IMG/VR virus record: IMGVR_UViG_3300025009_000896
Span: 1 to 64,000 of that record
Strand: one strand, 5' to 3'
DNA from: a virus
DNA length: 64,000 nucleotides
Shown: one piece after another, positions 1 through 64,000 of the stretch
How positions within the stretch are numbered: the first letter of the stretch is position 1
Layout of the letters: the number at the start of each line of letters is the position of its first letter
Program-made: the position numbers and the translations under genes
The notes under the pieces: generated by a model
What the model saw: only the letters and a program-made list of their open reading frames with translations
Told to the model about the DNA's origin: nothing
Database searches by the model: none

Positions 1-1209
1 ATTTCAGAACTTAACCGATTAGTTGGTGTAACATCTGGAATACAGACACAGATAAACCTTAAGGCTAATATAACATCTCCTACATTCCTTACATCTGTAA
101 TTCTTCCCGCCACTACTTACTTCCCTGCATTGGGAGTGATGAGTTTTAACTCCGGTGACGTTACCTTAACTCATGGGTCTAACCTACTTACCTTAGACGG
201 GGGCGACCTTGCCTTGGGAACAAATAATATCACCCTCACGGGCTCCCTGGGCGCAACCGGGGGCAGAATACTGAAGGGGTGGATGACTAACTTAGAGATT
301 ACCAACCTGCCTACTATAAACGGGGGCACTCTTGCAACTGCACTTGGACTTAATGTGTCTAATTGGAATACGGCATATAGTTGGGTAAGCACCAATGGGG
401 CTAATGCTGTTACCGCATACGGGTGGGGCGACCATGCGGGTCTTTACCTCCCACTTGCAGGTACCGCTGCTGCGGTTACGGGTTTTACCCCCGCATCGGG
501 GTCGTTAACGTTATCGGGGGCAGATGCTATTACCCTTTCAACTACGGCTGTTACAAGCGTTACCCTTCCCACATCGGGAACACTGGCTACAACCCAAAAC
601 ATAAACGATAGCTTAGATGTTTATATGGCTGCCGCCGCTACGGGGGTGGCTTTGGAAGATAGCACAACTGTATATGTTACTCCGACACAGTTAAGCGACA
701 GCCTTGCATTAATCTCATCAGTAACCGGATATGAGCCTGATAGTATCATTGTTAGCACAGGTGATGCTATATTGTATAGTGGGCCAGATACATTAAATCC
801 ATACATACCCTATGCTGACAGGGAGTTAGGGTTAGCCCTTGCCGATTCTACGGGGACAACATCGGGCACCTATGCTACGGGTAGTGACTATTTAAGAGGC
901 ATTTATTCTACCAAAAATACTGGTACGGTGACGGATAACGTTGGTATTACGGCAGCCATGTTACATAGGTTTATATGTTACTCTGAGGCTGCTGCTACGG
1001 ACATTACCGCTGATCCGCAGATAGCCAATGGAACACAAGGACAAATTATAACCATTATAGGATTCTCTGATGCTAACTCTCTTACATTAGATGATGGTGC
1101 AGGGCTACGGCTGTCCGGGCAAATGGTGTTAGGGATTAGTGATAGTATTACATTAATGTATGAGACTACGATAGGGGACTGGATAGAAATTTCGAGGACA
1201 AACAACTGA
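1..1209 (+). CDS. Tail fibre / tail-associated protein, 5'-truncated by the window
   Basis: Frame is open from base 1 (ISELNRLVGVTSGIQTQINLKANITSPTF, a typical fibre motif) and continues into ORF 130..1209; Thr/Gly/Ala-rich. Confidence 0.65.
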   Translation: MSELNRLVGVTSGIQTQINLKANITSPTFLTSVILPATTYFPALGVMSFNSGDVTLTHGSNLLTLDGGDLALGTNNITLTGSLGATGGRILKGWMTNLEITNLPTINGGTLATALGLNVSNWNTAYSWVSTNGANAVTAYGWGDHAGLYLPLAGTAAAVTGFTPASGSLTLSGADAITLSTTAVTSVTLPTSGTLATTQNINDSLDVYMAAAATGVALEDSTTVYVTPTQLSDSLALISSVTGYEPDSIIVSTGDAILYSGPDTLNPYIPYADRELGLALADSTGTTSGTYATGSDYLRGIYSTKNTGTVTDNVGITAAMLHRFICYSEAAATDITADPQIANGTQGQIITIIGFSDANSLTLDDGAGLRLSGQMVLGISDSITLMYETTIGDWIEISRTNN

Positions 1210-1211
1210 GG

Positions 1212-3527
1212 ATGAAAAATATACTAACCACGCTTTTACTATGTATTTCCCTTGTTGTTGGGGCTGCCACCCGATATGTGGCCACAACGGGAAGTGACGC
1301 AGCGGCAGGAACAATAGATGCACCGTGGGCAACGTGGCAATATGGGTTCAGTCACATAGTGGCAGGTGATACGTTATATATCAGAGGTGGCACCTATCAA
1401 CCCACAGGCACATCGGCAGGAACACCGTTCAGTACCGAGTATTGGGGTGGAGTGGCAATTAGGAACACTGACGGCACGGCCTTGAATAGAATTGTGGTAA
1501 TGAACTATCCGAGTGAAAAGCCCATACTTGATGGAACAAACATAACGGCGGCACAAGGCTCCATTGGTAGCAGATTTGGAATCATAATGCGCAACTGTGA
1601 GTATTGGCACATTAAGGGACTTGAGGTAACGGGGGTGTTGCAATTCCCAACTGAGCTTGGCGTTGGGGGAATAAGGCTCATGGAGGACTGTAACCATAAT
1701 ATTCTTGAACAGATAGTATCTCACGATAACGGGGGTTCTGGAATTACGTTAGTTTATGACTGTACCGATAATCTTATCTTAAATTGTGACAGCTATAATA
1801 ACATAGACCCATATTCAACCCCTACCGCATATAATAATAGCGACGGCATAGAAATAGCCGAGATAGCAGTGGGCATGACAAATACCGTTAGGGGCTGTAG
1901 GATGTGGGGAAACTGTGATGACGGTATGGACTTGTTTGATAACGAGGGCATTGTGGTCATTGATAGTTGTTGGGCATTTTATAATAGTAAGCCCGCAGGC
2001 CCATACGACGCCAACGGCTTTAAGTTGGGAAGAACCAACAATACACATGGAACCGTACGAAGGGTTATTACTAACTCGATAGCGGTAGGCAATCAGGCTG
2101 ATGGGTTTACCACCGGGGGTGATGCTTATTGTGATATGGATATGTTTAACAATACAGCAATAGCTAATAAGTATGGGTTTATGTTTTATTTAACAACCCC
2201 TGCCGACTGTGGTACCATTACAGTTAGAAATAACATAGGATATAATAATGTTGACAACTTCAGGCATAAGTATGCCCCGATGGTTGTTGACCACAATAGT
2301 TACGATAGCGACTTTCAGACCGATGGGCCCGGGATATCTGCTGCCGACTTTGTTACCGTAGATACTCTTGGATTAAGATACTCAAGAAAGTCCGGTGGAT
2401 ACCTGCCGGACATTTCCTTCGCAACATTGGATGCTACATCCGACATGATAAATGCTGGAGTAGACGTGGGGATAGCCTACGACAGTGATGCACCCGACCT
2501 TGGCTATATAGAATATGTGTCAGAGGCACCGCCTGCATCTCCCCTTGTTTCAACAACCACGCCATATAATGTAAGCATAAGAAATGGCACAGGAGGGGGA
2601 ACTGTCACCTATGACGGAGGGGGAAGTATAACAGACAGGGGGATTTGTTGGAGTACTTCTGCTGATCCCGAAACAACCGATAATAGCATAAGTAGTGGGA
2701 CGGGATTGGGATCGTTTACCGCAGCCATAACCGGATTAGCAGCCAATACCACGTATCACATAAGAGCCTTTGCTACCAATGAAGTGGCAACATCTTATGG
2801 TGCAGATGTGGAGTTTACAACGCCTGTATCTGCAAGCTACCGATCAGTTGGAGGTAAGATTTTGTTTATCGGACATAAAGTTTCGAGTAATGTGGCGAGG
2901 ATACCCGTTTTTCCACAGATACTTACGGGTACAACGGATGGATATGTTACCAATGTGGGAAGCGTAGCCGTTACAATGCCCACGGGGGTTGCGGCAGGGG
3001 ACTTGATACTGGTCTTTATTGGCAACAGATATGGCTCAGTATTAGCAGTCAACACGGGGGTGAGTGGAAACAACTGGAATATAGAACATCAGACCGTTGC
3101 AACGGACAATCCTACGGCTGCTATAATATGGAAGATAGCCGAGGCATCTAACGCACTAACGCTTACTATTACCCCAAACGGAAACTGCAACTATGTAGCA
3201 TATAGAATATCAGATTTTAACGCCGCAGACCCACTAACCGTTACGGCAGGAGAGATAACCGTAGCGACCAATTTTGACCCTCCGGCTAATCAGGGCGCAT
3301 ACGGAACCCTTAAATATCTATGGATGGGCTGTGCCTATTCTGCTAACGCCTCAGCAACAGTAGCCCCCACTGACTTTGGTGATCTATACGTCAATGACTA
3401 TAATGGTGACAGTCAAAGTGTGGCATGGAGGGAGTACGAATATGGTAGCAGTTATGATCCGGGGGCGTTTACGTCACCCGGGGGAACGTACATTGCTCTC
3501 ACCTGTATAATTAACCCTATCGAATGA
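1212..3527 (+). CDS. Right-handed beta-helix (PL9 pectate-lyase-like) protein with signal peptide and FN3-like domain; depolymerase/receptor-binding candidate
   Basis: MKNILTTLLLCISLVVGA|ATRYVATTGSD..GT..PWAT, GDTLYIRGGTY, N.DDG.D, NGFKLG, APDLGY motifs; RGICWST...YHIRAFATN FN3-like repeat. Confidence 0.75.
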   Translation: MKNILTTLLLCISLVVGAATRYVATTGSDAAAGTIDAPWATWQYGFSHIVAGDTLYIRGGTYQPTGTSAGTPFSTEYWGGVAIRNTDGTALNRIVVMNYPSEKPILDGTNITAAQGSIGSRFGIIMRNCEYWHIKGLEVTGVLQFPTELGVGGIRLMEDCNHNILEQIVSHDNGGSGITLVYDCTDNLILNCDSYNNIDPYSTPTAYNNSDGIEIAEIAVGMTNTVRGCRMWGNCDDGMDLFDNEGIVVIDSCWAFYNSKPAGPYDANGFKLGRTNNTHGTVRRVITNSIAVGNQADGFTTGGDAYCDMDMFNNTAIANKYGFMFYLTTPADCGTITVRNNIGYNNVDNFRHKYAPMVVDHNSYDSDFQTDGPGISAADFVTVDTLGLRYSRKSGGYLPDISFATLDATSDMINAGVDVGIAYDSDAPDLGYIEYVSEAPPASPLVSTTTPYNVSIRNGTGGGTVTYDGGGSITDRGICWSTSADPETTDNSISSGTGLGSFTAAITGLAANTTYHIRAFATNEVATSYGADVEFTTPVSASYRSVGGKILFIGHKVSSNVARIPVFPQILTGTTDGYVTNVGSVAVTMPTGVAAGDLILVFIGNRYGSVLAVNTGVSGNNWNIEHQTVATDNPTAAIIWKIAEASNALTLTITPNGNCNYVAYRISDFNAADPLTVTAGEITVATNFDPPANQGAYGTLKYLWMGCAYSANASATVAPTDFGDLYVNDYNGDSQSVAWREYEYGSSYDPGAFTSPGGTYIALTCIINPIE

Positions 3528-5938
3528 AGAAGCTAATTACTATACTATTATTTATGTCCCTTGGATTTGCCGTAGCAGCACAGGCGGTGGTTACAATCGA
3601 GGGGAAGGACACCACCATAACCGGAGCCGGGGGCTATGCTATTACACGAACGTCGGCTATACTCCTTAGGTTCTTAAATAACATAGTCCTATACACCTAC
3701 ACAGAAGACCCTATAGTTAACTGTGGAACGAACGACTACACCATAGGGCAATCCACAAACCTAAACGATGCCGTTATTAAGGGCAATAGGGTTACGTGGA
3801 CATCTGCAACTGAGACGGGAAGCACGCATGGTCTGATGGCGGGGTATAACACTGGCTATGATATTGCATACAACTATATTGACTCAACTCAGTATGGAGT
3901 GACACACGAAGGTGGATATCCCAACCACACGTCAATGGACAACTCCACGGGAGGTATCTATTACAACATATTTAAAAACAATAACTTCAGCGTCATTGAA
4001 AAGGGGTATGCAGGTACACGTATTTATAATAACACCTTCTACACCAATAAGAACGAGTTTTCAACGTTTATAGGGATTAAGGAGTCAGATACAGGGGGTA
4101 TAACAGAACCATATCCGGTAACCAGTGGCACTAAAGTCTTTAACAACATCTTCTATAATGATGGCACAACTGCATTTCACGCCATATCAGTGGGCGAAGC
4201 CACAGACGACACCCCAGAGGAGATGGATACGGTTGGGCTTGAAATTGATTACAACATTTATTTTTATGAAAATAGCGCTAATAACGAGCCAACCTTCGAG
4301 TTTAACGGAGACAGTAAGACGTGGACGGAATGGAGGGCGTTAGGCTATGACGAACACTCTGTTATACTTGATCCTCAGTTTGTAGACTTCATAGACCTTG
4401 TTCCTGCATCCAAAGACCTAATTGATATAGGCACTAACTTGGGCACTGAGTTTGATGATGGTCTTTCGACTACAGCAACGTGGGTTGCAGGCGTTACCCC
4501 TACGACTGAAGTTCAGGGTGACTTATGGCAAGTGGGGGCAAGGGTATATGAAACAGACGTAATATACTCAGCAACCTATTATGTGTCAACCACGGGGAGC
4601 GACGATAACCCCGGCACCTACGCACTACCATGGGCTACTTGGGGCGAGGCATTCAACTCTGCCTCGGTACAACCCGGAGATACCGTTTACTTCAGGGGCG
4701 GTGTTTACTCAATGACATCCGATAACCTTGCCTATCCTTATAGTGAAGGATCGGGGTATAACGTAGGTCGTGACGGCACAATAGGGGACACCATAAGGTA
4801 TTGGGCCTACCCGGGCGAAACACCTATATTAGACTGTGACAACATTAGCTTAGCAAGTGGGTCTAATAGGGGCATTAACGGTAACGATATAAACTATGTT
4901 CACTTTAAAGGACTAACGGTTAGGAACGTTAATCAATCTGCGGCAGGGAATAGCACCTATGGGTGGATAATAAACGGGGACAACTTAAAGGTTGAAAACT
5001 GTGAGGTATATAATACCGGAGGTAGGGGGTTTTACTCTACGGGTCATGAGGTATATTACCTAAACTGTGACTCACATCATAACTGCGACTCACTCACAGC
5101 GGCACTCCCGGGTAATGATGGTGTGGGATTTCAGAACACCGACCTTACAAATGCTGATGGCAGTATTTACTATTGGAATTGCAGGGCATGGATGAATGGT
5201 GACCAAGGCTTTTCTGCTGTTTCAATAGGCTACTTAGAGTTTGACGGATGTTGGTCGTTTAATAATGGACTTTATCAGGGTGAGGGACATGGGTTTAAAA
5301 TGGGTGCTGTAGGGCTTGAGGGTGAACAGCCTGAGTTTGGCCCGCTGAAGAGAAAGTATACAAACAACGTTGCCGCATTCAATAGGGCTAATGGATGGAC
5401 AACCAACGACAACACAAGCTATCTGGCCAGAACCATGTATGTCTATAACAACATTGCTTACCACAATGGCTACCCTACGGGATGGGGAGGATTGGCTGCG
5501 GGGTTTGTTATTTACAATACGGCTTCGATTGATGCCGAAGAGTTAGACCGCACCTACCACAATAACATTGCCTACGGCAACGAAGATGGCGACACCTTTA
5601 TTCCCGCCGGGGCTTTATATACCCACTCCAACAACTCATGGGACTTAAGCGTAACCGTTTCTGACGCTGACTTTGTGTCAGTGGACAGTACGGGAATAAC
5701 AGCAGCAAGACAAGCAGATGGGTCACTCCCTGCTAATGATTGTTTTACTGACTTTCTGCAATTAGCTACTGGTAGCGAGCTAATTGACGTTGGGGTTAAC
5801 GTTTCTATACCCTACAACGGCGTAGCCCCCGACCTTGGCCCGTTCGAGACTACTGATGCAGGCACCCCAACAAGCATAACGCCATTAAAATATGGCAATA
5901 AGTTCCTAAAAAGTGGAGAAATATTCTTAAAGAGATGA
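3524..5938 (+). CDS. Two-domain right-handed beta-helix (PL9-like) protein with signal peptide
   Basis: Hydrophobic N-terminus MKKLITILLFMSLGFAVAA; YNNTF/FNNIF repeats; second domain YYVSTTGSDDNPGT..PW, GDTVYFRGGVY, GHGFKMG, APDLGPFE. Confidence 0.75.
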   Translation: MKKLITILLFMSLGFAVAAQAVVTIEGKDTTITGAGGYAITRTSAILLRFLNNIVLYTYTEDPIVNCGTNDYTIGQSTNLNDAVIKGNRVTWTSATETGSTHGLMAGYNTGYDIAYNYIDSTQYGVTHEGGYPNHTSMDNSTGGIYYNIFKNNNFSVIEKGYAGTRIYNNTFYTNKNEFSTFIGIKESDTGGITEPYPVTSGTKVFNNIFYNDGTTAFHAISVGEATDDTPEEMDTVGLEIDYNIYFYENSANNEPTFEFNGDSKTWTEWRALGYDEHSVILDPQFVDFIDLVPASKDLIDIGTNLGTEFDDGLSTTATWVAGVTPTTEVQGDLWQVGARVYETDVIYSATYYVSTTGSDDNPGTYALPWATWGEAFNSASVQPGDTVYFRGGVYSMTSDNLAYPYSEGSGYNVGRDGTIGDTIRYWAYPGETPILDCDNISLASGSNRGINGNDINYVHFKGLTVRNVNQSAAGNSTYGWIINGDNLKVENCEVYNTGGRGFYSTGHEVYYLNCDSHHNCDSLTAALPGNDGVGFQNTDLTNADGSIYYWNCRAWMNGDQGFSAVSIGYLEFDGCWSFNNGLYQGEGHGFKMGAVGLEGEQPEFGPLKRKYTNNVAAFNRANGWTTNDNTSYLARTMYVYNNIAYHNGYPTGWGGLAAGFVIYNTASIDAEELDRTYHNNIAYGNEDGDTFIPAGALYTHSNNSWDLSVTVSDADFVSVDSTGITAARQADGSLPANDCFTDFLQLATGSELIDVGVNVSIPYNGVAPDLGPFETTDAGTPTSITPLKYGNKFLKSGEIFLKR

Positions 5939-6213
5939 GAAAACACTGGATGTTGATAGTATCATTTTTCTGTTTAAGTTTGTTGGTTTGGTCACAAAAG
6001 ATTAACTATGACAGAATAGTCATGTATCCTAACCCATGCCATGACTACCTAAATGTCAAGTCTGACACACTTTTACCCGCTATCCTTGAAATTTATACCT
6101 TTGAGGGAAAGTTAGTAATGATAAAAAAGATAGAAGAGGGACAGATGGAAGTGAGAATTGATGTTACTACCTTAAAGCCGGGATCATATATAATAACATT
6201 TAAAAATAAATAA
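5935..6213 (+). CDS. Stand-alone type IX secretion (Por) type-A C-terminal sorting domain with signal peptide
   Basis: MYPNP...LNV...LEIYTFEGKLV...IDVTTLKPGSYIITF matches the T9SS CTD consensus; hydrophobic N-terminus. Confidence 0.8.
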   Translation: MRKHWMLIVSFFCLSLLVWSQKINYDRIVMYPNPCHDYLNVKSDTLLPAILEIYTFEGKLVMIKKIEEGQMEVRIDVTTLKPGSYIITFKNK

Positions 6214-6215
6214 TA

Positions 6216-6599
6216 ATGGAACACTACTCACTTTTACTTGGATACATCCCCGCTACGATGTTTATCGCAATGGTATTATTCGCAGCGATTGGGGTTAGCA
6301 TTAGGCTACTGATTGATGCTGTTGGCAGGAACCAAAACTCCCCTGCTACTCCTTATAAGTTTTCCATTCTATTTCTGCTTAGGGATAACTGGAAGACCAT
6401 TCTCCTGACCTTCATTGCAATACTTGTTGTGCTGAGGTTTGCAGCTTCAATCTTTGATGAGCAGTTTACTGCCGAAAACTTAGACCTGCCCGCCACGAAG
6501 GAGAAGTGGCTGTTTGGTAGCCTTATGGTAGGCATAGCCTTCAACCACGTAATTCAGATATTAAAAGAAAAGTCTGACTTGCTGAAGGTTAAAAGATGA
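6216..6599 (+). CDS. Putative holin (about 3 TM helices)
   Basis: Small, three hydrophobic segments, basic C-terminus, upstream of a lysin candidate. Confidence 0.55.
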   Translation: MEHYSLLLGYIPATMFIAMVLFAAIGVSIRLLIDAVGRNQNSPATPYKFSILFLLRDNWKTILLTFIAILVVLRFAASIFDEQFTAENLDLPATKEKWLFGSLMVGIAFNHVIQILKEKSDLLKVKR

Positions 6600-6976
6600 A
6601 GGGTCTCTTTAAATACATGGGGTACTTTCTCTCTGCCTGTGCAGTAGTGACTGTTATATTTACGTGGGGCGTAAACCATGAACGTAAAGTAGTAAAAGAC
6701 ACATCTGTTTCTAATAAGGTAGACAGGCTAATCGAGTCCGACTCTCTCCGTAATGTTCAGATGATATACTTTCAGGCGTCGGTAATGGATAGTATATCAC
6801 ACATATCCCACCAACTAAGGAGACAGAAAGATGAGTTTCAAAAGACAAAGGTATCCTTAGACAACCTGAGAATTTATATGATAAACAATGCTGCCACTAA
6901 AGAGGATATGGTGGAGGTGTTAAACATCTGGGACATAAAAAAAAACTTGAATTTCAACGGGACAGCATTAAGGTAG
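6596..6976 (+). CDS. Membrane-anchored coiled-coil protein of the lysis region; possible -1 frameshift extension to 7035
   Basis: One N-terminal TM helix; A9 run at 6937-6945. Confidence 0.5.
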   Translation: MKGLFKYMGYFLSACAVVTVIFTWGVNHERKVVKDTSVSNKVDRLIESDSLRNVQMIYFQASVMDSISHISHQLRRQKDEFQKTKVSLDNLRIYMINNAATKEDMVEVLNIWDIKKNLNFNGTALR

Positions 6977-7027
6977 TAGAATTTTTAAAGCAATATAATC
7001 CATCCATATCAGTCAAAAAAATAAAAG

Positions 7028-7357
7028 ATGAGTAGGATAACATTAGAGAAGATACTTAGCGGGAATTTCAAAAGCTATAAAGTAGACACGGGCAACATGA
7101 ACCTCACCATTGATGATTTGGTGACAATAAAGAGAATAATGGATCGCAACTCGGAGTCCGATGCAGAGGAAAGGGAGAAGGAAAGAGACGACCTGATAAA
7201 ACAATTAGTAGAGGTACTAAAGCCGTTCTTTACTAAGTTTGAGGATATGCAGATTGATATTGATAAAGTCAAATCTAAGTCTAACGACCATGAGGATAGG
7301 CTTACTATTATAGAGGGTAAGGTAGAAAATATCGAAAAGATTTTGAAAGTTGCATAG
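7028..7357 (+). CDS. Coiled-coil hypothetical protein
   Basis: ORF track; heptad-like C-terminus; tightly packed. Confidence 0.6.
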   Translation: MSRITLEKILSGNFKSYKVDTGNMNLTIDDLVTIKRIMDRNSESDAEEREKERDDLIKQLVEVLKPFFTKFEDMQIDIDKVKSKSNDHEDRLTIIEGKVENIEKILKVA

Positions 7358-7397
7358 GAATACCTATCTTTGTAGCTGAAACCAACAAACATAAAAG

Positions 7398-7637
7398 ATG
7401 AAAGAAAGAATTAAATTGTGGTTCGCAAAGCAGAAGGCTGCAATAGGTCTATGGTTTACAAACGTAGGGCTGAAGATAACAGACCTTTTCGACACGCCTC
7501 TCTTCACGGGCTTTATGACGCTACTCATAGCCCTGTTCTGCCTCGGTGCTCCGGGTTATGGTGCGTTTTTGGCATTTGTTTACTTCGCTCTGTGGGTGTT
7601 CCTTGCAGACAAGAGGAGTTTTGATAAACGACTGTAA
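7398..7637 (+). CDS. Small membrane protein
   Basis: Two hydrophobic segments; preceded by TATCTTTG promoter at ~7365 and AAACCAAC leader. Confidence 0.55.
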   Translation: MKERIKLWFAKQKAAIGLWFTNVGLKITDLFDTPLFTGFMTLLIALFCLGAPGYGAFLAFVYFALWVFLADKRSFDKRL

Positions 7638-7726
7638 AAATGGGCGCGCGATAAACCTTATTATGACACTGGTGATAGTCCTTGGGTTGTTAGTACTCGG
7701 GACTTCGCTATTTAAAGAGGATAAGT

Positions 7727-8164
7727 ATGAGTAGAGAGCTATTGCTTGAGAGAAAGTTTATGAAAGATGCCTACACAATAGGCAAACTTTCCGTTGATGA
7801 CGAGCCGTACTGTGACACCTTAGAGGATAAGGTCAGGGATTTTAATCATGACGGAGACCTCAATGATGAAGGAGAGAAGAAGGTATATGGTGAAACAGCC
7901 ATACCCTTTGGCAGGTATCGCATAACGGTAACATACAGCCCTAAGTTTAAGCGCAAGGTGCCACTATTGATGAGCGTGCCTCACTTTGAGGGCATAAGGA
8001 TTCATGCTGCAAATTGGCCCACTCAGTTAAGCGGGTGCATAGCTGTAGGAGAAAACAAGGTCAAGGGAGGGTTGATTAACAGCCGTCAATATGAGAGAGA
8101 ACTAACGGGGTGGTTGGATATGTGGCAGTCTGCCGGAGAAGATTTATTCATAACAATTATTTGA
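7727..8164 (+). CDS. DUF5675-family putative endolysin/peptidase
   Basis: YTIGKL...CDTLED...GETAIP.GRY...SPKF...FEGIRIH.AN...GCIAVG, family signature common in Bacteroidetes phage lysis modules. Confidence 0.75.
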   Translation: MSRELLLERKFMKDAYTIGKLSVDDEPYCDTLEDKVRDFNHDGDLNDEGEKKVYGETAIPFGRYRITVTYSPKFKRKVPLLMSVPHFEGIRIHAANWPTQLSGCIAVGENKVKGGLINSRQYERELTGWLDMWQSAGEDLFITII

Positions 8165-8165
8165 G

Positions 8166-8855
8166 ATGGAACTAAAGATTAAGAAAGTATATGTTTTTGT
8201 GGCTCTATTAGCCATATTTGCCCTTATCTTTATCGGGGGCAGGATAAGCGTCACCCGGCAGTTAAGAGCGGCTAATGCGGTACTTAGTGCAGCCGAAACG
8301 ACGATTCAACAGTATGAGGTAACTATTGCGGGACAAAAACAGCAGGTTACTGAGTTAAAACAGATAGTAACGGATAAGCAGACAGCCATAGAACTTAACC
8401 TAATAGAGAAGGATAAGTGGAAGAAACTCTACTATAAGACTATTGAGAGTAACACCGAACTAACTGCTCGGGTGTCTATCTTAATAGACTCTATAAAGGC
8501 TATCAAACCCGAGATCATTTACATTACCACTGATCCCGAGGTAGATTCTATTCCCTGTGTGGTTATACCTTATGATTGGGTTTACTCTGACAAGTATGTT
8601 AAGGCCGTTGGTCACGTGGATCGTCAGGCGCAAACTTCTTTGAGTTTAGAGATGCCCGTAGACTTCGATGTAGTAATAGGTAATAAGAAGAAAGGGGGCA
8701 TCCCAACAGTTAGTATATTGGAGGATAACCCCTATCTATATGTTACTAAGATTAAATCGGTAAAGGTCGTAGACAATAAATGGTATCAAAGCCGTTGGGT
8801 GCCCTTTATTGCAGGATTCGGCGGTGCTATGGCTGTGTTTTTTCTGTTGAAGTAA
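8166..8855 (+). CDS. Spanin-like protein (N-terminal TM, coiled coil, C-terminal hydrophobic tail)
   Basis: Architecture and position directly after the lysin candidate. Confidence 0.5.
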   Translation: MELKIKKVYVFVALLAIFALIFIGGRISVTRQLRAANAVLSAAETTIQQYEVTIAGQKQQVTELKQIVTDKQTAIELNLIEKDKWKKLYYKTIESNTELTARVSILIDSIKAIKPEIIYITTDPEVDSIPCVVIPYDWVYSDKYVKAVGHVDRQAQTSLSLEMPVDFDVVIGNKKKGGIPTVSILEDNPYLYVTKIKSVKVVDNKWYQSRWVPFIAGFGGAMAVFFLLK

Positions 8856-9871
8856 ACATCTCTGAAAAATCGTTTTCTGGTATCTCTATTGACCTTACAT
8901 CGGCCCCGCATACGGGGCAATGATTAACTCGTATCCTTTGTTCCTCATTGTCATATAAACATGGCATCAAAAATACCTTTCCTCCCTTACCATCAAGGTA
9001 AGAAAACCATGCGAACCGAATCGCTATCTTTGGGAAATAATTACAGCAGTATTTCATTTTTCTCGTGTGCTAAATTCCATTGTTTCATGTGTCTTAGATA
9101 ATCGGAATATCATTATATCCCACTCCTCCTTGCCTAATCTCACAGTAGCGAATAGCTCACGTGGAGATAGTCTAACTATATAAACCAAGCAGCTATTTCT
9201 ATGACCCACATCAAGTCTGGCAATATCACCCACTTTTAGGTTTTGTTTATTGTATTCCATTTTTCTTCTATTTACGGCTTTTAATTAAAAGCTAAGCCAC
9301 CCTCGCATTCTCTGATGTTTGATATAATGTATCTATGACGATTAGCAATTCATCCATTTTCCCGAGGTCTCTTTCAAGTTCCTCCTCTGCTAATTGTTTT
9401 ACCCAAGCCTTAGCCTCTTTTTTATTATTTGCATGTATAATAAAACTATAGGTTTCATAAGCTCTCCAAGGTGTTCCCCCAGAATTGTCCGTGAAATTAA
9501 CCGTGCATACGGCATAATAAGTTCTCATTTCTATTTTGCTTTAGTAATTATACCCCCGTTTCAGAGCTGTACCCCATAAGGCCAAACCTCTGATAGTAGA
9601 GGGTTGTGATAGCATCTACCCGATTACAGAACTCTGCATCTTCCATTACAGACTCAGCCCTTAGATGTTTGAGTTTTTGCTCTATGAATAGCTTTGCGCC
9701 CATATCAACGTCACAATCCTCTACAAGCCTTTCAAACTTACTCAGTTCTTTTAGCTTTACTTTCCGAAGCTGTCGGAACTCCAGTATCTTGTACTGATGG
9801 TAGACAACAAAGATTGCAAAGGCTAATAGAGCTAATAACTCTACCCACTGCCAAAATGATAATGTTTTCAT
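8827..9871 (-). other. Four small hypothetical CDSs (8827-9057, 9054-9260, 9292-9528, 9548-9871)
   Basis: Contiguous minus-strand ORFs downstream of a TATCTTTG promoter at ~9897-9904. Confidence 0.6.
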
Positions 9872-9949
9872 AGTTTATGTTTATTGGTTTCAGTGTCAAA
9901 GATAAACCAACTTTATGAGAAAGTCAAATAAATTGTGAATTATTTTAAA

Positions 9950-10187
9950 ATAAAAGAGGGAGAACTAACCCCCTCTTCAACCCTAAACACTATGAAAACA
10001 AAAGGCCGTTGGTGGGATTGGCTTGCGCTTTGCTACACCCACACTGTTTGTTCTACTACAAACAGGAAAAAAGTTGCTCATCCTATTCTCGCCTTTCGGC
10101 TACCCAGCAGATATCCATAAATGGAAGAAGTACTTGCGTCTCAATTTCCGCCACAACTGCCTTAAGAACGTTTACCCTCATTGGGTA
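9950..10187 (-). ncRNA. Candidate ~235-nt structured sRNA, possibly dual-function with a 32-aa ORF at 10083-10181
   Basis: TTTG...TATATTTG promoter at 10191-10222, several hairpins, anti-start-codon tract TTTTGTTTTCATAGT, terminator. Confidence 0.5.
9952..9978 (-). terminator. Intrinsic terminator
   Basis: AAGAGGG/CCCTCTT stem followed by a T-tract on the minus strand. Confidence 0.7.
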
Positions 10188-10223
10188 GTGCAAATATATA
10201 ACAAAGATTTGTAATATGCAAAC

Positions 10224-10940
10224 TTATCGCAACAATTTATGCAAAGTTCTTGTCTTTTCTACATCGTCCTTGCAGTAGTCGGCTATCTCCTGATACTTGC
10301 CCTCTAAATAATGGTCGTACACATTAGACCCTTCTATCTCTCCCTTGCCCTCCATGCCAAAGAACTTGCAGACATAATCCAATCCCACATATTTATCAAT
10401 AGTAAGCCTTGTGGTCATTAAGGACATTTCCATTATGTCCTCTATTCTGTCGTGATATTTACGGGTAGGCAAGACCTGTGTCAGCCATGATAGTTTATGT
10501 TTGATGGATTTGAGCCTTAACACAGAGTTATCAAAGTTGCGTAGATTAAATCCAACGAACGTAGACACTGACATTTTATCCACTATTTTCTTCTCATATC
10601 CCGTTTGTAGGGCGTCACTAAACTGTTCTAATAGTAGCTTTTCATCCAATCCCCATATAACCTTTATCTCCTCGTCCATTATTAGCCCCGACTCTTCAAT
10701 AGCCCACGCTATGCAGAACACTTGACACTCCCATGGATTTAAGGCTGTCTTACGGAACTCGTTTACTCTCTTCTGATAGATTTCTTCGAGTTCATCTTCA
10801 CGCTCTGGTGATGCCCACCATGCGTCAATAGTCTCCTGCTTTTTAAGTGTCTTAGGGCACTTAAGGTCTGCCGTTGTTGGTCTTGCTATCTCCCCGTAGT
10901 CGGGGTTGGGTAAACTCTCAAGATCAAGGTAGATAAACAT
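10224..10940 (-). CDS. PolB-type 3'-5' exonuclease (DEDDy)
   Basis: DLES, GFNLRNFD and YCKDDV motifs. Confidence 0.8.
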   Translation of the reverse strand: MFIYLDLESLPNPDYGEIARPTTADLKCPKTLKKQETIDAWWASPEREDELEEIYQKRVNEFRKTALNPWECQVFCIAWAIEESGLIMDEEIKVIWGLDEKLLLEQFSDALQTGYEKKIVDKMSVSTFVGFNLRNFDNSVLRLKSIKHKLSWLTQVLPTRKYHDRIEDIMEMSLMTTRLTIDKYVGLDYVCKFFGMEGKGEIEGSNVYDHYLEGKYQEIADYCKDDVEKTRTLHKLLR

Positions 10941-10943
10941 GGC

Positions 10944-11189
10944 TCAGTCGTTAAATTCAGTTCCCTTTTCACCGAAGTAGATAGCAAACTCACTTTTATC
11001 TTCTGCGTCAGCATATGCCAAAAAGACATCGCCATAATCTTCGTCATTGCCCAGAAATAATACCTCATCCATTTTATTGGGCTGAAGTGGCGCATCTATA
11101 ATTTCCAAATCGCTACTTACCATTAACCGAAAGACTGTTTTTACGGCCTTTAGTTTTTCTGTCTTGTCTAATGTCGTGTACTTTGTCAT
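10944..11189 (-). CDS. Hypothetical protein
   Basis: ORF track; operon packing. Confidence 0.55.
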   Translation of the reverse strand: MTKYTTLDKTEKLKAVKTVFRLMVSSDLEIIDAPLQPNKMDEVLFLGNDEDYGDVFLAYADAEDKSEFAIYFGEKGTEFND

Positions 11190-11190
11190 C

Positions 11191-11625
11191 TCATTCTTGT
11201 TTTAGTTGGTTTACTTTATCTTTATAGTATGCAATCTTCTCTTCTAACTCCGTCCTTGACCACTTGTAGCCGTGCTTCTTATAGTGTTCGGCCCTGTATT
11301 TAAGTATTAAGAAGTTCTCCTCTCCTATCTTCTCTCTCAGATGTTCTCCATACAATATAAGGTGTGCCTCATTAAAACAATTATCGTGGCTACATTCCCC
11401 ATTTACGTTAAGCTCATCAAACCTTAATCCATCATACCCCCCTGTCGGATAGTAATGTCCTGCTTGCAAAACCTTATACTCTAAACAGGTTATACATGGC
11501 AGCCCCGCATCCCTGAGCCTGATGAACTCATTGAATATCTTTTGGCAGTCAGCCTTTAGTTTCGGCAGAGACTTAGCTTTCGATCCTTTTTTTGATTTCT
11601 TCGTAGTCATATTTCCTTTCATCAA
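11191..11625 (-). CDS. NinG/Rap-like recombination endonuclease
   Basis: FNEFIRLRD..PCITC..AGHY...LRFDELN..GECSHDN. Confidence 0.8.
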   Translation of the reverse strand: MMKGNMTTKKSKKGSKAKSLPKLKADCQKIFNEFIRLRDAGLPCITCLEYKVLQAGHYYPTGGYDGLRFDELNVNGECSHDNCFNEAHLILYGEHLREKIGEENFLILKYRAEHYKKHGYKWSRTELEEKIAYYKDKVNQLKQE

Positions 11626-11995
11626 ATCCGTAGGCGTGTCCTGACAACACTTCTGTAAAGTTATTAAGGTGATGTCTTACCGTCCTATCACTGGTATATC
11701 CCAAGCAAGCCGCTATCTGCTTCTGTTTTATCTTAGGCACAAACTTATCCATAAGGGCAGCGGCTATTATCCTTCGGGGCACATAGTCACCTGCCCTCTT
11801 TACGTCAGTAAGGTCTTCAGGCTTTATCTTATAGTAGTCACATACTTCAGCAATCACTCTCTCTGTTGATATAGGATTAGGTTTGTTGGTTCCGGTTATC
11901 TCCGCCCTCGGTATGTTTAACTTACCAAGTACCCTATCAATGTCTCCAATGACATCAACCATCCTCTGCCTTAGTATGATGAGTTCTTCGGTCAT
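11573..11995 (-). CDS. DnaA C-terminal-like HTH DNA-binding protein
   Basis: VI.EVC.YY.I...DL....R....V.RR.I...L......IA..LG...TV.H pattern. Confidence 0.6.
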   Translation of the reverse strand: MTEELIILRQRMVDVIGDIDRVLGKLNIPRAEITGTNKPNPISTERVIAEVCDYYKIKPEDLTDVKRAGDYVPRRIIAAALMDKFVPKIKQKQIAACLGYTSDRTVRHHLNNFTEVLSGHAYGFDERKYDYEEIKKRIES

Positions 11996-12499
11996 CCCAT
12001 GCTAAGCGTCAGTAAGTGATACATACCCCTCAGTTCTTTCTCAGTGTACTCTACGTGTGACACCTCTGTCCATTCTCCATTAACCTTCTCGCAGACTACT
12101 ACATCCCACCACCCCGATCGCTTTCTCAGCTCGATCTTGGTTGTGTCAATTATCTCCGATGCACCCACTGATTCAGCGTTCACATCTAAAAAGAATTTCC
12201 TTGCCATAGTTTAGATTTTAGGTAGTTTGGGTTGGTTTGTGCCTATTCCTGAAGGCGGTGCGCACTTTTTGCTTGTAGTGCAATACCCTCTTATTCAGGT
12301 CGGTAATAGGGAACTCGATGGATTGGAACTTATAACCACCGTTTTTTTCGCCCTGATACTTCACTAAAATCGCTTTTTCTTTTACGGTTATTTCCACTTC
12401 GCTGTAATATTTTAGGAACCTCACGTAGATAGAAAGTAGCCTGTAAAGGTATGCGATTTTCTGCTGAAATTGTAAGTCTGTGCTTGTCATTTTTTCCAT
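11992..12499 (-). other. Two hypothetical CDSs (11992-12207, 12218-12499)
   Basis: ORF track; operon packing. Confidence 0.55.
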
Positions 12500-12816
12500 A
12501 GTAGTTCAAGTGGTAATAACTCTGCGTTTGATGGTTGGTCTGGTTCGGGAATGTAGATACCTAATTCCATAGAACTTGAAGCATAAACCTCCCATATATA
12601 TCTCTGCATTAACCCCTGTGATACTCCTGATATGCTGTCATACTCTAAATGCTTTTTAAACTCTTCGTGTAGCTGCATTATGTTGGAGTGTGTTACCGGA
12701 TATCCTAATTTGTCAAGGACATAGGGGTACACATGGCCAAACAGTAGGGCATACTGATCTTTATTTGCTTTCTCCAAGTTTGTCAATGGATTCGTCAAGC
12801 ATCTCGCAAAGCTCAA
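12487..12816 (-). CDS. NinB-like protein
   Basis: LG...LHEEFK...S...M..YI..V....ELGIYIPEP pattern; recombination-cluster context. Confidence 0.5.
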   Translation of the reverse strand: MSFARCLTNPLTNLEKANKDQYALLFGHVYPYVLDKLGYPVTHSNIMQLHEEFKKHLEYDSISGVSQGLMQRYIWEVYASSSMELGIYIPEPDQPSNAELLPLELLWKK

Positions 12817-13195
12817 GGAAGGTTATCTTAACCTCTGCATTATCCACGATCTTTGCTATGAACATATCAACCGCATACCTCAGTAACATTGTTCTGCTCT
12901 CCATCTTTATCTGGTGGGCAGACTTAGGTGCAAAAGACTTACCTCCGCCCTGTTGTGGGGGATATGCAGGCTTAGGTAGGCTTACCTTATTATACGTGCC
13001 AGTCCCGTCTCTTTTGGGCAGCGTCTCAAACACATAAAGTATGCTTTCACCGACCTTAAACTTGTCTGCATGATCGCTTTTTGTCCGGTAGAATCCCTCG
13101 TCCCCGTTGTCGAACTTTATAATGAACGAGTAATTACCGTTTGTGTCCTGTTTTTTTAGGTCTTTTACCTCTTTTACTACTGCTGTCTTTTCCAT
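12761..13195 (-). CDS. Putative ssDNA-binding (OB-fold) protein
   Basis: Beta-rich N-terminus (F.NGD.G..., F.VG), Gly/Pro linker, helical C-terminus; context. Confidence 0.5.
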   Translation of the reverse strand: MEKTAVVKEVKDLKKQDTNGNYSFIIKFDNGDEGFYRTKSDHADKFKVGESILYVFETLPKRDGTGTYNKVSLPKPAYPPQQGGGKSFAPKSAHQIKMESRTMLLRYAVDMFIAKIVDNAEVKITFLELCEMLDESIDKLGESK

Positions 13196-13218
13196 TGTTT
13201 TATTTATGTTCGTTGGTT

Positions 13219-13443
13219 TTAATCTTTATCAGAATTTGTATGGCTGCTTCTAAACAAAATCCCCGTCAATATATTAATGCTCAATGCCTGCCAAAAGTTT
13301 ATTTTGATAAGTCCAAAAACTACGGGCATAAGCCAATTCCATATTAACATTGTTGGGAGCGCTAAAAATACTGTCACTATAATTATCAGGGACAACATTA
13401 CTATAAACTTGCCAATTAATTCCATGATTTTGCTTTTTGTCAA
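13219..13443 (-). CDS. Small membrane protein
   Basis: M.IWNWLMP.VFGL..INFWQAL hydrophobic motif. Confidence 0.6.
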   Translation of the reverse strand: MTKSKIMELIGKFIVMLSLIIIVTVFLALPTMLIWNWLMPVVFGLIKINFWQALSINILTGILFRSSHTNSDKD

Positions 13444-13472
13444 AGTTAAACTATTCTTTTGATATCTCCAAA

Positions 13473-13625
13473 TTAATCTTCGTCTTCTTCTTCAATCTCG
13501 AAGATAGTAGCGGCCTCGTTTGCACACTTAAGGCAGTACGGCTCTTCAATGTCATCCTCATTAGGTAGGAATACCTCTGCGGGCTTGCCGCAAATCTTGC
13601 ATCTCTTGTTCTTTGGTGATTTCAT
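13473..13625 (-). CDS. 50-aa zinc-finger protein (below the ORF-track cutoff)
   Basis: MKSPKNKRCKICGKPA...YCLKCANE...EEEDED, read manually. Confidence 0.55.
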   Translation of the reverse strand: MKSPKNKRCKICGKPAEVFLPNEDDIEEPYCLKCANEAATIFEIEEEDED

Positions 13626-13636
13626 AGCTTTTAAGT

Positions 13637-14062
13637 TTAATGGTTTTGCCTTAATACTTTCCGGTAATATTTGATTGTCGTTTGCTTCTTCATGCCACTT
13701 GGGCCACCGTTATAAGTTCTGACAATCCTTTCTATCTCGGTGTGGTGATATTGTGAACAGTGCCACATAAAAACGCTTTTCGCCTTCGTTGTGTCATACA
13801 TCTCCGTTAGTTCGTAATGTATGCCCGTTCTTTGTTCGTAATCGTCAAGCCAAATCTGCCTTATCTGTGCTATTCCCACGGCCCCTTCTTTTTTGTTGTA
13901 GGCCATTGGATTGTTTTGTGACTCCACAGTACATATCGCTTTCCACAGTGTCTCATGCGGCCTTATTGGCTCCCCTGCCTCTATTGTAAGCCCTCCCACC
14001 GGAGGGCAGGCCGCCACCATCGTTGTAGCAAGGCGGATTATGAGTATAGTTAGTTTTTTCAT
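13637..14062 (-). CDS. Lysozyme-like (SLT/destabilase-type) protein with possible lipoprotein signal
   Basis: AICTVES.N...AVGIAQIR...YNGGP motifs; N-terminal ...MVAAC. Confidence 0.7.
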   Translation of the reverse strand: MKKLTILIIRLATTMVAACPPVGGLTIEAGEPIRPHETLWKAICTVESQNNPMAYNKKEGAVGIAQIRQIWLDDYEQRTGIHYELTEMYDTTKAKSVFMWHCSQYHHTEIERIVRTYNGGPSGMKKQTTIKYYRKVLRQNH

Positions 14063-14065
14063 GTC

Positions 14066-14734
14066 TCATTTGCCGGGGAGGCTCTTTTTGCTGTTATGAC
14101 GTTTTACCCGTGAGTTTTCCCTCATCTCATTTACCTGTGAGTTTCCCCTCATCTCATTTACCTGTGAGTTTCCCCTCATCACATTTACCTGTGAGTTTCC
14201 CCACATCTCATTTACCTGTGAGTTTCCCCTCATCTCATTTACCTGTGAGTTTCCCCACATCTCATTTACCTGTGAGTTTTCCCTCATCTCATTTACCTGT
14301 GAGTTTCCCCTCATCACATTTACCTGTGAGTTTCCCCACATCACATTTACCTGTGAGTTTTGCATATAAACAACAACGGCACACTTCATTCTATCAATGT
14401 GGCAGTCTTTTACAACATACAGACCCCCAGTGAGAAACTTTTGATCTGAGGTAATAATCCGTTTGGTGACAATATCTCTTAGTCTTTGTTCTACATACTC
14501 CTTGTGTTCTTCAAACCAATCGGGAATACTACCTTCATCCACCCTTAGCTTGTATTTCTCAATATAAGGCAAATCAGATGTTTCATCGGGAGTATATTCT
14601 ACCCTGATGAAATTGTCCCTAATAGAGTCATCTTTGAGGTTAAACAAGTCTATTATGTCCTCATGGGAAGAAAGGTGAACATCGTGTAGAATATCCCCAT
14701 TCTTCATTACGATTGCTGAATAAAATTTACACAT
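14066..14734 (-). CDS. Hypothetical protein with C-terminal 9-aa tandem repeats
   Basis: Nine NSQVN(E/V)M(R/W)(G/E) units. Confidence 0.75.
   Translation of the reverse strand: MCKFYSAIVMKNGDILHDVHLSSHEDIIDLFNLKDDSIRDNFIRVEYTPDETSDLPYIEKYKLRVDEGSIPDWFEEHKEYVEQRLRDIVTKRIITSDQKFLTGGLYVVKDCHIDRMKCAVVVYMQNSQVNVMWGNSQVNVMRGNSQVNEMRENSQVNEMWGNSQVNEMRGNSQVNEMWGNSQVNVMRGNSQVNEMRGNSQVNEMRENSRVKRHNSKKSLPGK
14103..14360. repeat. 27-bp coding tandem repeat, about 9.5 copies
   Basis: Unit TGAGTTTCCCCTCATCTCATTTACCTG with variation at three positions. Confidence 0.9.
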
Positions 14735-14745
14735 AGCTTTTAGTT

Positions 14746-17700
14746 TTAAGTTTCATTTATGTTATCAATATCTTTTTCTACTTTAATGCCCCAGAACCAA
14801 AGTATCTCGTCATCAACTTTCAAGGCCAAGGATAGCCACTCTTTCATTTGCTTGTTTCTTGTCCACTCCTTACTTGGAGGAGCAAATATAAAACGCTTTT
14901 TTGACATTAGCAAATCTTTTTTACTATAATGGCAGTCTTTGGGGTGAACGTCAATGATAATAACTTCGTCACCCTTCAATAGCTTAGTCTGCATTTGCCC
15001 ATTCTCTTTCTATGTGAAAGTCCTCGACCTTCATCAGTTCAGAACATTCGTAATCGAATTGTACCGAATCCATAGAACATAAACTATTGGCCACTTCTTT
15101 TGTGAATAGGGGTGAATAGACACATCCTATGTATTCAGGGCCGGGACTTGTTATTTGATAGATGATGTGATTGCCTAATGACCCTACCGATAATTGGTAA
15201 TTGGTTGTTTTGCGTATGGTTTCCATGATTTAAGTTATTTGGTTTTAATTATACACACCTCTCCAATTTTGCTATTACTAATTCGAGCGTACACTGAGCT
15301 GAATATGGGTCTTCGCTTTTTACCTCGCCCCGCCTGCGGTTAATGGTTGCTAATACAGTGCTGGCTATCTCGTCGGCAAGTTTATTACACTTCGGAAATA
15401 GTTCTTCTGCTGTTTTCGGCTTTTCAAGTTCTTTTGTTTTCATGACTCGTTAGTTTTGGTTGTTTGTATTGTTTTTTGCATTTGGCCACCTTCCACTTGG
15501 TTTCATATTGCGATATGCCTCCCATATTACAGCGCGTTCTTCTTTGGGCAGTCGCGCACATTCCATCCATCTCGCCAAGCTCACGCGCCTCCCCTTGTCC
15601 TTGCAATAGGTGTCGTTAGGGTGGACTCTCGACATAGCCCCGCCTATAACCCTTCCGTCTTGTTTAACGTTACATACCGTAACACTGCTAAATCCCTTTG
15701 CGGCAATACCATGCCTCCACGTAATCGAATAGTTCTTTGTTTTCATGATAGTTGATTTTAGTTTATAATCAGCAAAACTCCGCATTGCGATCAACGCGGT
15801 TTCTTTGGGAATATATATATCGCCTTCCGGTGTATAATATTCATGACCTACCGTATTTTTTAAAATTCTCTCCTCCATTTTCATGTTCTTTATATTTGTG
15901 GATTACTCCAAAGTTTCCCGTTATTCCTAACTATACATCCGTAAAACTTTTGTATTTTATTTGGCCCCCAATACCAATAAAAATTATCAAAAGTATATTT
16001 GTTCTCATTATCTGAATGGTATTCAGAAGAAAGAAACTCTAACAATTCATTAGATGGTTTTTTTGTTTTATATGTTCGTGTTTTCATTGTCTTAGCTTTA
16101 AATATGTTTCACCCATTCAATAGTTCCGATAATTGTCTCAAAGCCCTGAACCTCGACAACCCTGACAATATCGTCCAATACCTCTAACTTGTACCATTCG
16201 TAACTTGCCCTAAGATAGTCTTCAAGGTCTTTGTGATTATTAGCAATAACTTTTATATTATCGTTATAATCTCTTTCCAGTGTAAATAATAACTTGTTTG
16301 CCATTGCTTTAATTTATTAGTTTAACAATTAACTCATCTTCGCTTACTTCAATCAGGCTATAACGCCCCTGATCTATTAAATAGGGTATTGTCGTTTGAT
16401 AACATCTACCCTTAATATTTTTGAGTTTACGGCTGTCCCTATCGCTTAATCCAGCTAACATAAACACTATTTTATCCCATTCACACTTAACAGTTATCTC
16501 ATTATCAAATAGCTTGTTTTGTGTTACTATTGTCAGCCGTGAAGCCCCCAAATTCATAGGGGTAACTGTCACCCATTCTTTATTTTGTTTCATTACAGGG
16601 CATTTGTGTAAGTTTTACGTTGATATGTCCATTAGGCAATTCTTTTATATTATCTCCGTTGGTTTCATATTCTTCTTTGCCCAGCTTTATTATTTCAGCC
16701 ATTACGGGTACTGGCCTATTATAGTTTTCAGCCATTGCCGATACTGTTATCCACTCATTAACATACTCTAAATATATTTCCGAAAATGATCTTCTGCTAA
16801 GTGCTTTCATAATGCTTTTTGTTTATAGGTTATTAAACTCGATTAGTGATTTTATACATAATGACGGGTATGTATTTCCACAGTAAGATGACCGGATAAT
16901 AATCCGCTCGTGAATGTTCATATCAAGATACTTTTTTCTCATTGAGAGCAGGCAGAACCCGCTAAAGTATTCCAGATTTAGCGCACTATTGCGCCCTATT
17001 TGATCTTTTCGGTTATTCATGGTAGTTTATAATTTGTTTACTCTCGTATAAGAGGCAAGGAATTTAGTATAATCCTGCCGTCTTATGATTTTAAGATTGT
17101 AGCCTATGCTAATTAGTTCTGCTAACAGGCTTTCATATTCTTCAGGGCTTGCAGGAACGCTTTTTGTTATGCAGTGGTTATATTCTGCCGCTGAGTGCTG
17201 TCCAATGTGCTGATATGACATTACATTGCCATCTAAGGTGTCAACGCAGTGAGGGAATAACGCAAATACTCCGTTTTTGTCTTTTCTGAAAATTACTTCG
17301 GTTATTTCAATATCTGTTTCCATCTCGTTTAGTTTAAAATCCATTGAACCTAATTTAAAATAGCTGCTATAAACATAAGTAACAGCATCATTAACCCCAG
17401 TAAAAAGCCTCCTGCAATATCCTTTATAAACTCAGGGCTGTACACTTGCGGCCAGTCAAATGAATTTGACATAAACCGCTTAAATTGATTAATCGCTTTT
17501 TTCATCTGTTATATCCTCCCCGTTTACATAGCCTCCTTAAATACGTGAGGTCCTTAATTTTGGGATATGCAGCATTTCTGGTCGCATCAATTAGGGGCAT
17601 ATCTGCCGTTGTTGTTGTCCACTCCCTGCCGGTGTTCCGGCTCCGGAATGTTACTTTATAATGCCCGTAGCCTGACGGGACAAAATGAAAGTCGTAAACT

Positions 17701-19765
17701 GAAATTGATCTTTCCATGGTTTTATTTTTTAGTGTTAGTTGGGTTTTATTGCTCATCTGTTGTACGACTAATAATAAAATCGTCTAAAATTTCAGTTGTG
17801 TTATATATAATTTTATCGTCTGATTTTCTTATCCAATCACCTGCAAATGGTTTGTAATTTTCATTTATGAAATTGGTATATTCAAGAATATTAAATTCTA
17901 CCACCTCATATATTTTATCGGTGATACTTTGGGCATCCATTCCAGATACCCAAGCTTCATTTTCTATTATTTTTTTGATTTTGTTCTTCATGACTCTTTA
18001 CTTTTAAAATTATATTTTGTTATCCATAAATCCTTCATGTCAATCTTATTGTTGGTAAGATCGTTATTGATATAATTCCATTATAGGGGTAAACTTTTTC
18101 ACTTGCTTCATAAGTTGCCCTTATGCCATTATTACTTAACGTCATCACAACGAAGTTCTCAATGTCGGATAATATCGTTGCGTTGGGAATCTCCACAAAC
18201 ATACTTCGTGTTATTGGCTTGCCGCTTGATCCTTGATAGTTATCCCAAATCATTTCGATAAAATCCACTTTTACTTTCATCGCTATATTTGTTTTCATCT
18301 CCCTTGTAATTAATATTTATACCTTAATCCAAAGAACCTAAATAAAAAACTTACTGCATACAGCCACAATAAGGGCCATAACAATAAGAAATAAAAAGGT
18401 ACTCTGAATTTCTGTCTTCTGTGATTGTGTTAACGTTTTCATAATCTTAGTTATTAGTTAATATTTGCGGTCATTTACAGGCGGGTATTTATCCCGCAAC
18501 GTCATCATGCTTTAACGGACTTTGAACCGGCGCAAATTAGAGTATGGTAAATATTTCGTAGCCCCATGCCGTAAACTCCTCCTCAGTCTGCCCATTTGCG
18601 GGCCTTACAACTTTGGCCTCTACTCCTGCATTGTTAAAGCACTGCCATACGGCCTGAGAAAGTTTGTCATACCCGTAGCCGCCAGCCTTCCCGACATTGC
18701 CATAATTAAATTCCTTGCCTGTCTTGGGGTGCTTCATATCCTTTAACGGGCCTGCCCATAAGATAACGGAGGCTGAGCAAACTGTTCCTGCGGGATTGTC
18801 TGACCAATTAGCAATTAATCGGCCTGCGGGTTTACCTTCAAATAAAATTGCCTTAGCCGTTGATCCGGCACAATGTTTCATTTCGTTTACGTGTGTTTTC
18901 ATCTCTTTATAGTGTTTGGTTTATAATTGTGTTATTTTTACCCGCTTCTTTATAATCCTGTGCGGGTATGGTTCGTTTTCATTATAACATCTTAATTGTT
19001 CCCGTGCTTCTTTTCTTGTTTCTTCGGTGGTCACACATTCCCACCCCTGCCCGTAATTGCTCTGTACTTCGTACTCGTCAACTGTTTTTCTTTTGTATCT
19101 CATTTTATTAGTGTTTATAGGTTAATCCATAGAACATAAATCATTTAAAAATATCCGTATAACAACTGTCACAAACATAGTCCGAAGGGTGACTTTCAAT
19201 ACAAGCCTCAAACCTTGCCCATTTAGCCTTATTAGCATCTCTTAGGGCTGCTAAGGCTAGCAGACTGAGGAAGGTAAGAAGGATAACAGTAAATACCCTC
19301 TTTTCAAATCTGTTGTTTTCAGGTGCGGTCATTGTCTTGTCTATTAGTGAGTGATTAGATTAATTATAATTGGTTAATTAATTCAAACATATGTCCCTCC
19401 CGCCTGTAATGGTCTAGGTCGCTTTTATGACATACGGCGGTCAGCCCGGTTGAGGTAAATCTAATGGTATATAATTTTTCAAGGTTATACCTACCTGTAA
19501 ATTTATGCCCAACAGTGCCACCGTAGCCCCCTACGCGAACGCTAGCGGACTTAATAACAAAATGACAGTCTGATAAATAAATGAGGTCGCGGAACCCGTC
19601 GTTATTGGTTTTTACTCCCTCTTTTTTAGCCTGAGACAATAGCCATACCCGCTGCTTTTCACTTATATTGGCTACCTCGTTGCCCTTCAAAAATGCGGCT
19701 AAAATCTCTTGTGTGTTCATAGCTATTAGATTAATATGACAAAGTAAAACAATAGATGAACACAA
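14746..19765 (-). other. Early / host-takeover region: more than 20 tiny tandem minus-strand ORFs (35-145 aa)
   Basis: Densely packed small ORFs, many starting MKT; promoter-like TACTTTG element at ~19740. Confidence 0.7.
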
Positions 19766-19817
19766 AACAAGTAAAAAGCGATAAAAATGCAGAATTTTTG
19801 ACGAATATATGTTTTTC

Positions 19818-20324
19818 TTATGTCAATGACATAAGTTTGTACATGAACGGCAATGTTTCAATGATGTTTAAATAGGCAAATTCACCAAAATATTTCTTTG
19901 CAGCATCGTTATAAGCTAATGCGGCGGCCTCCTCTGTGCTAAACGTGCCCAAATTCATTCTTTTATTATTATATTGTATTTTGGCCTCGTATTTATTACC
20001 CGAAGCCCCTACACCTTTATATTTATATCCCTGATTAGGCTTACGATTCCGCCCGTTTTCGGCGTGGGTTGCGGTTCTTAAATTATATCTTTGGTTATTA
20101 AGCCCATTATGGTCTATGTGGTCAATCATTATGCCCTTATTTACCCCTAATATGACTCTGTGCATCCTTAGCGGCTCCGGGTGCCCGGGTATGTGTCCAT
20201 GTGAAACCGCATAATAACAATGTTTTTCATGCACACAATACCATCTAAACTGTGACAAATACTCATAATCTGCATCATCAACTAATGCAACCCTGTCTGA
20301 CTTTCTTAACTTAATTTCTTTCAT
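19818..20324 (-). CDS. HNH endonuclease with AP2 domain (homing type)
   Basis: ALVDDADY, MHRVIL, IDHIDHNGLNNQRYNLR, YKGV...LGTF...AA.AYN.AA..YFGEFA; likely start MKEIK at 20324. Confidence 0.9.
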   Translation of the reverse strand: MKEIKLRKSDRVALVDDADYEYLSQFRWYCVHEKHCYYAVSHGHIPGHPEPLRMHRVILGVNKGIMIDHIDHNGLNNQRYNLRTATHAENGRNRKPNQGYKYKGVGASGNKYEAKIQYNNKRMNLGTFSTEEAAALAYNDAAKKYFGEFAYLNIIETLPFMYKLMSLT

Positions 20325-20473
20325 TTCGCATAAATGTAAAAGCCCCAAGTGATGCGAGGCACTTAGGGCTATCTGGTTAACCTAATATCTTAACTGTTTA
20401 GTGTCCTCGCATTAACACGGCGTAAAGATAGTAAATTGTAATATATCAAAACCAGAGAACGTAAACTATTATA

Positions 20474-20971
20474 TCAAAGGGATATATTAAACTCACTTAT
20501 GAACTTTGCATGTATAGCATCATAGTCATTAAATAGCTCATTAATGATATCTAAGCCTGCATCCGATACTCTATAATATATATGTGTATTAGCTGTTCTG
20601 TGGTGCTCTATTAGTCCCCTATCGAGTAGCTTATTAAAATAGTATCTCATTCTCTGGTCATTGTAATACTTAACAAACCTTAATACAGCAGTGAACGTAA
20701 AATCAGCCTTAACAAGTAAGCTATATAGGTATATACCATTCAATACCAATAGATCAGTCCCAGATAACCCGTATTTCTTGCGTGAAGGCCTTAACTGCCT
20801 GAATAGATTATGATATATTAATTGTGTCCTTAGTCGTTCTTTGTCTAAGCTAATGTGTATAGTTAAGTGCGGGGAGGCTGTACTCACTTGTATCTTCCGT
20901 CTCTGTTTATGCCGCAAATATAACCAAAACTTCTGACTTTGAACCCTGAACAACAACCCAGAACAAACCAC
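20474..20971 (-). CDS. Winged-helix (MarR-like) DNA-binding protein; start uncertain
   Basis: L..L.DRGLIE......YYRVSDAG wing motif. Confidence 0.5.
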   Translation of the reverse strand: MVCSGLLFRVQSQKFWLYLRHKQRRKIQVSTASPHLTIHISLDKERLRTQLIYHNLFRQLRPSRKKYGLSGTDLLVLNGIYLYSLLVKADFTFTAVLRFVKYYNDQRMRYYFNKLLDRGLIEHHRTANTHIYYRVSDAGLDIINELFNDYDAIHAKFISEFNISL

Positions 20972-20974
20972 GTT

Positions 20975-21355
20975 CTATTAACCTATTCGTACTATATACT
21001 ATATATATGATAACAGCTATTTATTAACATGCTGATATACAATATAATATACATTACAACTATTCCCTATAATATTCACTATGATAACCACGAATAAGAC
21101 CACTACAATACAGGATCACACTATTAAGCCCTATATAACAGACTATATATGTCATTGCTTTTAATACTGGTGTGCAGTCATTGTATTGCTTTTCAGTGAG
21201 TTAAAAGAAAAACAATCCTTTGTTAAGGGGGTGGGGGGTTCTGATTTGGGTTTGGTCTGGGAGAGATGGCCCCCATAATGTATCGGTGACCCCTCGTATA
21301 ACTATACGTTCTATAAAAATAAACCCCAAAAGACTTGCATAATTCAAATCTATTA
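20975..21355. other. Non-coding AT-rich divergence region with G/C tracts; possible genome terminus, pac site or origin
   Basis: Longest gene-free stretch; strand switch; GGGGGTGGGGGG at 21226-21238 followed by GGCCCCC and GACCCCTC. Confidence 0.4.
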
Positions 21356-21362
21356 ACTACCT

Positions 21363-21626
21363 TTGCACAATACAATGTACACTTGTCGAAGACCGATGAA
21401 CAAAAAAACAGACATTTACATAGCAATAGACCTTTTTAAGTGGGAGGTGTATGCTACTTTAACCAAGGAAGACTTAGCGGGGTATGTGGGAGTCCATAGG
21501 AACACCATAAGGCTAACCGACAACAAGGCGATATTGGGTAAGTACCTTGTATTCAAGGGGAATATACTACTTAAGAACAACAATATGGTACGTGATTTTG
21601 AAAAGAACATCAGAAGGGACAGATGA
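21363..21626 (+). CDS. Small HTH protein
   Basis: DLAGYVGVHRNTI HTH; TACCTTTG promoter at ~21358. Confidence 0.55.
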   Translation: MHNTMYTCRRPMNKKTDIYIAIDLFKWEVYATLTKEDLAGYVGVHRNTIRLTDNKAILGKYLVFKGNILLKNNNMVRDFEKNIRRDR

Positions 21627-22135
21627 AAACCACCAAAGACAATATAGCTGAGATAGGGCTTTACTACGACATCTACCCTGACGGGAGGCTTTATTCTAAG
21701 AGAAGTCATAGATGGCTAAGACCGGCTATGAGTGGAGATGGGGGGCTAAACTACTCGATAACACTTGAGAAGAGAGCCATTCGGGTACCAGTGGCTCGAC
21801 TAGTGGCGTTAAAGTATGTTCCCTCTGTTGCGGGAAAGAGATATGTGGGGTTTAAAGATAAGAATAAGTATAACCACTGTGTAGATAACCTAGTATGGGA
21901 AAGTAATGAAGAGAAGTTTCATAGAGGGTATTATAGTAGGTTTAAGGGAGAATTTGATTTTATGTCCTCTGGTTTGAGGAGTAGGCTTGAAGGAGATGGC
22001 AGAGAGAGGTCGGTGTGCGTAGGTGGCGTTACCTACGAGACAGTAAAGGCAGCTTGTTTATCACTTAAGATAAGTAGAAGAGCATTTAACAGAAAGCATA
22101 ATTCACATAAAACCAAAAACAATGAAAAGCGATGA
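21623..22135 (+). CDS. NUMOD4/HNH-like endonuclease, probably degenerate
   Basis: VARLVA..YV...V.FKD.N..N..VDNL.W with the catalytic His residues replaced. Confidence 0.55.
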   Translation: MKTTKDNIAEIGLYYDIYPDGRLYSKRSHRWLRPAMSGDGGLNYSITLEKRAIRVPVARLVALKYVPSVAGKRYVGFKDKNKYNHCVDNLVWESNEEKFHRGYYSRFKGEFDFMSSGLRSRLEGDGRERSVCVGGVTYETVKAACLSLKISRRAFNRKHNSHKTKNNEKR

Positions 22136-22711
22136 CATCTATGAAGTGGTTACGGCATTAACGGGTAAGATAGCGCCAGTGGGCGAAAGTTCGGCTGATG
22201 AAATACGACTTGAAAATGCAAATAAGTTTATCGAGGTATTAGATATGATGTACATAACAATAGACGAGATTGCGAGAAGGCACAAAGATTCTCCTTATGC
22301 TTCAGAAAAGAGAATAGGGAAGCTATGCGCTGCAAAGATTAATAGTTTAAGTTCTATGGATAACCAATAACAGATAAGATGAAAAAGAACGTAAAGAACC
22401 TACCGGAGTTTAAGGCTCTGATTGAACGGTACAAGACAATACCGCTCGAAGAAATTAAAGGGGCGTTTAAATCTAACCGTATAACTTTTGATGTGAAGGC
22501 GAAATTAACGGGATTTGGCAAAACCACCTCATGTAGTTTATGTTTACCAATAACTAATCTATGGACATGTTATGGGTGTATTTATACCGGACCTACTGGA
22601 TGCACAAGGCATAAAACTTATGGGGGCATATCATCTGCACGTGACCCCGAATCCCTTTTGGCGGCCTATCGTGCCCGTGCTGCATACATGGAAACACTAA
22701 TTAAGTTATAG
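22122..22711 (+). other. Two hypothetical CDSs (22122-22370; 22379-22711, Cys-rich)
   Basis: ORF track. Confidence 0.55.
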
Positions 22712-22771
22712 GTGATATATATACTACACCGGAGATAATAGGTTAGGTTCGTTGGACTTAATATAAAAGAC

Positions 22772-23464
22772 ATGAAAAAAGAGAAACCAATTTTATTCAG
22801 CACCGAAATGGTACGTGCTATCATCGAAGGGCGGAAGAGCCAGACGAGAAGAGTAGTAAAACCACAAAGGGAAGCAGCATCTTTTAAGATAGCCGTAATG
22901 CCTGATGGAACTAAAATGCCATTTGGTATTGACGAAGAAGAGGCTATGCTTGATTACATCAAATGTCCTTACGGCCAGCCCGGAGATATGCTTTGGGTGA
23001 AAGAGATGTTTTATGCCTATGGTATGTGGGTTAAAAACGGGCGCACCAAGTCCGGCAAACAAAAGTGGGTATTTATTGACACGACTGCTGCCGGTGAATA
23101 TCGCTATTTTGATAACCCTCCCGCCGAAGTCTTACCCAACTCAGATAGAGAGACTATGGGATGGTTTAAGCGGAACTCTCTGTTTATGCCATATAAAGCC
23201 TGCCGGATAAAGCTGAAGGTAACGGATCGCAGGGTGGAGAGGTTGAATGACACCTCAGAAGAGGATGCGATTGCGGAGGGAGTGATTGGAGTACAGAGAG
23301 CCGGAGGATATGGGTATGGGTTAAGCAAAGATTGGGACTATAAATTCCCCATGCATGAACCAACTCGAATTATGGCTTATAAACGGCTTTGGGAATCCAT
23401 CAACGGCAAGGGATCGTGGGAAAAGAATGAGCGGGTGTGGGTTATCTCCTTTGAGAGATTATAG
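22772..23464 (+). CDS. ASCH/PUA-like phage protein
   Basis: PILFSTEMVRAI.EGRK.QTRR...CPYG.PGD.LWVKE...FMP..A.RI.L....RVERL.D.SEEDA.AEG...W..N..VWVI.F. Confidence 0.75.
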   Translation: MKKEKPILFSTEMVRAIIEGRKSQTRRVVKPQREAASFKIAVMPDGTKMPFGIDEEEAMLDYIKCPYGQPGDMLWVKEMFYAYGMWVKNGRTKSGKQKWVFIDTTAAGEYRYFDNPPAEVLPNSDRETMGWFKRNSLFMPYKACRIKLKVTDRRVERLNDTSEEDAIAEGVIGVQRAGGYGYGLSKDWDYKFPMHEPTRIMAYKRLWESINGKGSWEKNERVWVISFERL

Positions 23465-23581
23465 ATTAAGTCCGATGGATTAGCCCCAATCCCCTTAACG
23501 GGGAGATAATGGCTAAAACGGCACAATAGGGACATAAAAAACGGCAATTTAAGACTAATGTATAACTAAAACCAAAAAGAA

Positions 23582-24373
23582 ATGCAAAATGTAGTAGTAA
23601 TCCACGAAAAAGACCACGAAGACAATGATATTACCATTATAGGCGTGGCAAGTAGTTCAATAGAGGCGGAAAGGATGATTGATGAGTATTATGGCGGTAA
23701 GTTTAAGGTTATCGCATTTAGAGATGTGCGTGACAGCAATATCGAATGGCAAAAGACATTAGCAGTAGACAATCACAGGGGTGGCACCTATTATGTTACG
23801 GTGTGGTTAGAATGGTTTGAGATAGACGTAATTTAAACAACTAATACAAGAACGAATGAAAACAAGACCAATTAAAGAACTGCTGATCCTGTTAAGGGAT
23901 TATTTTCCAAAGTCACACGCAGATGGTCGGGATGCCCTTTGTTTTGCGATTCATGACCTATGGAAAGACCATAAAATTATTTCGTATAACGAAGCGAAAA
24001 AACTTGACAGGCATATTCATGCACATAGGCCTAATCCTAATTCTAAGGCGGCATATTTTTTCCCTCTGGGTGAGCTCACCCCACGTATGAAGTTTCTCAA
24101 CAAGTTAATATCTGAACTATGAAAGACCTCGCAGAATCATTTGACGGACGTGGGGAAACCAAGGGGTTTCACTTTAATCTACTACACAAAAGCGGTAGGG
24201 GATACCTATATGAGGTAAGAACTACACCTACGTCTCATCACTACGAAGTGTTCGAGAGAAGAGAGAACGAGAGGTACGGGTGTGTAACCTATCCTTCAAG
24301 TAAAGTATTCGGTAGGTATGCTTGGACATATAAAACGATCGAAAGGGCAATGGCAGAGTTTGGTAAATTATAG
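23582..24373 (+). other. Three hypothetical CDSs (23582-23836, 23856-24122, 24119-24373)
   Basis: ORF track; A-rich translation-initiation regions. Confidence 0.6.
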
Positions 24374-24404
24374 ATTAGGTTCACTGGATTTTAAATATGA
24401 GGCT

Positions 24405-24692
24405 ATGAAAATACAGCCACTTATGCCCAGGGAAAGCCGAGAGTTCGGGTTACTCGGAGAGCGAATAAAACTTGCAAGGCTACGGCGCAAGTATAGTGCA
24501 GAACAGGTGTCCGAAAGAGCGGGGATATCCTTAGACGCGTTATCATCCGTAGAGTCGGGCGATGTTGATGTCAGCATTGGCGTTTACTTCTCTGTTCTAA
24601 GATCATTAGGGTTAGGGGGGGCTATTTATAAGATCGCCGAGGACGACACATTAGGCAGAAAACTACAGGATATAGAATTATTAGGGCGATAA
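24405..24692 (+). CDS. XRE-family HTH, HipB-like antitoxin/regulator
   Basis: LGERIKLARLRR..S...V.ERAGIS...L..VE.G...VSIG.Y..VL..LGL...DD.LGRKLQD. Confidence 0.75.
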   Translation: MKIQPLMPRESREFGLLGERIKLARLRRKYSAEQVSERAGISLDALSSVESGDVDVSIGVYFSVLRSLGLGGAIYKIAEDDTLGRKLQDIELLGR

Positions 24693-24967
24693 TGCCCCTC
24701 TCCCTACTGCCATAGCGGTAATATTAGCTGAAAAGCACTTATATTCCATGAAAAACGCTTATAAGCAGCTATAATCATTATAAATGTCCCAATCTTGGTA
24801 GCCACGGTACTTAAATAGGAACATTTTTAATGATAAAGGTGATGGCAACACGTTAAAACCGCAAGACCCGGTACACATCTTGATGTATCGGGTCTCGAAA
24901 CTCCTTCTTCCGATTATGGAAAGATGAGCACCGCAAAGGTAATAAAAAATAAGCAGCAGCGTCTTAT

Positions 24968-26256
24968 TTAATCTAATTTACCTGTTTGCCTCCACTCGGC
25001 TATGTTACGATCATCATTAATAAAGTCGAGCCTGAAGGTATCTATTGTCTTCCCTCCAACCATTACATAACAAGTGGCCGGGGCCGAAATAAGAAGAGGC
25101 TTAACGTCGTCCTCCTCTCCGTGGAGTATAACCCACGAATACCAGAAATTTTGTGTTGTATCGGTATTTGTTAGCACACTCACCACGTAATCGGGCTTAA
25201 GTTGTGATACCACATCGTCAAAAGACTGCATGGGGTGTGTTACATCATTAAGTTTGCCCTCTCTGTGAGAGATTCGTTCTGCTACAAATAGGTCTGTCTT
25301 ATAGAACCCATCATTTTCTTGTGAAACTACTTTAAGTGTCATCATTTTTCTTCTTTTTTAAGTTATTACTACTACTTACTGCTGCTTATTGATGTAAAGG
25401 TAATAAAAAATCCCAAATACTATCGTACTCAGGATTAGTCGGGGTGCCGCCGAGTTCTTTACTCGACCCCTATTTTTGTTTAGGTTCTATGGTTTGATGA
25501 TGAAAGCCCGAAGCCCTTTCTGCCGGTTCAAACCTTCTCTTTAACGCTAACCAAATGTTCTCATCGTAGCCTATGTCTACCACATCCCCTGCGAAGTTTA
25601 CCCTTATGTAGTCCTCTAACATTGGGTAGGCATATCTTATACTTGGGTCTTGGGGGTCAAAGAGAAATTCAGATTCATACTCGTGTACTTTTTTTGATTT
25701 ACCTTTAGTGTAGCCGAGGGTTATCTTACCAATCATAAGGATGTTTTCTCAAAGATAGCTATAATTTAAGTTCTGTGGACTTAACCATCGGAGAAGTGTT
25801 TAGGTATGTGAAACAGAAATCCCGCTTTATACGCTTAACAGAACGGTGAAAGTGCTGGGATAACTTCTTAACGGCTATATTATACCATTCGTCGTGCTGC
25901 TCCTGAGTACACTGATAACGCTGATAGAAGTCACTTGCGTCCGTCCATGGGTTATCCTCAAAAGCCTTTTCAATGGTGATGCCGTGATAGGGAACCATCC
26001 ACCAATTGATTATATCCGCCTCTGTTAATTCTTTTTTCATAGTTTACGTTCCGTGGTTTATGGAATCCATACTTTCTATTACTCTGTGATGCTCTGAGTT
26101 TACGTTCACCGGTTTGACGGGCATCTTCTTGCCCTCATCGGTGTCTATCAGCTTTAAGGCACGGATGATGTCATCAATATCAACCTCTTCAAAGTCGGCA
26201 TTAGCGCAAGCCTGCCGTATTTGTTTTTCAGTCCACATCCCTGTTCTTGCTTTCAA
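24968..26256 (-). other. Four hypothetical CDSs (24968-25345, 25470-25736, 25759-26040, 26044-26256)
   Basis: ORF track; minus-strand promoters at ~25395 and ~26352. Confidence 0.55.
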
Positions 26257-26443
26257 ATCTTATTCCTAATACCATTCCTATTACAAAGATGGCGGCTACG
26301 CAGATAATGATTCCTAATGTGCTCATAATTTATGTTATTTGGTTTATAAAGCAAAGATATGCAATGTATTTGACAATTCCAAAAAAAGTTAATTATTTTG
26401 TTTATCTTTGTACCTGAATCAACCAACAGAAACTTTTTATAAT

Positions 26444-26710
26444 ATGAAAATTCTTCCTACACTACTCTTGGTCGAAGACCACAAAGAAGCAGAGACAAAA
26501 ACAGAATCAGGAATCTTTATCCCCGTAACAACCAAAACTAATCAGATGAAGGGTAAGGTTATGTTCTGTGGAAAAGGCACTTCAGAATTGGAGATGATCT
26601 ACGAAGTCGGGGACATGGTTATTTATAAACCCAACTCCGGCAGAGAGGTAGAAGTAGAAGACAAGAAACTAAGGCTCTTGGACATCAGAGAGATTCTCTT
26701 CGGGCTTTAA
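26444..26710 (+). CDS. groES: GroES co-chaperonin
   Basis: E.KTESGIFIP...G.V...GKG...VGD.V.Y...SG.EV......LL...EI; own TATCTTTG promoter at ~26403. Confidence 0.8.
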   Translation: MKILPTLLLVEDHKEAETKTESGIFIPVTTKTNQMKGKVMFCGKGTSELEMIYEVGDMVIYKPNSGREVEVEDKKLRLLDIREILFGL

Positions 26711-27098
26711 ACTCAAACCAACCAACCGACCCTCCAATTCTACCATCTCTCGTAGTATGCGCTGAGTAAGGTAGAATTGCGATTGAAGCTCCTTGTCAGG
26801 GTATGCACCTTCGGCAAGGAGTTTCTGTTGTTCGGCGGGCAAGGCGGTAAGCACCTTACTTTTTAGTAACTTACTGTTCCGTAACACTTCCAATCTCTTT
26901 ACTATGACCTTCTTAGCCCTGCGCTTCGCTGCTCTGTCCATTATCACCTATTCTGCAATTAACACACAAATCTTTGCCCGGCAACAATTTCCACATCCAC
27001 ACAAAAAACATTATCCCAGCATGGGCGTCCATTGCAACATTTTGCGTTCCGCATTTATCGCAAATAATTGTCACCAACCCGTCTTCTGTTTTTATCAT
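26669..27098 (-). other. Two hypothetical CDSs (26669-26947; 26913-27098, Zn-ribbon)
   Basis: ORF track. Confidence 0.45.
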
Positions 27099-28090
27099 AT
27101 CGTATAGTTAAACTCCTTTAAGTAATCGTTAATACTCCTTGTCGTCAATCTCTCGTTTCGCTCTCTGACCTCTTTTACGGCAGACATATTGACCTTGATG
27201 TAATGATTAGCAAGGTTATACTGCAACAACGGAAGGCCGTGAGCGTGAAAGTTATGTTCTATGTATTGTTTAAGTTCTTTGGTTTCCTCATATGGAAACA
27301 TTGTATAAAGCATAAACAGCTTATTCCACCACTTCATCTCTAACCTGCCCATCCTGTCTATCGGCCTACCAAAGACGTGCCCTGTTTCAAAGTCGGGCAA
27401 GATAAGGCTGTCACCCCCATACAGGTAGTTTTTGATAGACAGATAAGGCTCTAGGGCTCCCCAAATAGAGTGTCCTCTGAATCTTATGCCCTCTTTAGTG
27501 TCAAATCCACCTAACTTAAGATACCATTCTCTTGTAGTGAAGTAGAAGGCTCCGTGAAGGTTAGAGATAGGGGTTATGTCCGTTGGTTTGGTATTTCTCC
27601 ACTTGCTCTCTATAATGTCAAAATAAGCTGGCTTTTGACGTAGTGTGCTGTTGAGCGGCAAGCTGTCCTTATCCATCTTAAACACAAGGTCAGCACCATA
27701 ACGCCTTACATTAGCAGGGTCGTCAACCTCTAAGTTTTCGGGGCTCAAACCAACGCAAGTAGAACACAAGATTGAATTAGGATATTCAGATGCGTACTTA
27801 ACCACATAATCGAACCAATGTCCGTTCTTTACCATTACATCTGAAGCCGTCAAGACTAAGATATCCCCCGTTGCGTGTTCCGCAGCCCTGTCAAACGAAT
27901 ACCCTACACCCCTGTTGTGATTGTTGGTGATGAGTTTTATCCTTGGGTCTTTGTCTAACACCGGAGGATGGTAGGAGCCGTCATCAACGACTATGAACTC
28001 TACGTCATCGTTATGATACTCCCTAAGCCTCTTGAGTGTTATACCAAGATACTCGTGGTCGTTGTAGAATGGGAGGAGAACGCTTATCAT
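27095..28090 (-). CDS. Glycosyltransferase family 2
   Basis: ISVLLPFYND...EFIVVDDGS...NRGVG...ATGDIL; GAFYF...LGGFD. Confidence 0.85.
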   Translation of the reverse strand: MISVLLPFYNDHEYLGITLKRLREYHNDDVEFIVVDDGSYHPPVLDKDPRIKLITNNHNRGVGYSFDRAAEHATGDILVLTASDVMVKNGHWFDYVVKYASEYPNSILCSTCVGLSPENLEVDDPANVRRYGADLVFKMDKDSLPLNSTLRQKPAYFDIIESKWRNTKPTDITPISNLHGAFYFTTREWYLKLGGFDTKEGIRFRGHSIWGALEPYLSIKNYLYGGDSLILPDFETGHVFGRPIDRMGRLEMKWWNKLFMLYTMFPYEETKELKQYIEHNFHAHGLPLLQYNLANHYIKVNMSAVKEVRERNERLTTRSINDYLKEFNYTI

Positions 28091-28124
28091 ATCTGGAAAT
28101 TATGTGTAATACCAATTGCGATTT

Positions 28125-29162
28125 TTAGTGATTAGTAAATTCCCTTAGAAAAGACTCTTTTTGCTCAACAGACCAAGTACAACTATAATTAGTAAGAAGT
28201 TTTAATATTTCATCCAATGGCCTTGTCTTAAGGAAGCGCATCTGATATTCGTTTGGGAATTTTTCCCAATGGAGTGTTTTAAATTGGTTGTCGGACTGAA
28301 TCAAACCATATAAGAAGTCTAAGGTTTTATTATTAAAGTTCCTTAAGTTTTCAGAGATAAATTTATTAACTTCGTCATAGTTTAATATCCTTGTTTCCAT
28401 ACCAATTAGACACTCTCCCAACAAAATTAGCTGCTCGCTTGATATGTTTTTATTATGCTTTGGCAAAGCAAAAAGATAATAGTAATTAGGTGTTCTCCTT
28501 TTAATGCTACTGAGCAACATTTCAAAAACATCGTCTTGTAAAATACAAGGGCTTCTCATTATCAGATCATGTGGCATATTGGTTTTCCCCGCCCCATATT
28601 CAATCCAATATTGCCCTATTCCGAAAATACATCCATTTGTATTATAGTTGGGTTCTCTGACGTACTGTATTACCTCCTCTTTTGTATAATCAAAAGGCAT
28701 TTTAAACGATTCTATAAACAACACGTCCTTTGTACAATCAGACATTATAATTTTGAGTAAATTAACTACAACCTCTTTTTTTGAATAAAAGTTTACTGCT
28801 AAGTGTACGGCAAGGCTACCGTCGTTTCGGTTACAATACCATCCGTTAGCCTCTTTTTCAATATTAAAGATATTTAATAATATCCTTTCAATAAAAAGAA
28901 ACTGATTTTGCTGCTTACTTTTAAAGTATCCTTGGCCGTCATCTTCTGATCGTTTTATTTTAGCAAACTCAGCTCTTAAGTAATCAAGTAGTCCTATTGC
29001 TATTTTTGAGTTGTCTACCTGTTTTTTTAGAATAGACATTTCCTTATATTGTTCCGAGTTTATGTTTAGAGCGTCTATTAGCTCTCTTTCTAATGATCCA
29101 ATTTTTTCTGCAATTTGCTTAGACGCAAATTCGTTTAAATCAATTTCTAATAAATTATCCAT
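28125..29162 (-). CDS. Hypothetical protein, visibly AT-rich
   Basis: 345-aa ORF. Confidence 0.7.
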   Translation of the reverse strand: MDNLLEIDLNEFASKQIAEKIGSLERELIDALNINSEQYKEMSILKKQVDNSKIAIGLLDYLRAEFAKIKRSEDDGQGYFKSKQQNQFLFIERILLNIFNIEKEANGWYCNRNDGSLAVHLAVNFYSKKEVVVNLLKIIMSDCTKDVLFIESFKMPFDYTKEEVIQYVREPNYNTNGCIFGIGQYWIEYGAGKTNMPHDLIMRSPCILQDDVFEMLLSSIKRRTPNYYYLFALPKHNKNISSEQLILLGECLIGMETRILNYDEVNKFISENLRNFNNKTLDFLYGLIQSDNQFKTLHWEKFPNEYQMRFLKTRPLDEILKLLTNYSCTWSVEQKESFLREFTNH

Positions 29163-29173
29163 AACTTTATTTA

Positions 29174-29920
29174 TTAAATTACCATTGCTATAAACCTTCT
29201 CTGCACTGCGTAGTACAGCTTGCCGTTATCAAAGTGGGCGTTGTAGCCCTGCCGCTCTAAGGGAATAGGCTTCGTCCCCGGAAGGAACAATACCTCATCG
29301 CCCTCTTCTAAGTCTTCAAAGTCTGTCCAAGTCTTGTTCTCGTACTCAATATTACAGGAGCCACAGTATTTTATATGTCCTCTGGTTTCGTCTATCTTCG
29401 CCTCGGATAGCACATCCAAGGAACCTAAACTCTTCTGTTTAACTTTCTCTATTATGCAGTACCCGTTAAGACAGATAACATCCTCTACCCACTTACTATC
29501 GAACTTACTTACCCACCTCCTTCTTTTTGCCACGAACATATCGTCATATGGTATAAGCCTATAAACTGATTCCTCTGTTCTTATCTCTGCACAGTTGGTA
29601 GCAGCCATAGGGTTAAACCATACTAAGTCATCTTCTTTTATCTCTATGGTTGACCTCCATGACGGGGAGAACGAATCATTCCTTTTGAAATAAAACTTCT
29701 CAGGCACCTTGACTACCCTACCGTACACGTCTGCCACGTCTGCTATGTGGTTATCCTTACCCTCGGCATACTGTATGTCTTTGTTAAAGCCTACGATGAT
29801 GCCCGATACCGTCTTCTGCTCTTCTTTAGCCTGCGGTATCTCTACCAACACAAGGTTGTGATAAGGCATCTTAATGTTGGCAAGTTCTGCCTCGGTTAGG
29901 TTAGTCTTGTTGATTTCCAT
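29174..29920 (-). CDS. Tandem GroES-like domain protein
   Basis: NLVLVE...TVSGIIV...GRVVKVP...IKEDDLVWF, and a second repeat G.IKY.G...LEEGDEVLF. Confidence 0.6.
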   Translation of the reverse strand: MEINKTNLTEAELANIKMPYHNLVLVEIPQAKEEQKTVSGIIVGFNKDIQYAEGKDNHIADVADVYGRVVKVPEKFYFKRNDSFSPSWRSTIEIKEDDLVWFNPMAATNCAEIRTEESVYRLIPYDDMFVAKRRRWVSKFDSKWVEDVICLNGYCIIEKVKQKSLGSLDVLSEAKIDETRGHIKYCGSCNIEYENKTWTDFEDLEEGDEVLFLPGTKPIPLERQGYNAHFDNGKLYYAVQRRFIAMVI

Positions 29921-30791
29921 GAGGGAACCCCTTTAAGTTATCAGAGGCACGATACTTGATCTTTTTATCTATCGTAGCCTTCTCTATCATTTTTTCTAAG
30001 TCAGTGCCCTTGCAGTTCCAAAACAGAATAGCAGTTCCCGTTAGCCCCATGAAGCTCTCTTCCGTTAACCACATAGATGCAGTAGCTTCTCGTCCCGAAG
30101 ATTTTATGTTTTCAACCGCAAGTATATATCCTTCATCGTTTTCTAATGTAGATATGCTAACAATTCTATTGTCGGAAAACACCGCCTGTACAAAATCGGT
30201 TATAGCAATCTCCCTCTCGTTAGGAGAACCCGTTGCTACCGTTACGTGTCCATAGTTATTCTGCTCCATACAATACCTCCACGTCTTTTTCGTCTGACAC
30301 CCACAGGCTATAACCCTTCTCAAAGCTCACCAAGTACCCCTTGCCGTCCTCTATTATCTCCACCACCTTGTCGGCTGTATTCACCGGCAGGTGGACGGTC
30401 ATGCCCACAGCATAGGTTACGGTTATCTCAGTAGGGAACCTGTTGTCCTTATTGTACCCTGTTGTTTTTCTCTGATAGCTTATGGCCTCTATTTTTCTCA
30501 TTTAGGTTCGTTGGATTTGATGTTTAACCAATATTGATAAACGCCCTCAATGTCCCTTTCAGTCCCATCATCATCAAAAAACATGATCTTCCCAGCATCA
30601 TTTGGGGCACAACCCTCACAACCTATTTCATCTTGCCACATAAACCACTCGATAAACTCCATGACGTGAGCAGTAATAGCATCGGCAGACCATTCTGCGC
30701 CATCAGTAGTTTCTTCGTGTGCTTTGATAAGTTGCAGTATCTTTTCTCTCATAACTATCTGAATATCAAAACGGTAATTCACTGTTGTCAT
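29901..30791 (-). other. Three hypothetical CDSs (29901-~30254, 30256-30501, 30498-~30753)
   Basis: ORF track. Confidence 0.55.
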
Positions 30792-31179
30792 CCTCGGGTG
30801 GGTCTAATAGCCTCGTATCGCTGATGACCGCATCAATCTTCCCGTCCTTAGCCGGAGTCTTGGCGGGCGCATCTGCCACTTCCTTGGCCACGTCATAAGC
30901 CTTAAGCTCGGTGAAGTGCATAGTCTTATCCTTGCCCTTGAACTCATGCCCGGCCAAAGAGAATTTGACGGTCAGTTTATCTCCGGGACGAACCGAATCC
31001 AGCAAACTTATCTTATCATTAACAAGAATAAACTCTGGTGTCTCTAACCATGATGATGTTCCTGCATCTTCTCTTATTGCTAACCTAAAAGATATCTTCT
31101 TAAAGGTTGACGTTGTACTCTCGAACTTATTTCCTATCTCTAAGAGATGTCCTGTTACTTCTAATTTGTTGTTACTCAT
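30766..31179 (-). CDS. DUF3127-family ssDNA-binding protein
   Basis: FKK..F.....EF.LVNDK..LLD....GD...VKF.L.G.E.....F..L.A; acidic tail ending ELPF. Confidence 0.75.
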   Translation of the reverse strand: MSNNKLEVTGHLLEIGNKFESTTSTFKKISFRLAIREDAGTSSWLETPEFILVNDKISLLDSVRPGDKLTVKFSLAGHEFKGKDKTMHFTELKAYDVAKEVADAPAKTPAKDGKIDAVISDTRLLDPPEDDNSELPF

Positions 31180-31200
31180 TATTTATGTTTGTTGGTTTTA

Positions 31201-32052
31201 TTATATGATTGTTTTCTTGTAGTCTGCAAGATTAACAATGTTCATTCTGCTAATAATGTCGTTCTTTGCTGCACGGTATGCTTGATTAGCCTCATTGCGT
31301 TTTGACTCAATAGACTTAAGTTCGGACATGAGTAAGGCATTTTCTTCCTTCTGCAACATATATGACTTGATATCGTAATCTGATACCTGAATCTGCTCTC
31401 CATTTTTTTCAGCAATAAACCTGCCGTCTTTTCTTATACCGATGATTTTTAGTGGTAAGTATTCCCTACCATATTCTGCGGGGATGGGGACAACAACAAA
31501 TGGGATAAACCCCGTATTCGTCTTTTTATAGTCATCAATAAACTTCTTTACAGCAGTAAACGACGAACTCTCCTTCGTATTTTCATCAGTAACAATACAC
31601 TGAAATTTCTCATGGGTAGTATCGAACTCTATGTCAAACCCCCGGTAGTTTTCTATTAAAATTTTACTCATAATTTTATTTTTTACTCCTTTTGTTATCT
31701 AATAGCACGCCTATCCAAATCACAAGCAGCACTGTTGCCAAAAGTAATAAGTATTCTAACGTGTCGCTCATAGCCCACAGATTTTGCGGTCTTCGTTGTT
31801 CATGTACTCCACTCCATCAAGTAACTCCCCGCGCCACTCTTTCTTAAATGGGAACCACAGCCTTTGCATAGCATCCCAAAGGTCGTTGCCGCTAACCCAC
31901 TCACAAAATACCATATCCTGCACCCGCCCCTTCTCGTCATAATATGTTACACAATCGCATGAGTGGCTATGGTGACAATAAAGAACGTGTGTTTCCGTAC
32001 TCGCATAAGACCCTTCGGATTGGTAGGTGGTTTTTACTGTTGTGTGGCTCAT
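31201..32052 (-). other. Two hypothetical CDSs (31201-31671, 31768-32052)
   Basis: ORF track; promoter at ~32070. Confidence 0.6.
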
Positions 32053-32108
32053 AGTTTCTGTTTATTCAGCAAAGATATATATTCAATTCGAGATTTGCAA
32101 ATTTATTT

Positions 32109-32513
32109 TTAAGCTCCTTGGAGGTTAGGGTTTGCAAAGCCCCTATATGCGTTTCCCTTTCCCAACGCAGACCTAAATTCCTTTATGGTACGGTCTTGTA
32201 TATTTAATAATTGAGTTATATCAAACGTTTCCACATCTTCATTTTTTATTCTCATTACCTTAAGCCCACACTTTTTAACAAACCCGTCCCTACTACGATC
32301 ATATCGCTGTGCTAATTGGTGACATCCACCATCAATCTCTATATTTAACATTTTTAGCGGCAAAACAAAGTCTAAAATGTAAAAGCCCAATATCATTTGG
32401 CATTTATAATCTACCCCAATAGTTTTTAGTTTCCCCTCAAACAATCCCTCGGAGGGGGTCTTCTTCGTTATTAGTCTTCTCTTATGTTGTTTTAATTGTT
32501 TCGCAGTTTGCAT
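32109..32513 (-). CDS. DUF559 / Vsr-like PD-(D/E)XK endonuclease
   Basis: TPSE...Q...GFYILDF...L.IEIDGG.H...D..RD......G..V.RI.N. Confidence 0.8.
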   Translation of the reverse strand: MQTAKQLKQHKRRLITKKTPSEGLFEGKLKTIGVDYKCQMILGFYILDFVLPLKMLNIEIDGGCHQLAQRYDRSRDGFVKKCGLKVMRIKNEDVETFDITQLLNIQDRTIKEFRSALGKGNAYRGFANPNLQGA

Positions 32514-32680
32514 ATTTTATCATTTTGCGCCCGCCCCCGGCAAGCAATTCTCTCGTGTTTTTGGTGTTTAATGTAAAAAACTCAAAAAGCAGAAGCATTT
32601 TATTTACTTTTATTTCTTTTAATTTACTTTCATTTACTTTAATTGCATAGATATATGTATGCGTTCGCATCAAATGCCCA

Positions 32681-33046
32681 CTAATTGTCATTTAGCTGTT
32701 TTTTACGCTCTCTTTCCCACCTTTCCAGTGCAGCCTTCCTTGCCGCCTCAGATTTTTCTTTTCTTAGATCAAGTCTTTTCAGCACTGATTCACTATAAAA
32801 AATATCATCATCACATTTAAAAAGGCCGTAGTTCCGTATAATGCCACCTATGCGGTCGCATGATTCCTTGAAATCAACGGACATAAGTTTAACAAACTTT
32901 AATGGGAGATACCCGCCTTCCTCATAAAGCATTTCTATTAAACACCAATAAATTCCAAGGCCCACCATGCCCTCGTTAATAAACAAGTCCCTCATTTTTG
33001 GATCACTACGCGCATTGTAGTCGTGGGAAAAATACTCTTTACTCAT
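32681..33046 (-). CDS. DUF4373 / Lin1244-like replication-initiator N-terminal domain
   Basis: MSKEYFSHDYNARSDPK...G..G.GIYW.LIE.LYE..G...RW. Confidence 0.75.
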   Translation of the reverse strand: MSKEYFSHDYNARSDPKMRDLFINEGMVGLGIYWCLIEMLYEEGGYLPLKFVKLMSVDFKESCDRIGGIIRNYGLFKCDDDIFYSESVLKRLDLRKEKSEAARKAALERWERERKKQLNDN

Positions 33047-33275
33047 AACGTAAATATTAAAGCCCCCATAAAAGAGAACCATCGGGTGCTCAACAGACAA
33101 GATATGCCGTCTCCGATGGTAAACTCCTCTATGAGGGCTAATGATATTTCAGTTAATTTCAGCATATCTCTTTGTTGAGCACTTCAAAGATAGTAATAAT
33201 TATTTATATACGTTTTGTCAGGTTTAACCTGACTGTAAATCCCTAGAGCATACCTATGAAAATGTTATCTTTGTC

Positions 33276-33350
33276 TTCGAGGGCCACCGGCCAACCTACC
33301 TGAAGAATGGAATAGACTTGTTGACGTAGTGTTGGGGTGGCCCTTATTTT
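33276..33350 (+). ncRNA. Candidate ~70-nt stem-loop sRNA
   Basis: TATCTTTG at 33266-33273, then AGGGCCACC...GGTGGCCCT long stem and T-tract. Confidence 0.4.
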
Positions 33351-34176
33351 AACTTCTAAACAGCTTATTGCCATTAATTCTGAGGTTGATAACCTCGAAC
33401 TCTCCTGCATCATTAACCTCTACTCGGGCACATCCGTGATTCCAGTTATTTATGCGGGCATACTCGGGATGTTCCTCTCCTAAGTGACCTACCGACCATG
33501 TACTTATCAATTTTCCGTCAAGGGCGGTTTCATTGTGTTGTGAGGTACGATGAAGGTGACCACAGATAGCAGTCTTCTTTGTTTTAAGAAAAAGGGAGCG
33601 TGCGGGATTGACTGACACCCCCGCAAGGTGAACCTCGTGGCCGTGAAGAACGGGGAGGTGGCCTATATAGATAATACGTTGATCTTTTATGACTTCAATC
33701 TTACGTTCTCCACACTTTAATAGCGTTTCAAGCTCAAACTCTTCTATGCCCAAAAGCACTGGGGCATTGCGTATTAAGAGGCGCTCCAATCTCTCCTCGT
33801 GGTTGCCCAATTTGTAGAATGTTGGGGCTATTAGGCTACATATACTAAGGAACTGGCCGAAAGCGTCTATCTCCTCCTTCGTGTTCCTCTTACGGGGATC
33901 AGGGTTGAACTTACTTAATTGATAACAGTCCATACCGTCGCCGTTGATTAAAATGGCATCAATATTTTTCGCAATGCCATAGTTAAGCGTTTCCGTTATT
34001 GACCTTATGTTATGGTACGGAAAGTGGAGGTCTGATATTATGAGCCAATTCTTGTACTGTTTGGGTACGTTGTAATGCTCAAATGACTCCTCGAAACTTT
34101 CGGGGAGATTAAATGGGTTGTCTAACATACTTCTTATTTTTAAGTGATTGTAATCTTTTTGATCCCTGTACGCCAC
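33349..34176 (-). CDS. Calcineurin-like metallophosphoesterase
   Basis: SDLHFP, NGDGMD, GNHE, HGHE and GHLH motifs; real start probably MLDN at ~34128. Confidence 0.85.
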   Translation of the reverse strand: MAYRDQKDYNHLKIRSMLDNPFNLPESFEESFEHYNVPKQYKNWLIISDLHFPYHNIRSITETLNYGIAKNIDAILINGDGMDCYQLSKFNPDPRKRNTKEEIDAFGQFLSICSLIAPTFYKLGNHEERLERLLIRNAPVLLGIEEFELETLLKCGERKIEVIKDQRIIYIGHLPVLHGHEVHLAGVSVNPARSLFLKTKKTAICGHLHRTSQHNETALDGKLISTWSVGHLGEEHPEYARINNWNHGCARVEVNDAGEFEVINLRINGNKLFRS

Positions 34177-34587
34177 GATAGTATCTAACCCTCATGCGAG
34201 CACATTCAATATCGTGGAATAATTCGGGGTGTTCTTTTGCTAAAACTCGTGCTATTGTTCTATTACCGGCATCGGGAAACCTATCGAGGGTATCCCATAT
34301 TACCTGTTGCAACATTTTTTTATATCCGGCGTTCATTATTTTCTCTTGCCGCCATGTGTCCTATCATCAATCTCGGCATCAACTGCCTTCCATGACAATT
34401 CCAGAGAACTTAATCTCTTATCTCTGAAATCTTTTTCTTCTCTTCGTCTCTTTTCATAGCCTTCTTCGTGGGCTTTATGATACAGGTCTCTTAGTATCTT
34501 TTCTATTGCCTCTTCTGATATTGGCACCTTGGCAAGTTTGTGGGCTATTGTAGGGCACAAACCGATCTGCGATATAAACTTTTTCAT
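34109..34587 (-). other. Two hypothetical CDSs (34109-34336, 34336-34587)
   Basis: ORF track; promoter at ~34610. Confidence 0.55.
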
Positions 34588-34716
34588 ATGGGTTTGATTG
34601 ATTTGATTGCAAAGATAAACAAAGCCAACGAATTAAACAAGTAAAAGATAAAAAAAGTGAAATTTATTTTGAAATCTCGAAATAAAGAATTACCTTTGTG
34701 TGGTAAAATTGAAAGC

Positions 34717-35975
34717 ATGATTACATGGGATAACATAAAAGTAGGAAACATATATAGGGTGAAACAAGATGTGTTTGCTACTACTCCGTGGGTTCATCTA
34801 TTAAAAATAAGGATAACGGGAGTAGATTCAGACAAGAAACTTGTAACGTTTGAGCGATACACAACTGGCTCCATAGACCCCGGACTACAACATGTCTATT
34901 GTGATGATGTTGTTGGTATCAATAAACTCTTTACGGAAGACATGCGAACACACATTAAATATATAAACAAGCGGAGAACAACACAATTTAAGATAAGATG
35001 AGCGAAGAAAAGAAAGATGCCAAGTTTTTTGTTTATAAGTTTTGGCCTAAGTTAATAGAGCGACTGACGGTAGCAAAGGTAGCAATGGAGAACGGGATGG
35101 ACATAAGTGATAAAGACCTATCACTAATAAAAGCACAACACAAACTATACTATAATGGAGAAGTAGAGTTTGATGACAGTTTAAGTTCTGTGGATTCTGC
35201 CATTTCGACCACTCAGGGCGAATTATTCAACAATGTTGTCATGTCCGAGTGCGACGGCACAGGAGTTGTTAAGAACGATGCATAACCAAATAACTTAAAA
35301 AACAATGGCAAGAAAATTTTATTTCTCCGATTCGTTTTTCGATGATTTCATAGACATCTTTACTCTTAGCCCCGATTTAAAGGTTTATAACTCCAATGAG
35401 TATGAACTAAGGATCAAAGAGGGTGTAGTAGCTCGAAGAATCGCAGAAAAGGAGGAGTACATTAAGCGATTAGAGTTGCAAAGAGACATAGAGGCAAAAG
35501 GCTATGACAATCGTATTGCTGCCGTAAAAGACGAGATAGCACAACTAAAAAAGAAACTTTGAGTTGACATTTTACCGACCGACAGGAGAAGGGGAGAATA
35601 GTCTCCCCTTTTTGTTTAACTTAAATTTGGAATTGTCAAAACTAAATGCTACCTTTGCTAACCATGGAACATAAAGTAACAGCCAAAACCGAAAAGTGTC
35701 CTGAATGTGGGGTGTCTTGGGACGCCGGTAGCATCGTAGAGACGTTCAGACAACAAAGGGATAACGGAGAGAAGTGGTTAGGGGGGTGGTCTGACGAGAG
35801 AATTGAGGAGTATGTTAAGATGGCATACGCCCCTCCGTACAGATGGAGTAGGCTAATAGGCATAGAAGACCCTAAAATCTACGATGGCATAAGTTGGTGG
35901 AAGTGCCCTGAGTGTAAAACCATGTGGGATAGGTGGACGGGGAAGGTATGTAAACCCAAGAAGCGCAAGAAATGA
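34717..35975 (+). other. Four hypothetical CDSs (34717-35001, 34998-35285, 35305-35562, 35664-35975 Zn-ribbon)
   Basis: ORF track; TACCTTTG promoters at ~34691 and ~35650. Confidence 0.6.
35586..35613 (+). terminator. Intrinsic terminator
   Basis: AAGGGGAGA-ATAG-TCTCCCCTT followed by Ts. Confidence 0.75.
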
Positions 35976-36748
35976 TAAGTATAGTAATGGCTGCCCACAA
36001 TAGACGACAGCAGTTAATAAACACCTTAAATTCTATTGCTTATTACTACTCCGATCCTATTGAGGTTATCGTAATGGACAGCACTGATGATCCCAATGAG
36101 ACTATTGACGACCTTGCGTATGGATACCTATTTCCAGTGAACATAATCAAAAAGAACGTAGAGTGGGTCAACCCATGCGTAGCCTACAACATAGGCTTTG
36201 ATAAGGCTAAGGGAGACATAATAATAATCCAAAATGCTGAGAGTCTTCATGTAGGTAATATTCTTAAGTATGCAAAAGACAATGTTAGTGATGGGTTATA
36301 CATAACCTTCGGAGCATACTCACTTGACCGCTCACTTGGAGAGGTAGACTTTGTAAAACAGAAGGATAGTTTACGTTCTATGGTTTTGGGGGCTAAGGAT
36401 ACCTACCTTAACGTTCACTCAGGGTGGTACAACCACTCTAAATACAGACCCGTTAAATACCACTTTTGCGCAGCCATCACAAGGCACGACCTTGAAAGGA
36501 TCAATGGGTTTGACGAGAGATACGGAATGGGCGTTGCCCACGACGACTGCGAGATACTTGTAAGACTTGAAAATGCGGGGATAAAAACCACCATAGTTGA
36601 CGACCCCTTTGTCATACATCAGTGGCACAAGAGAACCAATGCTAAAAGGAGAGACCCACTGTGGCAAAAGAACTTTCAGCTATATAACGAATGTACTATG
36701 AAAGAGGGGCTGACCAAGGCTCCTGAAAACGTTTACTATGTCAGGTGA
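35972..36748 (+). CDS. Glycosyltransferase family 2
   Basis: ISIVMAAHNR, YNIG...AKGD, INGFDERY..G.AHDD.E, HQWH. Confidence 0.85.
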   Translation: MISIVMAAHNRRQQLINTLNSIAYYYSDPIEVIVMDSTDDPNETIDDLAYGYLFPVNIIKKNVEWVNPCVAYNIGFDKAKGDIIIIQNAESLHVGNILKYAKDNVSDGLYITFGAYSLDRSLGEVDFVKQKDSLRSMVLGAKDTYLNVHSGWYNHSKYRPVKYHFCAAITRHDLERINGFDERYGMGVAHDDCEILVRLENAGIKTTIVDDPFVIHQWHKRTNAKRRDPLWQKNFQLYNECTMKEGLTKAPENVYYVR

Positions 36749-37427
36749 AAATATAAATATGTTATTGTGGGTTACGAGTAAGTGTAACCTGAAATGTCGG
36801 TTTTGTGTTGTTAAGTACATACAGAAGCTACTCCCCGATTACGAGATGGGTATGGATGAGGTTAGAAACTTTATTCAGTCGTCTCTGAATCGCAACATAC
36901 ACTATCTGTGTATAACCTTTGCGGGCGGTGAGCCTGCAATGTGGCCATATCTGAAAAACGCAACCATGCTGATACTACAGAGCGGGATAACCGACAGAAT
37001 AGAGTTAGTGAGCAACGGCACAATACCTGAAAGGATATTAGCGATAAAGTCGGTGTTGTCTGCCTATGCGATAAGCACTACTCAATGCCCCCCTGAAAAC
37101 ATTGATAAGTTTGTGGGCACCAAGGTTGTCCTTAACAGTATGCCACATAAGCCACTACCATTAAGTCCCGTAGAAGATACACTCCCTGCGGATTGTTGCT
37201 CTAAGGTAGACCTGTTAGGTACTGAATCCAACCAACTTAACTACATAAACGGCAAGGTATATTATTGCTGTAATGCCCTATTGCAAAGTGAGCGTGTTGG
37301 TCTTACTGAAGACTTGGTATGTGATTTTAATGATGACTTTATTACTAAGTTTGCAGACAAAGCCTATGATAAAACTATATGTAAATACTGTTTATGTAAC
37401 TCGAAAGTATGGGAGAAACTAACATAA
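36738..37427 (+). CDS. Radical SAM protein
   Basis: CNLKCRFC (CxxxCxxC), GGEP, SNGT; C-terminal Cys cluster. Confidence 0.85.
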   Translation: MSGENINMLLWVTSKCNLKCRFCVVKYIQKLLPDYEMGMDEVRNFIQSSLNRNIHYLCITFAGGEPAMWPYLKNATMLILQSGITDRIELVSNGTIPERILAIKSVLSAYAISTTQCPPENIDKFVGTKVVLNSMPHKPLPLSPVEDTLPADCCSKVDLLGTESNQLNYINGKVYYCCNALLQSERVGLTEDLVCDFNDDFITKFADKAYDKTICKYCLCNSKVWEKLT

Positions 37428-38572
37428 AAGAAGCCTTTACACACATCTATGATACGAATGTGTGGGGATCAGACGAAAGCGCATCAGGAACAGGATCAGA
37501 AATGGGAAGCACAAGAGACATAAGAGAAAATCTGCCAATACTATTTGAAAAGTATAACATCAAAAGTCTATTAGACATTGGCTGTGGAGACTTTAATTGG
37601 ATGAGAACTATCGTAGGTGGCCTTGATAGCTACTTGGGGATAGATATTGTCTGCGGAATAGTACAGAGAGATAGGTCTCTATACGAGAGCGATAAGGTTA
37701 AGTTTATGTGCAAAAACCTTAACGACATCAGCGAAGAAGTGTATCAGGACTTTGATGCGGTAATTATAAGGGATGTTTTTGTTCACCTTCCCCTTGCCGA
37801 CGTTGCGGCTATGATTGACAAGCTAAGGTTAGGAAACATTCAGTATTTATTTTCGTCTACGTTCCTTGGTTGGGGCACGAATGTAGACATCAGCGCAGGA
37901 CGATGGAGGCCGATTAACTTACTTAAAGAACCATTTAACCTACCACATCCGATAGAGACTATCAACGGATACTCGGAGCCATACTCGATTACCGAAGGCG
38001 TTACGTTGACAGATAAGGCACTGCTTATGTGGAGGATGCCAAGGGTCTCAACCAACAAACATAATGTATTCTCCAACTATCATGCTCATAGGCAGATAAG
38101 AATGATAAGACCGATCTCTGCGACTGACGTGGGCACTGGTGATGGTTATTGGGGTAAGGCTTTGAGCCTTTTGTGTCCTGAGTGTGCCGTTACGGGGGTA
38201 GAACTATCATCTAAGTGGTACGACCACTCTGCCCCTTTGGGTGTTTACTCTACAATGATAAACGATACGATGGTCAATGCCATAAATCAGGTTAGCGGAG
38301 ACCTTATTATCTTCGGAGACGTGTTAGAACACGTACCGAAAGAAGATGCTATGGCTACCCTGTCTTTAGCTACGTCTCGATTTAGGTATGTGATTATTAA
38401 CACTCCGGTAGGGTTTGTGGCACAAGAGCACGAAGATACGGAGGAGATACACAGATGTGGGCTGACCCGTGAGGATATGAATGAGTTTGACGTTATGGAG
38501 TATCAGGAGTCTGATGGTAAAATTGAATATAAGGTGTTTAACTGCTTAATACGTGGCACTTATGGGGGTTAG
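37409..38572 (+). CDS. Double class I SAM-dependent methyltransferase
   Basis: SGTGS, LLDIGCGDFNW, RDVFVHL; second domain DVGTGDG.WG, DVLEHV. Confidence 0.8.
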   Translation: MGETNIKEAFTHIYDTNVWGSDESASGTGSEMGSTRDIRENLPILFEKYNIKSLLDIGCGDFNWMRTIVGGLDSYLGIDIVCGIVQRDRSLYESDKVKFMCKNLNDISEEVYQDFDAVIIRDVFVHLPLADVAAMIDKLRLGNIQYLFSSTFLGWGTNVDISAGRWRPINLLKEPFNLPHPIETINGYSEPYSITEGVTLTDKALLMWRMPRVSTNKHNVFSNYHAHRQIRMIRPISATDVGTGDGYWGKALSLLCPECAVTGVELSSKWYDHSAPLGVYSTMINDTMVNAINQVSGDLIIFGDVLEHVPKEDAMATLSLATSRFRYVIINTPVGFVAQEHEDTEEIHRCGLTREDMNEFDVMEYQESDGKIEYKVFNCLIRGTYGG

Positions 38573-39317
38573 TCTAATCCTATCTTCATTCAGACGGGCG
38601 CACTTGCTTGAGCGTAGCCTGTTCTCCATTGTCAGACAGAACGTGACCGACCTTGAAGTGGTAGTGGTTAATGACGGCATTGAGGACAGCACGGAGTCCG
38701 TTGTCAATCAGTATAGAGACAAGTTAGACATTAAATACCTCTTTAGTGGACACAGAAACGCCGATGGCGATAAGTGGAGGGTGTCGGGGTTTGCTCTGAA
38801 CATAGGCGTAAAACACTGCAAGTACGATAAGATAATACTGTCCTGTGCTGAAATTTACCACCTTAATAATGCAATATCGTATTTGACTGAGGCGTTGGCC
38901 GATCCCAAGGCGTTAGCTACCACCAAGATAATTTACTTTGATGCCGATGGTAGCTTCTTCTCTAATATCAAAACCACAGAACATAAACAATTATTTAAGA
39001 TAGACAACGAGGCTAAGGACTGTAGACTTATGCCCTTCTTTATGGGTATGTGGAAGAATCAGTTTGTAGATATAGGTGGTTATGACGAAGACTTCACCGG
39101 ATACGCTGCTGACGACAACGATCTTATCTTAAGACTTCAGGCTAATGGCTGTCATTACATATTTACCGATGCCGAGGTAGTTCACCTGTATCACGGCAAG
39201 AGATGTGACAGTCAGATACATTGGGAAGACCCTGCATGGGCATACAACAGAAAGTTATTTTTAGAGAGAAAAGATATAATCATTAGAAACCAAAACAGAG
39301 AGTGGGGCAAGATATGA
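38553..39317 (+). CDS. Glycosyltransferase family 2 (GT7C-like C-terminus)
   Basis: EVVVVNDG, NIGVK, IGGYDEDFTGYAADDND, HLYH. Confidence 0.85.
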   Translation: MALMGVSLILSSFRRAHLLERSLFSIVRQNVTDLEVVVVNDGIEDSTESVVNQYRDKLDIKYLFSGHRNADGDKWRVSGFALNIGVKHCKYDKIILSCAEIYHLNNAISYLTEALADPKALATTKIIYFDADGSFFSNIKTTEHKQLFKIDNEAKDCRLMPFFMGMWKNQFVDIGGYDEDFTGYAADDNDLILRLQANGCHYIFTDAEVVHLYHGKRCDSQIHWEDPAWAYNRKLFLERKDIIIRNQNREWGKI

Positions 39318-40153
39318 AGAACATACCCAATATTTGCCATCTGATGTGGGACAAGTCCCCGATGGCGTACCTACAAGTATTAACTGTGATATCATTTCAT
39401 CGGCTAAACCCCGATTGGAGGATTATAATATGGATACCCAAACAGGATGTGTCCGACCTTGGGAGTAATACCTACGTTCCTGATTATACCGGCCCCGATT
39501 ACTTTGGTATGATTACGTCTATGGATTACGTGGAGATCATAGAGGTAGACTTAAACGACTACGGCATAAGGACTGATGTTCATTTTATTCTCTGCTCCGA
39601 CCAACTCCGACTGCGGATGTTATATTCAATGGGCGGTGTCTATACAGACTTTGACGTTATATGGATAAGACCTATGGAGTCATTAGCGGGCATGGACTGT
39701 ATTGGCAACCCCGAAGATTTTGAGGCATCTATCTGCTATCACGAAGATACACGGGGATGGAGTAACATAGCTATTCTCATAGCAGAAAAAGAAAGTTTGT
39801 ATATTCTCGAATTGATAGAGGCACAGAAAAAGATCAAGCCCCCGTATAGCCATCAGATATATGGTACAGACCTGATTGATAGCCTATACCCTACCTTTGA
39901 AAAGGTAGAGGCTAAGTATCCTCGCATCCTTGGAGTGAGGTATAAAACCTTCTATCCATACGACATAAACAACCTTCGTATGTTGTATAAAGAGGATAAA
40001 CTCGACATGATACTTAATGATAACGTACTATGTCTGCATTGGTTCAACGGTCATGCCCGAAGTAAGAAGTACATCAACGATGAGGACTATAACAGACCGT
40101 GCAGCATAACCTCGGTTCTTAACTATCTGAAACTTAACAAAGGACAGCTATGA
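39314..40153 (+). CDS. GT32 / DXD-motif glycosyltransferase
   Basis: IP.I.H..W, SD.LRL..LY..GGVY.DFD, LHWF. Confidence 0.8.
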   Translation: MKNIPNICHLMWDKSPMAYLQVLTVISFHRLNPDWRIIIWIPKQDVSDLGSNTYVPDYTGPDYFGMITSMDYVEIIEVDLNDYGIRTDVHFILCSDQLRLRMLYSMGGVYTDFDVIWIRPMESLAGMDCIGNPEDFEASICYHEDTRGWSNIAILIAEKESLYILELIEAQKKIKPPYSHQIYGTDLIDSLYPTFEKVEAKYPRILGVRYKTFYPYDINNLRMLYKEDKLDMILNDNVLCLHWFNGHARSKKYINDEDYNRPCSITSVLNYLKLNKGQL

Positions 40154-41283
40154 AAGTAATTTCCATTTTAGGCACGAGACCAGAAATAATTAGAACGAGT
40201 CGTATCCTCCCCAAGTTGGATGCGCTTTGCGACCACACTATAATACATACGGCACAAAATTTTACTCATAATACCAAGGATTTGTTTTTTGAAGAACTTG
40301 GACTACGACAGCCTGATATTACGTTTTATACGAGCATGAATGATGGTAATACGCATACAGAGTTTGGATTGGGCCAACAGCTTGCGGATATGTTCCCTCA
40401 GGTTGAAAAGGCGTTTAAGGATATCAAGCCTGACAGGGTGTTTATCTTGGGGGACACCAATTCTGCCCTATGTGCTATTATGGCAGAGAGAATGGGCATT
40501 CCCGTGGGACATATGGAGTCGTCAAATAGAAGCTATAATAATAAAATTCCCGAAGAGGTTAATAGAAGACTACTCGATCACATTTGTTCTCGCAACTTAT
40601 TTTATACTCCGACCAATAGGCATACCCTACTTATGGAGGGACACGATCCCCGCAAAATATTTCAATGTGGGAACCCAACATTAGAGGTGCTGACCTACTA
40701 CAAAGACAAAATTAATCAGAGCAGAATATTGTGGGATTTGGGATTAATGCCACACGAATGGCCGGGGGTGGTAGACCCCCCAATACCTTATTTTCTTGTT
40801 GATATACACCGTTCAGAGAACGTAAGTAATATTGATAAATTAGATGGCATATTGGAGGGCATAAACCTTATTGCTGAACACTTTGGGTATCCGGTAATAT
40901 GTAGCGTTCACCCTAAGACAAGAGATAAATTAAAGACTTGCCGCACGGTTGTGCATGAGAAGGTTAAGCTATTAGATGCCTTTGGTTTTTTTGACTTTGT
41001 TAAGTTAGAGAAACATGCAAGGGTTGGACTTACAGACTCTGGACTATGTAGCGAAGAATATAACCTACTTAGAGTTCCCTGTGTGATAGTTCGTAATGAG
41101 ACCGAGCGTCCCGAGGTAGTAGAGGCGGGTGGTGCCATTATATCGGGGATAGATCCAAATAACATTATTAGGTGTACGGAAATAATGGATAGACTACAGC
41201 ATCGTACTTGGGAAACGCCGCAAGGATATGAGTATCTTGACGTATCGGACCGTGTAGTTAATTATATGTTAAGTGAATGGTAA
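40150..41283 (+). CDS. wecB: UDP-N-acetylglucosamine 2-epimerase (non-hydrolysing)
   Basis: GTRPEII, LGDTNSAL, PEEVNR, HRSENV, HPKT, TDSG, RNETERPE. Confidence 0.9.
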   Translation: MKVISILGTRPEIIRTSRILPKLDALCDHTIIHTAQNFTHNTKDLFFEELGLRQPDITFYTSMNDGNTHTEFGLGQQLADMFPQVEKAFKDIKPDRVFILGDTNSALCAIMAERMGIPVGHMESSNRSYNNKIPEEVNRRLLDHICSRNLFYTPTNRHTLLMEGHDPRKIFQCGNPTLEVLTYYKDKINQSRILWDLGLMPHEWPGVVDPPIPYFLVDIHRSENVSNIDKLDGILEGINLIAEHFGYPVICSVHPKTRDKLKTCRTVVHEKVKLLDAFGFFDFVKLEKHARVGLTDSGLCSEEYNLLRVPCVIVRNETERPEVVEAGGAIISGIDPNNIIRCTEIMDRLQHRTWETPQGYEYLDVSDRVVNYMLSEW

Positions 41284-41974
41284 TATGAGTGGAAAACGAA
41301 GAATATGGCTTTCTGCCGTAGCTGTTTTATCTGACTACGAAAAAACGCCGTCATTACGGATGTTGGCTAAAAAGTATGATGTCTCTGTTGTGACAATTAA
41401 GAAGTGTATCTTGGAGGCGGGGGGTGAATTAAACTTTAAGAAGGGCAGTAAGGATAACTACAGGCGAACACGAGGATGCTTTAGCCGTGGGCAGGTACCG
41501 TGGAATAAGGGCATGAATATGGGAGATAGCTTTAGTCAACGTCAGCGCGAGATAATGCTATCTAAGGTAAGGGATGGTACCTTTATACACCCCTTATCTT
41601 CTGAAGACGCACGAGCTAAGGGTAGCATGAGCAAACTTGGGGCAAATAATCCCATGTTTGGTATGGTGGGAGAGCTAAGCCCAGCGTGGTTCGGTGGACT
41701 AATGGGTATTCCATACCCTAAAGAGTTTAGTCGAGGGCTTAAAAAACAAATAAGGGAGCGGGATGGTTATGCGTGTGCAATATGTGGAGACTATGGCAAT
41801 GAGGTGCATCATGTTGATTACGACAAAAACAACAACACATACAACAATCTTATAACGCTTTGCAAGCACTGCCATCCTATAACAAACAGAAACAGGGAGG
41901 ATTGGACTAAGTATTTTGGGGAACATAAACATATTAGAGGGGATATGGCCTTATTAACAGGGGGAGGCCAATGA
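41273..41974 (+). CDS. HNH endonuclease with NUMOD3-like repeats
   Basis: PWNKG, NPMFG, RERDGY.C.ICG...VHHVDYDK.NN...NLITLC..CH. Confidence 0.85.
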   Translation: MNGNMSGKRRIWLSAVAVLSDYEKTPSLRMLAKKYDVSVVTIKKCILEAGGELNFKKGSKDNYRRTRGCFSRGQVPWNKGMNMGDSFSQRQREIMLSKVRDGTFIHPLSSEDARAKGSMSKLGANNPMFGMVGELSPAWFGGLMGIPYPKEFSRGLKKQIRERDGYACAICGDYGNEVHHVDYDKNNNTYNNLITLCKHCHPITNRNREDWTKYFGEHKHIRGDMALLTGGGQ

Positions 41975-42627
41975 TAAGCCTTGGCATAGCAACCCTCAAA
42001 GAGAGGGAGATGGGATTCAAAAAGGTATTGGAGTCTGTTTACCCACAGGTAGATGTTGTATATGCAGTCCTCAATAATTATTTGGAGGTACCTGATTGGT
42101 TAAGTTCTATGGATCGTGTGCAACCCATAGTCATGCAGAACCAACTTGGCGATGCCGGAAAGTTCATGTATGCGGGGATGTGTGAGGGAGACTATATATC
42201 GTGGGACGATGACCTGCTGATGCCCGAAGGAGCAGTGAGATACCTGCTGTCAGGCGTAAAGAAGTACAGAGGGCTTGTGGGATTCCACGGCAGAAAGTAT
42301 CTTCATCCTGTTATTAGCTTCAAGCAGTGGGCGGATAATTACCGATGTCTTAATACTGTTAGCGATGATGTTCACGTAAATTTGATAGGTAGCGGGTGTT
42401 GCGCGTATAACACCGAAACCATGGAACTTAAACTATCAGACTTTAAATTGCCTAATATGGCCGACCTTTATTTAAGTCGTGCCGCTGCTGTTCAGGGTGT
42501 ACCCATGGTTGTTCTAAAGCACAGACAAGGTTACCTGCAATACCTTAAGCCACAAGGAGAAACAATATGGCAGGCTACGAGGGATTTCACTGAGCATACA
42601 AATATTTTGCAGTCTTACGTGAAATAA
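41971..42627 (+). CDS. GT-A fold glycosyltransferase-like protein
   Basis: GIAT..ER...V.ES..PQVD, GDAGKF, WDDDL, G.G.CAY, NMAD. Confidence 0.65.
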   Translation: MISLGIATLKEREMGFKKVLESVYPQVDVVYAVLNNYLEVPDWLSSMDRVQPIVMQNQLGDAGKFMYAGMCEGDYISWDDDLLMPEGAVRYLLSGVKKYRGLVGFHGRKYLHPVISFKQWADNYRCLNTVSDDVHVNLIGSGCCAYNTETMELKLSDFKLPNMADLYLSRAAAVQGVPMVVLKHRQGYLQYLKPQGETIWQATRDFTEHTNILQSYVK

Positions 42628-42676
42628 ATTTGTTTTTCTCGTTTAATAGTTTTACATTTGGTGAAAATTAAGACAT

Positions 42677-43823
42677 ATGAAAACAGCATATCTTTGTATT
42701 GTTCTATGTATTATTGCCTCGGGAGTATTCATAACCTGTATGCCAACCGAGGAGATGCACCCTATGGACTGCTATGCAGTGACACTAATTGTAGACTCTA
42801 ATACTGGGGATGTCATAAAGGTTACGGGGTCACAGGAGTTTTTCACTGATCCGTTGACGATTGATGCTTGGATAAGTTCTGACGGAGCCGTTGACAGAGA
42901 CACGGTTAATCATGTGGTATTTATTGAGTTTAGGCAGTGTATAGAACCGGATAGAAAACTAAACGCACAAGAGAAATGAAGCCGATAGAATTTAACAACA
43001 ACAGCAAGATGCTAAAGGAGGCACTTATACCGATGGGGTGGACAGATTTAGATGAAGATGACGATGAAGTAATCCTTGATGAAAATTGTCCTAATTGTGG
43101 CAGAGAATATGACGAAATTGATTATGAATATCAGATTTGCCACATATGTGACCACATTAATAACCCATAAACAGAAACGAGATGAACGCAGAAAGAAAAC
43201 AGATCCACATTAAACCCGGAATGTACGCTTTACTTTTCTATGAACTCAAGGAGATGGCAAAGAATTATGGCTATAATCTTGTATTACATGGCAGTCTTAA
43301 CCGAGATATGGATTTAATCGCAATTCCGTGGACTGACGAACCGAGGGATGAGCAAGAAATGATTAAGGAGTTTCAGGCTTATTTAACCGGGCATACAATG
43401 ATAACACTTGACGGAAGCGTTCACTATACAATATTGCCGGGCAATAGACATTCTTATGTGATTGATCTGAACAGGGGCAGTACAAAGGGTGAGTGGATAA
43501 GGTATAGTGAGCCAGAGGATGACGAACAGTATTATCTGGACATATCAGTCGTTCAACCTGCCAAACCGGAGGTAGCTGATGCGATGCCGACAGAGGAAGA
43601 GATAGAGGTATGGGCCGAGAATTGTGCAGGCAATTCAGTGCAAGATAATGACCTGCGTATTCTGATAAAAGGAGCATTGATCTTGGGGTGTGATTGGTTT
43701 CGCAACCGCGTTAAAGGGGGAAGCATCCCTGACAGTTCACATAAATGTTGTGTTTGTCACGAGAATTATGTGGATAGTGATAATGGTTTTGATACTTGCC
43801 ATGACTGCTTAAGTAGAATTTAA
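42677..43823 (+). other. Three hypothetical CDSs (42677-42979; 42976-43170; 43182-43823, nucleotidyltransferase-like HGS..RD.D)
   Basis: ORF track; LHGSLNRDMDLIAIPW resembles a Pol-beta-type NTase motif. Confidence 0.55.
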
Positions 43824-43870
43824 AAGGAGACGGGGAATGAACGTTAAAATCCAACGAACTTAAACAATAG

Positions 43871-44557
43871 ATGAACTTCTGTATTATAACAGCTAATCAT
43901 AAACGACCGAAGGTATTTGCCCTGTGGTGTGAGTCAATGAGTAGACTACGAGAAGAGGTAGGCCATTTCCCGATAGTGGTAGTGTCAGATTTGTGCGATG
44001 CCGGAATGTGTAAAGAACATAACATCTATCACATAGTTATGGGTAACAGGCCCGTAAGCGCAAAGTTTAACAAGGCTTGTAGGTTTTCACAGACATTAGG
44101 TGTAGATTATGTTATGACAGTAGGGAGCGATGACATAATAAGCACAGAGACAATGAAGTTGTTTTTAAGTTCTATGGATAAGGGCTATGACATGATAACT
44201 CTTGATGACATCTATTTCTACGGTGCTTATGCTGAGTATAATGGGGTGCTTGTTCACTTTAAGGGCAAGAAAGAGTTGGGGTTATGCCGAACGGTTCATA
44301 AGTCTATATTGGACAAAATAGGGTGGATGCCGTGGCGTAAACAGAGGAGTTCGGGATTGGATATGTTAGCTCGTATGGCTTATGAGCCTCATATACGAAA
44401 TCCATATAACATAAACAATGCCAAGGTATTTGACGTTAAGACCGAGTTCAATATAAACAGATTCAGTTATTGGCTGAGAACCTGTGAAAGGGTAGATGCC
44501 AATATATTCTATAACATTCTGAGTGAAAGAGAAAAAGAGTTACTTAATAATATATGA
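43871..44557 (+). CDS. GT-A fold glycosyltransferase-like protein
   Basis: N.PVS.KFN, DYVM.VGSDDII, G..R, GLD, DVKT..NI. Confidence 0.6.
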   Translation: MNFCIITANHKRPKVFALWCESMSRLREEVGHFPIVVVSDLCDAGMCKEHNIYHIVMGNRPVSAKFNKACRFSQTLGVDYVMTVGSDDIISTETMKLFLSSMDKGYDMITLDDIYFYGAYAEYNGVLVHFKGKKELGLCRTVHKSILDKIGWMPWRKQRSSGLDMLARMAYEPHIRNPYNINNAKVFDVKTEFNINRFSYWLRTCERVDANIFYNILSEREKELLNNI

Positions 44558-44558
44558 A

Positions 44559-45619
44559 ATGGCAGGAAAGTATTGGATGCAGACAAAAAGATGTATCAAG
44601 TGCCTAAAAAAGGCAACCGTACATGGAGGACACGTAACCTCTAAAGAGTATAAGACAATCATTGCAGGATGGTGCGAGGAACACTCTGACACTCCATCTC
44701 CCGACTTGCTTAATAGGGTGGGGTGTTTTGGGCATTTCGATGAGAGGTACGGAATAGAGCCTTATTGGGCTAATCTTACAACCGAATAGACATGACAGCA
44801 GAAGAAATGCTAAGGCAGATAGTTGGCGAAACTAAATCGGGGTTCAAAAGGGATTTTGTTTGGTTTTCAGAAGCCATTGTTGCTATGGAGGCTTATGCCA
44901 CACGGGGGGAAGAGAGAGATGCAACAAAAGAATTACTTGCCGATATTATAAGTTGGGAAAAGGATTTGTCGGAATATCTGAGTCTTGAAACAATTCTCAA
45001 ACAGCGATACATTATTCGTAAACGCATTAAAGGAGAGTCGATATGAACGCTAAAGAGTGGCTCTTAATAAAACAATACATAGACTTGAAAATAGTTTATG
45101 AAATTGAAGATCGCATAGAGGACGAATCCGGCTATCATGGCAATGCTATAGATGAAAGAAAGTCCGTGGAAAAAGCCGAGAAAGATATTGACGAACATTT
45201 AGCGACTAATCCATAGAACCTAAACTATGAAATACTTAACCCTAAAATCAGACGATAACTTAGATAAGATATCAGAAGTCTTAGATGAGACAATAGATAC
45301 TACCACTAACTATCTTTTAAGAAGAATAGGAGAGGTAGACGGCTTCTTCCCTGATAGAAACTATGCCGGAGAGTTTGTCATTGACATCTTGGACTCCATG
45401 AGTATAGACGTAAAGGCCTTTGTTCACTCGATAGTTAAATCCGAAGCCTATAACTACTTCTGCCGACTGAGGTTTTGGGGCGAGGAATACGACTGTCCTA
45501 TTTGTGGATGCCCGATGGAGTTTTGGGACTATGCTACTGATGAAGAGGGACATGACATAGGCAAAGAGTTTAAGTGTATAAACTGTGGACAAAAAGAAAT
45601 ACGAGATGAGGAAAGTTGA
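44559..45619 (+). other. Small hypothetical CDSs (44559-44789, 44792-45046, 45043-45216, 45227-45619)
   Basis: ORF track and manual reading. Confidence 0.5.
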
Positions 45620-46016
45620 AGAGTTTTACGAACTGTGGCTAATTAATGAAAATTTTAATCTTTTAAGCCCCGAAGACTCCATGCACTTTGCTGATAGTTA
45701 CCATAAGTGGATGCTTGAACAGGCAAAGGAGGCATTTAGCATGGATGAGTTTGAAGACTTTTGGAGGATATACCACCAGCGGTCAGGCAGACCTAAGACA
45801 GATAGGGACGCTGCACTAAAGTATTGGAAACGGCTTACTAAGGCCGAAAGGCTTAAGGCTATATCACAGATAGGGGCATATTGCTCATCCATAGAAGATA
45901 AACGATTCATAAAAAAGGCTCGTACCTATTTAGAGGATAAAAACTTTAACGATGAGTTCGCCCCCCAACAGAGTTTTAGCATAGGCAGAAACGTATCAAT
46001 AGATAATCTTAAATAG
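45606..46016 (+). CDS. Replisome-organizer / initiator C-terminal-like protein
   Basis: FEDFWRIY.....K..A.K.W.RL...ER......TYL....F.DE; just upstream of DnaB. Confidence 0.55.
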   Translation: MRKVEEFYELWLINENFNLLSPEDSMHFADSYHKWMLEQAKEAFSMDEFEDFWRIYHQRSGRPKTDRDAALKYWKRLTKAERLKAISQIGAYCSSIEDKRFIKKARTYLEDKNFNDEFAPQQSFSIGRNVSIDNLK

Positions 46017-46023
46017 ACACAAT

Positions 46024-46359
46024 ATGAAATTTAAAGTAAGTAGGACGAGCACGTATGATGGCCAGCCATGCGATGAGGCATATCAGTCATACATAGAGTA
46101 TTGGCACATAAGATCATGCACGGAGTCCGAGTTTAATGAACGCTTCTCTGCAAGAGAGGGGATGTGGATGGCGAAGGGCAAAAATCATCATATTACAAAA
46201 GAGGGGTACATTAGTAGACAAGAGGAAGACAGAAGGGTTTGGTGCGTTGACTTGAATGGCCTCGATGATGTTTTGGCATTCGCTGAAAAGTATGGAAGCA
46301 TAATTATTGGTACGGGCGTTATTCCAGAGGTAGAGATTTATGACGACTACCGGGAATAA
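46024..46359 (+). CDS. Hypothetical protein
   Basis: MKF.V.RTS...EIYDDYRE; ORF track. Confidence 0.6.
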   Translation: MKFKVSRTSTYDGQPCDEAYQSYIEYWHIRSCTESEFNERFSAREGMWMAKGKNHHITKEGYISRQEEDRRVWCVDLNGLDDVLAFAEKYGSIIIGTGVIPEVEIYDDYRE

Positions 46360-47686
46360 ACTACCGCCATCAGCTATCGAGGCCGAAGAGGCAGTCCTCG
46401 GTGCTTGCTTCATTGAGGAGGATGCTTCAAGGGTAGCCGTAGGCATACTCAAACCTGATATGTTCTTTGTTCCCAATAACCAACACATATTCGCGTCTAT
46501 CTATGAGATGAGCCATAAGGGTAAACCGGTGGACATAATCACAGTAACATCCGACCTAAGACAAAAGGGAATATTAGAAGAAGTAGGAGGGGCTATTTAT
46601 GTTACTGAGTTAAGTTCTATGGTTGTCACTACCCACAACGTAGAGTCCTACTGTTTTATCATCAGGGAAAAATCAATTTTACGGCAGCATATCGCATTTG
46701 CTGCCAATCTTACAGAAAAGGCATACACAGATAACGTACTAAGTGTTAACGAGTTTGCGGAAAACGAGGTCTTTAAGATATCATCACAGGCTCAAACCAA
46801 GGAACCTAAACGAGTAGACTCCTGTGTAGATGACTTGCTTGTTAGTGTGTCTAAGGTTGTTAATAACCCCGGCATATTGGTAGGCATACCTTCGGGACTA
46901 AGTAGCATAGACAGAATAACGGGAGGGTTTCAAAACAGTGATCTTATCATAGTAGCTGGACGCCCAAGTCAAGGAAAATCAGCCTGTATGCTTACATTAG
47001 CAACCGGAGCGGCTAGGCTAGGCACGCCTGTTGCGATATTTTCCTTAGAGATGTCAACGGAGCAGTTAACGGCAAGAATGGTGTCAGGCGTTTCGGGATA
47101 CACTAATATGGAGATTCGCAATGGCAAGGTCAATATGGATACATTGGTCACCCAATCAGAGATAATAGCCAAACTGCCTGTTTACATAGACGATACTGCC
47201 CAAATAAGCATAGCCGAGCTAAGAAGCAAAACCAAAAAACTTATCCTAACAAAAGGGGTAAAGATGATTTTTGTGGACTACCTACAACTTATGCGGGGAT
47301 TGGGTGACTCCCGTGAGCAGGAGGTAGCCTCGATATCCAGAGGACTTAAAGCATTAGCAAAGGAAATGAATATCCCCGTTATTGCTCTGGCTCAGTTAAA
47401 CAGAGAGGTAGAGTCTACTTCTGACAAGCGGCCTCAGTTATCCCACCTTCGGGGTAGCGGTGAGATAGAACAGGATGCCGATATAGTTGCCTTTATCTAC
47501 CGCCCCAAGTCTTATCGAATAGACTCTATGAAGATCAACGGCGAGGAAATGAACACTAATTCTCTGATTTTATTTGACATACAGAAGCATCGTAACGGCG
47601 CCTTATATCCCGTGTGTCTGTATCATAACGAATCACTCACTCAGATAGTTGACGACCGAGAGAGTATTGGGATACCATTGTTTTAA
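46340..47686 (+). CDS. dnaB: Replicative DNA helicase
   Basis: PP.AIEAEEAVLG, AGRPSQGKS, FSLEMS, VDYLQL, AQLNREVE, LRGSGEIEQDAD, KHRNG. Confidence 0.95.
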   Translation: MTTTGNKLPPSAIEAEEAVLGACFIEEDASRVAVGILKPDMFFVPNNQHIFASIYEMSHKGKPVDIITVTSDLRQKGILEEVGGAIYVTELSSMVVTTHNVESYCFIIREKSILRQHIAFAANLTEKAYTDNVLSVNEFAENEVFKISSQAQTKEPKRVDSCVDDLLVSVSKVVNNPGILVGIPSGLSSIDRITGGFQNSDLIIVAGRPSQGKSACMLTLATGAARLGTPVAIFSLEMSTEQLTARMVSGVSGYTNMEIRNGKVNMDTLVTQSEIIAKLPVYIDDTAQISIAELRSKTKKLILTKGVKMIFVDYLQLMRGLGDSREQEVASISRGLKALAKEMNIPVIALAQLNREVESTSDKRPQLSHLRGSGEIEQDADIVAFIYRPKSYRIDSMKINGEEMNTNSLILFDIQKHRNGALYPVCLYHNESLTQIVDDRESIGIPLF

Positions 47687-47690
47687 GAAT

Positions 47691-48608
47691 ATGATAGAAA
47701 TAAACAAAATACACGAGGGAGATTGCACCGATGGGTTATCTAAATTACCCGATAAGTCTGTTAATTGTTGCGTAACGTCACCGCCTTATTACGGGCTAAG
47801 GGACTATGGCGTTGAGGGTCAGATGGGATTAGAGGCTACGCCAGAACAATATGTGGATAATATGGTTAAATTGTTTACTGAAGTTAAGCGTGCGTTAAGG
47901 GATGATGGCACATTGTGGCTTAACCTTGGGGATAGTTACGCGGGAAGCGGAGGTGCGGGGTATCAATTTGGAGACCCTAAAAAACCAAAAATAAGTCACT
48001 TTGATAACCCAAATAAGAAAATTAATGGGTATAAGTCTAAGGATTTAATAGGCATACCGTGGATGGTAGCCTTTGCCCTGCGCACTGACGGGTGGTATCT
48101 AAGACAAGACATAATATGGCACAAGCCTAACCCGATGCCAGAGAGCGTGACCGACAGGTGTACTAAGTCGCATGAGTATATTTTTTTGATGAGCAAGTCT
48201 CCGAAGTATTATTACGACAATGAGGCAATAGCAGAAGATACGGTAACGCAAGATAGTGGAGTCAGGGATAGGGATAATTCTCGGCTAAACAACACGCCGG
48301 GGAGGACACGTATGGGTGGGTTAACAACGAATGATTATGAAAGGCGTAATAAGCGCTCCGTTTGGACAGTTAATACTATGCCTTACTCAGAAGCCCACTT
48401 TGCCACCTTCCCCGAAAAACTAATAGTTGACATGATTAAGGCAGGTTGCCCCGAAGGGGGGACTGTTTTAGACCCGTTTATGGGGGCGGGTACGACAGCC
48501 GTTGTCGCCCGTAAGCTAAACCGCAACTATGTAGGATTTGAACTTAACCCTAAGTATATTGAGATAGCCGAGAAAAGGCTGTATGACGAGTTGGGGATGT
48601 ATCTATAA
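47691..48608 (+). CDS. DNA amino-methyltransferase (N4-C/N6-A, beta class)
   Basis: VTSPPYY; IIWHKPNPMPES; HFATFP; VLDPFMGAGTT. Confidence 0.9.
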   Translation: MIEINKIHEGDCTDGLSKLPDKSVNCCVTSPPYYGLRDYGVEGQMGLEATPEQYVDNMVKLFTEVKRALRDDGTLWLNLGDSYAGSGGAGYQFGDPKKPKISHFDNPNKKINGYKSKDLIGIPWMVAFALRTDGWYLRQDIIWHKPNPMPESVTDRCTKSHEYIFLMSKSPKYYYDNEAIAEDTVTQDSGVRDRDNSRLNNTPGRTRMGGLTTNDYERRNKRSVWTVNTMPYSEAHFATFPEKLIVDMIKAGCPEGGTVLDPFMGAGTTAVVARKLNRNYVGFELNPKYIEIAEKRLYDELGMYL

Positions 48609-48726
48609 ATACCATTGTTTTAGAATGATTATCTTTGAGGTGATATGTGCAGATGTCTAACAAAGTTTTATCCATAGGGAGTAGGGGCTGCACCTCCGAA
48701 ACCTGTGGATTTTTAATTTATGTATT

Positions 48727-49533
48727 ATGGAAAGAGTTAGTGGTATTTACAGAATTTGCTCAAAAGTTCACCCCGACAGGTTTTATTATGGCAGTGCCGT
48801 GTGTTTCTCTGAAAGATGGAGGCTTCATCTATTAAAACTCAGGAAGTATAAACATGAAAATGCCAAACTTCAAAATCACTACAACAAGTATGGCTCAGAT
48901 GATTTATTTTTTGAGGTGGTTGTAGAGTGTGACGTTGATTCCTTGCTTGCAATAGAAAATACTTATCTTAACCCCCTCCCGTTTTTCAATATATGTCCAA
49001 CGGCGGGGAGCAGTTTGGGTGTTAAGCGTACTGATGAGTATAAGGATAAGATGCGAAGGTCTAAAAAGAATCCCTCCCAAGAGCTAAGGGATAAAATAGG
49101 GATGTCCCTAAGGGGGAACATACCGTGGAATAAGGGTAAAAAATTATCAGAAGAGCATGTTAGGAAACTGAGCGAGTCTCATATGGGATACGTGCCCACG
49201 GATGAGCATCGTAAAAATCTCAGCAAGGCGAATATGGGGCGAAAAATGACTGATGAACAGCGGGAGCGGGTGAGATTGCGGATGATTGGAAACACAAACG
49301 CGGCGGGGCGGATTATATCTGACGAGACCCGAGAAAAACTGAGTAAAGCCCTTCGTGGGAAAAAGAGATCAGAGGCCGAGGCTAATAGACTAAGAACAAT
49401 AGGGATAGGTCGGCACCCAAACGAAGAAACGAGAAGAAAAATAAGTGAAGCGTCAAAGGAGATGTGGCGAAGGCGTAGGGAGGCGAAACTGTTAATGTTA
49501 GAGGAATCCCAAAACCATAGTTCTGAGGATTAA
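48727..49533 (+). CDS. GIY-YIG homing endonuclease with NUMOD3 repeats
   Basis: SGIYRI...YYGSA...RW..H...LQN.YNKYG...FNI...AGS.LG; repeated SEE.R.K.S. Confidence 0.9.
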   Translation: MERVSGIYRICSKVHPDRFYYGSAVCFSERWRLHLLKLRKYKHENAKLQNHYNKYGSDDLFFEVVVECDVDSLLAIENTYLNPLPFFNICPTAGSSLGVKRTDEYKDKMRRSKKNPSQELRDKIGMSLRGNIPWNKGKKLSEEHVRKLSESHMGYVPTDEHRKNLSKANMGRKMTDEQRERVRLRMIGNTNAAGRIISDETREKLSKALRGKKRSEAEANRLRTIGIGRHPNEETRRKISEASKEMWRRRREAKLLMLEESQNHSSED

Positions 49534-49581
49534 TTACCTTTGACCTGTATTAACCAATTAAACGCCGGTAAGGTCAAAAAA

Positions 49582-50055
49582 ATGTTGCTGAAAACCACGA
49601 TTACAAAGTGCGAACATTCGTTTCGCTACGGAGACATCCCCGCCACAGGCAAGGAGTTTCTTCTTAACACAAACCGTATAAATGCGGTAAGGGCCAGCGG
49701 AGCGGCAGGCTCGTCATTTTATTTTTCTGAGAATTTATTTAGTAATAGGGAGAGTCCTACATATATGGTATCCTCAAACTCCACTCCTGCGGCCATCGCT
49801 ACGGTTGCAGACCTTACGTTTGAGAACAACCTTATGGACATGACCCTTTGCACTGACAACCTGACTACGGGTGCACACATCGCCGAAAAAGTCAACGTCG
49901 AGAGTATTGCACTTGCTTGGGCACATGAGGAAGACAGTGATTATTCTTGGCTTGTATTTTTCCTCGGAGCGTTTTCGAGGAAACTCGTTCTTGTTGCTGC
50001 TCCACTCGAAGCGATCAAGGATTCCGCTGATACTGGTACAACCACCACGTGGTGA
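49582..50055 (+). CDS. Hypothetical protein, possibly structural
   Basis: Own TACCTTTG promoter at ~49535 and terminator. Confidence 0.6.
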   Translation: MLLKTTITKCEHSFRYGDIPATGKEFLLNTNRINAVRASGAAGSSFYFSENLFSNRESPTYMVSSNSTPAAIATVADLTFENNLMDMTLCTDNLTTGAHIAEKVNVESIALAWAHEEDSDYSWLVFFLGAFSRKLVLVAAPLEAIKDSADTGTTTTW

Positions 50056-50100
50056 GATAGTTAGCAAGTTTCTTTTTGTTTTCATAGTTTTAGTTTTTTT

Positions 50101-50128
50101 AAGGAGGGAGCGGTTCCCTCCTTTTTTA
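50101..50128 (+). terminator. Intrinsic terminator
   Basis: AAGGAGGGA-GCGGT-TCCCTCCTT followed by Ts. Confidence 0.8.
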
Positions 50129-50159
50129 TTACCTTTGCTGAAACCAACGGACATAATCT

Positions 50160-50846
50160 ATGCAATTAAAGGATATAGATGTTTCAAGACTATCATTCGA
50201 CATATTTGATAGCGACTTCACAACGACTATAAAAGAAAAGATACCTGAGTTCAACGAATACGAAGGAGTGATACCTGAGTTAGACGTATTCAGGTTTGTT
50301 GTTATAATGTGGGATATGAAGTCTCCTATGTTACGTGAGGTTGATGACTATTATGCACGTATGTATGCTACCGCATCAATGGTGGGGTTCCCAAGGACTA
50401 AAAACAACTTCAGCAAGGAGGCAGACGAGATAATCATAGGTAAGAATGAGAGCGTGAACAGGATGATAGTAGCCTATACTGCGTACATGGGCGTACCCGA
50501 GTATCAGTACCTAATGGCTTATCAGGCGCTGTTCGCAAGTGAATACGCTAAAGTTTTGAGGGGCAAGGGCGGCAAGGACAGCGACAAGATATTAGAGAAC
50601 GCAAGCGGGAAGGTCACTAAGTTCACGAGGGCTATCTTCGGGTCGGGAGACTACGATGAGTACTCTTTGAGGAGACAGGCGTTGTATCAGAAGATTGAGA
50701 AAGACAAATTAAGATTAAGACCCGAGCAGATCATCAGGGACTTAACGGATAACGGAGATTTGCCTGAAGACTTTAACCCCTACGGTGACTACTCTATCGA
50801 TATAAATAAGGATATTAAGTTCGTTGGTGATGGCAAAGAAGGTTGA
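50160..50846 (+). CDS. Hypothetical protein; terminase small subunit candidate
   Basis: Helical 228-aa ORF overlapping the TerL start. Confidence 0.45.
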   Translation: MQLKDIDVSRLSFDIFDSDFTTTIKEKIPEFNEYEGVIPELDVFRFVVIMWDMKSPMLREVDDYYARMYATASMVGFPRTKNNFSKEADEIIIGKNESVNRMIVAYTAYMGVPEYQYLMAYQALFASEYAKVLRGKGGKDSDKILENASGKVTKFTRAIFGSGDYDEYSLRRQALYQKIEKDKLRLRPEQIIRDLTDNGDLPEDFNPYGDYSIDINKDIKFVGDGKEG

Positions 50847-53166
50847 TTACACCGAACTTTACGTTCCGGCTGACACTGTTTTTGCAATTAATAACCTCGA
50901 TCCAGATCGAAAGACTATCGTTTTGTCTCTGCCCAAACCACCGAACGTAAACACTATTGATAATTTTGGCCTACACCCTGACGAACAGTATTTCAAACGG
51001 TGGAAGACACCTAAGAAGCTATTAACTATTGAAAAAGAGGTCTTAAGAGAACTTCAGGATATTCAAAAGGGCAACAGACAGGAGACTGTAACGGGGTATA
51101 AAATAATTGACAAGTTCTGGGATAAGGTAGAAGAAGAAAGGGACGACTTAGAGGCAGAGATAGACTTCATTAAGAAGCTGTGGTGGCATAGGATGAACGG
51201 CTATTGGTTCTACAACGACGGCAAACCAACGTACATAACCGGAAGGCACTTCATGTTCCTGAACTTCTTTTATCAACCCGATATAACTACTAACGACGGG
51301 TACCCTGAGTACAGAGACAGACACCGGAGGGAGTTTCTATTCAGAGAGTATCTGAGGCACGCTACCGAGACGTTTGCCAAGAGAGATGAAAGAGGGTGGG
51401 CTGTGCCTAATGCTGATGGTAGTTATGATATGATTGATGTGGGGTCGAGAGTAAGCTATGGAGACATACATCCTAAGTCCCGAAGGAACGGTTCTACAAT
51501 GATGGCATTGTGTGATATGATTGAAAGTTCGGAAAGGAGTTTTGGTATCTACTCTACTATAATTTCAAAAGACGGTGAGGCCACCGAGGAGCACTACAAC
51601 CTTAAGCTACTTCCTTCGTGGGTAATGAGGCCGTATTTTCTTAAACCCGTGTGGCAGGGATCGTCCCAACCAACGCAGATAAAATATTTTCCTCCTAAAA
51701 ACTACTACGGCAACGAAGCCCTGATGAGTGTCATTGACTACACCGTATCGGCCTCGGAGACTAAAAAAGATGGGTCTAAGTTTAATGGAGAACTCGTATG
51801 CGATGAGGAGGGCAAGGTTTCTGGATTAGGAGTCAACGTCTTACAGAGGTGGGACGTAAATAAGAACGCACTTGCCCTTGGTGACGGTACTAAGATATTA
51901 GGATACTCTACTCACATCTCAACGGTAGAAGACATCAATGCTGCGGGTATGGCCTTCTTGGATATGCTTGAACTCTCTGACTTTTATCAAAGGGGAGAGA
52001 GTGGGCAGACTACATCAGGTCTTATGGCTCACCTGTATCCTTCTTATGACGGTCAGGAAAACTTCATAGATCGGTATGGTATGTCAGTCATTGACACCCC
52101 CACAGACCGACAGTGCCGCTTATCTCATTCAGCAATCTTCGCTACGCTTAAAAAGGGAGCCAAGCAATATCAACAGGAAAAGAGAGATGACTTCTTAAAG
52201 AAGGGCACCCCTGCTGCTATGCAGTCTTATAGGGCTTATGTTAAGAAGTACCCGTGGAAGACAAGCGAACTCTATATGTCAACAGTCTCAGACATGGGCT
52301 TTGACTATGAGATACTTGACACCCGAATCATGGAGTTGAGGAAGATGAAGTCCTTGGGTAAGATGCCATATAAGGTCGGGAACTTCTACCGTGAGGGAGA
52401 CCCGTTAGAGGGTAGGGTATATTGGAAGACAGAACCCGAAGGGAAGTTTGAGTTATCCATGGAACTTAAGCCTGAAGAAGCAAATCTTAAACGTAAAACT
52501 TTGGTTTGGGATGGCACTAAGATGTCTATGGTGCCAGCTTGGGAGCCTGTTTATAAAACGAGGTTTACCGCAGGGGCTGATCCATTTCGTTTCAGGAACA
52601 GCAAAGACATCACCACTAATAAGCAATCTGATGGCGGAATAGCAGTATTATGGCACGATTTTTCTAAGCCCAATAAGTCAGAGAATAGGAAGTTTGTATT
52701 GTCATATAGGTATAGACCTCATACATTAGAAGAATACTGTGAGGACTGCATAAAAGTGTGTGAGTATTTTGGGGCTATGTGTTATCCCGAAAACAACCTC
52801 ACAGGAGTATATGAGCACTTCATTAAGAGGATGAGGGGCGGATATCTTAAGTACGATCAAGACTCGATCACGGGTCGAGCAAAGGATACCCCCGGATATT
52901 ACGCATCTCCGGGAACAATAAACGACGGGATGTCCCAAATTAAAGATTACATAGTCTTCAATGGAGCAGAAGAAAATCACTTAAGTTTTTTGGAAGAGGT
53001 GCGTGGCATGAGAAGTGTAGATGATTTAACTAATAACGATAGGTTTGCAGCGCACATGGCCAGCTTACTCGGCGCCCTCAGCAGCTACGGCAAGGCATCG
53101 GATTTTATGAATACTCAAACAATAGACCTCGGGAAAGTCTCTTGGTTACAAAAAAGATCATTTTAA
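50830..53166 (+). CDS. terL: Terminase large subunit (crAss-like type)
   Basis: GYWFYN.G.PTYITG.H, K.RR.GST Walker A, CDEEGK Walker B, GADP and ENN...ND nuclease motifs. Confidence 0.9.
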   Translation: MAKKVDYTELYVPADTVFAINNLDPDRKTIVLSLPKPPNVNTIDNFGLHPDEQYFKRWKTPKKLLTIEKEVLRELQDIQKGNRQETVTGYKIIDKFWDKVEEERDDLEAEIDFIKKLWWHRMNGYWFYNDGKPTYITGRHFMFLNFFYQPDITTNDGYPEYRDRHRREFLFREYLRHATETFAKRDERGWAVPNADGSYDMIDVGSRVSYGDIHPKSRRNGSTMMALCDMIESSERSFGIYSTIISKDGEATEEHYNLKLLPSWVMRPYFLKPVWQGSSQPTQIKYFPPKNYYGNEALMSVIDYTVSASETKKDGSKFNGELVCDEEGKVSGLGVNVLQRWDVNKNALALGDGTKILGYSTHISTVEDINAAGMAFLDMLELSDFYQRGESGQTTSGLMAHLYPSYDGQENFIDRYGMSVIDTPTDRQCRLSHSAIFATLKKGAKQYQQEKRDDFLKKGTPAAMQSYRAYVKKYPWKTSELYMSTVSDMGFDYEILDTRIMELRKMKSLGKMPYKVGNFYREGDPLEGRVYWKTEPEGKFELSMELKPEEANLKRKTLVWDGTKMSMVPAWEPVYKTRFTAGADPFRFRNSKDITTNKQSDGGIAVLWHDFSKPNKSENRKFVLSYRYRPHTLEEYCEDCIKVCEYFGAMCYPENNLTGVYEHFIKRMRGGYLKYDQDSITGRAKDTPGYYASPGTINDGMSQIKDYIVFNGAEENHLSFLEEVRGMRSVDDLTNNDRFAAHMASLLGALSSYGKASDFMNTQTIDLGKVSWLQKRSF

Positions 53167-53177
53167 TTTTTTATTAT

Positions 53178-53185
53178 TATCTTTG
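53178..53185 (+). promoter_or_regulatory. Bacteroidetes -7 promoter box of tRNA operon 1
   Basis: TATCTTTG. Confidence 0.8.
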
Positions 53186-53189
53186 TGAC

Positions 53190-53240
53190 ATGAGAATGAA
53201 TCAACATATAGAGCAGCCGATAAACTTACTTGGTGGGTGA
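53190..53240 (+). CDS. Attenuator leader peptide 1, MRMNQHIEQPINLLGG
   Basis: Near-leaderless ORF; CAA CAT ATA GAG CAG CCG ATA match the downstream Gln/His/Ile-UAU/Glu/Pro tRNAs. Confidence 0.8.
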   Translation: MRMNQHIEQPINLLGG

Positions 53241-53261
53241 GGTAACTCTATATTGTATATA

Positions 53262-53291
53262 GCCCTCCCCACAAGGAGGGTTTTTTGTTTT
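53262..53291 (+). terminator. Attenuator terminator 1
   Basis: GCCCTCC-CCACAA-GGAGGGT followed by Ts; competing strand GTGGGTGAGG at 53233-53242. Confidence 0.85.
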
Positions 53292-53292
53292 A

Positions 53293-53377
53293 CGGAGTGT
53301 AGGTCTGTAGCTGGTAGCAGTCCTGCCTTGGAAGCAGGTGGAGCAATCCCTCGTCGGTTCGATCCCGGCCACTCCGA
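53293..53377 (+). tRNA. tRNA-Pro(TGG) with an unusual long variable arm
   Basis: CGGAGTG/CACTCCG; CCTGC-CTTGGAA-GCAGG; GTCGG-TTCGATC-CCGGC. Confidence 0.85.
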
Positions 53378-53382
53378 CTTAT

Positions 53383-53453
53383 TGAGGCTTCGTTTAACGG
53401 TAGGACGCACGGCTTATACCCATGTAATCAGAGTCCAATTCTCTGAGCCTCAA
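53383..53453 (+). tRNA. tRNA-Ile(TAT)
   Basis: TGAGGCT/AGCCTCA; loop CTTATAC; resembles the Ile(GAT) gene at 53871. Confidence 0.8.
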
Positions 53454-53455
53454 CT

Positions 53456-53529
53456 GTGTCAGATGCTCGTATGGACAGAGTGACGGATTGTGACTCCGTT
53501 AGAAGCCAGTTCAAATCTGGTCTGACACC
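53456..53529 (+). tRNA. tRNA-His(GTG)
   Basis: GTGTCAG/CTGACAC, C73; ACGGA-TTGTGAC-TCCGT. Confidence 0.85.
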
Positions 53530-53533
53530 CTAT

Positions 53534-53604
53534 GTTCGGTTCGTCTATCGGTAGGACGGCGGGTTTTCATCCCGTAAAGGCGAGTTCGATTCTCGCACCG
53601 AATA
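53534..53604 (+). tRNA. tRNA-Glu(TTC)
   Basis: GTTCGGT/ACCGAAT; GCGGG-TTTTCAT-CCCGT. Confidence 0.9.
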
Positions 53605-53609
53605 CATAT

Positions 53610-53680
53610 TGCCCTGTCGTATAGAGGTGGTACACATGGCTTTGAACCATGCGGAGAAGGGTCAGTACCTTCCGGGGCAT
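53610..53680 (+). tRNA. tRNA-Gln(TTG)
   Basis: TGCCCTG/CGGGGCA; CATGG-CTTTGAA-CCATG; atypical T-loop GTCAGTA. Confidence 0.8.
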
Positions 53681-53689
53681 CAAAATAAA

Positions 53690-53720
53690 TTTGCATATTA
53701 AATTAAAAGTATTATCTTTG
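53690..53720 (+). promoter_or_regulatory. Bacteroidetes -33/-7 promoter of tRNA operon 2
   Basis: TTTG...TATCTTTG. Confidence 0.85.
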
Positions 53721-53739
53721 CAGTAATTAAGGCATAAGG

Positions 53740-53814
53740 ATGCAAATGGTAAGAAAAAATATGGTGAATATTGACCGCACAGGCGCAACCGTGCGAAAGG
53801 GTATCCCCATATAG
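53740..53814 (+). CDS. Attenuator leader peptide 2, MQMVRKNMVNIDRTGATVRKGIPI
   Basis: 22 of 24 residues are M/V/R/K/N/I/D/T/G/A, the amino acids of the 11 downstream tRNAs. Confidence 0.8.
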   Translation: MQMVRKNMVNIDRTGATVRKGIPI

Positions 53815-53839
53815 TTCTTTGAAAGGATTATTAAGGCGG

Positions 53840-53870
53840 ATGCCCTCACAAAATGGGGGCATTTTTATTT
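53840..53870 (+). terminator. Attenuator terminator 2
   Basis: ATGCCCTCA-CAAAA-TGGGGGCAT followed by Ts; competing AGGGTATCC at 53798-53806 pairs with GGATGCCCT. Confidence 0.85.
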
Positions 53871-53941
53871 TGGCTTATAGTTTAATGGTAGAACGCCTCG
53901 CTGATACCGAGGTAATTCAAGTCCGATTCTTGGTGAGCCAA
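53871..53941 (+). tRNA. tRNA-Ile(GAT)
   Basis: TGGCTTA/TGAGCCA; CCTCG-CTGATAC-CGAGG. Confidence 0.85.
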
Positions 53942-53947
53942 CAACAT

Positions 53948-54018
53948 TGTGGGGTAGAGTAACGGTAACTCGTGGGGCCCATAACCCCAAGCTGAGGGTT
54001 CAACTCCCCCTCCCGCAA
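53948..54018 (+). tRNA. tRNA-Met(CAT), initiator-like
   Basis: TGGGG-CCCATAA-CCCCA with consecutive G-C pairs in the anticodon stem. Confidence 0.8.
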
Positions 54019-54024
54019 CTAATT

Positions 54025-54098
54025 GGGAATGTAGCTCGTATGGAAGTAGCTACGGCCTGTTAAGCCGAAGGTAGAAGGTTCGAGTCCTTCCGTTCCCG
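54025..54098 (+). tRNA. tRNA-Asn(GTT)
   Basis: GGGAATG/CGTTCCC, G73; CGGC-CTGTTAA-GCCG. Confidence 0.85.
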
Positions 54099-54102
54099 CA
54101 AT

Positions 54103-54174
54103 GCTCTTATGGTGTAATGAACAGCACAGGGGTCTTCTAATCCCTTAGTTTGGGTTTGATTCCTAATAGGAGCA
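54103..54174 (+). tRNA. tRNA-Arg(TCT)
   Basis: GCTCTTA/TAGGAGC; loop CTTCTAA. Confidence 0.8.
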
Positions 54175-54179
54175 CAAAT

Positions 54180-54254
54180 GCCTTCGTCGGCCCCTTGGTG
54201 GGGAACCAGACTGTCACTCTGGTAAAACAGACGGATCGTAACCGTTCGGGGGCG
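54180..54254 (+). tRNA. tRNA-Asp(GTC)
   Basis: GCCTTCG/CGGGGGC, G73; CCAGA-CTGTCAC-TCTGG; atypical T-loop ATCGTAA. Confidence 0.75.
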
Positions 54255-54257
54255 CAA

Positions 54258-54332
54258 GGGCTGTTCGTATAGTGGCTATTACTTCTGTTTTGCAAGCAGG
54301 AAACGAGATTTCGATTATCTCACAGTCCACCA
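54258..54332 (+). tRNA. tRNA-Ala(TGC)
   Basis: G3:U70 identity pair; loop TTTGCAA; encoded CCA. Confidence 0.85.
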
Positions 54333-54334
54333 AT

Positions 54335-54406
54335 GCGGGATAGGTGTTGACACATACACAGGAGTCTTCCAAACTTCAGTAGACGGAGGGTTACCGTCAT
54401 CCCGCT
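54335..54406 (+). tRNA. tRNA-Gly(TCC)
   Basis: GCGGGAT/ATCCCGC, U73; loop CTTCCAA; atypical D-loop and T-loop. Confidence 0.75.
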
Positions 54407-54410
54407 CTAA

Positions 54411-54481
54411 GTGATCGTAGCAAATCGGTTATGCCCCGCCCTTTTAAGGCGGTGAGATTGGTTCGACTCCAATCGGTCACA
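54411..54481 (+). tRNA. tRNA-Lys(TTT)
   Basis: GTGATCG/CGGTCAC; CCGCC-CTTTTAA-GGCGG. Confidence 0.85.
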
Positions 54482-54486
54482 CAAAT

Positions 54487-54559
54487 GCGCTCATAGCATA
54501 ATGGAAAGTGTGCAAGGCTACGAACCTTGGCGGTTGGAGTTCGACTCTTCATGGGCGTA
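54487..54559 (+). tRNA. tRNA-Arg(ACG)
   Basis: GCGCTCA/TGGGCGT; CAAGG-CTACGAA-CCTTG. Confidence 0.9.
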
Positions 54560-54564
54560 CTAAT

Positions 54565-54636
54565 GCTCCATAAGCATTGATGGCGATGCGCTAGTCTTGT
54601 AAACTTGAAAGCAGGGTTCGATTCCTTGATGGAGCT
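54565..54636 (+). tRNA. tRNA-Thr(TGT)
   Basis: GCTCCAT/ATGGAGC; loop CTTGTAA. Confidence 0.85.
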
Positions 54637-54692
54637 CAGGTGGAATTTACAAACTATTTGGAGGTTACAAATCTTTTGTATATCTTTGTGTT

Positions 54693-55112
54693 ATGGAAAA
54701 GAAAAAAGAATGTCCTAAATGTGGAATTAAAAAAACAATAGATTATTTTACTAAGTCTAAATCGCGCAAGGATGGGTTTGGGTCTTTTTGCCTAGAGTGT
54801 GGAAGAAAATACGGGCGGCTTCATTATAAAAATAATAAAGCTGAATATATTAAAAGAATATCCTCTAACAAAGAAAGGGTTCGTGATCTTTATATAACTC
54901 TTAAAAAGTCATATGTATGCAGTAAGTGCGGGGACAATAGATGGTATGTGTTAGATTTTCATCACGAAGGAAATAAGGAATCTGACATAGCCCATATGGC
55001 ATCGGAGGGATATTCAATAGATTCCATTAAAAAAGAGATAGAAAAATGTATAGTGTTATGTTCTAATTGCCACAGAGAATTACATTACAAACAAAATGGG
55101 GGCATAGTTTAA
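54693..55112 (+). CDS. HNH endonuclease inserted in the tRNA array
   Basis: CxxC...CxxC, C.KCG...LDFHH...EIEKC.VLCSNCHRE.H; own TATCTTTG at 54681-54688. Confidence 0.85.
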   Translation: MEKKKECPKCGIKKTIDYFTKSKSRKDGFGSFCLECGRKYGRLHYKNNKAEYIKRISSNKERVRDLYITLKKSYVCSKCGDNRWYVLDFHHEGNKESDIAHMASEGYSIDSIKKEIEKCIVLCSNCHRELHYKQNGGIV

Positions 55113-55167
55113 TTGGCAAAACGTTTGTGTTACATACAAGTCATGACGTTCGAGTCGTCTGCCCCTA
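55098..55167 (+). tRNA. tRNA-Val(TAC)
   Basis: GGGGGCA/TGCCCCT; TTTGT-GTTACAT-ACAAG; 4-bp T-stem. Confidence 0.7.
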
Positions 55168-55175
55168 CTAATATT

Positions 55176-55199
55176 GTTCGATTCCAGTAGAGACTACAA
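55176..55199 (+). pseudogene. tRNA 3'-half remnant
   Basis: GTTCGATTCCAG-TAGAGACTA-CAA with no 5' half. Confidence 0.45.
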
Positions 55200-55204
55200 G
55201 TTTA

Positions 55205-55236
55205 TTTGCATATATTAAAAACAATGATTACCTTTG
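55205..55236 (+). promoter_or_regulatory. Bacteroidetes -33/-7 promoter of tRNA operon 3
   Basis: TTTG...TACCTTTG. Confidence 0.85.
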
Positions 55237-55243
55237 CCTTGAA

Positions 55244-55303
55244 ATGAGAAATTGTTGGTCATATAGTTCGTTTTTACTCTTGCTCTCAAAGCGAGGTAGA
55301 TGA
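55244..55303 (+). CDS. Attenuator leader peptide 3, MRNCWSYSSFLLLLSKRGR
   Basis: TCA TAT AGT TCG TTT TTA CTC TTG CTC TCA match the downstream Ser/Tyr/Leu tRNAs. Confidence 0.8.
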   Translation: MRNCWSYSSFLLLLSKRGR

Positions 55304-55325
55304 CCTATATATCCATATAGCATAG

Positions 55326-55356
55326 ACCTCGCCCATAAAGCGGGGTTTTTTATTTT
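55326..55356 (+). terminator. Attenuator terminator 3
   Basis: ACCTCGC-CCATAAA-GCGGGGT followed by Ts; competing GCGAGGT at 55291-55297. Confidence 0.85.
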
Positions 55357-55432
55357 GCTCCGGTAGCCCAATTGGTAGAATGGCAACGGGTTTAAGCCCC
55401 GTTCAGTGTCGGTTCGAATCCGACTCGGAGTA
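55357..55432 (+). tRNA. tRNA-Leu(TAA), short variable loop
   Basis: GCTCCGG/TCGGAGT; ACGGG-TTTAAGC-CCCGT. Confidence 0.85.
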
Positions 55433-55437
55433 CAAAT

Positions 55438-55513
55438 GCCGCAGTAGCAGAATTGGCACGTGCGTTAGTCTTAGAAACTAATAGTTATGTGAGTTCGAAT
55501 CTCACCTGCGGTA
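55438..55513 (+). tRNA. tRNA-Leu(TAG), short variable loop
   Basis: GCCGCAG/CTGCGGT; TTAGT-CTTAGAA-ACTAA. Confidence 0.85.
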
Positions 55514-55517
55514 CTAA

Positions 55518-55609
55518 GGATGGGTGAACCCCAGTTGGCCTAAGGGGGACGGTCTTGAAAACCGTAGGTCGCTCAAAACGGCGTGGGGGTTCGAGTCCCT
55601 CCCCATCCG
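55518..55609 (+). tRNA. tRNA-Ser(TGA)
   Basis: GGATGGG/CCCATCC, G73; ACGGT-CTTGAAA-ACCGT; long variable arm. Confidence 0.85.
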
Positions 55610-55615
55610 CAATAT

Positions 55616-55684
55616 GGGAGTAATTCTTTGGAGAAGACGGGTCTGTAACACCCCAAATAGAAAGTTCGATGCTTCCTACTCCCA
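55616..55684 (+). tRNA. tRNA-Tyr(GTA), minimal (short D-loop, no long arm)
   Basis: GGGAGTA/TACTCCC; GGGT-CTGTAAC-ACCC. Confidence 0.7.
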
Positions 55685-55689
55685 CTAAT

Positions 55690-55774
55690 GGAGGGCTGCT
55701 GTAATGGTATCAGAGCGGTTCGCTAAACCGTCCGTCAGCAATGGCGTGGCAGGGTTCGACTCCCCCGTCCTCCG
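55690..55774 (+). tRNA. tRNA-Ser(GCT)
   Basis: GGAGGGC/GTCCTCC, G73; loop TCGCTAA; long variable arm. Confidence 0.8.
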
Positions 55775-55823
55775 CACTGATTTCTCACATTCACTATCTT
55801 TGTGGATATAAAAATATCCGCAA

Positions 55824-58181
55824 GTGATTAGACTCGAAAAGTATATCGGCGGGATAAGCCCAAGTAGAGACATAGCCCCCGAGAAAAAGACAGAAGTATA
55901 TTGTAGAAAAAATGCCGAGTTTCTGTATGGTCTTTGGTGCGGATCGGCCACAGCTTGGGGCTATGACTCCCTCTCGTTTTTTAATGAGATGCGGCAGTAT
56001 AGCAATGGGGCTCAGGATACAAATCAATATAAAAGTTTTTTAACCAACTCGGGGGCAAATAACTCTGAGACTTTTAGTCTGTATGATAATGATGCAGGCA
56101 TAACGCAACGAGCAAAACGCGACGGATATTATAACCTGCTATGGCAGAATCTTTCTCCTGCGCCGAAGATTCTCAATGCATTACACGGGGCTTTGGGTTC
56201 TTATGATTACGATCTTTACTGCGATACCATAGATGCCAATTCGAGGGGATTGGTAGAGTTTGAAAAGTTTAAGAAGTTTCACGAGGCTCGTGATATAAAG
56301 TGGCAAACGGAATATAAAACTAAGGCAGGTATCCCCGTCGACGAAGACGCTAACTTTCCTAAGACACTTGAGGAATTAGAAGCCTTCTCCGCAAGGGAAG
56401 GGTTTAAACTGAATATAGCCCGTGCTATGCAGAAGGTGCTAAGGCATGGGTTTAATGTCAGCGATTGGGACGGGTCTATCAGGAAGAAGCTGTTAGACGA
56501 CCTTATTACTTTAGGCTACTGCGCCGCAGAAGACTTGTATGACGACGAAGATAGGCTGTTTAAAACACAATGGCTTGACCCCGCAAGGACTGTGATGCAA
56601 TTTTCCCACGAGAAAGATTATTCGGATGCAGAATATGGTGGGCACTTCTCAGAGTGGACAATCTCTAATGTAAGGCGTAAAAGACCTGATCTTACTGAAG
56701 ATGAGTTGTATGCTTTGGCTAAAAACAATAAGGGCAATTTTAACAACCCAACAATACAGTGGGGGGAGAGAACGAGTATGCTTGACATAACAAGTAACTC
56801 TTACCTTTATGATGACTTCAAGGTAGCAGTGTTTAAGGCTTATTGGATAGATACCGACACTTACAAGAGCCTCTACTATAACAACAACTCCGGTCGGGAG
56901 ATGGTCAAAGAGGTGGGGTATGATGAGAAGATAACCCCCTTAACCAAAAACCAAATAGCTAAAGGCAAAAAGCAAGAGGTAAAACAGACTAAAATCAGGG
57001 TTGTTTATCAGTGTTCATGGGTAGTGGGGTCTGAGATATGTTGGGATCATGGTAAGCTATTGATGGGTGCAAGGCCGCAGCCGTCTAAGCCTAAGATACC
57101 TATCCACGTTGAGCAGTTGCTACAACCTTCTATTGTCTACAGGCTTAAGCCTATCTTAGACTCAATAGCCTTGACGTGGCTACAGCATCAGAACTCTATG
57201 GCTAAGATGATAGAGAAGGGCTATGCCGTGAATATGAGCATGTTGATGAATGTAACGATGAATGGGAAGGATGCATTAGACCCTGCTGGTGTTTTAAATA
57301 TGTGGAAGCAGACGGGGATTCTACCTTATATGTATGGTGGGGCTAATGGGCAATACCCGGGTGGGGCCGCTATTCCCGTCACTCCTATTGACGGAGGATT
57401 AGGGAATAGAATACAGGAGACCGCTATGGCCTTAGAGACTAACTTCAAGCTAATTGAGGAGATAGTGGGGATAAACCCTGTTGCAATGGGGTCTACTCCT
57501 ACTAAAGACTCACAGGTAGGTACTACCGAGATGGCGATGCAGGCCACATCCAACGTGCTTAAACCTATAGTAGAGGGTATGTTCGAGATCAAGCAGAGTC
57601 TTGGTTCAAGTTTAATGTTAAGAACACAGATAGGTCTTAGGGTAGATAAAGACATAAGAGATGCCTATGCAGGTATTATCTCTCCTTCTGATATTAAGTC
57701 GTTGGTTTTGGCAGAACACAATAGTGTTCAGTATGGCATTAGCCTTAAGGCCAAGCCTGATGATAAACGTAAAGCTACGCTGCTTAACTTCATTACTCTT
57801 GAAGTAGAGAAGGGCACATTGGGTTCACCGGAAGGAATGTACTTTGCCGAAAGATTAGAATCGGGTGCAGACATGATAGAACTCCGTCAGGAGATAGCCT
57901 ATGCAATAGAAAAAGGACAGCAGCGTAAGATGCAAGAGTCGTTGGCTACTATCCAAGAGCAGAATAAGGGTATGCTTGAAAACGAACAGCTTAAGGGGCA
58001 GAACGAACAGGCTAAGATCAATGCCGAGGGACAGGTGAAGATGGCTGAAGAAGCCCTAAGAGGGGATATAAAGCATAAGTTACAGAGACAACAGAATAAT
58101 GCAGAATTAATGAGCAGACTCTTTGATGATGTGGCTGCTGAAAAAGAAATAAAGAATGACAACACCAGAAGACAGGCTTAA
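55824..58181 (+). CDS. Portal protein
   Basis: 785 aa, between TerL and scaffold/MCP; R.YS.G.QD..QYK, I.EIVGIN....GSTP, Gln-rich helical C-terminus; promoter at ~55796. Confidence 0.8.
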   Translation: MIRLEKYIGGISPSRDIAPEKKTEVYCRKNAEFLYGLWCGSATAWGYDSLSFFNEMRQYSNGAQDTNQYKSFLTNSGANNSETFSLYDNDAGITQRAKRDGYYNLLWQNLSPAPKILNALHGALGSYDYDLYCDTIDANSRGLVEFEKFKKFHEARDIKWQTEYKTKAGIPVDEDANFPKTLEELEAFSAREGFKLNIARAMQKVLRHGFNVSDWDGSIRKKLLDDLITLGYCAAEDLYDDEDRLFKTQWLDPARTVMQFSHEKDYSDAEYGGHFSEWTISNVRRKRPDLTEDELYALAKNNKGNFNNPTIQWGERTSMLDITSNSYLYDDFKVAVFKAYWIDTDTYKSLYYNNNSGREMVKEVGYDEKITPLTKNQIAKGKKQEVKQTKIRVVYQCSWVVGSEICWDHGKLLMGARPQPSKPKIPIHVEQLLQPSIVYRLKPILDSIALTWLQHQNSMAKMIEKGYAVNMSMLMNVTMNGKDALDPAGVLNMWKQTGILPYMYGGANGQYPGGAAIPVTPIDGGLGNRIQETAMALETNFKLIEEIVGINPVAMGSTPTKDSQVGTTEMAMQATSNVLKPIVEGMFEIKQSLGSSLMLRTQIGLRVDKDIRDAYAGIISPSDIKSLVLAEHNSVQYGISLKAKPDDKRKATLLNFITLEVEKGTLGSPEGMYFAERLESGADMIELRQEIAYAIEKGQQRKMQESLATIQEQNKGMLENEQLKGQNEQAKINAEGQVKMAEEALRGDIKHKLQRQQNNAELMSRLFDDVAAEKEIKNDNTRRQA

Positions 58182-58377
58182 GTGGGCGTTTAATATACTC
58201 GCTAAGGGTGGTTTAGATTCCGTGGATTTGTATGCAGAGTTAGGCAAGACCGAGGCTTTGGTGGGCGGTATGGGTCTTATGTCTCCACCTCCGATGGCTC
58301 CGTCAGTCAATTCCGGTATTTCCGAACAACCACCTGTTACGAAGAATCCACAGAACTTAAACAATTTAATGCAGTAA
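58156..58377 (+). CDS. Hypothetical protein
   Basis: ORF overlapping the portal end. Confidence 0.45.
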   Translation: MTTPEDRLKWAFNILAKGGLDSVDLYAELGKTEALVGGMGLMSPPPMAPSVNSGISEQPPVTKNPQNLNNLMQ

Positions 58378-58380
58378 GCC

Positions 58381-59391
58381 ATGCCGGGAATACGAATAGG
58401 GATTGGGGTTGATAGGAGTAGGCCCATTGGGGTTTCGTGGAATGCGTACTGGACTACACGAACCCCGACAGCGTTAATCTTAACGGCATTGTCTCCGACC
58501 TCAATCAGGGCAGCATGGACAAATGCGGGAACGGGCTTTGATGGTCATAGTATTGAGTTAAGCACAGACGGGGTAGCATTTACCGAGGAAGATACCGTGC
58601 TTATAGGAACCAATACTCTTGACATTACAGGGCTTGACTCAGGAACTCTTTACTATGTTAGGGTGCGGGCTTACAAGGAGACCGAATACAGTCCTTATTG
58701 TGATATTGTATCTGAAGAGACAATATCTCTGCCTAGTCAGATAGCTAACTTATATGCGTGGTATGATCCGTCACAACTAACGGGGTATAATGATGATGGG
58801 GCCGTAGCTCCGCTTTCCGACTTTGGTGGTAGTAATAGACATCTTGCGCAGACAACGGCTGGTTTAAAGGGTATTTACAAGACCAATGTGTTAAATGGAA
58901 AGCCATCAGTGCGCACTGATGGCTCAGATGATTATTGGCAGTTGTATGGAACTTTCCCATCTCAACCTTTTACAGCCTTTTTGGCAGTGAAAAGGTTGGC
59001 GGGGGTTGACTATAAATCAGCATTGGGGACAGGTGGTAGTACAGGGATTATAGCCTTTGCCAATGACACTGAGATAAGAATAGGCAATGGAACTGCATTG
59101 GCTAAGACAGGACTTGCCTCGCTATTAAACCGTGCAATTATTGTTAGTGCCGTAAATAACGGGGCTAATAGTGTGTTGGCTATCAATGGGGGCGAGCCTT
59201 CATCTGGAAATTCAGGTACTAGTAATGGAGATAGAATTTGCGTAGGTGACCTAGCTTCATCCGGGTCAACCAAGATTAATGCTGATTATTTTGATGCTAT
59301 AATATATACGGGGGCGTTTGACGCAACAGCAAGACGTAGGGTTGAAAAATACTTATCATGGAAATATGCTATTGAGTTAGAGCCTATATGA
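58381..59391 (+). CDS. FN3 + LamG/ConA-like virion decoration protein
   Basis: MPGIRIGIG start; PTAL.LTA.S.TSI..AW...GL.SGT.YYVRVRAY; LYAWYD...VEKYLSWKY. Confidence 0.65.
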   Translation: MPGIRIGIGVDRSRPIGVSWNAYWTTRTPTALILTALSPTSIRAAWTNAGTGFDGHSIELSTDGVAFTEEDTVLIGTNTLDITGLDSGTLYYVRVRAYKETEYSPYCDIVSEETISLPSQIANLYAWYDPSQLTGYNDDGAVAPLSDFGGSNRHLAQTTAGLKGIYKTNVLNGKPSVRTDGSDDYWQLYGTFPSQPFTAFLAVKRLAGVDYKSALGTGGSTGIIAFANDTEIRIGNGTALAKTGLASLLNRAIIVSAVNNGANSVLAINGGEPSSGNSGTSNGDRICVGDLASSGSTKINADYFDAIIYTGAFDATARRRVEKYLSWKYAIELEPI

Positions 59392-59448
59392 CCGGCAAGT
59401 GTATTCCTCCACAACGAGGCGAGTACTATCTACGTTAGCCCCGACGGA

Positions 59449-60621
59449 ATGGGAGATGGTAGTACAGTAGAAAATAGCACCGAATTACAGAATGCAATAG
59501 GTTCTTATAATCTATTGCCGGGTGACAGTATATTGATGAGTGGAGGAACATACAGCGGTAACTACTTGATGCCCAAAAATGGAACATCTGAATTACCTAT
59601 AACAATAAATGCCATTGATGGGGAAAGTCCAATCATAGACGGACGATTACTTTTGAATGGTAATTATGTAATTTGGAGCAAATGCGAATTTAAATATTCA
59701 GGTTGGCTAAAGCGTGAAACATTAATAGCCGGGCCATCCCCTTCGGACATTCCCTTAATGAGAGTTACTATCAATGGTCATGATTCTTATTTGGATGACT
59801 GTATTATTCATGATATGTACGAAGGGCCTGAAGTTTGGACAAATGCGATTAACTCCAAATTAAGAAGGTGTGTAATTTTTAATAATGGATGGCAGGGGCC
59901 TGATCGTGGTCATGGGCATTCTATTTATACTCAAAATGAAACGGGAACAAAGGTCATTGAGGATTGTATTTGGTTTCAATCATTTAGTACTGGGCTCAAA
60001 ATATATACAGCCGGTGGTCATGCACAGGGCTATATAGCGAGGAGGAATATTGGATTTAACTCTGGCATTCTTGCAACAATAGATGACGCTCAGTTTAATG
60101 AATGGGTACAAGACCCTAACCCCGGAACGGGTTACACTTTTGAGGATGAGCATACATATCATAGCGACCCCACATTTGACCCTGTAACAATAGGATTATA
60201 CAATGGAGTTAACGGGGTTATACTGAGAAATTGTTATTATCCTGATGGAATCGCAATACACGAGGACTGTGATATACTGGAAAACAGCGGGGGAACTTAT
60301 ACTAAACCCGAAAGTGGAGTATATGTGTATGTAAATGCCGTGACGGCAACAAAGGCTCACGTGGCTGCTTATAATTGGGACTTAGCGGATAGTGTAGTGG
60401 TGGATTTAAGTGCGGCAATAGGACTGAGTGTTGGCGATACGGTAAAGGTAAAAAATGTGCAGGATTTGTTTGTTGATATTGTCGAGTTGGTATTGGATGC
60501 AGACAAGAAAATAACAGTTGATATGAGGGCAATATCTCATACGGTGGCAGCACCTGTTTTGTGGGATGCTCCGGTAGCGACATTCCCTCAGTTCGGGTGC
60601 TTTATAATTGAATTAGTGTAG
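59449..60621 (+). CDS. Right-handed beta-helix protein, in frame with the upstream ORF across one TGA
   Basis: PGD.I.M.GGTY.G, IFNNGW...RGHGHSIYTQN; the motif TIYVSPDG lies upstream of the annotated ATG. Confidence 0.7.
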   Translation: MGDGSTVENSTELQNAIGSYNLLPGDSILMSGGTYSGNYLMPKNGTSELPITINAIDGESPIIDGRLLLNGNYVIWSKCEFKYSGWLKRETLIAGPSPSDIPLMRVTINGHDSYLDDCIIHDMYEGPEVWTNAINSKLRRCVIFNNGWQGPDRGHGHSIYTQNETGTKVIEDCIWFQSFSTGLKIYTAGGHAQGYIARRNIGFNSGILATIDDAQFNEWVQDPNPGTGYTFEDEHTYHSDPTFDPVTIGLYNGVNGVILRNCYYPDGIAIHEDCDILENSGGTYTKPESGVYVYVNAVTATKAHVAAYNWDLADSVVVDLSAAIGLSVGDTVKVKNVQDLFVDIVELVLDADKKITVDMRAISHTVAAPVLWDAPVATFPQFGCFIIELV

Positions 60622-60648
60622 TCGCTGTCAGTAGTTGATAAAAAAAAT

Positions 60649-61032
60649 ATGAAATATCTCACAATCTTACTGCTGTTTCTAACGCTGACAACTTCGGCGC
60701 AAATCCCTTATGATAAGAAACTTCACGCCGGAGCAGGGGTATTAATGGGTACGTGGGGAACCTTTGCCGGTAACTCTATGCTTTATAAACCCGAAAGGGC
60801 TGCTTTATTTGGGACGACTTCGGTAGCCGTGGCCGGATTAGGTAAGGAGATTTGGGATGAGGTTGAATACAGAGGGTTTGACGTTAAGGACTTAGGGGCC
60901 ACGATGATCGGTGGATTAATCGGAACGGGGCTAAGTTATGCGGGGCTGAAGATATTTTACCATTATAAGCCAAAAGTCTTTATCGCGACCGTAAACAACA
61001 ATGTAACGGTAGGATTTAGGGTCAAGTTTTAG
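60649..61032 (+). CDS. YfiM/DUF2279-like secreted or membrane protein
   Basis: Signal peptide; DK.LH...G; GLGKEIWD; FD.KDL.AT..GG. Confidence 0.6.
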   Translation: MKYLTILLLFLTLTTSAQIPYDKKLHAGAGVLMGTWGTFAGNSMLYKPERAALFGTTSVAVAGLGKEIWDEVEYRGFDVKDLGATMIGGLIGTGLSYAGLKIFYHYKPKVFIATVNNNVTVGFRVKF

Positions 61033-61093
61033 AGCTAAAATACCTATGTTATAGGAATGACTAAATTTGCATATTAAACCAACGAAACAGAAC

Positions 61094-62188
61094 ATGGAAT
61101 TAGATGAAATTTTTGCTAAGTCTCCCGAGGAGTTAGCGGCTAAGAACGGTGAAACCATAGAACCTAAAACCGAAGAAACCCCGGAAGCAGCAGAACAGCC
61201 TGAAAAGGTTATTGAAAAGTCCTCAACGGAGGCACAGGCCACATGGCTTGATGAAGTAAATAAGAGTTTGGGAACGCAGTTCAAGGTTAAGGAAGAAATC
61301 TTAACTCATATAGAGAAGGCCAAGAAGACCGACGAGTATGAGGAGAAGATAAAGACCTTCGGAGACTTTGAGAAGCGGGAACAAGATTATAAGCAGCGTT
61401 TGGAAGACGCTAAGAGTTCTTTGAATCCAATGAAATATTTTTCATCCCCCGATGCTTACAAGGCTGAACAGTTGCGGATGCAGTTTCCTGACAAGAACCC
61501 GATGTTGCTACAAGAGGTGGCTACTTCGGATTTAACTAAGATGGATAACGTGGAGATAATTATCAAGGGAGTCATGCTCGACAATAAAGACGTTAGTTAT
61601 GAGGACGCTCGTAATTATGTGTTAACAGAGTATGGCATTGCAGAGGTAGACCCAAGCGAGTGGTCGGCAGCAGCAAAGACTAAGATAAAGATCAAAGCAG
61701 GCGAGCAACGTAAGGCACTTACAGACCTCAAGGCGCAGATAAAGCTCCCCGAGGTAGAGACTGATGAACAAAAAGCAGCGACGGTAGCAGAACTCAGGAA
61801 GCAGAAAGAGACTGCCATTGAGCCCTATGCCGACACGTTTGCCAAGTTCGAGAAGTTCGTAAGCAAGATAGATGATGAGCGCACGTTTGAGTTTACAGCC
61901 CCTGATGAATATAAGGCTGCTCTCAAGGATATGTTTAAGGGTTATTTCCTTGACGGAGGCAACGAGGTCAATCCAGAGAACCTAAAGACTATTCAAAAGC
62001 TAAGAGATGCCATGCTACTGTATGACAACTTCCCCAAGGTCTACAAAGCCATAGAAGGCGAAGTAGGTCTGAAGTTTAAAGCAGAAGAAGACAAGAGACT
62101 TGGTAATGAGAAGCCTGAAAACAAAACACTGGCCACAGATCAAGGCGCACAGAAACCGGGAGGGATGGAGACGTTTCTTAATCAATAA
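61094..62188 (+). CDS. Putative capsid scaffolding protein
   Basis: Glu/Lys-rich coiled coil immediately before the MCP. Confidence 0.6.
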   Translation: MELDEIFAKSPEELAAKNGETIEPKTEETPEAAEQPEKVIEKSSTEAQATWLDEVNKSLGTQFKVKEEILTHIEKAKKTDEYEEKIKTFGDFEKREQDYKQRLEDAKSSLNPMKYFSSPDAYKAEQLRMQFPDKNPMLLQEVATSDLTKMDNVEIIIKGVMLDNKDVSYEDARNYVLTEYGIAEVDPSEWSAAAKTKIKIKAGEQRKALTDLKAQIKLPEVETDEQKAATVAELRKQKETAIEPYADTFAKFEKFVSKIDDERTFEFTAPDEYKAALKDMFKGYFLDGGNEVNPENLKTIQKLRDAMLLYDNFPKVYKAIEGEVGLKFKAEEDKRLGNEKPENKTLATDQGAQKPGGMETFLNQ

Positions 62189-62218
62189 AAATGTCTAACA
62201 TTCTAATATAAATATAAA

Positions 62219-63649
62219 ATGTCAACTCTTTCAACACAGGCAATTACCAGCAATACTCAGAAATTTGGGTACGATGCTACATGGAGTTCACTGTACGACT
62301 TCGCTCTTAAACCTCAGGTTTGGGGCACACTCATTAAAAAGTACGGCCCGTTAATGGAGATGTTCGAGTTCTTGCAGTTTGCAGGGGCCACTACTACCGT
62401 TAAAAGTCACACACAAGACGTTCAGATAGAAGGTTCTTATGAAAGGAGTATTACTCTTGGTGCTGAGGCTACTGCCGCAGCCGAGGGCGCAACTTTCACT
62501 TTCCAACTCAGTGCCGATGATTATGACACTACTACCTCACGTCCGTATCTTCTTGTAGATGACAAAATACTCATCCCCAAGACCTATGCAACACTTGATG
62601 GCGTAGCTGTTACCTATCCTATATGGTATCAGGTTCAGACAGTAGGTGTTTTTGGCGCAGACTGCACAGCGTTCCCTCTTGACAAAGACTATGGGATGTC
62701 AGCAAACATTCCTATCAGCACTGTCCTGATGGTATCCGGTGGTAACTACTCTCCCGGTTCAGACGGCCCCGGCTCGAAGAACAGCGGATGGTACGAAGAC
62801 ACCTTCTACACAGCCATTAAAAAGTCGGCTTTTGAAATCGAGGGTGGCGTACAGTCAACCGAGAGATACTATGACAACCTCATAGGTGGCGGACAGGGTA
62901 TGTTTAGCAAGGCTTCTATCGAGGCTGACCTCAGGCTGAACTCAGACATCAACGACGAGATTCTGCTTGGTCATGTGCCCGATAACACTAACCTCACAAT
63001 GGCTAACAGCAATAGCGTTAGTTCACTTGTTTACGGTACCAAGGGTATCCTTCCTCATCTTGAAGATGACGGTATGAGCCTCATTTATAACGGAACCTTC
63101 ACTATTCCCGACTTCGATCAGATCAAGACAGCGTTCTTGTCACAGGGTGTTACTGATACCCGTGCCAACTTCTTCTGCGGACCAACACTCCACAGATATG
63201 TTGAGAACTCCGGTCTTGAGTTCCTGAAAGAATACAGCGGTGGAACCGACCTGATGGAGAACTACTCAGAGATGGGTATCGAACTTCCGGCCATCCGTAA
63301 AAATGGTATTCTCACTGTCCTTCACGAACTGAAGAGCTTTGCTAATCCCGTTAAGTACGGTATTTCGTCTTATGACTTCGACACACTTGGCTTCATTCTT
63401 CCCGAGACTAACGTAAACGTTAAGATGGGCGGAGCAGGTGCTAAGATGCAGAACGTTGTTCTTGGCTATAAGAACTACAACGGAGAGAACAGAACAAGAA
63501 TCGTGAAACCCATCCCGGGTGTTAACGGCCATGCCTCTGCTCCTAACGTAGCGGTTAATAGCTATGATGAGTACAAGGTTCAGATGCTCTCAGAGTTCAT
63601 GCTGATGTTCTTCAAAGCAAATCAGGCTATCTTAGTTAAGAAAGCCTAA
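62219..63649 (+). CDS. Major capsid protein
   Basis: 476 aa, after scaffold, followed by a strong terminator; T.GI...L, C-terminal SE.......AN pattern of crAss-like MCPs. Confidence 0.8.
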   Translation: MSTLSTQAITSNTQKFGYDATWSSLYDFALKPQVWGTLIKKYGPLMEMFEFLQFAGATTTVKSHTQDVQIEGSYERSITLGAEATAAAEGATFTFQLSADDYDTTTSRPYLLVDDKILIPKTYATLDGVAVTYPIWYQVQTVGVFGADCTAFPLDKDYGMSANIPISTVLMVSGGNYSPGSDGPGSKNSGWYEDTFYTAIKKSAFEIEGGVQSTERYYDNLIGGGQGMFSKASIEADLRLNSDINDEILLGHVPDNTNLTMANSNSVSSLVYGTKGILPHLEDDGMSLIYNGTFTIPDFDQIKTAFLSQGVTDTRANFFCGPTLHRYVENSGLEFLKEYSGGTDLMENYSEMGIELPAIRKNGILTVLHELKSFANPVKYGISSYDFDTLGFILPETNVNVKMGGAGAKMQNVVLGYKNYNGENRTRIVKPIPGVNGHASAPNVAVNSYDEYKVQMLSEFMLMFFKANQAILVKKA

Positions 63650-63658
63650 GCTAATAAT

Positions 63659-63696
63659 GGGAGGGGATTCTAACCCAATCCTCTCCCTTTTATTTT
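63659..63696 (+). terminator. Intrinsic terminator after MCP
   Basis: GGGAGGGGATT...AATCCTCTCCC followed by Ts. Confidence 0.8.
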
Positions 63697-63717
63697 TAAA
63701 CCAACACAGACAGAAAT

Positions 63718-64000
63718 ATGTTACTTGTAAATCAGAAACCCTTGCCTACAACGGCCAACGTAGACAGGAACCATGAGATGTACGGCTATATAAAAGAGTA
63801 CGAGGATGGTATGAAGAAGCTCAGGACAGAGTTTCCTCTTGGCACAATCAAATTAAACAGAGTAGGTTACCCTAAGAAAAACAAAGGCGTAGCTAAACCT
63901 ATTCCTACCTTCATCTGCCCCCTTGAATGGATGGCAGAAGGTGCAACCGGATCGGCATTGTGGAGTTACTGTAAAGGCACTCCTAAGATTATGCCCAATG
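63718..64000 (+). CDS. Hypothetical protein, 3'-truncated by the window
   Basis: ATG TTA CTT GTA..., open to the window end. Confidence 0.6.
   Translation, partial: MLLVNQKPLPTTANVDRNHEMYGYIKEYEDGMKKLRTEFPLGTIKLNRVGYPKKNKGVAKPIPTFICPLEWMAEGATGSALWSYCKGTPKIMPN

Follow-up and report, generated by a model that had tools for sequence, protein, structure and literature searches.

What purpose is served in a phage genome by placing a short reading frame and a transcription terminator in front of each block of tRNA genes, when the reading frame is rich in the very codons that those tRNAs decode? This question is raised by the tRNA array of an uncultured groundwater phage (IMG/VR record IMGVR_UViG_3300025009_000896, 83,188 nt), of which we analyzed positions 1-64,000 (referred to here as the window). 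Judged from sequence comparisons and folding models, each tRNA block is probably a separate operon under a multivalent ribosome-mediated (leader-peptide) transcription attenuator, best read as trp/thr-type attenuation applied to tRNA genes, which would supply tRNAs on demand.

With ARAGORN at default settings 18 tRNAs were detected in the window, and with the thresholds lowered to 85% there were 21 (53293-55775), arranged in three blocks; none was found outside the array in the 83,188-nt virus record. All features described here lie on the plus strand. Unit 1 (53293-53681; ARAGORN and Rfam) encodes Pro(tgg), Ile(tat), His(gtg), Glu(ttc), and Gln(ttg). The first ten genes of unit 2 (53871-54637; ARAGORN, Gly at the lowered threshold only) are Ile(gat), Met(cat), Asn(gtt), Arg(tct), Asp(gtc), Ala(tgc), Gly(tcc), Lys(ttt), Arg(acg), and Thr(tgt), and tRNA-Val(tac) (55097-55168; ARAGORN) is the last gene of the ancestral unit; unit 3 (55357-55775; ARAGORN and Rfam) comprises Leu(taa), Leu(tag), Ser(tga), Tyr(gta), and Ser(gct). 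It should be noted that three of the 21 depend on the lowered threshold: Gln(ttg) (53610-53681) is supported by the Rfam tRNA model at 43.9 bits, Tyr(gta) (55616-55685) scores 26.8 bits, below the gathering score of 29, and Gly(tcc) (54335-54407) is not detected by this model, its orthologues in the phages L016, L100, L101, and L020 scoring 40-49 bits. An earlier note on this DNA had described 21 tRNAs in three units; the number and the three blocks stand, but unit 2 is not continuous, being interrupted by an HNH homing-endonuclease gene (54693-55112; phrog_2255, E 1.2e-32). This gene sits between tRNA-Thr and tRNA-Val, overlaps the latter by 16 nt and has its own promoter-like box; in L016, L100, L101, and L182 the interval between these two tRNAs has no HNH gene.

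The common layout claimed for the three units was recovered in all of them: A Bacteroidota-type promoter is followed by an open reading frame of 16, 24, or 19 codons and then by an intrinsic terminator abutting the first tRNA, with 1, 0, and 0 nt between the end of the U-tract and the tRNA. A -7 box of the form TAnnTTTG (placed at -12 to -5 following PMC9723704) lies upstream of every leader. In promoter 1 this box (TATCTTTG, 53178-53185) is only 4 nt 5' of the leader ATG, so that the transcript is predicted to start at or beside the AUG, that is, to be leaderless. Promoter 2 (53690-53720) has a -33 TTTG at 53690-53693 and the -7 box TATCTTTG at 53713-53720, 19 nt 5' of the ATG, and promoter 3 (55205-55236) has a -33 TTTG at 55205-55208 and the -7 box TACCTTTG at 55229-55236, 7 nt 5' of the ATG. 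Leader 1 (53190-53240) encodes the 16 codons MRMNQHIEQPINLLGG, leader 2 (53740-53814) the 24 codons MQMVRKNMVNIDRTGATVRKGIPI, and leader 3 (55244-55303) the 19 codons MRNCWSYSSFLLLLSKRGR, each followed by a stop codon. The terminators span 53261-53291 (hairpin 53261-53282), 53838-53870 (hairpin 53838-53864), and 55324-55356 (hairpin 55324-55348), each including its U-tract.

The leaders are written largely in the codons of their own block. Among the non-start codons, 7/15, 20/23, and 9/18 are read by tRNAs of the same unit (leaders 1, 2, and 3); this total of 36/56 compares with 19.2±3.5 when the tRNAs are permuted among units, and was reached in 0/100,000 permutations, bearing out the claimed enrichment. 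Conversely, every tRNA has a cognate codon in its own leader (5/5, 11/11, and 5/5; 21/21 in total, p=1e-5). The sensor block QHIEQPI of leader 1 (53202-53222) covers all five unit 1 tRNAs, both of its Ile codons being ATA, and codons 3-22 of leader 2 (53746-53805) are without exception read by unit 2 tRNAs, three of its codons being Val; the sensor block of leader 3 spans 55253-55288. The match is robust to omitting Val from unit 2 (33/56 versus 18.1±3.4). Of 467 other short reading frames in the window, 0, 0, and 1 attain all three measures of the codon-match comparison. A chance codon match is excluded by the permutations.

Such a match might also be expected if the leaders were untranslated and their in-frame triplets acted as RNA, in the manner of the T-box pairing with anticodons, since direct contact between RNA and tRNA would likewise give codon-anticodon complementarity; relics or chance would belong to the same class of explanation. 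We regard this as very improbable. The T-box model of Rfam has no match at E<=1 across 52900-56000, and the signal is specific to one frame: In 21 leaders, the leader frame has 284/427 matching codons (0.67), and the two other frames give fractions of 0.33 and 0.32. The signal is moreover delimited by a stop codon beside the antiterminator strand described below and by a start codon whose spacing from the promoter is fixed; across all 21 leaders the start follows the box by 4-7 nt in leaders 1 and 3 and by 17-19 nt in leader 2, and L101 has a TTG start at the conserved distance.

The design is kept in nine other uncultured phages (L016, L100, L101, L182, L172, L173, L020, L219, and L264), and the comparison of leader content with tRNA content that the earlier note had proposed shows the two to co-vary across the ten phages, with permutation controls. 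In permutations within each phage, the observed match was reached in 0/100,000 for L016, L100, L182, and L172, with p of 2e-4 for L219 and 1e-3 for L101; the phages are not independent samples because their arrays are homologous. Where tRNAs have moved between blocks, the leaders have changed along with them (L219, L020, L264). In L219, tRNA-Arg(acg) lies in unit 1, CGA has been gained inside the leader 1 sensor block, and leader 2 has AGA only; in L219 and L020, unit 2 has Trp tRNAs (plus Tyr or Phe), and W, Y, or F codons have been gained in the leaders 2. L264 has a different three-way partition of its tRNAs, and its leaders follow it (40/61 versus 20.4±4.2, 0/100,000 permutations; coverage 23/23). 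For classes of variable membership, the codon is present in 37/37 cases in which the tRNA is in the unit and in 8/30 in which it is not. Mismatches also occur: There is a Thr codon in leader 2 of L219 with no Thr tRNA detected, CGG in the leader 1 tails of L100 and L172, and an initial F-S-Y in leader 2 of L172; in the window, leader 3 has C, W, and F codons whose tRNAs are found in unit 3 of relatives and are missing from this phage.

Five of the phages share a well-conserved leader 2, as would be expected of a functional micropeptide whose match to the tRNAs is secondary. More distant phages scramble the order of the residues and keep the set of amino acids (the window compared with L173, L172, L219, and L264); in leader 3, likewise, composition rather than order is conserved between the window and L173. 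A scrambled order with a kept composition points to regulatory codons and not to a folded or binding peptide, and we consider the micropeptide explanation extremely improbable.

As had been claimed, a segment near the end of each reading frame is complementary to the terminator 5' arm in all three window leaders, and the same was found in 21/21 leaders across the phages, the best partner of the arm lying at -23 to +12 of the stop codon. The predicted strands are 53231-53239 (the last codons and stop of leader 1; -7 to +1 relative to the stop codon), 53797-53807 (codons K-G-I-P of leader 2; -15 to -5), and 55290-55298 (codons K-R-G of leader 3; -11 to -3). The duplex energy is better than that of shuffles at p<=0.05 in 11/21 leaders, including leader 2 (-15.9 kcal/mol, p=0.013) and leader 3 (-12.5 kcal/mol, p=0.007) of the window; that of its leader 1 is not beyond shuffles (p=0.21). 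In the leader 2 alignment the antiterminator is 88.4% paired, versus 41-57% when slid, with both sides altered in 5/9 pairs and a covariation score reached by only 1/500 shuffles; the leader 3 alignment has little covariation (one pair changed on both sides, score reached by 427/500 shuffles).

We then modeled the switch with a partition function conditioned on the ribosome position, an equilibrium and not a kinetic calculation, with shuffled controls. With the ribosome stalled in the sensor block, P(terminator) is ~0, and with the ribosome at the stop codon it is 0.73-0.98, in 16/21 leaders; no modeled switch was obtained for leader 1 of L016, leaders 1 and 3 of L182, and leader 3 of L172 and of L173. 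Two of three L264 leaders also switch (leader A does not), so that in 18/24 leaders the terminator is lost on stalling and restored at the stop, the outcome of the folding check suggested earlier. For window leader 1 the values are 0.00 with a stalled ribosome and 0.95 at the stop; the observed switch was reached by 1, 1, and 0 of 50 shuffles for leaders 1, 2, and 3. When no ribosome is present, window leader 2 takes up the antiterminator fold (P(terminator) 0.03), in contrast to its orthologues, which give 0.97 in L016, L182, and L101 and 0.07 in L100. Permutations, co-variation, compensatory changes, and folding support the translated codon-matched leader and the mutually exclusive antiterminator and terminator of trp/his logic that had been proposed.

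The six of 24 leaders without a modeled switch would be accommodated if the reading frames were translated in some other role, such as shielding the nascent transcript against Rho or nucleases or timing its processing by RNase P, and terminators directly 5' of tRNAs could merely insulate the blocks from upstream genes. This seems decidedly unlikely, as it leaves unexplained why leader codons track relocated tRNAs, why the last codons invariably contain the sequence complementary to that arm of the terminator (21/21), and why compensatory changes occur.

In the attenuator reading, RNA polymerase would initiate at the Bacteroidota sigma-A promoter, and a ribosome would load the leader at once, leaders 1 and 3 being apparently leaderless and leader 2 having a 17-19 nt A-rich 5' UTR. 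The codon run in the middle of the leader would sample every tRNA encoded downstream. If all sampled codons were decoded fast, the ribosome would reach the last codons and stop, masking the strand complementary to the terminator 5' arm; the terminator would therefore form, and transcription would end in the U-tract just 5' of the first tRNA. Were charged tRNA scarce for any sampled codon, slow decoding would stall the ribosome upstream, the freed strand would pair with the terminator 5' arm as antiterminator, and the whole block would be transcribed, the leader presumably being removed by RNase P. The ribosome would then gauge the supply of the very tRNAs whose genes it gates, a negative feedback. 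As a leader in the block's own codons is combined with a switchable stop, each block is probably made only when those codons are read slowly. The sequences themselves show the anatomy, the correspondence of codons to tRNAs with its co-variation among phages, and the alternative pairings with their compensatory changes. No RNA run was found to contain this DNA, and leader translation, read-through, the in vivo direction of the switch, and its physiological trigger we infer.

The same hardware might constitute a dedicated counter-defence sensor, in which cleavage by an anticodon nuclease (PrrC, PARIS AriB, retron-linked, or VapC-like) releases putatively nuclease-resistant phage tRNAs. A cleavage sensor would need leaders that sample every supplied tRNA, with any one stall opening the block, as these do, and there are reports of phage tRNAs that rescue infection in the face of PARIS and that evade anticodon nucleases (PMC11464382, PMC10264068). 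Nothing in the sequence favors defence over general supply and demand, however, and amino-acid starvation would set off such a sensor just as well. No RtcB or Rnl2-type RNA ligase was found in the 83-kb virus record; the PF09511 search, which had no match in any control genome, carries no weight. We consider this specialization unlikely. The signal fits tRNA loss and amino-acid starvation alike and cannot distinguish them; starvation for amino acids, host shut-off, and heavy late translation would all trigger a supply-and-demand attenuator equally.

Full-text literature searches found no published account of leader-peptide attenuation gating tRNA genes, in agreement with the earlier note. The closest relatives in design are the enterobacterial attenuators, both multivalent (thr, ilvGMEDA, ilvBN) and responsive to a single amino acid (trp, his, leu, pheA). 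With the predicted phage attenuators these share a short reading frame near the promoter in which regulatory codons abound, an intrinsic terminator, pairing of the antiterminator with the terminator 5' arm, masking of the antiterminator strand by a ribosome at the stop, and, in some, the sensing of several amino acids per leader; the Rfam Trp_leader model (RF00513) aligns to leader 3 (55250-55353) at 27.7 bits, below its gathering score of 41. They control biosynthetic enzymes and have codon runs for between one and three amino acids, whereas the phage attenuators would control tRNA genes, with 5 to 11 codon classes used one to four times each and a product that feeds directly back on the sensor; two of the three phage leaders are also apparently leaderless, and the system is carried by a phage with a host in the Bacteroidota. 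The pheST attenuator (pheM leader) of Escherichia coli likewise applies leader-peptide attenuation to a translation component setting the supply of charged tRNA, but it controls a protein, phenylalanyl-tRNA synthetase, and senses one amino acid, where the phage system would control the tRNA genes themselves. T-box riboswitches also sense the status of specific tRNAs and choose between terminator and antiterminator; they bind uncharged tRNA directly, without ribosome or reading frame, whereas the phage signal is an in-frame reading frame.

Two further systems are comparable as described in the sources cited. The trn operon of Anabaena sp. PCC 7120 is a cryptic long tRNA array induced under translational stress (PMC8421152, PMC10272220), an accessory array whose default state is off and which impaired translation switches on, as is proposed for the phage blocks; its control as described is exerted on the promoter, where the repressor TrcR binds direct repeats, with no codon-matched reading frame, and the main text of PMC8421152 has 0 instances of the stems "attenuat" and "leader", as has that of PMC10272220 of "attenuat" and "leader peptide". 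In mycobacteria, leaderless polycysteine short reading frames are described as cysteine-responsive attenuators (bioRxiv 10.1101/834739); like the phage leaders they lie at the operon 5' end, and their translation speed sets downstream expression, as is proposed for the phage, but they sense one amino acid, act on protein-coding operons, and belong to another phylum.

The tRNA genes form an array on the + strand between the large terminase gene (TerL; 50824-53166, phrog_6681) and the portal gene (55824-58181, phrog_6547), and no tRNA was found elsewhere in the 83,188-nt virus record that holds the window, which was assembled from groundwater metagenomes. With its default settings ARAGORN finds 18 tRNAs, and the 21 counted in the earlier note are reached at 85% of its thresholds, where Gln(ttg), Gly(tcc) and Tyr(gta) fill three tRNA-sized gaps. 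The Rfam tRNA model supports Gln at 43.9 bits and gives Tyr 26.8 bits, under the gathering score; it misses the window's Gly(tcc), whose orthologous genes in four related arrays score 40-49 bits. This Gly(tcc) gene, missed by default ARAGORN as well, has an odd D arm. The tRNA-Pro (53293-53378) is 86 nt long and has an extra arm; both tRNA-Leu (55357-55514) measure 77 nt and tRNA-Tyr (55616-55685) 70 nt, shorter than the long-arm class II form expected of bacterial tRNA-Leu and tRNA-Tyr.

Intergenic spacing in the array is 1-5 nt, except for the region 5' of the first gene, two gaps of 188-189 nt, and a 459-nt gap filled by an HNH endonuclease gene (54693-55112; phrog_2255, E 1.2e-32), which has its own TAnnTTTG box just 5' of its ATG and overlaps tRNA-Val with the final 16 nt of its 3' end. 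Because the Thr and Val tRNAs are adjacent in four homologous arrays (L016, L100, L101 and L182, loci of other uncultured phages), tRNA-Val is a member of unit 2, into which the HNH gene has inserted; the division into three units thus stands, with Val split off from the second. HNH homing-endonuclease genes also lie inside the tRNA blocks of three further phages, at sites differing by phage (L020, 3165-3560 and 4270-4685; L172, about 1907-2436 and 3178-3803; L264, about 3978-4465), and in L020 one of them seems, by eye, to interrupt tRNA-Trp, leaving a partial 5' copy. The window's blocks are divided roughly by first codon letter: unit 1 holds the C-row (Pro, His, Gln, and in L219 also Arg CGN) with Glu and Ile-AUA, unit 2 the A- and G-rows, and unit 3 the U-row (Phe, Leu, Ser, Tyr, Cys, Trp in relatives) with the sister boxes CUN and AGY. 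This division is broken in L264.

Each of the three regions without the HNH gene contains the same parts, namely a promoter box, a short ORF, a hairpin with U-tract and the first tRNA of the block. The leader ORFs 1, 2 and 3 (MRMNQHIEQPINLLGG, MQMVRKNMVNIDRTGATVRKGIPI and MRNCWSYSSFLLLLSKRGR) start at 53190, 53740 and 55244, and a Bacteroidota sigma-A -7 box, TAnnTTTG, lies 4, 19 and 7 nt 5' of them, with a -33 TTTG for leaders 2 and 3 (consensus as given in passages of PMC7366714 and PMC9723704). Each ORF is succeeded by a G+C-rich hairpin and a U-tract, and the first tRNA begins 1, 0 and 0 nt after the U-tract. The layout described in the earlier note, with promoter, short ORF, terminator and a tRNA 0-2 nt further on, is therefore as claimed, and includes the short ORF behind a promoter and the terminator expected of an attenuator. 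The -7 box is placed at -12 to -5 in the relevant passage of PMC9723704, so that the 4-nt spacing of leader 1 would put its predicted transcription start on the A of the ATG. The distance from box to start codon is 4-7 nt in leaders 1 and 3 and 17-19 nt in leaders 2 (21/21 leaders, ten phages), and in L101 the start codon at the conserved distance is TTG. This constancy fits a translated leader, since a chance ORF would not keep such a spacing. The heptamer CATATAG occurs in all three leaders (53205-53211, 53808-53814, 55259-55265), inside the sensor codons of leaders 1 and 3, where it forms the 5' arm of a large hairpin, and over the final two codons and stop of leader 2; it occurs again past the stop of leader 3 (55313-55319). 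The leaders may be paralogous; alternatively, CATATAG may have its own function, for example as a site of pausing or processing.

The leaders are enriched in codons read by the tRNAs of their own unit, as the earlier note had claimed, and the correspondence lies far beyond chance. Sense codons were sorted into 24 classes according to the anticodon that decodes them, from the minimal set used by the arrays, and by this count the unit's own tRNAs read 7/15, 20/23 and 9/18 of the non-start codons of leaders 1, 2 and 3, with runs of 7, 20 and 5 matching codons; each of the 21 window tRNAs has a cognate codon in its own leader. Codons drawn at random from the window's 31 long ORFs reach this coverage at p=0.0066, 0.0026 and 0.022 and these runs at p=7e-5, 1.5e-5 and 0.003. 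The least assumption-laden control keeps leaders and unit sizes fixed and permutes the tRNA class membership of the units: the 36 matches among 56 codons compare with a null of 19.2±3.5 and were reached in 0 of 100,000 permutations, full coverage in 1 of 100,000, and counting Val outside unit 2 changed little (33 matches vs 18.1±3.4). The codon enrichment of an attenuator is thus present. Over the 21 leaders of the window and its homologous arrays the match rate is 0.67 in frame, against 0.33 and 0.32 one or two bases out of frame. The window has 467 other ATG ORFs with 15-29 codons, of which 0, 0 and 1 equal leaders 1, 2 and 3 jointly on fraction, coverage and run. The split of Ile codons is a trend only over whole leaders (ATA to ATY, 13 to 10 in leaders 1 and 6 to 14 in leaders 2); it is exact only at the conserved core, with ATA in 6/6 'H-I-E' motifs and ATT in 8/8 leader-2 cores.

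The earlier note had proposed comparing leader content with tRNA content in related arrays. GenBank phages gave only single-tRNA matches to 53100-55850 (blastn, each ≤5% of the query); the portal protein as bait in IMG/VR returned five stretches that fitted a pattern, with no relative among them; a tRNA-Gly pattern found 0 stretches in genome contigs, and an exact 25-mer of tRNA-Asp matched only the contig of L016. Loci were gathered through TerL similarity and tRNA-derived patterns, queries of which the leaders formed no part. TerL as bait yielded arrays of the window type in 3 of 80 IMG/VR loci (L016, L020 and L015, a fragment of an array near-identical to L016) and in 2 of 80 metagenomic loci (L100, L101). 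As most TerL relatives have no array within 10 kb, in a survey of relatives other than the closest (82%, 79% and 75% identity), the array appears sporadic in this phage group. Several TerL homologues (P0003, P0008, P0028, P0029, P0031 and P0109) are about 1,160-1,190 aa long and carry the intein/homing-endonuclease domains PF05204, PF05203 and PF14528, which indicates that inteins invade the TerL family; the window's TerL has none. In all, homologous arrays were found in L016, L100, L101, L182, L172 (whose type includes L168 and L177), L173, L020 and L219, and a differently arranged one in L264. Where known, the terminases of these phages are just 37-42% identical to that of the window, and the position of the array relative to the terminase gene varies. 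A look-up of sequencing runs listed no RNA run that contains the window's DNA. Relatives of the tRNAs and leaders are also present in freshwater and wastewater assemblies (contigs of four runs, in small shares; the two 'RNA-Seq' runs are flagged as probably DNA), and such contigs carry no information on transcript ends or levels.

A promoter-ORF-terminator unit precedes each block in all these arrays. In 18 of 21 leader-block pairs, or 19 with the TTG start of L101, the leader covers every tRNA of its block; the earlier note had held that homologous arrays lacking the ORF or the codon match would speak against it, and the design is kept in the relatives, with an incomplete match in two of the 21. 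Unit 3 of the relatives adds Trp, Phe and Cys tRNAs, and their leaders 3 carry W, F and C codons; the window has lost these tRNA genes at the end of its array and retained the codons in leader 3. Leader content also follows tRNAs that have moved. L219 has tRNA-Arg(acg) in unit 1, and its leader 1 contains IIRHIEQPQEPI, in which R is CGA, while its leader 2 has AGA only, having lost the CGN codon present in the seven other leaders 2; its unit 2 includes Trp and Tyr tRNAs, and W and Y each occur twice in leader 2. In L020 the Phe and Trp tRNAs are in unit 2, and F and W codons in leader 2. L264 splits 23 tRNA classes into three blocks unlike those of the window (Ala, Lys, Arg(tct), Trp, Ile, Met, Gly, Val, Asn, Asp; Leu, Leu, Ser, Ser, Tyr; Glu, Pro, Cys, Phe, Thr, Arg(acg), Gln, His), and its leaders track this division, with 40 matches among 61 codons vs 20.4±4.2 (0/100,000 permutations) and coverage of 23/23. 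Among classes that belong to the unit in some members of a leader family and not in others, the codon occurs in 37/37 in-unit and 8/30 out-of-unit cases, and C, W and F of the window make up three of the eight; a Fisher test on these counts (p=2e-11) overstates the evidence because the phages are related, and the independent co-variation events are the relocations in L219, L020 and L264. As leaders co-vary when tRNAs change block, the design is under selection in at least four distinguishable arrangements (window type, L219, L020, L264). In distant leaders the residue order is scrambled and the amino-acid set kept (e.g., window leader 3 vs L173, MKKINTFLYSYSWSLCFFRNLDRTSIPI), which favors regulatory codons over a functional peptide. 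The Leu/Ser/Tyr block of L264 (leader 6090-6140) ends in an amber-suppressor-like tRNA with a CTA anticodon (6687-6759, 'Pyl' according to ARAGORN), and its leader is the only one of the three in L264 with a TAG stop; the suppressor tRNA could shift the point at which ribosomes stop on its own leader.

The free leader RNAs are more stable than dinucleotide shuffles (z -2.3 to -5.7) and fold into a large hairpin, in which the sensor codons (the mid-leader run sampling the tRNAs encoded downstream) pair with a segment past the stop, followed by the terminator. In 21/21 leaders the terminator 5' arm finds its best partner in the last ORF codons, at -23 to +12 of the stop. The complementarity claimed in the earlier note is accordingly right as to position, but the antiterminator duplex beats shuffles (p≤0.05) in only 11 of 21 leaders, window leader 1 not being among them (p=0.21). 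Terminator sequences vary by family and phage, and the partner strand varies in step. In the alignment of leaders 2 the antiterminator helix is 88.4% paired, vs 41-57% when slid, with five of nine pairs changed on both sides and a covariation score attained by 1 of 500 shuffles. Leaders 3 are 83.7% paired, vs 36-50% when slid, with one doubly changed pair; their covariation shows no excess over shuffles in alignment A2, in which L172 and L173 are misaligned. The helix of L173 (GACAGG with CCTGTC) is out of register in this alignment, and only the duplex search recovered it.

We modeled the ribosome as a 27-nt footprint forced unpaired at each A-site position and computed the terminator pair probability at equilibrium. 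Placing the A site within the sensor block brings the terminator probability to about 0, and moving the ribosome on to the tail or the stop raises it again to 0.73-0.98; the predicted antiterminator is present in the MFE structures. Such a modeled switch is present in 16 of 21 leaders and in two of the three of L264, and absent at equilibrium from leaders 1 of L016 and L182, leaders 3 of L182, L172 and L173, and leader A of L264. When all sequence 5' of the terminator was shuffled, 1, 1 and 0 of 50 trials gave back the switch of window leaders 1, 2 and 3. Even without a ribosome, the RNA of window leader 2 favors the antiterminator. A mutually exclusive antiterminator is thus predicted in silico, weak for leader 3 and for the duplex energy of window leader 1. 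The ribosome-position model supports the trp/his-type logic assigned to the leaders in the earlier note, though not uniformly, given six leaders with no switch and the fold of the free RNA of window leader 2.

Taking these models together with the sequence anatomy, we consider it likely, on in silico support, that the tRNA blocks are gated by ribosome-mediated leader-peptide attenuation. The simplest account would be attenuation of the trp/thr type, with the sensor codons as segment 1, the last ORF codons as segment 2, and the 5' and 3' arms of the terminator as segments 3 and 4. Fast decoding would bring the ribosome over segment 2, so that 3:4 pairing stops transcription before the tRNAs; a stall on any sensor codon would allow segments 2 and 3 to pair, and transcription would run on into the block. 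As each block's own tRNAs read the codons that its leader samples, the loop would be self-limiting. From the anatomy and its conservation, both seen directly, we infer that the leaders are translated, that translation and transcription are coupled, and that the switch acts in this direction in vivo. Clues for leader-peptide attenuation in Bacteroidota, in the passages concerned of PMC9723704 and PMC7366714, make the host machinery plausibly competent. Candidate triggers are the translation load of late genes, decay of host tRNAs, starvation and anticodon nucleases. As for tRNA repair genes, the 83,188-nt record has no match to RtcB or to the Rnl2-type RNA_ligase (PF09414), and these searches gave nothing pointing to a tRNA-damage context; the PF09511 profile, with no match in any control genome, is silent on the record.

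Beyond these arrays, 57 short ORFs located 5' of tRNA units in other loci were compared with their tRNAs, and one jumbo-phage family alone stood out. A tRNA-Pro scan of 121 units found a short ORF in 83 and about four with p≤1e-3, and these few matches among unrelated arrays indicate that the design is not universal in phage tRNA arrays. In the jumbo-phage family, which is unrelated to the window (L166, L174 and L178, on contigs of 59-349 kb), a TAnnTTTG box precedes a candidate leader of 41 codons (L174, 7239-7364; L166, 2487-2612; L178, 1991-2116). Of 40 codons in this leader, 30 have a matching tRNA in the blocks that come next (Thr, Thr, Cys, Asn, an HNH-like gene, Ile, Ser, Ser, Phe, Gly, Met; binomial p=1.7e-6), and a terminator follows, its 5' arm complementary to the ORF tail. 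Three other loci have short ORFs matching the tRNAs of their block: in L270 (602-700) 18 of 31 codons match with coverage of 8/8, in L220 (reverse strand, 4015-4161) the first 24 codons are almost all in-unit and the ORF reaches the tRNA without an obvious terminator, and L252 holds another. They may be variants of the design beyond promoters of the Bacteroidota type.

A wider proposal, which we regard as tentative and rather doubtful, is that Bacteroidota phages, including unrelated jumbo phages, run a tRNA homeostat, in which the ribosome would assay each tRNA pool codon by codon and open the operon that refills it. One depleted species would trip the switch, which would thereby serve as an alarm for host anticodon nucleases or tRNA shut-off and supply replacements within one transcription round, and the blocks would group tRNAs that are lost together. 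The attenuation reading itself, if right, would explain how phage tRNA arrays are regulated and why they are split into blocks, and it would be a direct feedback in which a ribosome at work on the leader, as the sensor, gauges the charged tRNA that the loop yields. Whether phage tRNAs serve codon supply or escape from defenses that target tRNAs, a matter of debate, could then be tested by noting the condition under which the switch opens, and the leaders would be compact natural sensors of decoding speed for up to eleven codon classes.

Among known RNA regulators, T-box riboswitch membership was rejected, as the T-box model has no match at E≤1 in 52900-56000. The Rfam Trp_leader model (RF00513) reaches 27.7 bits (E 0.0087) at 55250-55353, below its gathering score of 41, a likeness of architecture and not of membership, and the window leaders are members of no Rfam leader family. 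Compared with the multivalent attenuators of enterobacteria, the window leaders show in silico the four structural features of that class, the controlled genes here being tRNAs. All leader-peptide attenuators known to us control amino-acid biosynthesis enzymes or synthetases; such a target is no mechanistic requirement, and tRNA genes as the target are the point of novelty. The earlier note knew of no description of attenuated tRNA genes, and this agrees with the full-text literature open without subscription, supplements aside, in which we found no report of tRNA genes gated by ribosome-mediated attenuation. Transfer RNA genes are generally regarded as under growth-rate or promoter control. 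The nearest published conditional accessory tRNA array is the trn operon of Anabaena; in the main texts of PMC8421152 and PMC10272220 'attenuat' occurs 0 times, as do 'leader' in the former and 'leader peptide' in the latter. As described there, the Anabaena operon is controlled at its promoter through repeats bound by TrcR (PMC8421152, PMC10272220), whereas the control proposed for the present arrays is attenuation.

What the first reader, a model, noticed from the sequence alone, without database searches (positions are those of the whole stretch)
53178..53680. Attenuator 1: QHIEQPI leader matches Pro/Ile(UAU)/His/Glu/Gln tRNAs codon for codon
Leader 53190-53240 contains seven consecutive codons, CAA CAT ATA GAG CAG CCG ATA, covering all five downstream tRNAs and nothing else. 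Both Ile codons are ATA, matching the rare tRNA-Ile(TAT) in this unit. Pairings: 1:2 ATATAGAG/CTCTATAT; 2:3 GTGGGTGAGG (53233-42) with CCTCCCCAC (53264-72); 3:4 terminator 53262-53281. The ATG lies 5 nt after the -7 box, so the transcript is probably leaderless.
Basis: partly seen in the sequence, partly recalled or inferred. Interest (0 to 1): 0.85.

Follow-up and report, generated by a model that had tools for sequence, protein, structure and literature searches.

The report
Codon-matched attenuator gating phage tRNA genes
A tiny gene written in the codons read by the five tRNA genes behind it, and wired to a transcription stop signal, probably lets this phage make those tRNAs only when ribosomes run short of them, a control so far described only for amino-acid genes.

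Summary
At 53178-53292 a Bacteroidota-type -7 box is followed after 4 nt by a 16-codon ORF. An intrinsic terminator then ends 10 nt before tRNA-Pro, the first of five tRNA genes (Pro, Ile-UAU, His, Glu, Gln).

- **Codon match:** Seven consecutive leader codons are read by exactly these five tRNAs. Simulated chance is 5e-5 per ORF, and no other short-ORF locus in the window has such a run.
- **Recurrence:** The window has two more units of the same design. So do 10 related environmental phage contigs. Contig L135 and the cultured Flavobacteriia phages Gundel_1, Calle_1 and phi38:1 have it with different tRNA groupings.
- **Covariation:** Leader composition follows tRNA content each time. In each of six phages, 0 of 100,000 relabellings reach the observed match.
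- **Coding signal:** The core codons vary only synonymously.
- **Predicted switch:** Folding with a ribosome mask removes the terminator only while the ribosome sits in the matched run (0.93 to 0.04 to 0.93).

Most likely this is a trp-type leader-peptide attenuator that transcribes a tRNA block when decoding of its codons is slow. Nothing is experimental, and the predicted switch fails in some relatives. Seven literature searches found no published account. This scan has noted the same design before on other phage DNA.

The parts
53178..53185 (+). Promoter -7 box (Bacteroidota type, TAnnTTTG; the consensus is recalled, not from a call)
   Evidence: Position. A box of this form lies 4-5 nt before the ATG in 7 of 7 unit-1 homologues and 4 nt before both Gundel_1 leaders. 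No -33 TTTG is seen in the window's unit 1.
53190..53240 (+). Leader ORF 1, 16 codons plus TGA
   Evidence: It is conserved as an ORF in L011, L027, L039, L130, L135 and L136.
53202..53222 (+). Run of seven codons read only by the five downstream tRNAs (regulatory codons)
   Evidence: run of 7, P = 5e-5; the four variable sites in the six-codon core are all third positions and all synonymous; the predicted terminator probability falls to 0.04-0.38 when the A site is in codons 5-9.
53204..53213 (+). Segment 1 (5' strand of the 1:2 stem), inside the His-Ile-Glu codons
   Evidence: Minimum-energy fold. The helix is 83% paired over 7 sequences. In L135 a change in the Glu codon is matched by a change in the partner strand.
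53223..53242 (+). Antiterminator 5' strand: last five codons plus the stop codon. In free RNA it folds as a small hairpin.
   Evidence: with the ribosome masked in the run, it pairs with 53264-53282; it forms a hairpin in the free fold.
53246..53253 (+). Segment 2 (3' strand of the 1:2 stem)
53261..53282 (+). Intrinsic terminator hairpin (3:4), 8 pairs
   Evidence: In alignment A2, 4 of the 7 stem pairs change on both sides.
53283..53292 (+). U tract; tRNA-Pro starts at the next base
53293..53680 (+). Regulated block: tRNA-Pro(TGG), Ile(TAT), His(GTG), Glu(TTC), Gln(TTG), 1-4 nt apart
53740..53864 (+). Unit 2 of the same design: leader ORF 53740-53814 and terminator 53838-53864. It precedes Ile(GAT), Met, Asn, Arg(TCT), Asp, Ala, Gly, Lys, Arg(ACG), Thr, then an inserted HNH gene, then Val.
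   Evidence: (run of 20 own codons, P = 1.7e-5, 11 of 11 anticodons covered).
55244..55348 (+). Unit 3 of the same design: leader ORF 55244-55303 and terminator 55324-55348. It precedes Leu(TAA), Leu(TAG), Ser(TGA), Tyr, Ser(GCT).
   Evidence: There is a weak Rfam Trp_leader hit of 27.7 bits, below the 41-bit threshold.

Best explanation
Unit 1 is a ribosome-mediated (leader-peptide) transcription attenuator that controls a block of five phage tRNA genes.

Transcription starts at or next to the ATG, so the mRNA is leaderless or nearly so, and a ribosome translates the 16-codon leader.

- **Fast decoding.** If codons 5-11, read by Gln, His, Ile(AUA), Glu and Pro tRNAs, are decoded quickly, the ribosome reaches the stop codon. 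There it covers 53223-53242. The terminator (53261-53282) forms and transcription ends in the U tract, just before tRNA-Pro.
- **Slow decoding.** If any of these codons is decoded slowly because its tRNA is scarce, the ribosome pauses in the run. That breaks the 1:2 stem and leaves 53223-53242 free to pair with the terminator's 5' arm. RNA polymerase then reads into the tRNA genes.
- **No ribosome.** The 1:2 stem forms and the terminator wins.

The result is negative feedback on decoding capacity: the phage makes this tRNA set when, and only as long as, its codons are read slowly. Units 2 and 3 do the same for the other two tRNA blocks.

Shown by sequence and computation: the anatomy, the conservation, the covariation of leader and tRNA set, and the predicted alternative folds. 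Inferred: the transcription start, translation, the direction of the switch, and its physiological trigger.
For: 1. **Codon match beyond chance in the window.** The own-codon runs are 7, 20 and 5 codons in the three leaders. Their simulated probabilities are 5e-5, 1.7e-5 and 3.4e-3, and every anticodon of each block is covered.
2. **Conservation as a coding sequence.** The leader-1 core is identical at the amino-acid level in 7 of 7 sequences whose terminases are only 41-62% identical (where a terminase lies on the contig). All four variable sites are synonymous third positions.
3. **Covariation of leader and tRNA set.**
   - In L135, tRNA-Trp sits in block 2. Leader 2 there has a Trp codon and leader 3 has none. 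In L011, L027, L039 and L130, Trp sits in block 3 and in leader 3. The L135 Trp gene is a homologue of the L039 one with compensated stems.
   - In Calle_1 the three blocks group the amino acids differently. Each leader holds a run of 11, 16 or 14 codons drawn only from its own block's set.
   - In Gundel_1 the runs are 10 and 6 codons.
   - In each of six phages, 0 of 100,000 random relabellings of the amino acids reach the observed match. In 16 of 17 leaders every amino acid of the own set is present.
4. **Geometry.** The stop codon lies 18-29 nt before the terminator in 23 of 23 units. The first tRNA follows the U tract directly. No promoter-like box lies between terminator and tRNA.
5. **Predicted switch.**
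   - Window unit 1: P(terminator) is 0.93 for free RNA, 0.04-0.38 with the A site in codons 5-9, and 0.93 at the stop.
   - Of 120 dinucleotide shuffles, 0-2 reach this contrast, depending on the measure.
   - A minimum below 0.3 is seen in 17 of 23 units of the window's family.
6. **Structures are conserved.** In unit 1, 77.7% of cells are paired, against 38-60% when partners are slid. Seven pairs change on both sides, a count that 13 of 500 shuffles reach. Units 2 and 3 are covered.
Against: - There is no experimental datum of any kind. No RNA run holds the locus.
- There is no Shine-Dalgarno sequence. The leaderless start is inferred from box-to-ATG spacing and a recalled promoter model.
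- The equilibrium fold does not predict a switch for unit 1 of L039 and L135. It is weak for L011 and L027 (minimum 0.58-0.60). It predicts none for unit 2 of L135.
- Among the cultured phages the equilibrium switch is clear in only 1 of 5 units, with a one-codon dip in a second.
- The kinetic proxy that works in 28 of 28 units has a high baseline. The shuffle mean is 0.54, and 23 of 336 shuffles reach the observed value.
- Each regulatory codon occurs once or twice, not in tandem runs, so sensitivity is uncertain.
- Eight of the 15 leader-1 codons after the start are not own-block codons.
- The invariant His-Ile-Glu codons also form the 1:2 stem, so their invariance cannot be assigned to decoding alone.
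- The match is not obligatory. The window's leader 3 keeps Cys, Trp and Phe codons although the 83-kb record has no such tRNA. In L136/L138 an intact leader 1 precedes only Pro, a doubtful Trp call, Phe and Cys.
- More tRNA does not help if the amino acid itself is lacking.
Confidence: 0.8

Rival explanations
1. The leaders are translated and do sense decoding of the block's codons, but the output is not transcription termination. A paused ribosome would instead change processing or stability of the tRNA precursor, for example RNase access to the hairpin next to the first tRNA.
For: The codon and tRNA covariation requires translation but not termination. The equilibrium switch is not predicted in 6 of 23 family units, nor in 3-4 of 5 units of cultured phages.
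Against: Every unit has a GC-rich hairpin followed at once by a U tract, which is the form of an intrinsic terminator. The segment around the stop codon is complementary to the terminator's 5' arm, with compensated changes in units 2 and 3. The stop-to-hairpin distance is held at 18-29 nt.
Confidence: 0.08
2. The logic is reversed: a ribosome paused in the run favours termination, so the phage shuts its tRNA genes off when translation is failing.
For: The direction of the switch rests on thermodynamic prediction only.
Against: In 17 of 23 units the predicted terminator probability falls, rather than rises, when the ribosome is in the run. It is high when the ribosome is at the stop codon. The strand complementary to the terminator arm overlaps the stop codon, so a terminating ribosome would cover it.
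Confidence: 0.04
3. Unit 1 is a chance short ORF in front of an ordinary terminator or a structural spacer. The tRNAs would be transcribed by read-through from upstream genes or from an unrecognised promoter.
For: The promoter scan for sigma-70 sites finds nothing special here. The window's unit 1 lacks a -33 TTTG. Bacteroides phage DAC19 has tRNAs without any such unit.
Against: Simulated chance is 5e-5 for unit 1 alone. The ORF is kept with only synonymous changes in the core. In each of six phages, 0 of 100,000 relabellings reach the observed match. The Trp codon and the Trp tRNA move together in L135.
Confidence: 0.02

Closest known systems
Leader-peptide transcription attenuators of amino-acid operons (trpL, hisL, pheL, leuL; multivalent thrL and ilvL). 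Names and properties are recalled; pheL is also in PMC3082878, search listing and start of abstract only.
   Same: Both have a short ORF on the same transcript. Both have regulatory codons for the amino acids concerned. Both have a 1:2 stem, a 2:3 antiterminator overlapping the end of the ORF, a 3:4 intrinsic terminator, and termination when the ribosome reaches the stop codon.
   Different: Here the regulated genes are tRNA genes, not biosynthetic enzymes. The leader samples 5 to 11 different amino acids once or twice each, instead of tandem runs of one to three. The unit is phage-encoded, sits behind a Bacteroidota-type promoter and is probably leaderless. The signal that helps is the amount of tRNA, not the supply of amino acid. 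No Rfam leader family matches unit 1. Unit 3 matches Trp_leader only below threshold.
T-box riboswitches (properties recalled)
   Same: Both use a tRNA-related signal to decide between a terminator and an antiterminator in a 5' leader.
   Different: A T-box binds uncharged tRNA directly, has no ORF, and controls synthetase and amino-acid genes. No T-box match was found in 52000-57000 at E up to 1. Here the codons are read by a ribosome.
The silent long tRNA array (trn operon) of Anabaena PCC 7120. Sources: PMC8421152, passages seen; PMC10272220, abstract and outline seen.
   Same: Both are accessory tRNA gene arrays that are kept off and induced when translation is impaired.
   Different: The Anabaena array is controlled at the promoter by direct repeats bound by the repressor TrcR. 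The words attenuat-, leader peptide and terminator do not occur in the main text of PMC8421152. The array is cellular and plasmid-borne, not phage-borne.

Membership tests
Ribosome-mediated (leader-peptide) transcription attenuators | A short ORF lies between the promoter and the regulated genes on the same strand | tested here: met
   ORF 53190-53240, 4 nt after the -7 box. It is conserved in 7 of 7 unit-1 homologues.
Ribosome-mediated (leader-peptide) transcription attenuators | The leader ORF is translated | not testable with these tools
   Indirect support only: synonymous-only variation in the core, and leader composition that follows the tRNA set.
Ribosome-mediated (leader-peptide) transcription attenuators | Regulatory codons correspond to the regulated function | tested here: met
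   A run of 7 codons is read by exactly the 5 downstream tRNAs, P = 5e-5. In each of six phages, 0 of 100,000 relabellings reach the match.
Ribosome-mediated (leader-peptide) transcription attenuators | An intrinsic terminator lies between the leader and the regulated genes | tested here: met
   53261-53282 plus the U tract. The stem is kept by changes on both sides in 4 of 7 pairs. Termination itself was not tested.
Ribosome-mediated (leader-peptide) transcription attenuators | An antiterminator excludes the terminator and is exposed only when the ribosome pauses in the regulatory codons | tested here: met
   Window: 0.93, then 0.04, then 0.93; the pairing is 53223-53242 with 53264-53282; 0-2 of 120 shuffles reach this. 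Across relatives the result is inconclusive: 17 of 23 units, with unit 1 clear in 3 of 7, and 1 of 5 clear in cultured phages.
Ribosome-mediated (leader-peptide) transcription attenuators | A 1:2 pairing sequesters the antiterminator in untranslated RNA | tested here: met
   The stem 53204-53213 with 53246-53256 is in the free fold, and P(terminator) for free RNA is 0.93. The helix is 83% paired in 7 sequences.
Ribosome-mediated (leader-peptide) transcription attenuators | Regulated genes encode amino-acid biosynthesis or related enzymes (true of all described members, from recall) | tested here: not met
   The regulated genes are five tRNA genes. This is the respect in which it is a new variant.
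Rfam leader families (Trp_leader, His_leader and others) | A match at or above the family's gathering score | tested here: not met
   Unit 1 gives only a chance-level match to an unrelated sRNA model (E = 0.63). Unit 3 scores 27.7 bits against Trp_leader, whose threshold is 41.
T-box riboswitch | A match to the T-box model (specifier loop and T-box sequence) | tested here: not met
   No T-box match in 52000-57000 at E up to 1.

The most novel reading that the evidence does not exclude
These units are a phage-borne surveillance circuit for the host's tRNA pool. Each leader is an OR gate over 5 to 11 codon types. Loss of any one host tRNA would then switch on the whole replacement block within one round of leader translation, and the block would shut off again once decoding recovers. 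Such loss could come from anticodon nucleases or other tRNA-targeting defences, from phage-induced host shut-off, or from the phage's own skewed codon demand (ATA is 51% of its Ile codons). That would make attenuation a general counter-defence and dosage device of tRNA-carrying phages. It would also make the leaders a direct sequence read-out of which tRNAs a phage expects to lose.
Probability: 0.3. Interest if true: 0.92.

Novelty: new variant of a known kind. Interest (0 to 1): 0.85.

Why it matters
**A new use of a textbook mechanism.** Leader-peptide attenuation has always been tied to amino-acid supply. Here the same device appears to regulate tRNA genes themselves. One short peptide polls many codon types at once.

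**It bears on how phages use their tRNA genes.** It would explain how phages with large tRNA sets avoid making them constitutively. It also gives a mechanistic handle on why phages carry tRNAs at all, whether to meet codon demand or to replace tRNAs destroyed by host defence.

**It is directly testable.** The same design is present in cultured phages with cultured hosts: phi38:1 and Calle_1 on Cellulophaga, and Gundel_1 on Tenacibaculum. phi38:1 already has infection transcriptomes (PMC5335546, passages seen).

**It affects annotation.** Two leaders of phi38:1 are filed as hypothetical proteins, and a third is overlain by an opposite-strand gene call.

Tried and rejected
**Searches for relatives**
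- Close relatives among isolated phages by DNA: only generic tRNA hits.
- The portal protein as a query in viral contigs: no relative found.
- The terminase alone as a query: four loci, none with tRNAs.
It gave 120 matching stretches, apparently chance hits. None carried an array; only L157 had 3 or more tRNAs, and those were cellular.
- Of the viral-contig hits to the leader-1 pattern, four (L132, L133, L134, L137) lie in coding DNA without tRNAs.

**Other phages checked for the same design**
- Cellulophaga phage phi46:3, first 36 kb: no tRNA annotated. The rest of the record was not read.
- Bacteroides phage DAC19: three tRNAs with no leader-plus-terminator unit.
- A blastn search with the Gundel_1 array gave only generic tRNA hits.

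**RNA evidence**
- No RNA holder is listed for 53100-55800. The full holders are four groundwater metagenome runs that may be the source of this DNA. Read laying was not used, because contigs of DNA runs cannot show termination.

**Fold models**
- The equilibrium fold model was tried on all 23 family units and on 5 units of cultured phages. It fails for some (see the Against line).
- A kinetic proxy, with the transcript cut before the 3' arm, was added. It proved weakly discriminating.

**Literature**
- Seven searches bear on leader-peptide or attenuator control of tRNA genes. None returned such an account in the listings and abstract starts that I read.

**Not done**
- I did not test the earlier scan notes on Caulobacter and giant phages.
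Full report
**What is in the window.** The window is part of an 83-kb IMG/VR virus record. Between the terminase large subunit gene (50824-53166) and the portal gene (55824-58181) lie 21 tRNA genes in three blocks. Default ARAGORN of them. Gln, Gly and Tyr need Rfam or a relaxed ARAGORN threshold. No tRNA lies elsewhere in the record. The terminator scan places a hairpin with a T tract directly in front of each block: 53261-53282, 53838-53864 and 55324-55348. Upstream of each hairpin lies a short ATG ORF of 16, 24 or 19 codons, and upstream of that a TAnnTTTG-like box. That consensus is recalled as the Bacteroidota -7 element.

**The observation for unit 1.** It is accurate.
- The ORF runs 53190-53240.
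- Codons 5-11 (53202-53222) are read only by the five tRNAs that follow: Pro(TGG), Ile(TAT), His(GTG), Glu(TTC) and Gln(TTG). All five are covered.
- The box is 53178-53185, so 4 nt separate it from the ATG.
- With the window's own codon usage, a run of 7 or more has probability 5e-5 in an ORF of this length.
- Together with coverage of all five anticodons, the probability is 6.7e-6.
- Among 659 short ORFs in the window the next longest run is 4.
- For leaders 2 and 3 the runs are 20 and 5 codons (P = 1.7e-5 and 3.4e-3), covering 11 of 11 and 5 of 5 anticodons.

**Relatives.** A terminase alignment was used to scan metagenome and viral contigs. DNA patterns from the leaders added further loci. 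The same array with the same three-block layout and leader ORFs is present in L011, L027, L028, L039 (also held as L099 and L131), L053, L054, L029 (also L098), L130, L135 and L136 (also L138). That makes ten distinct contigs, out of 259 records scanned. The loci that showed an array in the terminase scans have terminases 41-62% identical to the window's. In L011, L027 and L039 the array lies upstream of the terminase gene, not downstream.

**The leader is kept as a coding sequence.** In the seven unit-1 sequences the six-codon core is identical at the amino-acid level. Its four variable sites are the third positions of the two Gln codons, the Glu codon and the Pro codon, where all four bases occur. 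This is the pattern of a translated sequence. The box-to-ATG spacing is 4-5 nt in 7 of 7 sequences.

**Covariation between leader and tRNA set.** This is the strongest evidence.
- **L135.** The blocks are in the order 3-2-1 and tRNA-Trp sits in block 2. Leader 2 of L135 has a Trp codon inside a run of 16 own-set codons that covers all 11 amino acids of the block. Leader 3 has no Trp codon.
  - The L135 Trp gene is called by ARAGORN only at a relaxed threshold, and not by Rfam at E up to 0.1.
  - It aligns with the Trp gene of L039 with compensated acceptor and anticodon stems.
  - I read the Tyr, Cys and Leu(TAG) anticodons of L135 block 3 by eye, on tRNA matches that Rfam confirms for Tyr and Cys.
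- **Cellulophaga phage Calle_1 (Pervagoviridae).** Its partition is quite different, and its three leaders hold runs of 11, 16 and 14 codons drawn only from their own sets. The three blocks are:
  - Ala, Lys, Ile, Gly, Met, Asp, Thr, Val, Arg, Ile(UAU);
  - Tyr, Ser, Ser, Asn, Trp, Phe, Cys;
  - Pro, Glu, Gln, His, Gln, Leu, Arg.
- **Tenacibaculum phage Gundel_1 (Pachyviridae).** It has two units, with runs of 10 and 6 codons.
- **Permutation test.** In each of six phages, 0 of 100,000 random relabellings of the 20 amino acids reach the observed sum of own-block runs. In 16 of 17 leaders every amino acid of the own set occurs.
- **phi38:1.** It holds a Calle unit at 98% identity. Two of its leaders are annotated, with N-terminal extensions, as hypothetical proteins gp066 and gp070. 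The third is unannotated.

**Exceptions.** The window's leader 3 keeps Cys, Trp and Phe codons, but the record has no such tRNA. Relatives do: L027 has all three. This suggests recent loss. In L136/L138 an intact leader 1 precedes only Pro, a doubtful overlapping Trp call, Phe and Cys. I read this as a deletion that joined the start of block 1 to the end of block 3. Bacteroides phage DAC19 has no such unit.

**RNA structure.**
- **Free fold of unit 1.** The minimum-energy fold is -30.2 kcal/mol with z = -3.12. It has a long stem between the His-Ile-Glu codons and a segment after the stop codon, a small hairpin over the end of the ORF, and the terminator.
- **Ribosome-mask model, window unit 1.** I masked the 5' part up to 13 nt past the first base of the A-site codon and computed the mean pair probability of the terminator stem. 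The values are:
  - 0.93 for free RNA;
  - 0.24, 0.13, 0.05, 0.04, 0.07 and 0.38 for A-site codons 4-9;
  - 0.67 for codons 10-11;
  - 0.88-0.93 from codon 12 to the stop.
- **The competing fold.** It pairs 53223-53242, which holds the stop codon, with 53264-53282.
- **Shuffle control.** Dinucleotide shuffles of the part upstream of the terminator reach the observed contrast in 2 of 120 cases (stop minus minimum) and 0 of 120 (also requiring a high free value). For units 2 and 3 the counts are 0 and 10, and 1 and 0, of 120.
- **The window's family.** A minimum below 0.3 in the run with a high value at the stop is seen in 17 of 23 units. By unit this is 3 of 7 for unit 1, 5 of 7 for unit 2 and 9 of 9 for unit 3. 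The failures are unit 1 of L011, L027, L039 and L135, and unit 2 of L039 and L135.
- **Cultured phages.** Only Calle unit 1 shows a sustained drop, and a second unit dips at one codon.
- **Kinetic proxy.** This is the fraction of the terminator's 5' arm paired upstream before the 3' arm exists. It is 0.53-1.00 when stalled and 0.00-0.28 at the stop in 28 of 28 units. Shuffles average 0.54 and 23 of 336 reach the observed value, so the proxy adds little.
- **Pair counts.**
  - Unit 1: 77.7% paired, against 38-60% when partners are slid. Seven pairs change on both sides, and four of those are in the terminator.
  - Unit 3: the free fold is 93.7% paired, and the antiterminator core is 100% paired with one compensated pair.
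  - Unit 2: 88.4% for the free fold and 81.0% for the antiterminator fold.
- **Geometry.** The stop-to-terminator distance is 18-29 nt in 23 of 23 units.

**Mechanism.** The anatomy is that of a trp/his-type attenuator.
- A ribosome that reaches the stop codon covers the antiterminator strand, and transcription ends before the first tRNA.
- A ribosome paused in the matched run opens the 1:2 stem, frees the antiterminator, and polymerase reads into the tRNA genes.
- Because the regulated products are the tRNAs that read the run, the circuit is a negative feedback on decoding speed.
- The near-leaderless start would load a ribosome as soon as the 5' end emerges. This is inference.
- The phage uses ATA for 51% of its Ile codons, which fits a need for the UAU tRNA.
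- What would make tRNA limiting is not addressed by any result here. Candidates are host tRNA loss through defence nucleases, host shut-off, or codon demand late in infection.

**Host and setting.** The nearest cultured phages by terminase (22-25% identity) all infect Flavobacteriia, and the promoter boxes are of the Bacteroidota type. The DNA is held by groundwater metagenome runs that may be its source.

**Comparison with what is known.**
- No Rfam leader family or T-box matches unit 1.
- Seven full-text searches for leader-peptide or attenuator control of tRNA genes returned nothing relevant in the listings and abstract starts I read.
- The papers on Gundel/Calle and on phi38:1 only count or mention tRNAs (PMC8776804 and PMC5335546, passages seen).
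It is induced by translational stress but through the promoter-bound repressor TrcR (PMC8421152 passages, PMC10272220 abstract).
- Earlier notes of this scan describe the same design on other phage DNA, including a marine Bacteroidota phage and Caulobacter phages. I did not test those.

**Verdict.** This is a new variant of a known kind of regulator, with strong comparative and no experimental evidence. Cultured model systems are at hand to test it.

Noticed in passing
window 54693-55112: An HNH endonuclease ORF (phrog_2255, E = 1.2e-32) with its own -7-like box is inserted between tRNA-Thr and tRNA-Val, and its end overlaps the start of tRNA-Val. In relatives Thr and Val are 1-5 nt apart. Similar insertions sit in the arrays of L053, L130 and Gundel_1.
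   Followed up: partly
window 48727-49533: A GIY-YIG/NUMOD3 homing endonuclease gene lies upstream of the terminase region.
   Followed up: no
relatives of window 50824-53166 (P0003, P0008, P0028, P0029, P0031, P0109): Some terminase relatives are about 1160-1190 residues long and carry intein/homing-endonuclease Pfam domains (PF05204, PF05203, PF14528). These look like intein-bearing terminases.
   Followed up: no
window 53293-53378: tRNA-Pro is 86 nt long with extra sequence after the anticodon stem. The Pro genes of relatives are about 74-76 nt. Its Rfam score is 39.5 bits, among the lower scores in the array.
   Followed up: no
window 53383-53454 and all long frames of the window: There is a tRNA-Ile with anticodon TAT, and ATA makes up 51% of Ile codons in stop-free frames of 200 or more codons.
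   Followed up: partly
window 55244-55303 versus L027 3408-3628: The window's leader 3 keeps Cys, Trp and Phe codons but the record has no such tRNA genes. L027 has all three at the end of block 3. The leader seems to outlast the loss of its tRNAs.
   Followed up: yes
L136 and L138 (minus strand), about 4500-4930 of L136: An intact leader 1 and terminator are followed only by Pro, a doubtful overlapping Trp call, Phe and Cys. This is probably a deletion across most of the array.
   Followed up: partly
L267 (Cellulophaga phage phi38:1, NC_021796) 370-477, 1831-1962, 3011-3193: The annotated hypothetical proteins gp066 and gp070 are N-terminally extended calls of two leader ORFs. gp067 is an opposite-strand call lying over the third leader, which is unannotated.
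   Followed up: yes
window 55250-55353: There is a weak Rfam match of unit 3 to the Trp_leader family: 27.7 bits against a threshold of 41, E = 0.014.
   Followed up: partly
L135 8222-8366 and 8087-8150 (minus strand): Block 2 of L135 holds a tRNA-like gene with a six-base anticodon loop, plus two 63-nt spacers that no tool calls as tRNA.
   Followed up: no

Follow-up and report, generated by a model that had tools for sequence, protein, structure and literature searches.

A candidate leader-peptide attenuator preceding a block of tRNA genes in an uncultured phage

Directly upstream of a block of phage tRNA genes we describe a short region, referred to here as unit 2, which displays the full anatomy of a leader-peptide attenuator. 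Its leader is written in the codons that are read by the tRNAs of the block, and the block is therefore probably made only when those codons are read slowly. We consider it likely, on the basis of codon content and predicted RNA folds, that unit 2 acts as a ribosome-mediated (leader-peptide) transcription attenuator providing feedback control of tRNA supply. An attenuator of this kind had been suggested in a first-pass annotation of the sequence; its account of the anatomy, the isoacceptor match and the OR-gate logic of the folds stands, while a role for its 1:2 helix is less evident in this phage and its view of the block as one operon proved loose.

Organization of the tRNA units

The window, by which we mean the whole 64-kb stretch of DNA analysed here, is part of the 83-kb record of an uncultured phage. 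It contains unit 2 and two sister units, unit 1 upstream and unit 3 downstream, whose features are collected in Table 1. Promoters were sought in the window with the motif TTTG-N17-21-TAnnTTTG, which we take to be the consensus of Bacteroides and Flavobacterium promoters and on which the label Bacteroidota-type used here is based. The motif has 15 matches compared with 1.62 expected, a number reached by 0 of 100 shuffles, and the unit 2 site (TTTG, a spacer of about 19 nt and TAnnTTTG) fits this presumed pattern. A short ORF with its own start and stop lies between the motif and the tRNA genes, and an independent terminator scan returned the same stem-loop (53838-53864) ahead of the first tRNA. 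The end of the terminator stem is separated by only 6 nt from the start of tRNA-Ile(GAT), such that the promoter reaches the tRNA genes only by way of the terminator; as the tRNA begins right after the T-tract, there is no space for a second promoter.

Table 1. Features of unit 2, its tRNA block and the sister units (positions in the window)
Feature	Position	Strand	Details	Evidence
Unit 1	53178..53680	+	-7 box 53178-85; leader 53190-53240 (MRMNQHIEQPINLLGG); terminator 53261-53282; tRNAs Pro(TGG), Ile(TAT), His, Glu, Gln(TTG)	
Unit 2 promoter motif	53690..53720	+	TTTG (53690-53693), 19-nt spacer, TATCTTTG (53713-53720)	motif scan
Unit 2 leader ORF	53740..53814	+	MQMVRKNMVNIDRTGATVRKGIPI, 24 codons plus TAG	
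Unit 2 putative sensing codons 5-17	53752..53790	+	RKNMVNIDRTGAT	composition scan, ribosome-masked folds
Unit 2 1:2 structure	53759..53812	+	outer helix 53759-64/53807-12; inner hairpin 53776-80/53791-95	
Unit 2 antiterminator	53798..53846	+	region 2 (53798-53808) with region 3 (53835-53846)	
Unit 2 intrinsic terminator	53838..53870	+	stem-loop 53838-53864 (core 53840-53862), T-tract to 53870	
Ten tRNA genes	53871..54637	+	Ile(GAT), Met(CAT), Asn(GTT), Arg(TCT), Asp(GTC), Ala(TGC), atypical Gly(TCC), Lys(TTT), Arg(ACG), Thr(TGT)	
Gly(TCC), atypical	about 54336-54408	+		relaxed ARAGORN threshold
HNH endonuclease insertion	54657..55112	+	ORF 54693-55112; own promoter motif 54657-54688	phrog_2255, E 1.2e-32
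tRNA-Val(TAC)	55097..55168	+	overlaps 3' end of HNH ORF	
Unit 3	55205..55775	+	promoter 55205-55236; leader 55244-55303 (MRNCWSYSSFLLLLSKRGR); terminator 55324-55348	
Unit 3 tRNAs	within 55205..55775	+	Leu(TAA), Leu(TAG), Ser(TGA), Tyr(GTA, weak), Ser(GCT)	

The block behind unit 2 had been presented as a single operon of 11 tRNA genes. Ten of the 11 (Ile-GAT, Met, Asn, Arg-TCT, Asp, Ala, Lys, Arg-ACG, Thr and Val) are recovered by ARAGORN at default settings, while Gly(TCC) appears at a relaxed threshold only and has an atypical T-loop. The latter gene has no Rfam tRNA match at E<=1; its sequence folds into a cloverleaf whose anticodon loop carries UCC, and it aligns with the Gly(TCC) genes of relatives. 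Rfam also listed no match for the tRNA-Asp of this block. The notion of one operon proved loose, because an HNH endonuclease gene, preceded by a promoter motif of its own, stands between tRNA-Val and the other ten genes; transcription of tRNA-Val from this motif is also possible. Val adjoins Thr in relatives without the HNH insertion, and the arrays of relatives have gaps of 396-652 nt at different sites. This comparison covered the window, L052 and a dozen of the 21 metagenome loci (14 of 23 sources).

Leader codons and the tRNAs that they match

Translation of the leader ORF confirmed that it contains all amino acids of the downstream set. Codons 5-17 hold each of the ten amino acids of the tRNA block and no others, with every tRNA species polled by one or two codons within this core. 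The arginine and isoleucine codons singled out in the first-pass annotation were found as AGA (codon 5), CGC (13) and CGA (19), and as ATT (11) and ATC (22), with a further isoleucine codon, ATA, at position 24. How improbable such a composition is depends on the criterion. The presence of all ten amino acids in a 24-mer, a chance calculation that the annotation had proposed, gives P=0.064, and requiring in addition that no fewer than 21 of 23 residues belong to the set lowers this to 2.6e-4, while the stricter criterion of a 13-mer that is both set-only and set-complete gives about 1.1e-5 per window. Across the 64 kb, 4 of 127,924 six-frame windows were 13-mers of this kind, all four of them inside the unit 2 leader. 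Chance was set aside as a source of the match, its probability being about 1e-5 per window or lower.

The sister leaders are comparably rare in the same type of scan, with set-matching windows numbering 2 of 127,966 for unit 1 and 1 of 127,930 for unit 3, and the cores of the three leaders jointly cover all 20 amino acids. The ATG of the unit 1 and unit 3 leaders lies only 4 and 7 nt, respectively, past the -7 box. The unit 3 leader holds Cys, Trp and Phe codons, which are accounted for by a relative with a 41%-identical TerL, in which Trp, Phe and Cys tRNAs occur downstream of the unit 3 leader. Furthermore, the match extends to isoacceptors: the AGR and CGY codons of unit 2 leaders fit Arg(TCT) and Arg(ACG), and isoleucine is split between ATT in the unit 2 leader and ATA in the unit 1 leader that precedes Ile(TAT). 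The fit requires that GGC and ACC in the unit 2 core and CTC in unit 3 be read through four-way U34 wobble by UCC, UGU and UAG anticodons, and codons 2-4, which lie inside the computed stall-sensitive range, encode residues from outside the set, namely Q in the window and Q, L, S, H or E in relatives.

Conservation was assessed in an alignment of 18 distinct unit 2 sequences out of 23 instances, and for unit 3 in 8 of 10 distinct sequences, leaving out L054, the extract of which ran into a missed tRNA, and L069. Three loci of equal length (L015, L053 and L055) are apparently a single contig. These relatives are close, with much of unit 2 conserved at the nucleotide level, and were retrieved by a search pattern in which ten unit 2 core residues were fixed, so that the conservation of MVNIDRTGAT is partly ascertainment. 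At positions where the pattern was more permissive, all 18 leaders use ATT as the core Ile codon though ATH was allowed, and all 18 use CGY at codon 13 though MGN was allowed. AGR occurs at codon 5 or 6 in the 17 leaders that start with ATG, and upstream in frame in the 18th. Similarly, the core Ile codon of unit 1 is ATA in 11 of 11 leaders, all before Ile(TAT), and the unit 1 core QHIEQP varies at third positions only, with both Gln codons used in each of the 11 and Pro written with all four of its codons across the set. The unit 2 stop falls at the same aligned position in all 18 distinct relatives and is written as TGA (10), TAG (5) or TAA (3), while codon order is permuted with content kept, as RK/KR in unit 2 and as SFL/LFS/FSL in unit 3. 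The fixed stop with three different stop codons, the synonymous changes and the codon permutations suggest that the leader is translated.

A portal-based locus search of viral contigs returned no relative, and searches of GenBank phages with the whole tRNA region yielded matches at the tRNA level only, as did a search with the region of the cultured Tenacibaculum phage Gundel_1. Like unit 2, Gundel_1 has a promoter followed by a short ORF whose codons specify the amino acids of the next tRNA block, with a terminator right before the first tRNA. Unlike in the phage studied here, its tRNAs are partitioned into two blocks and its leader sequences are unrelated; its two leaders match their own blocks. 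In leader B the fit requires a tRNA with a CAT anticodon to read ATA, and a His codon is present though the block has no His tRNA. The available sections of the Gundel_1 description give only the number of tRNA genes on this subject (PMC8776804). As this cultured phage carries the same kind of device, the idea is testable at the bench.

Alternative folds and the proposed control of tRNA supply

Both of the downstream pairings suggested from the sequence were borne out. The 2:3 pairing joins 53798-53806 with 53838-46 through nine core pairs present in 18 of 18 distinct relatives, and the 3:4 terminator is paired in 99% of cells, compared with 37-63% when its partner is slid. The antiterminator, which shares a strand with the terminator, is 78.6% paired as against 45-57% in slid controls; its region 2 corresponds to the Lys-Gly-Ile-Pro codons of the leader, and it encloses an inner hairpin (53811-53831) that spans the leader stop codon. 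Two-sided compensatory changes are scarce, being seen at 3 of 20 pairs in the antiterminator, 1 of 11 in the terminator and 1 of 7 in unit 3. The 1:2 helix is likewise present and conserved, its outer part being paired in 100% of cells, where any change affects one side alone, and its inner part in 76.7%, where one pair is CG in 9 sequences, UA in 5 and unpaired in 4. However, a role as anti-antiterminator is not evident in this phage: the untranslated unit 2 RNA is predicted to prefer the antiterminator, with a terminator probability (Pterm) of 0.23 in the absence of a ribosome, and the reading of the 1:2 helix as an effective safeguard here was set aside. When no ribosome is present, the terminator is favoured (Pterm at least 0.8) in the predicted folds of 13 of 18 relatives.

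The effect of translation was modelled by ribosome-masked folding, in which the footprint of the ribosome is blocked at each A-site codon and Pterm is predicted. In the window, Pterm is at most 0.15 for codons 2-15, rises through 0.40 at codon 16 and 0.71 at codon 17, and lies at 0.82-0.93 for all positions between codon 18 and the stop inclusive, with a footprint change of 3 nt shifting the boundary of the switch by one codon. The predicted stall-sensitive codons coincide with those that match tRNAs, and the OR gate envisaged in the first-pass annotation fits these folds in that a hold at any one of codons 2-15 suffices to keep Pterm low. None of 150 dinucleotide shuffles matches the stall/stop contrast of unit 2, and the contrasts of units 1 and 3 are each matched by 2 of 150. 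All 18 distinct unit 2 leaders combine a lowest core Pterm of at most 0.3 with a Pterm of at least 0.6 at the stop. Equilibrium folding was discarded as a sole criterion, as the switch that it predicts is weak or missing in 7 of 11 unit 1 relatives and 1 of 10 unit 3 relatives, and as it also fails for the two leaders of Gundel_1. For this reason a kinetic proxy was added, a crude measure of whether the 5' arm of the terminator is sequestered before its 3' arm exists; for unit 3 the contrast in this proxy is matched by 53 of 200 shuffles.

From this anatomy we infer translation of the leader, its coupling to the polymerase, a response to tRNA level and the physiological trigger. Transcription would begin at the Bacteroidota-type promoter, with a ribosome translating the 24-codon leader close behind the polymerase. 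If all codons were read fast, the ribosome would come to lie at codons 18-25 and cover region 2, upon which the terminator would form and transcription would end 6 nt short of the first tRNA. One slow codon, or a slow run overall, would leave region 2 free to pair with the 5' arm of the terminator, and the resulting antiterminator would let the polymerase read on into the tRNA block. Since the product would be the very tRNAs that speed those same codons, the arrangement would amount to negative feedback on tRNA supply, and since the sister units would handle the remaining amino acids likewise, three sensors would share out the genetic code.

The same hardware might instead serve as an alarm against host defences that target tRNAs, such as anticodon nucleases or tRNA depletion, a role that we judge unlikely. 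With single codons per tRNA, a mild shortage would go unsensed and the device would fire only on severe loss of one tRNA, in keeping with the polling of each tRNA by only one or two codons and with the folding model, in which one stall anywhere in the core suffices. Against this, slow decoding summed over 13 codons could sense a mild shortage, and a timer or race of this kind is equally compatible with the data as a severe-loss trigger. Moreover, family searches of the 83-kb record found no RtcB or RNA_ligase family gene, and there is no sign of defence in the neighbourhood. To our knowledge, the anticodon nucleases described so far cut the tRNAs of few amino acids, whereas all 20 are polled here, and plain supply feedback accounts for the same features.

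We assign far lower probability to the view that unit 2 is a general sensor of translation status, for example of host shut-off, in which codon content is secondary. As the untranslated RNA of this phage is predicted to read through, loss of translation alone would turn the block on; yet the untranslated RNA of the 13 relatives noted above is predicted to terminate, and such a sensor leaves unexplained the three disjoint amino-acid sets matching their own tRNA blocks, the ATA/ATT split between two Ile isoacceptors and the different leaders of a differently partitioned phage. More improbable still is a translation-independent element with an incidental ORF, be it a small RNA or a structured leader whose terminator is leaky, or a T-box-like RNA that binds tRNA anticodons directly. 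The unit 2 RNA is strongly structured (z -2.7), which together with the extensive nucleotide-level conservation would suit such an element, but the fixed start, the fixed stop with its three stop codons, the third-position variation and the in-frame codon permutations speak against an incidental ORF, as does the improbability of its composition. Unit 2 has no T-box or other cis-regulatory match in Rfam at E<=1, and a T-box-like element was set aside because the T-box covariance model gave no hit in 53100-55900 at E<=1. Ribosome-mediated feedback on tRNA supply thus remains our preferred reading.

Relation to known attenuators and significance

Attenuators that sense more than one amino acid through a leader are established in enterobacteria, where thrL responds to Thr and Ile and ilvL and ivbL to Ile, Leu and Val, alongside trpL, hisL, pheL and leuL. 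Unit 2 resembles them in its promoter-proximal short ORF, in putative regulatory codons cognate to the supplied product, in the predicted exclusive choice between an antiterminator and an intrinsic terminator, in the predicted covering of region 2 by a ribosome at the stop codon and in the putative sensing of several amino acids. In contrast to these systems, the genes under putative control encode tRNAs and not enzymes; ten amino acids (eleven isoacceptors) are represented by one or two codons each instead of by runs for one to three amino acids; and the device is borne by a phage, lies behind a Bacteroidota-type promoter and belongs to a group of three units that divide all 20 amino acids. 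There is no sequence homology to the enterobacterial leaders; only unit 3 gives a hit, scoring 27.7 bits against the Rfam Trp_leader family (RF00513), under the gathering score of 41.

The pheST attenuator, with its pheM leader, controls an aminoacyl-tRNA synthetase for one amino acid in a cellular genome. It shares with unit 2 the setting of a component of the translation apparatus by the reading speed of cognate leader codons, whereas in unit 2 the component would be a set of phage tRNAs. T-boxes similarly monitor tRNA status and choose between antiterminator and terminator upstream of translation-related genes, but they bind uncharged tRNA directly, without a ribosome or ORF, while the sensor of unit 2 would be a translated ORF. 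A further parallel is offered by leaderless polycysteine short ORFs of mycobacteria, in which, according to the available part of the account, a stalled ribosome remodels the downstream RNA (bioRxiv 10.1101/834739). Units 1 and 3 resemble these in being leaderless or nearly so; as far as that account goes, the mycobacterial ORFs differ in freeing a ribosome binding site for control of translation, in sensing cysteine only and in regulating metabolic genes.

Our search of the literature found no description of attenuators preceding tRNA genes. Textbook leader-peptide attenuation concerns genes of amino-acid biosynthesis and one synthetase operon; here the same logic would close the loop on the tRNA genes themselves, a slow codon switching on the gene of its own tRNA. 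A more far-reaching proposal, which we offer tentatively and hold to be somewhat doubtful, is that the three leaders form a code-wide closed-loop controller, in which each tRNA of the lineage is polled by its own codon, decoding speed is gauged for each isoacceptor separately and the deficient third of the code is topped up, which doubles as a counter-defence alarm restoring tRNAs cut or depleted by host anticodon nucleases, and whose leaders record lost tRNA genes (here Cys, Trp and Phe).

Feedback attenuation at unit 2 would give a concrete, testable explanation of how tRNA arrays are regulated in phages and of why these arrays are split into blocks. It would also provide a natural sensor that takes several inputs on tRNA availability and resolves isoacceptors, which may be reusable as a reporter, and a rule for annotation, whereby a short ORF and terminator ahead of a tRNA block would predict the content of the block and can expose tRNAs that have been lost.

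The tRNA array and its three leaders

The first 64 kb of the 83-kb virus record carry a 2.6-kb array of tRNA genes between the large terminase and portal genes, organized as three units in which a short leader ORF and a terminator precede a tRNA block (see table). Sequencing runs containing this DNA bear the label groundwater metagenome, a possible source. All 17 Rfam tRNA matches in the whole 83-kb record lie within 53293-55609; ARAGORN reports 18 tRNA genes by default, and a relaxed threshold also recovers Gln(TTG), Gly(TCC) and Tyr(GTA). The block of unit 2, the unit under study, encodes Ile(GAT), Met, Asn, Arg(TCT), Asp, Ala, Gly(TCC), Lys, Arg(ACG) and Thr, followed by an HNH gene and then Val(TAC). 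Its atypical Gly gene folds into a cloverleaf and is homologous to the Gly(TCC) of relatives. Anticodons of four weak tRNAs (Gly and Tyr here; Tyr and Cys in the Tenacibaculum phage discussed below) were assigned through relaxed ARAGORN or our own reading.

Features of the tRNA array and its surroundings
Feature	Position	Details
Large terminase gene	50824-53166	phrog_6681, E 7e-58
Unit-1 leader	53190-53240	MRMNQHIEQPINLLGG; upstream of Pro(TGG), Ile(TAT), His, Glu, Gln
tRNA-Pro	53293-53378	86 nt long
Unit-2 promoter	53690-53693, 53713-53720	motif match: TTTG, 19-nt spacer, TATCTTTG
Unit-2 leader ORF	ATG 53740, TAG 53812-53814	24 codons
Unit-2 antiterminator	53798-53808 with 53835-53846	long hairpin enclosing an inner stem-loop
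Unit-2 terminator	53838-53864	stem-loop; T-tract to 53870
tRNA-Ile(GAT)	from 53871
tRNA-Asp	54180-54255	no Rfam tRNA match
tRNA-Gly(TCC)	54336-54408	missed by default ARAGORN; no Rfam match; odd T-loop
HNH endonuclease gene	54657-55112	own promoter motif; inserted between tRNA-Thr and tRNA-Val, overlapping the Val start
Unit-3 leader	55244-55303	MRNCWSYSSFLLLLSKRGR; upstream of Leu(TAA), Leu(TAG), Ser(TGA), Tyr, Ser(GCT) at 55357-55775
tRNA-Tyr	55616-55684	26.8 bits, gathering score 29
Portal gene	55824-58181	phrog_6547, E 3e-51

Only 6 nt separate the end of the terminator stem from tRNA-Ile(GAT), so the unit-2 promoter gets to its tRNA genes solely through terminator read-through. The promoter motif, TTTG-N17-21-TAnnTTTG, which we take to be the Bacteroidota consensus, has 15 matches in the window where 1.62 are expected, a count reached by 0 of 100 shuffles, and this excess points to a host among the Bacteroidota. 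Most matches lie 15-25 nt upstream of an ATG; three (at 35626, at the HNH gene and at unit 3) stand only 4-7 nt before one, a spacing suggestive of leaderless mRNAs. The leader ATG follows the -7 box by 4 nt in unit 1 and 7 nt in unit 3, which suggests the same for these two units.

Gaps of 396-652 nt occur elsewhere in the arrays of relatives L052, L054, L060, L061, L064, L065 and L074; their differing places, together with the HNH insertion in the window, suggest mobile endonuclease genes hopping inside tRNA arrays. Some terminase homologues (P0005, P0010, P0030, P0031, P0033 and P0111) reach about 1160-1190 aa with intein/homing-endonuclease domains (PF05204, PF05203, PF14528); the 780-aa terminase of the window has none of these.

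Codon content of the leaders and its conservation

The first-pass annotation stated that leader 2 holds all ten amino acids of its block, which is correct but a weak criterion, as a random Met-started 24-mer does so with P=0.064; in the test of composition by chance that it proposed, requiring in addition that no fewer than 21 of the 23 residues belong to the set lowered P to 2.6e-4. Codons 5-17, RKNMVNIDRTGAT, consist exclusively of set amino acids with all ten represented (analytic P ~1.1e-5 per 13-mer), and such 13-mers occupy 4 of the 127,924 six-frame windows of the 64 kb, all within leader 2. Six-mers of exactly the five amino acids of unit 1 number 2 in 127,966, both in leader 1, and CWSYSSFLLLLS of leader 3 is the sole 12-mer of exactly {C,W,S,Y,F,L} (1 of 127,930). 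Jointly the three cores cover all 20 amino acids, the sole overlap being Ile, encoded by ATA in unit 1 versus ATT in unit 2.

Retrieval with aligned TerL homologues gave 50 viral loci, tRNAs being present in 3, and a pattern back-translated from ten core residues identified 2 viral and 21 metagenome loci. This pattern fixes MVNIDRTGAT at the amino-acid level, and only pattern-free features were taken as evidence; the relatives are close and partly ascertained through the unit-2 core, their units 1 and 3 not being ascertained by their own sequence. Unit order is identical in all 23 pattern-found loci, and the same three units lie upstream of the terminase in L015, whose TerL is 41% identical.

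Across the 18 distinct unit-2 leaders the stop occupies a single aligned position (TGA 10, TAG 5, TAA 3), the core Ile is always ATT where the pattern permitted ATH, and the codon-13 Arg is always CGC or CGT where it permitted MGN. AGA/AGG and AAA/AAG stand immediately 5' in variable order (RK, KR, RKK), and codons 2-4 and 20 vary freely, out-of-set residues included. The unit-1 core QHIEQP is unchanged in 11 of 11 distinct leaders. Within it only third codon positions vary: His is CAT or CAC, Pro appears in all four CCN forms, and each leader uses CAA once and CAG once, in either order. Amino-acid changes do occur in its flanks. The unit-3 codons following SYS read S-F-L, L-F-S or F-S-L. Conservation of codon content without order is hard to explain by peptide function or RNA sequence alone.

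In the unit 1 of L058, L063, L065 and L074, a CAT-anticodon tRNA (Met according to ARAGORN) takes the place of the Ile(TAT) of other relatives; of these loci only L074 yielded a unit-1 leader, which retains ATA in its core, and the tRNA is probably an ATA-reading tRNA-Ile2. In L015 the last tRNAs of unit 3 are Trp(CCA), Phe(GAA) and Cys(GCA), as we read the anticodon loops and as relaxed ARAGORN also indicates on this contig and on others; this accounts for the Cys, Trp and Phe codons of leader 3 in the window. An Rfam tRNA search of the whole 83-kb record detected no Cys, Trp or Phe tRNA, and since tRNAs for all three close unit 3 in relatives, leader 3 seems to be a record of lost genes for them.

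Predicted alternative folds and ribosome position

Terminator-helix probability was computed, once the 3' arm was present, under a thermodynamic folding model in which each codon in turn was placed in the A site and an assumed ribosome footprint, A-15 to A+13, was masked. For unit 1 the predicted value is 0.93 with no ribosome, 0.04-0.18 with the ribosome at codons 4-9 (NQHIEQ), 0.71 at Pro codon 10 and 0.90-0.93 later; for unit 2, 0.23 with no ribosome, at most 0.15 at codons 2-15, 0.40 at codon 16, 0.71 at codon 17 and 0.82-0.93 from codon 18 to the stop; for unit 3, 0.94 with no ribosome, 0.41-0.62 at codons 3-5, at most 0.13 at codons 6-12 and 0.92-0.94 from codon 13. The predicted stall-sensitive range and the set-matching codons therefore share their 3' edge in all three leaders, an edge that shifts by one codon when the footprint changes by 3 nt. 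Out of 150 dinucleotide shuffles of the leader body, this contrast was reached by 2 for unit 1, 0 for unit 2 and 2 for unit 3. Among relatives, a lowest core probability of at most 0.3 with at least 0.6 at the stop was found in 18/18 for unit 2, 9/10 for unit 3 and only 4/11 for unit 1. A kinetic proxy, scoring whether the terminator 5' arm is sequestered before 3' arm synthesis, switched in 9/11, 9/18 and 7/10 (units 1, 2 and 3), with shuffle controls of 9, 2 and 53 of 200, the last of which makes it non-discriminating for unit 3.

In the alignment of 18 distinct unit-2 sequences, nine core antiterminator pairs form throughout, with one-sided changes only (U-G/C-G 13:5, U-A/U-G 14:4); double-sided changes sit in the inner hairpin, which aligns poorly. 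Pairing in the terminator amounts to 99%, compared with 37-63% for slid partners, one pair changing from AU to GC in two sequences. The helix proposed in the first-pass annotation between the first two leader segments is also present, its outer part 100% paired and its inner part with one covarying pair (CG 9, UA 5, unpaired 4). In unit 3, where 8 of the 10 distinct sequences were aligned, pairing reaches 100% in each of the three corresponding helices, one pair being CG in 5, UA in 2 and UG in 1. Support from covariation is consistent but thin, as these sequences are close, and few changes are compensatory.

An independent phage family and the proposed feedback

One tRNA-level match of the array came from Tenacibaculum phage Gundel_1 (MT732474.1), a cultured flavobacterial phage of Tenacibaculum sp. 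AHE14PA in which two leader and terminator units (3860-5680) precede two tRNA blocks partitioned differently from the window; its GenBank record annotates neither leader, nor two tRNA-like genes. Leader A, MKTKLYSYSCFSSWFKNRAG, and its terminator stand before Trp, Phe, Ser(TGA), a tRNA we read as Cys(GCA) and Ser(GCT); upstream lies a tRNA-like gene read as Tyr(GTA), 82.9% identical to the window Tyr. Leader B, MKTNNLHIQQNNLPVFLEGFLYM, and its terminator precede an HNH gene, then Pro, Gln, a CAT-anticodon tRNA, Asn and Leu(TAG). Within the 8-kb locus, YSYSCFSSWF is the sole 10-mer of exactly {Y,W,F,S,C} (1/16,094) and NNLHIQQNNLP the sole 11-mer that covers {P,Q,I,N,L} and has no more than one residue from outside this set (1/16,088); counting the CAT tRNA as Met leaves 0 of 16,088 qualifying windows for leader B. 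The kinetic proxy falls directly after each core, and the equilibrium measure gives no switch for these leaders. The two phage families thus assign Asn and Leu(TAG) to different blocks, and the leaders track the blocks.

Unit 2 would work like the multivalent leader-peptide attenuators thrL and ilvL and has the short ORF, cognate codons, antiterminator and terminator of that class, but is not homologous to any Rfam leader family; a T-box identity was rejected by Rfam search. Across 55250-55353, unit 3 matches the entire Rfam model of the tryptophan operon leader, though below threshold (27.7 bits against a gathering score of 41, E 0.0078). A full-text literature search, with most subscription journals outside its reach, returned no description of attenuators in front of tRNA genes.

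Unit 2 has its parts in order, a conserved isoacceptor-level match between leader codons and tRNAs, and predicted alternative folds. In operation, the leader would be translated by a ribosome close behind the polymerase, and slow decoding would leave 53798-53808 free to pair with the terminator 5' arm. The control region is regulatory throughout for the set, with any single tRNA polled by 1 or 2 of 13 codons, and the device should for this reason be set off either when a single tRNA is strongly depleted or when decoding by many of them slows moderately; the trigger envisaged in the first-pass annotation, severe tRNA loss (for example by nuclease cleavage) rather than mild starvation, would be one of these two possibilities. 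As the output would be the very tRNAs that read the polled codons, the loop would constitute negative feedback on tRNA supply.
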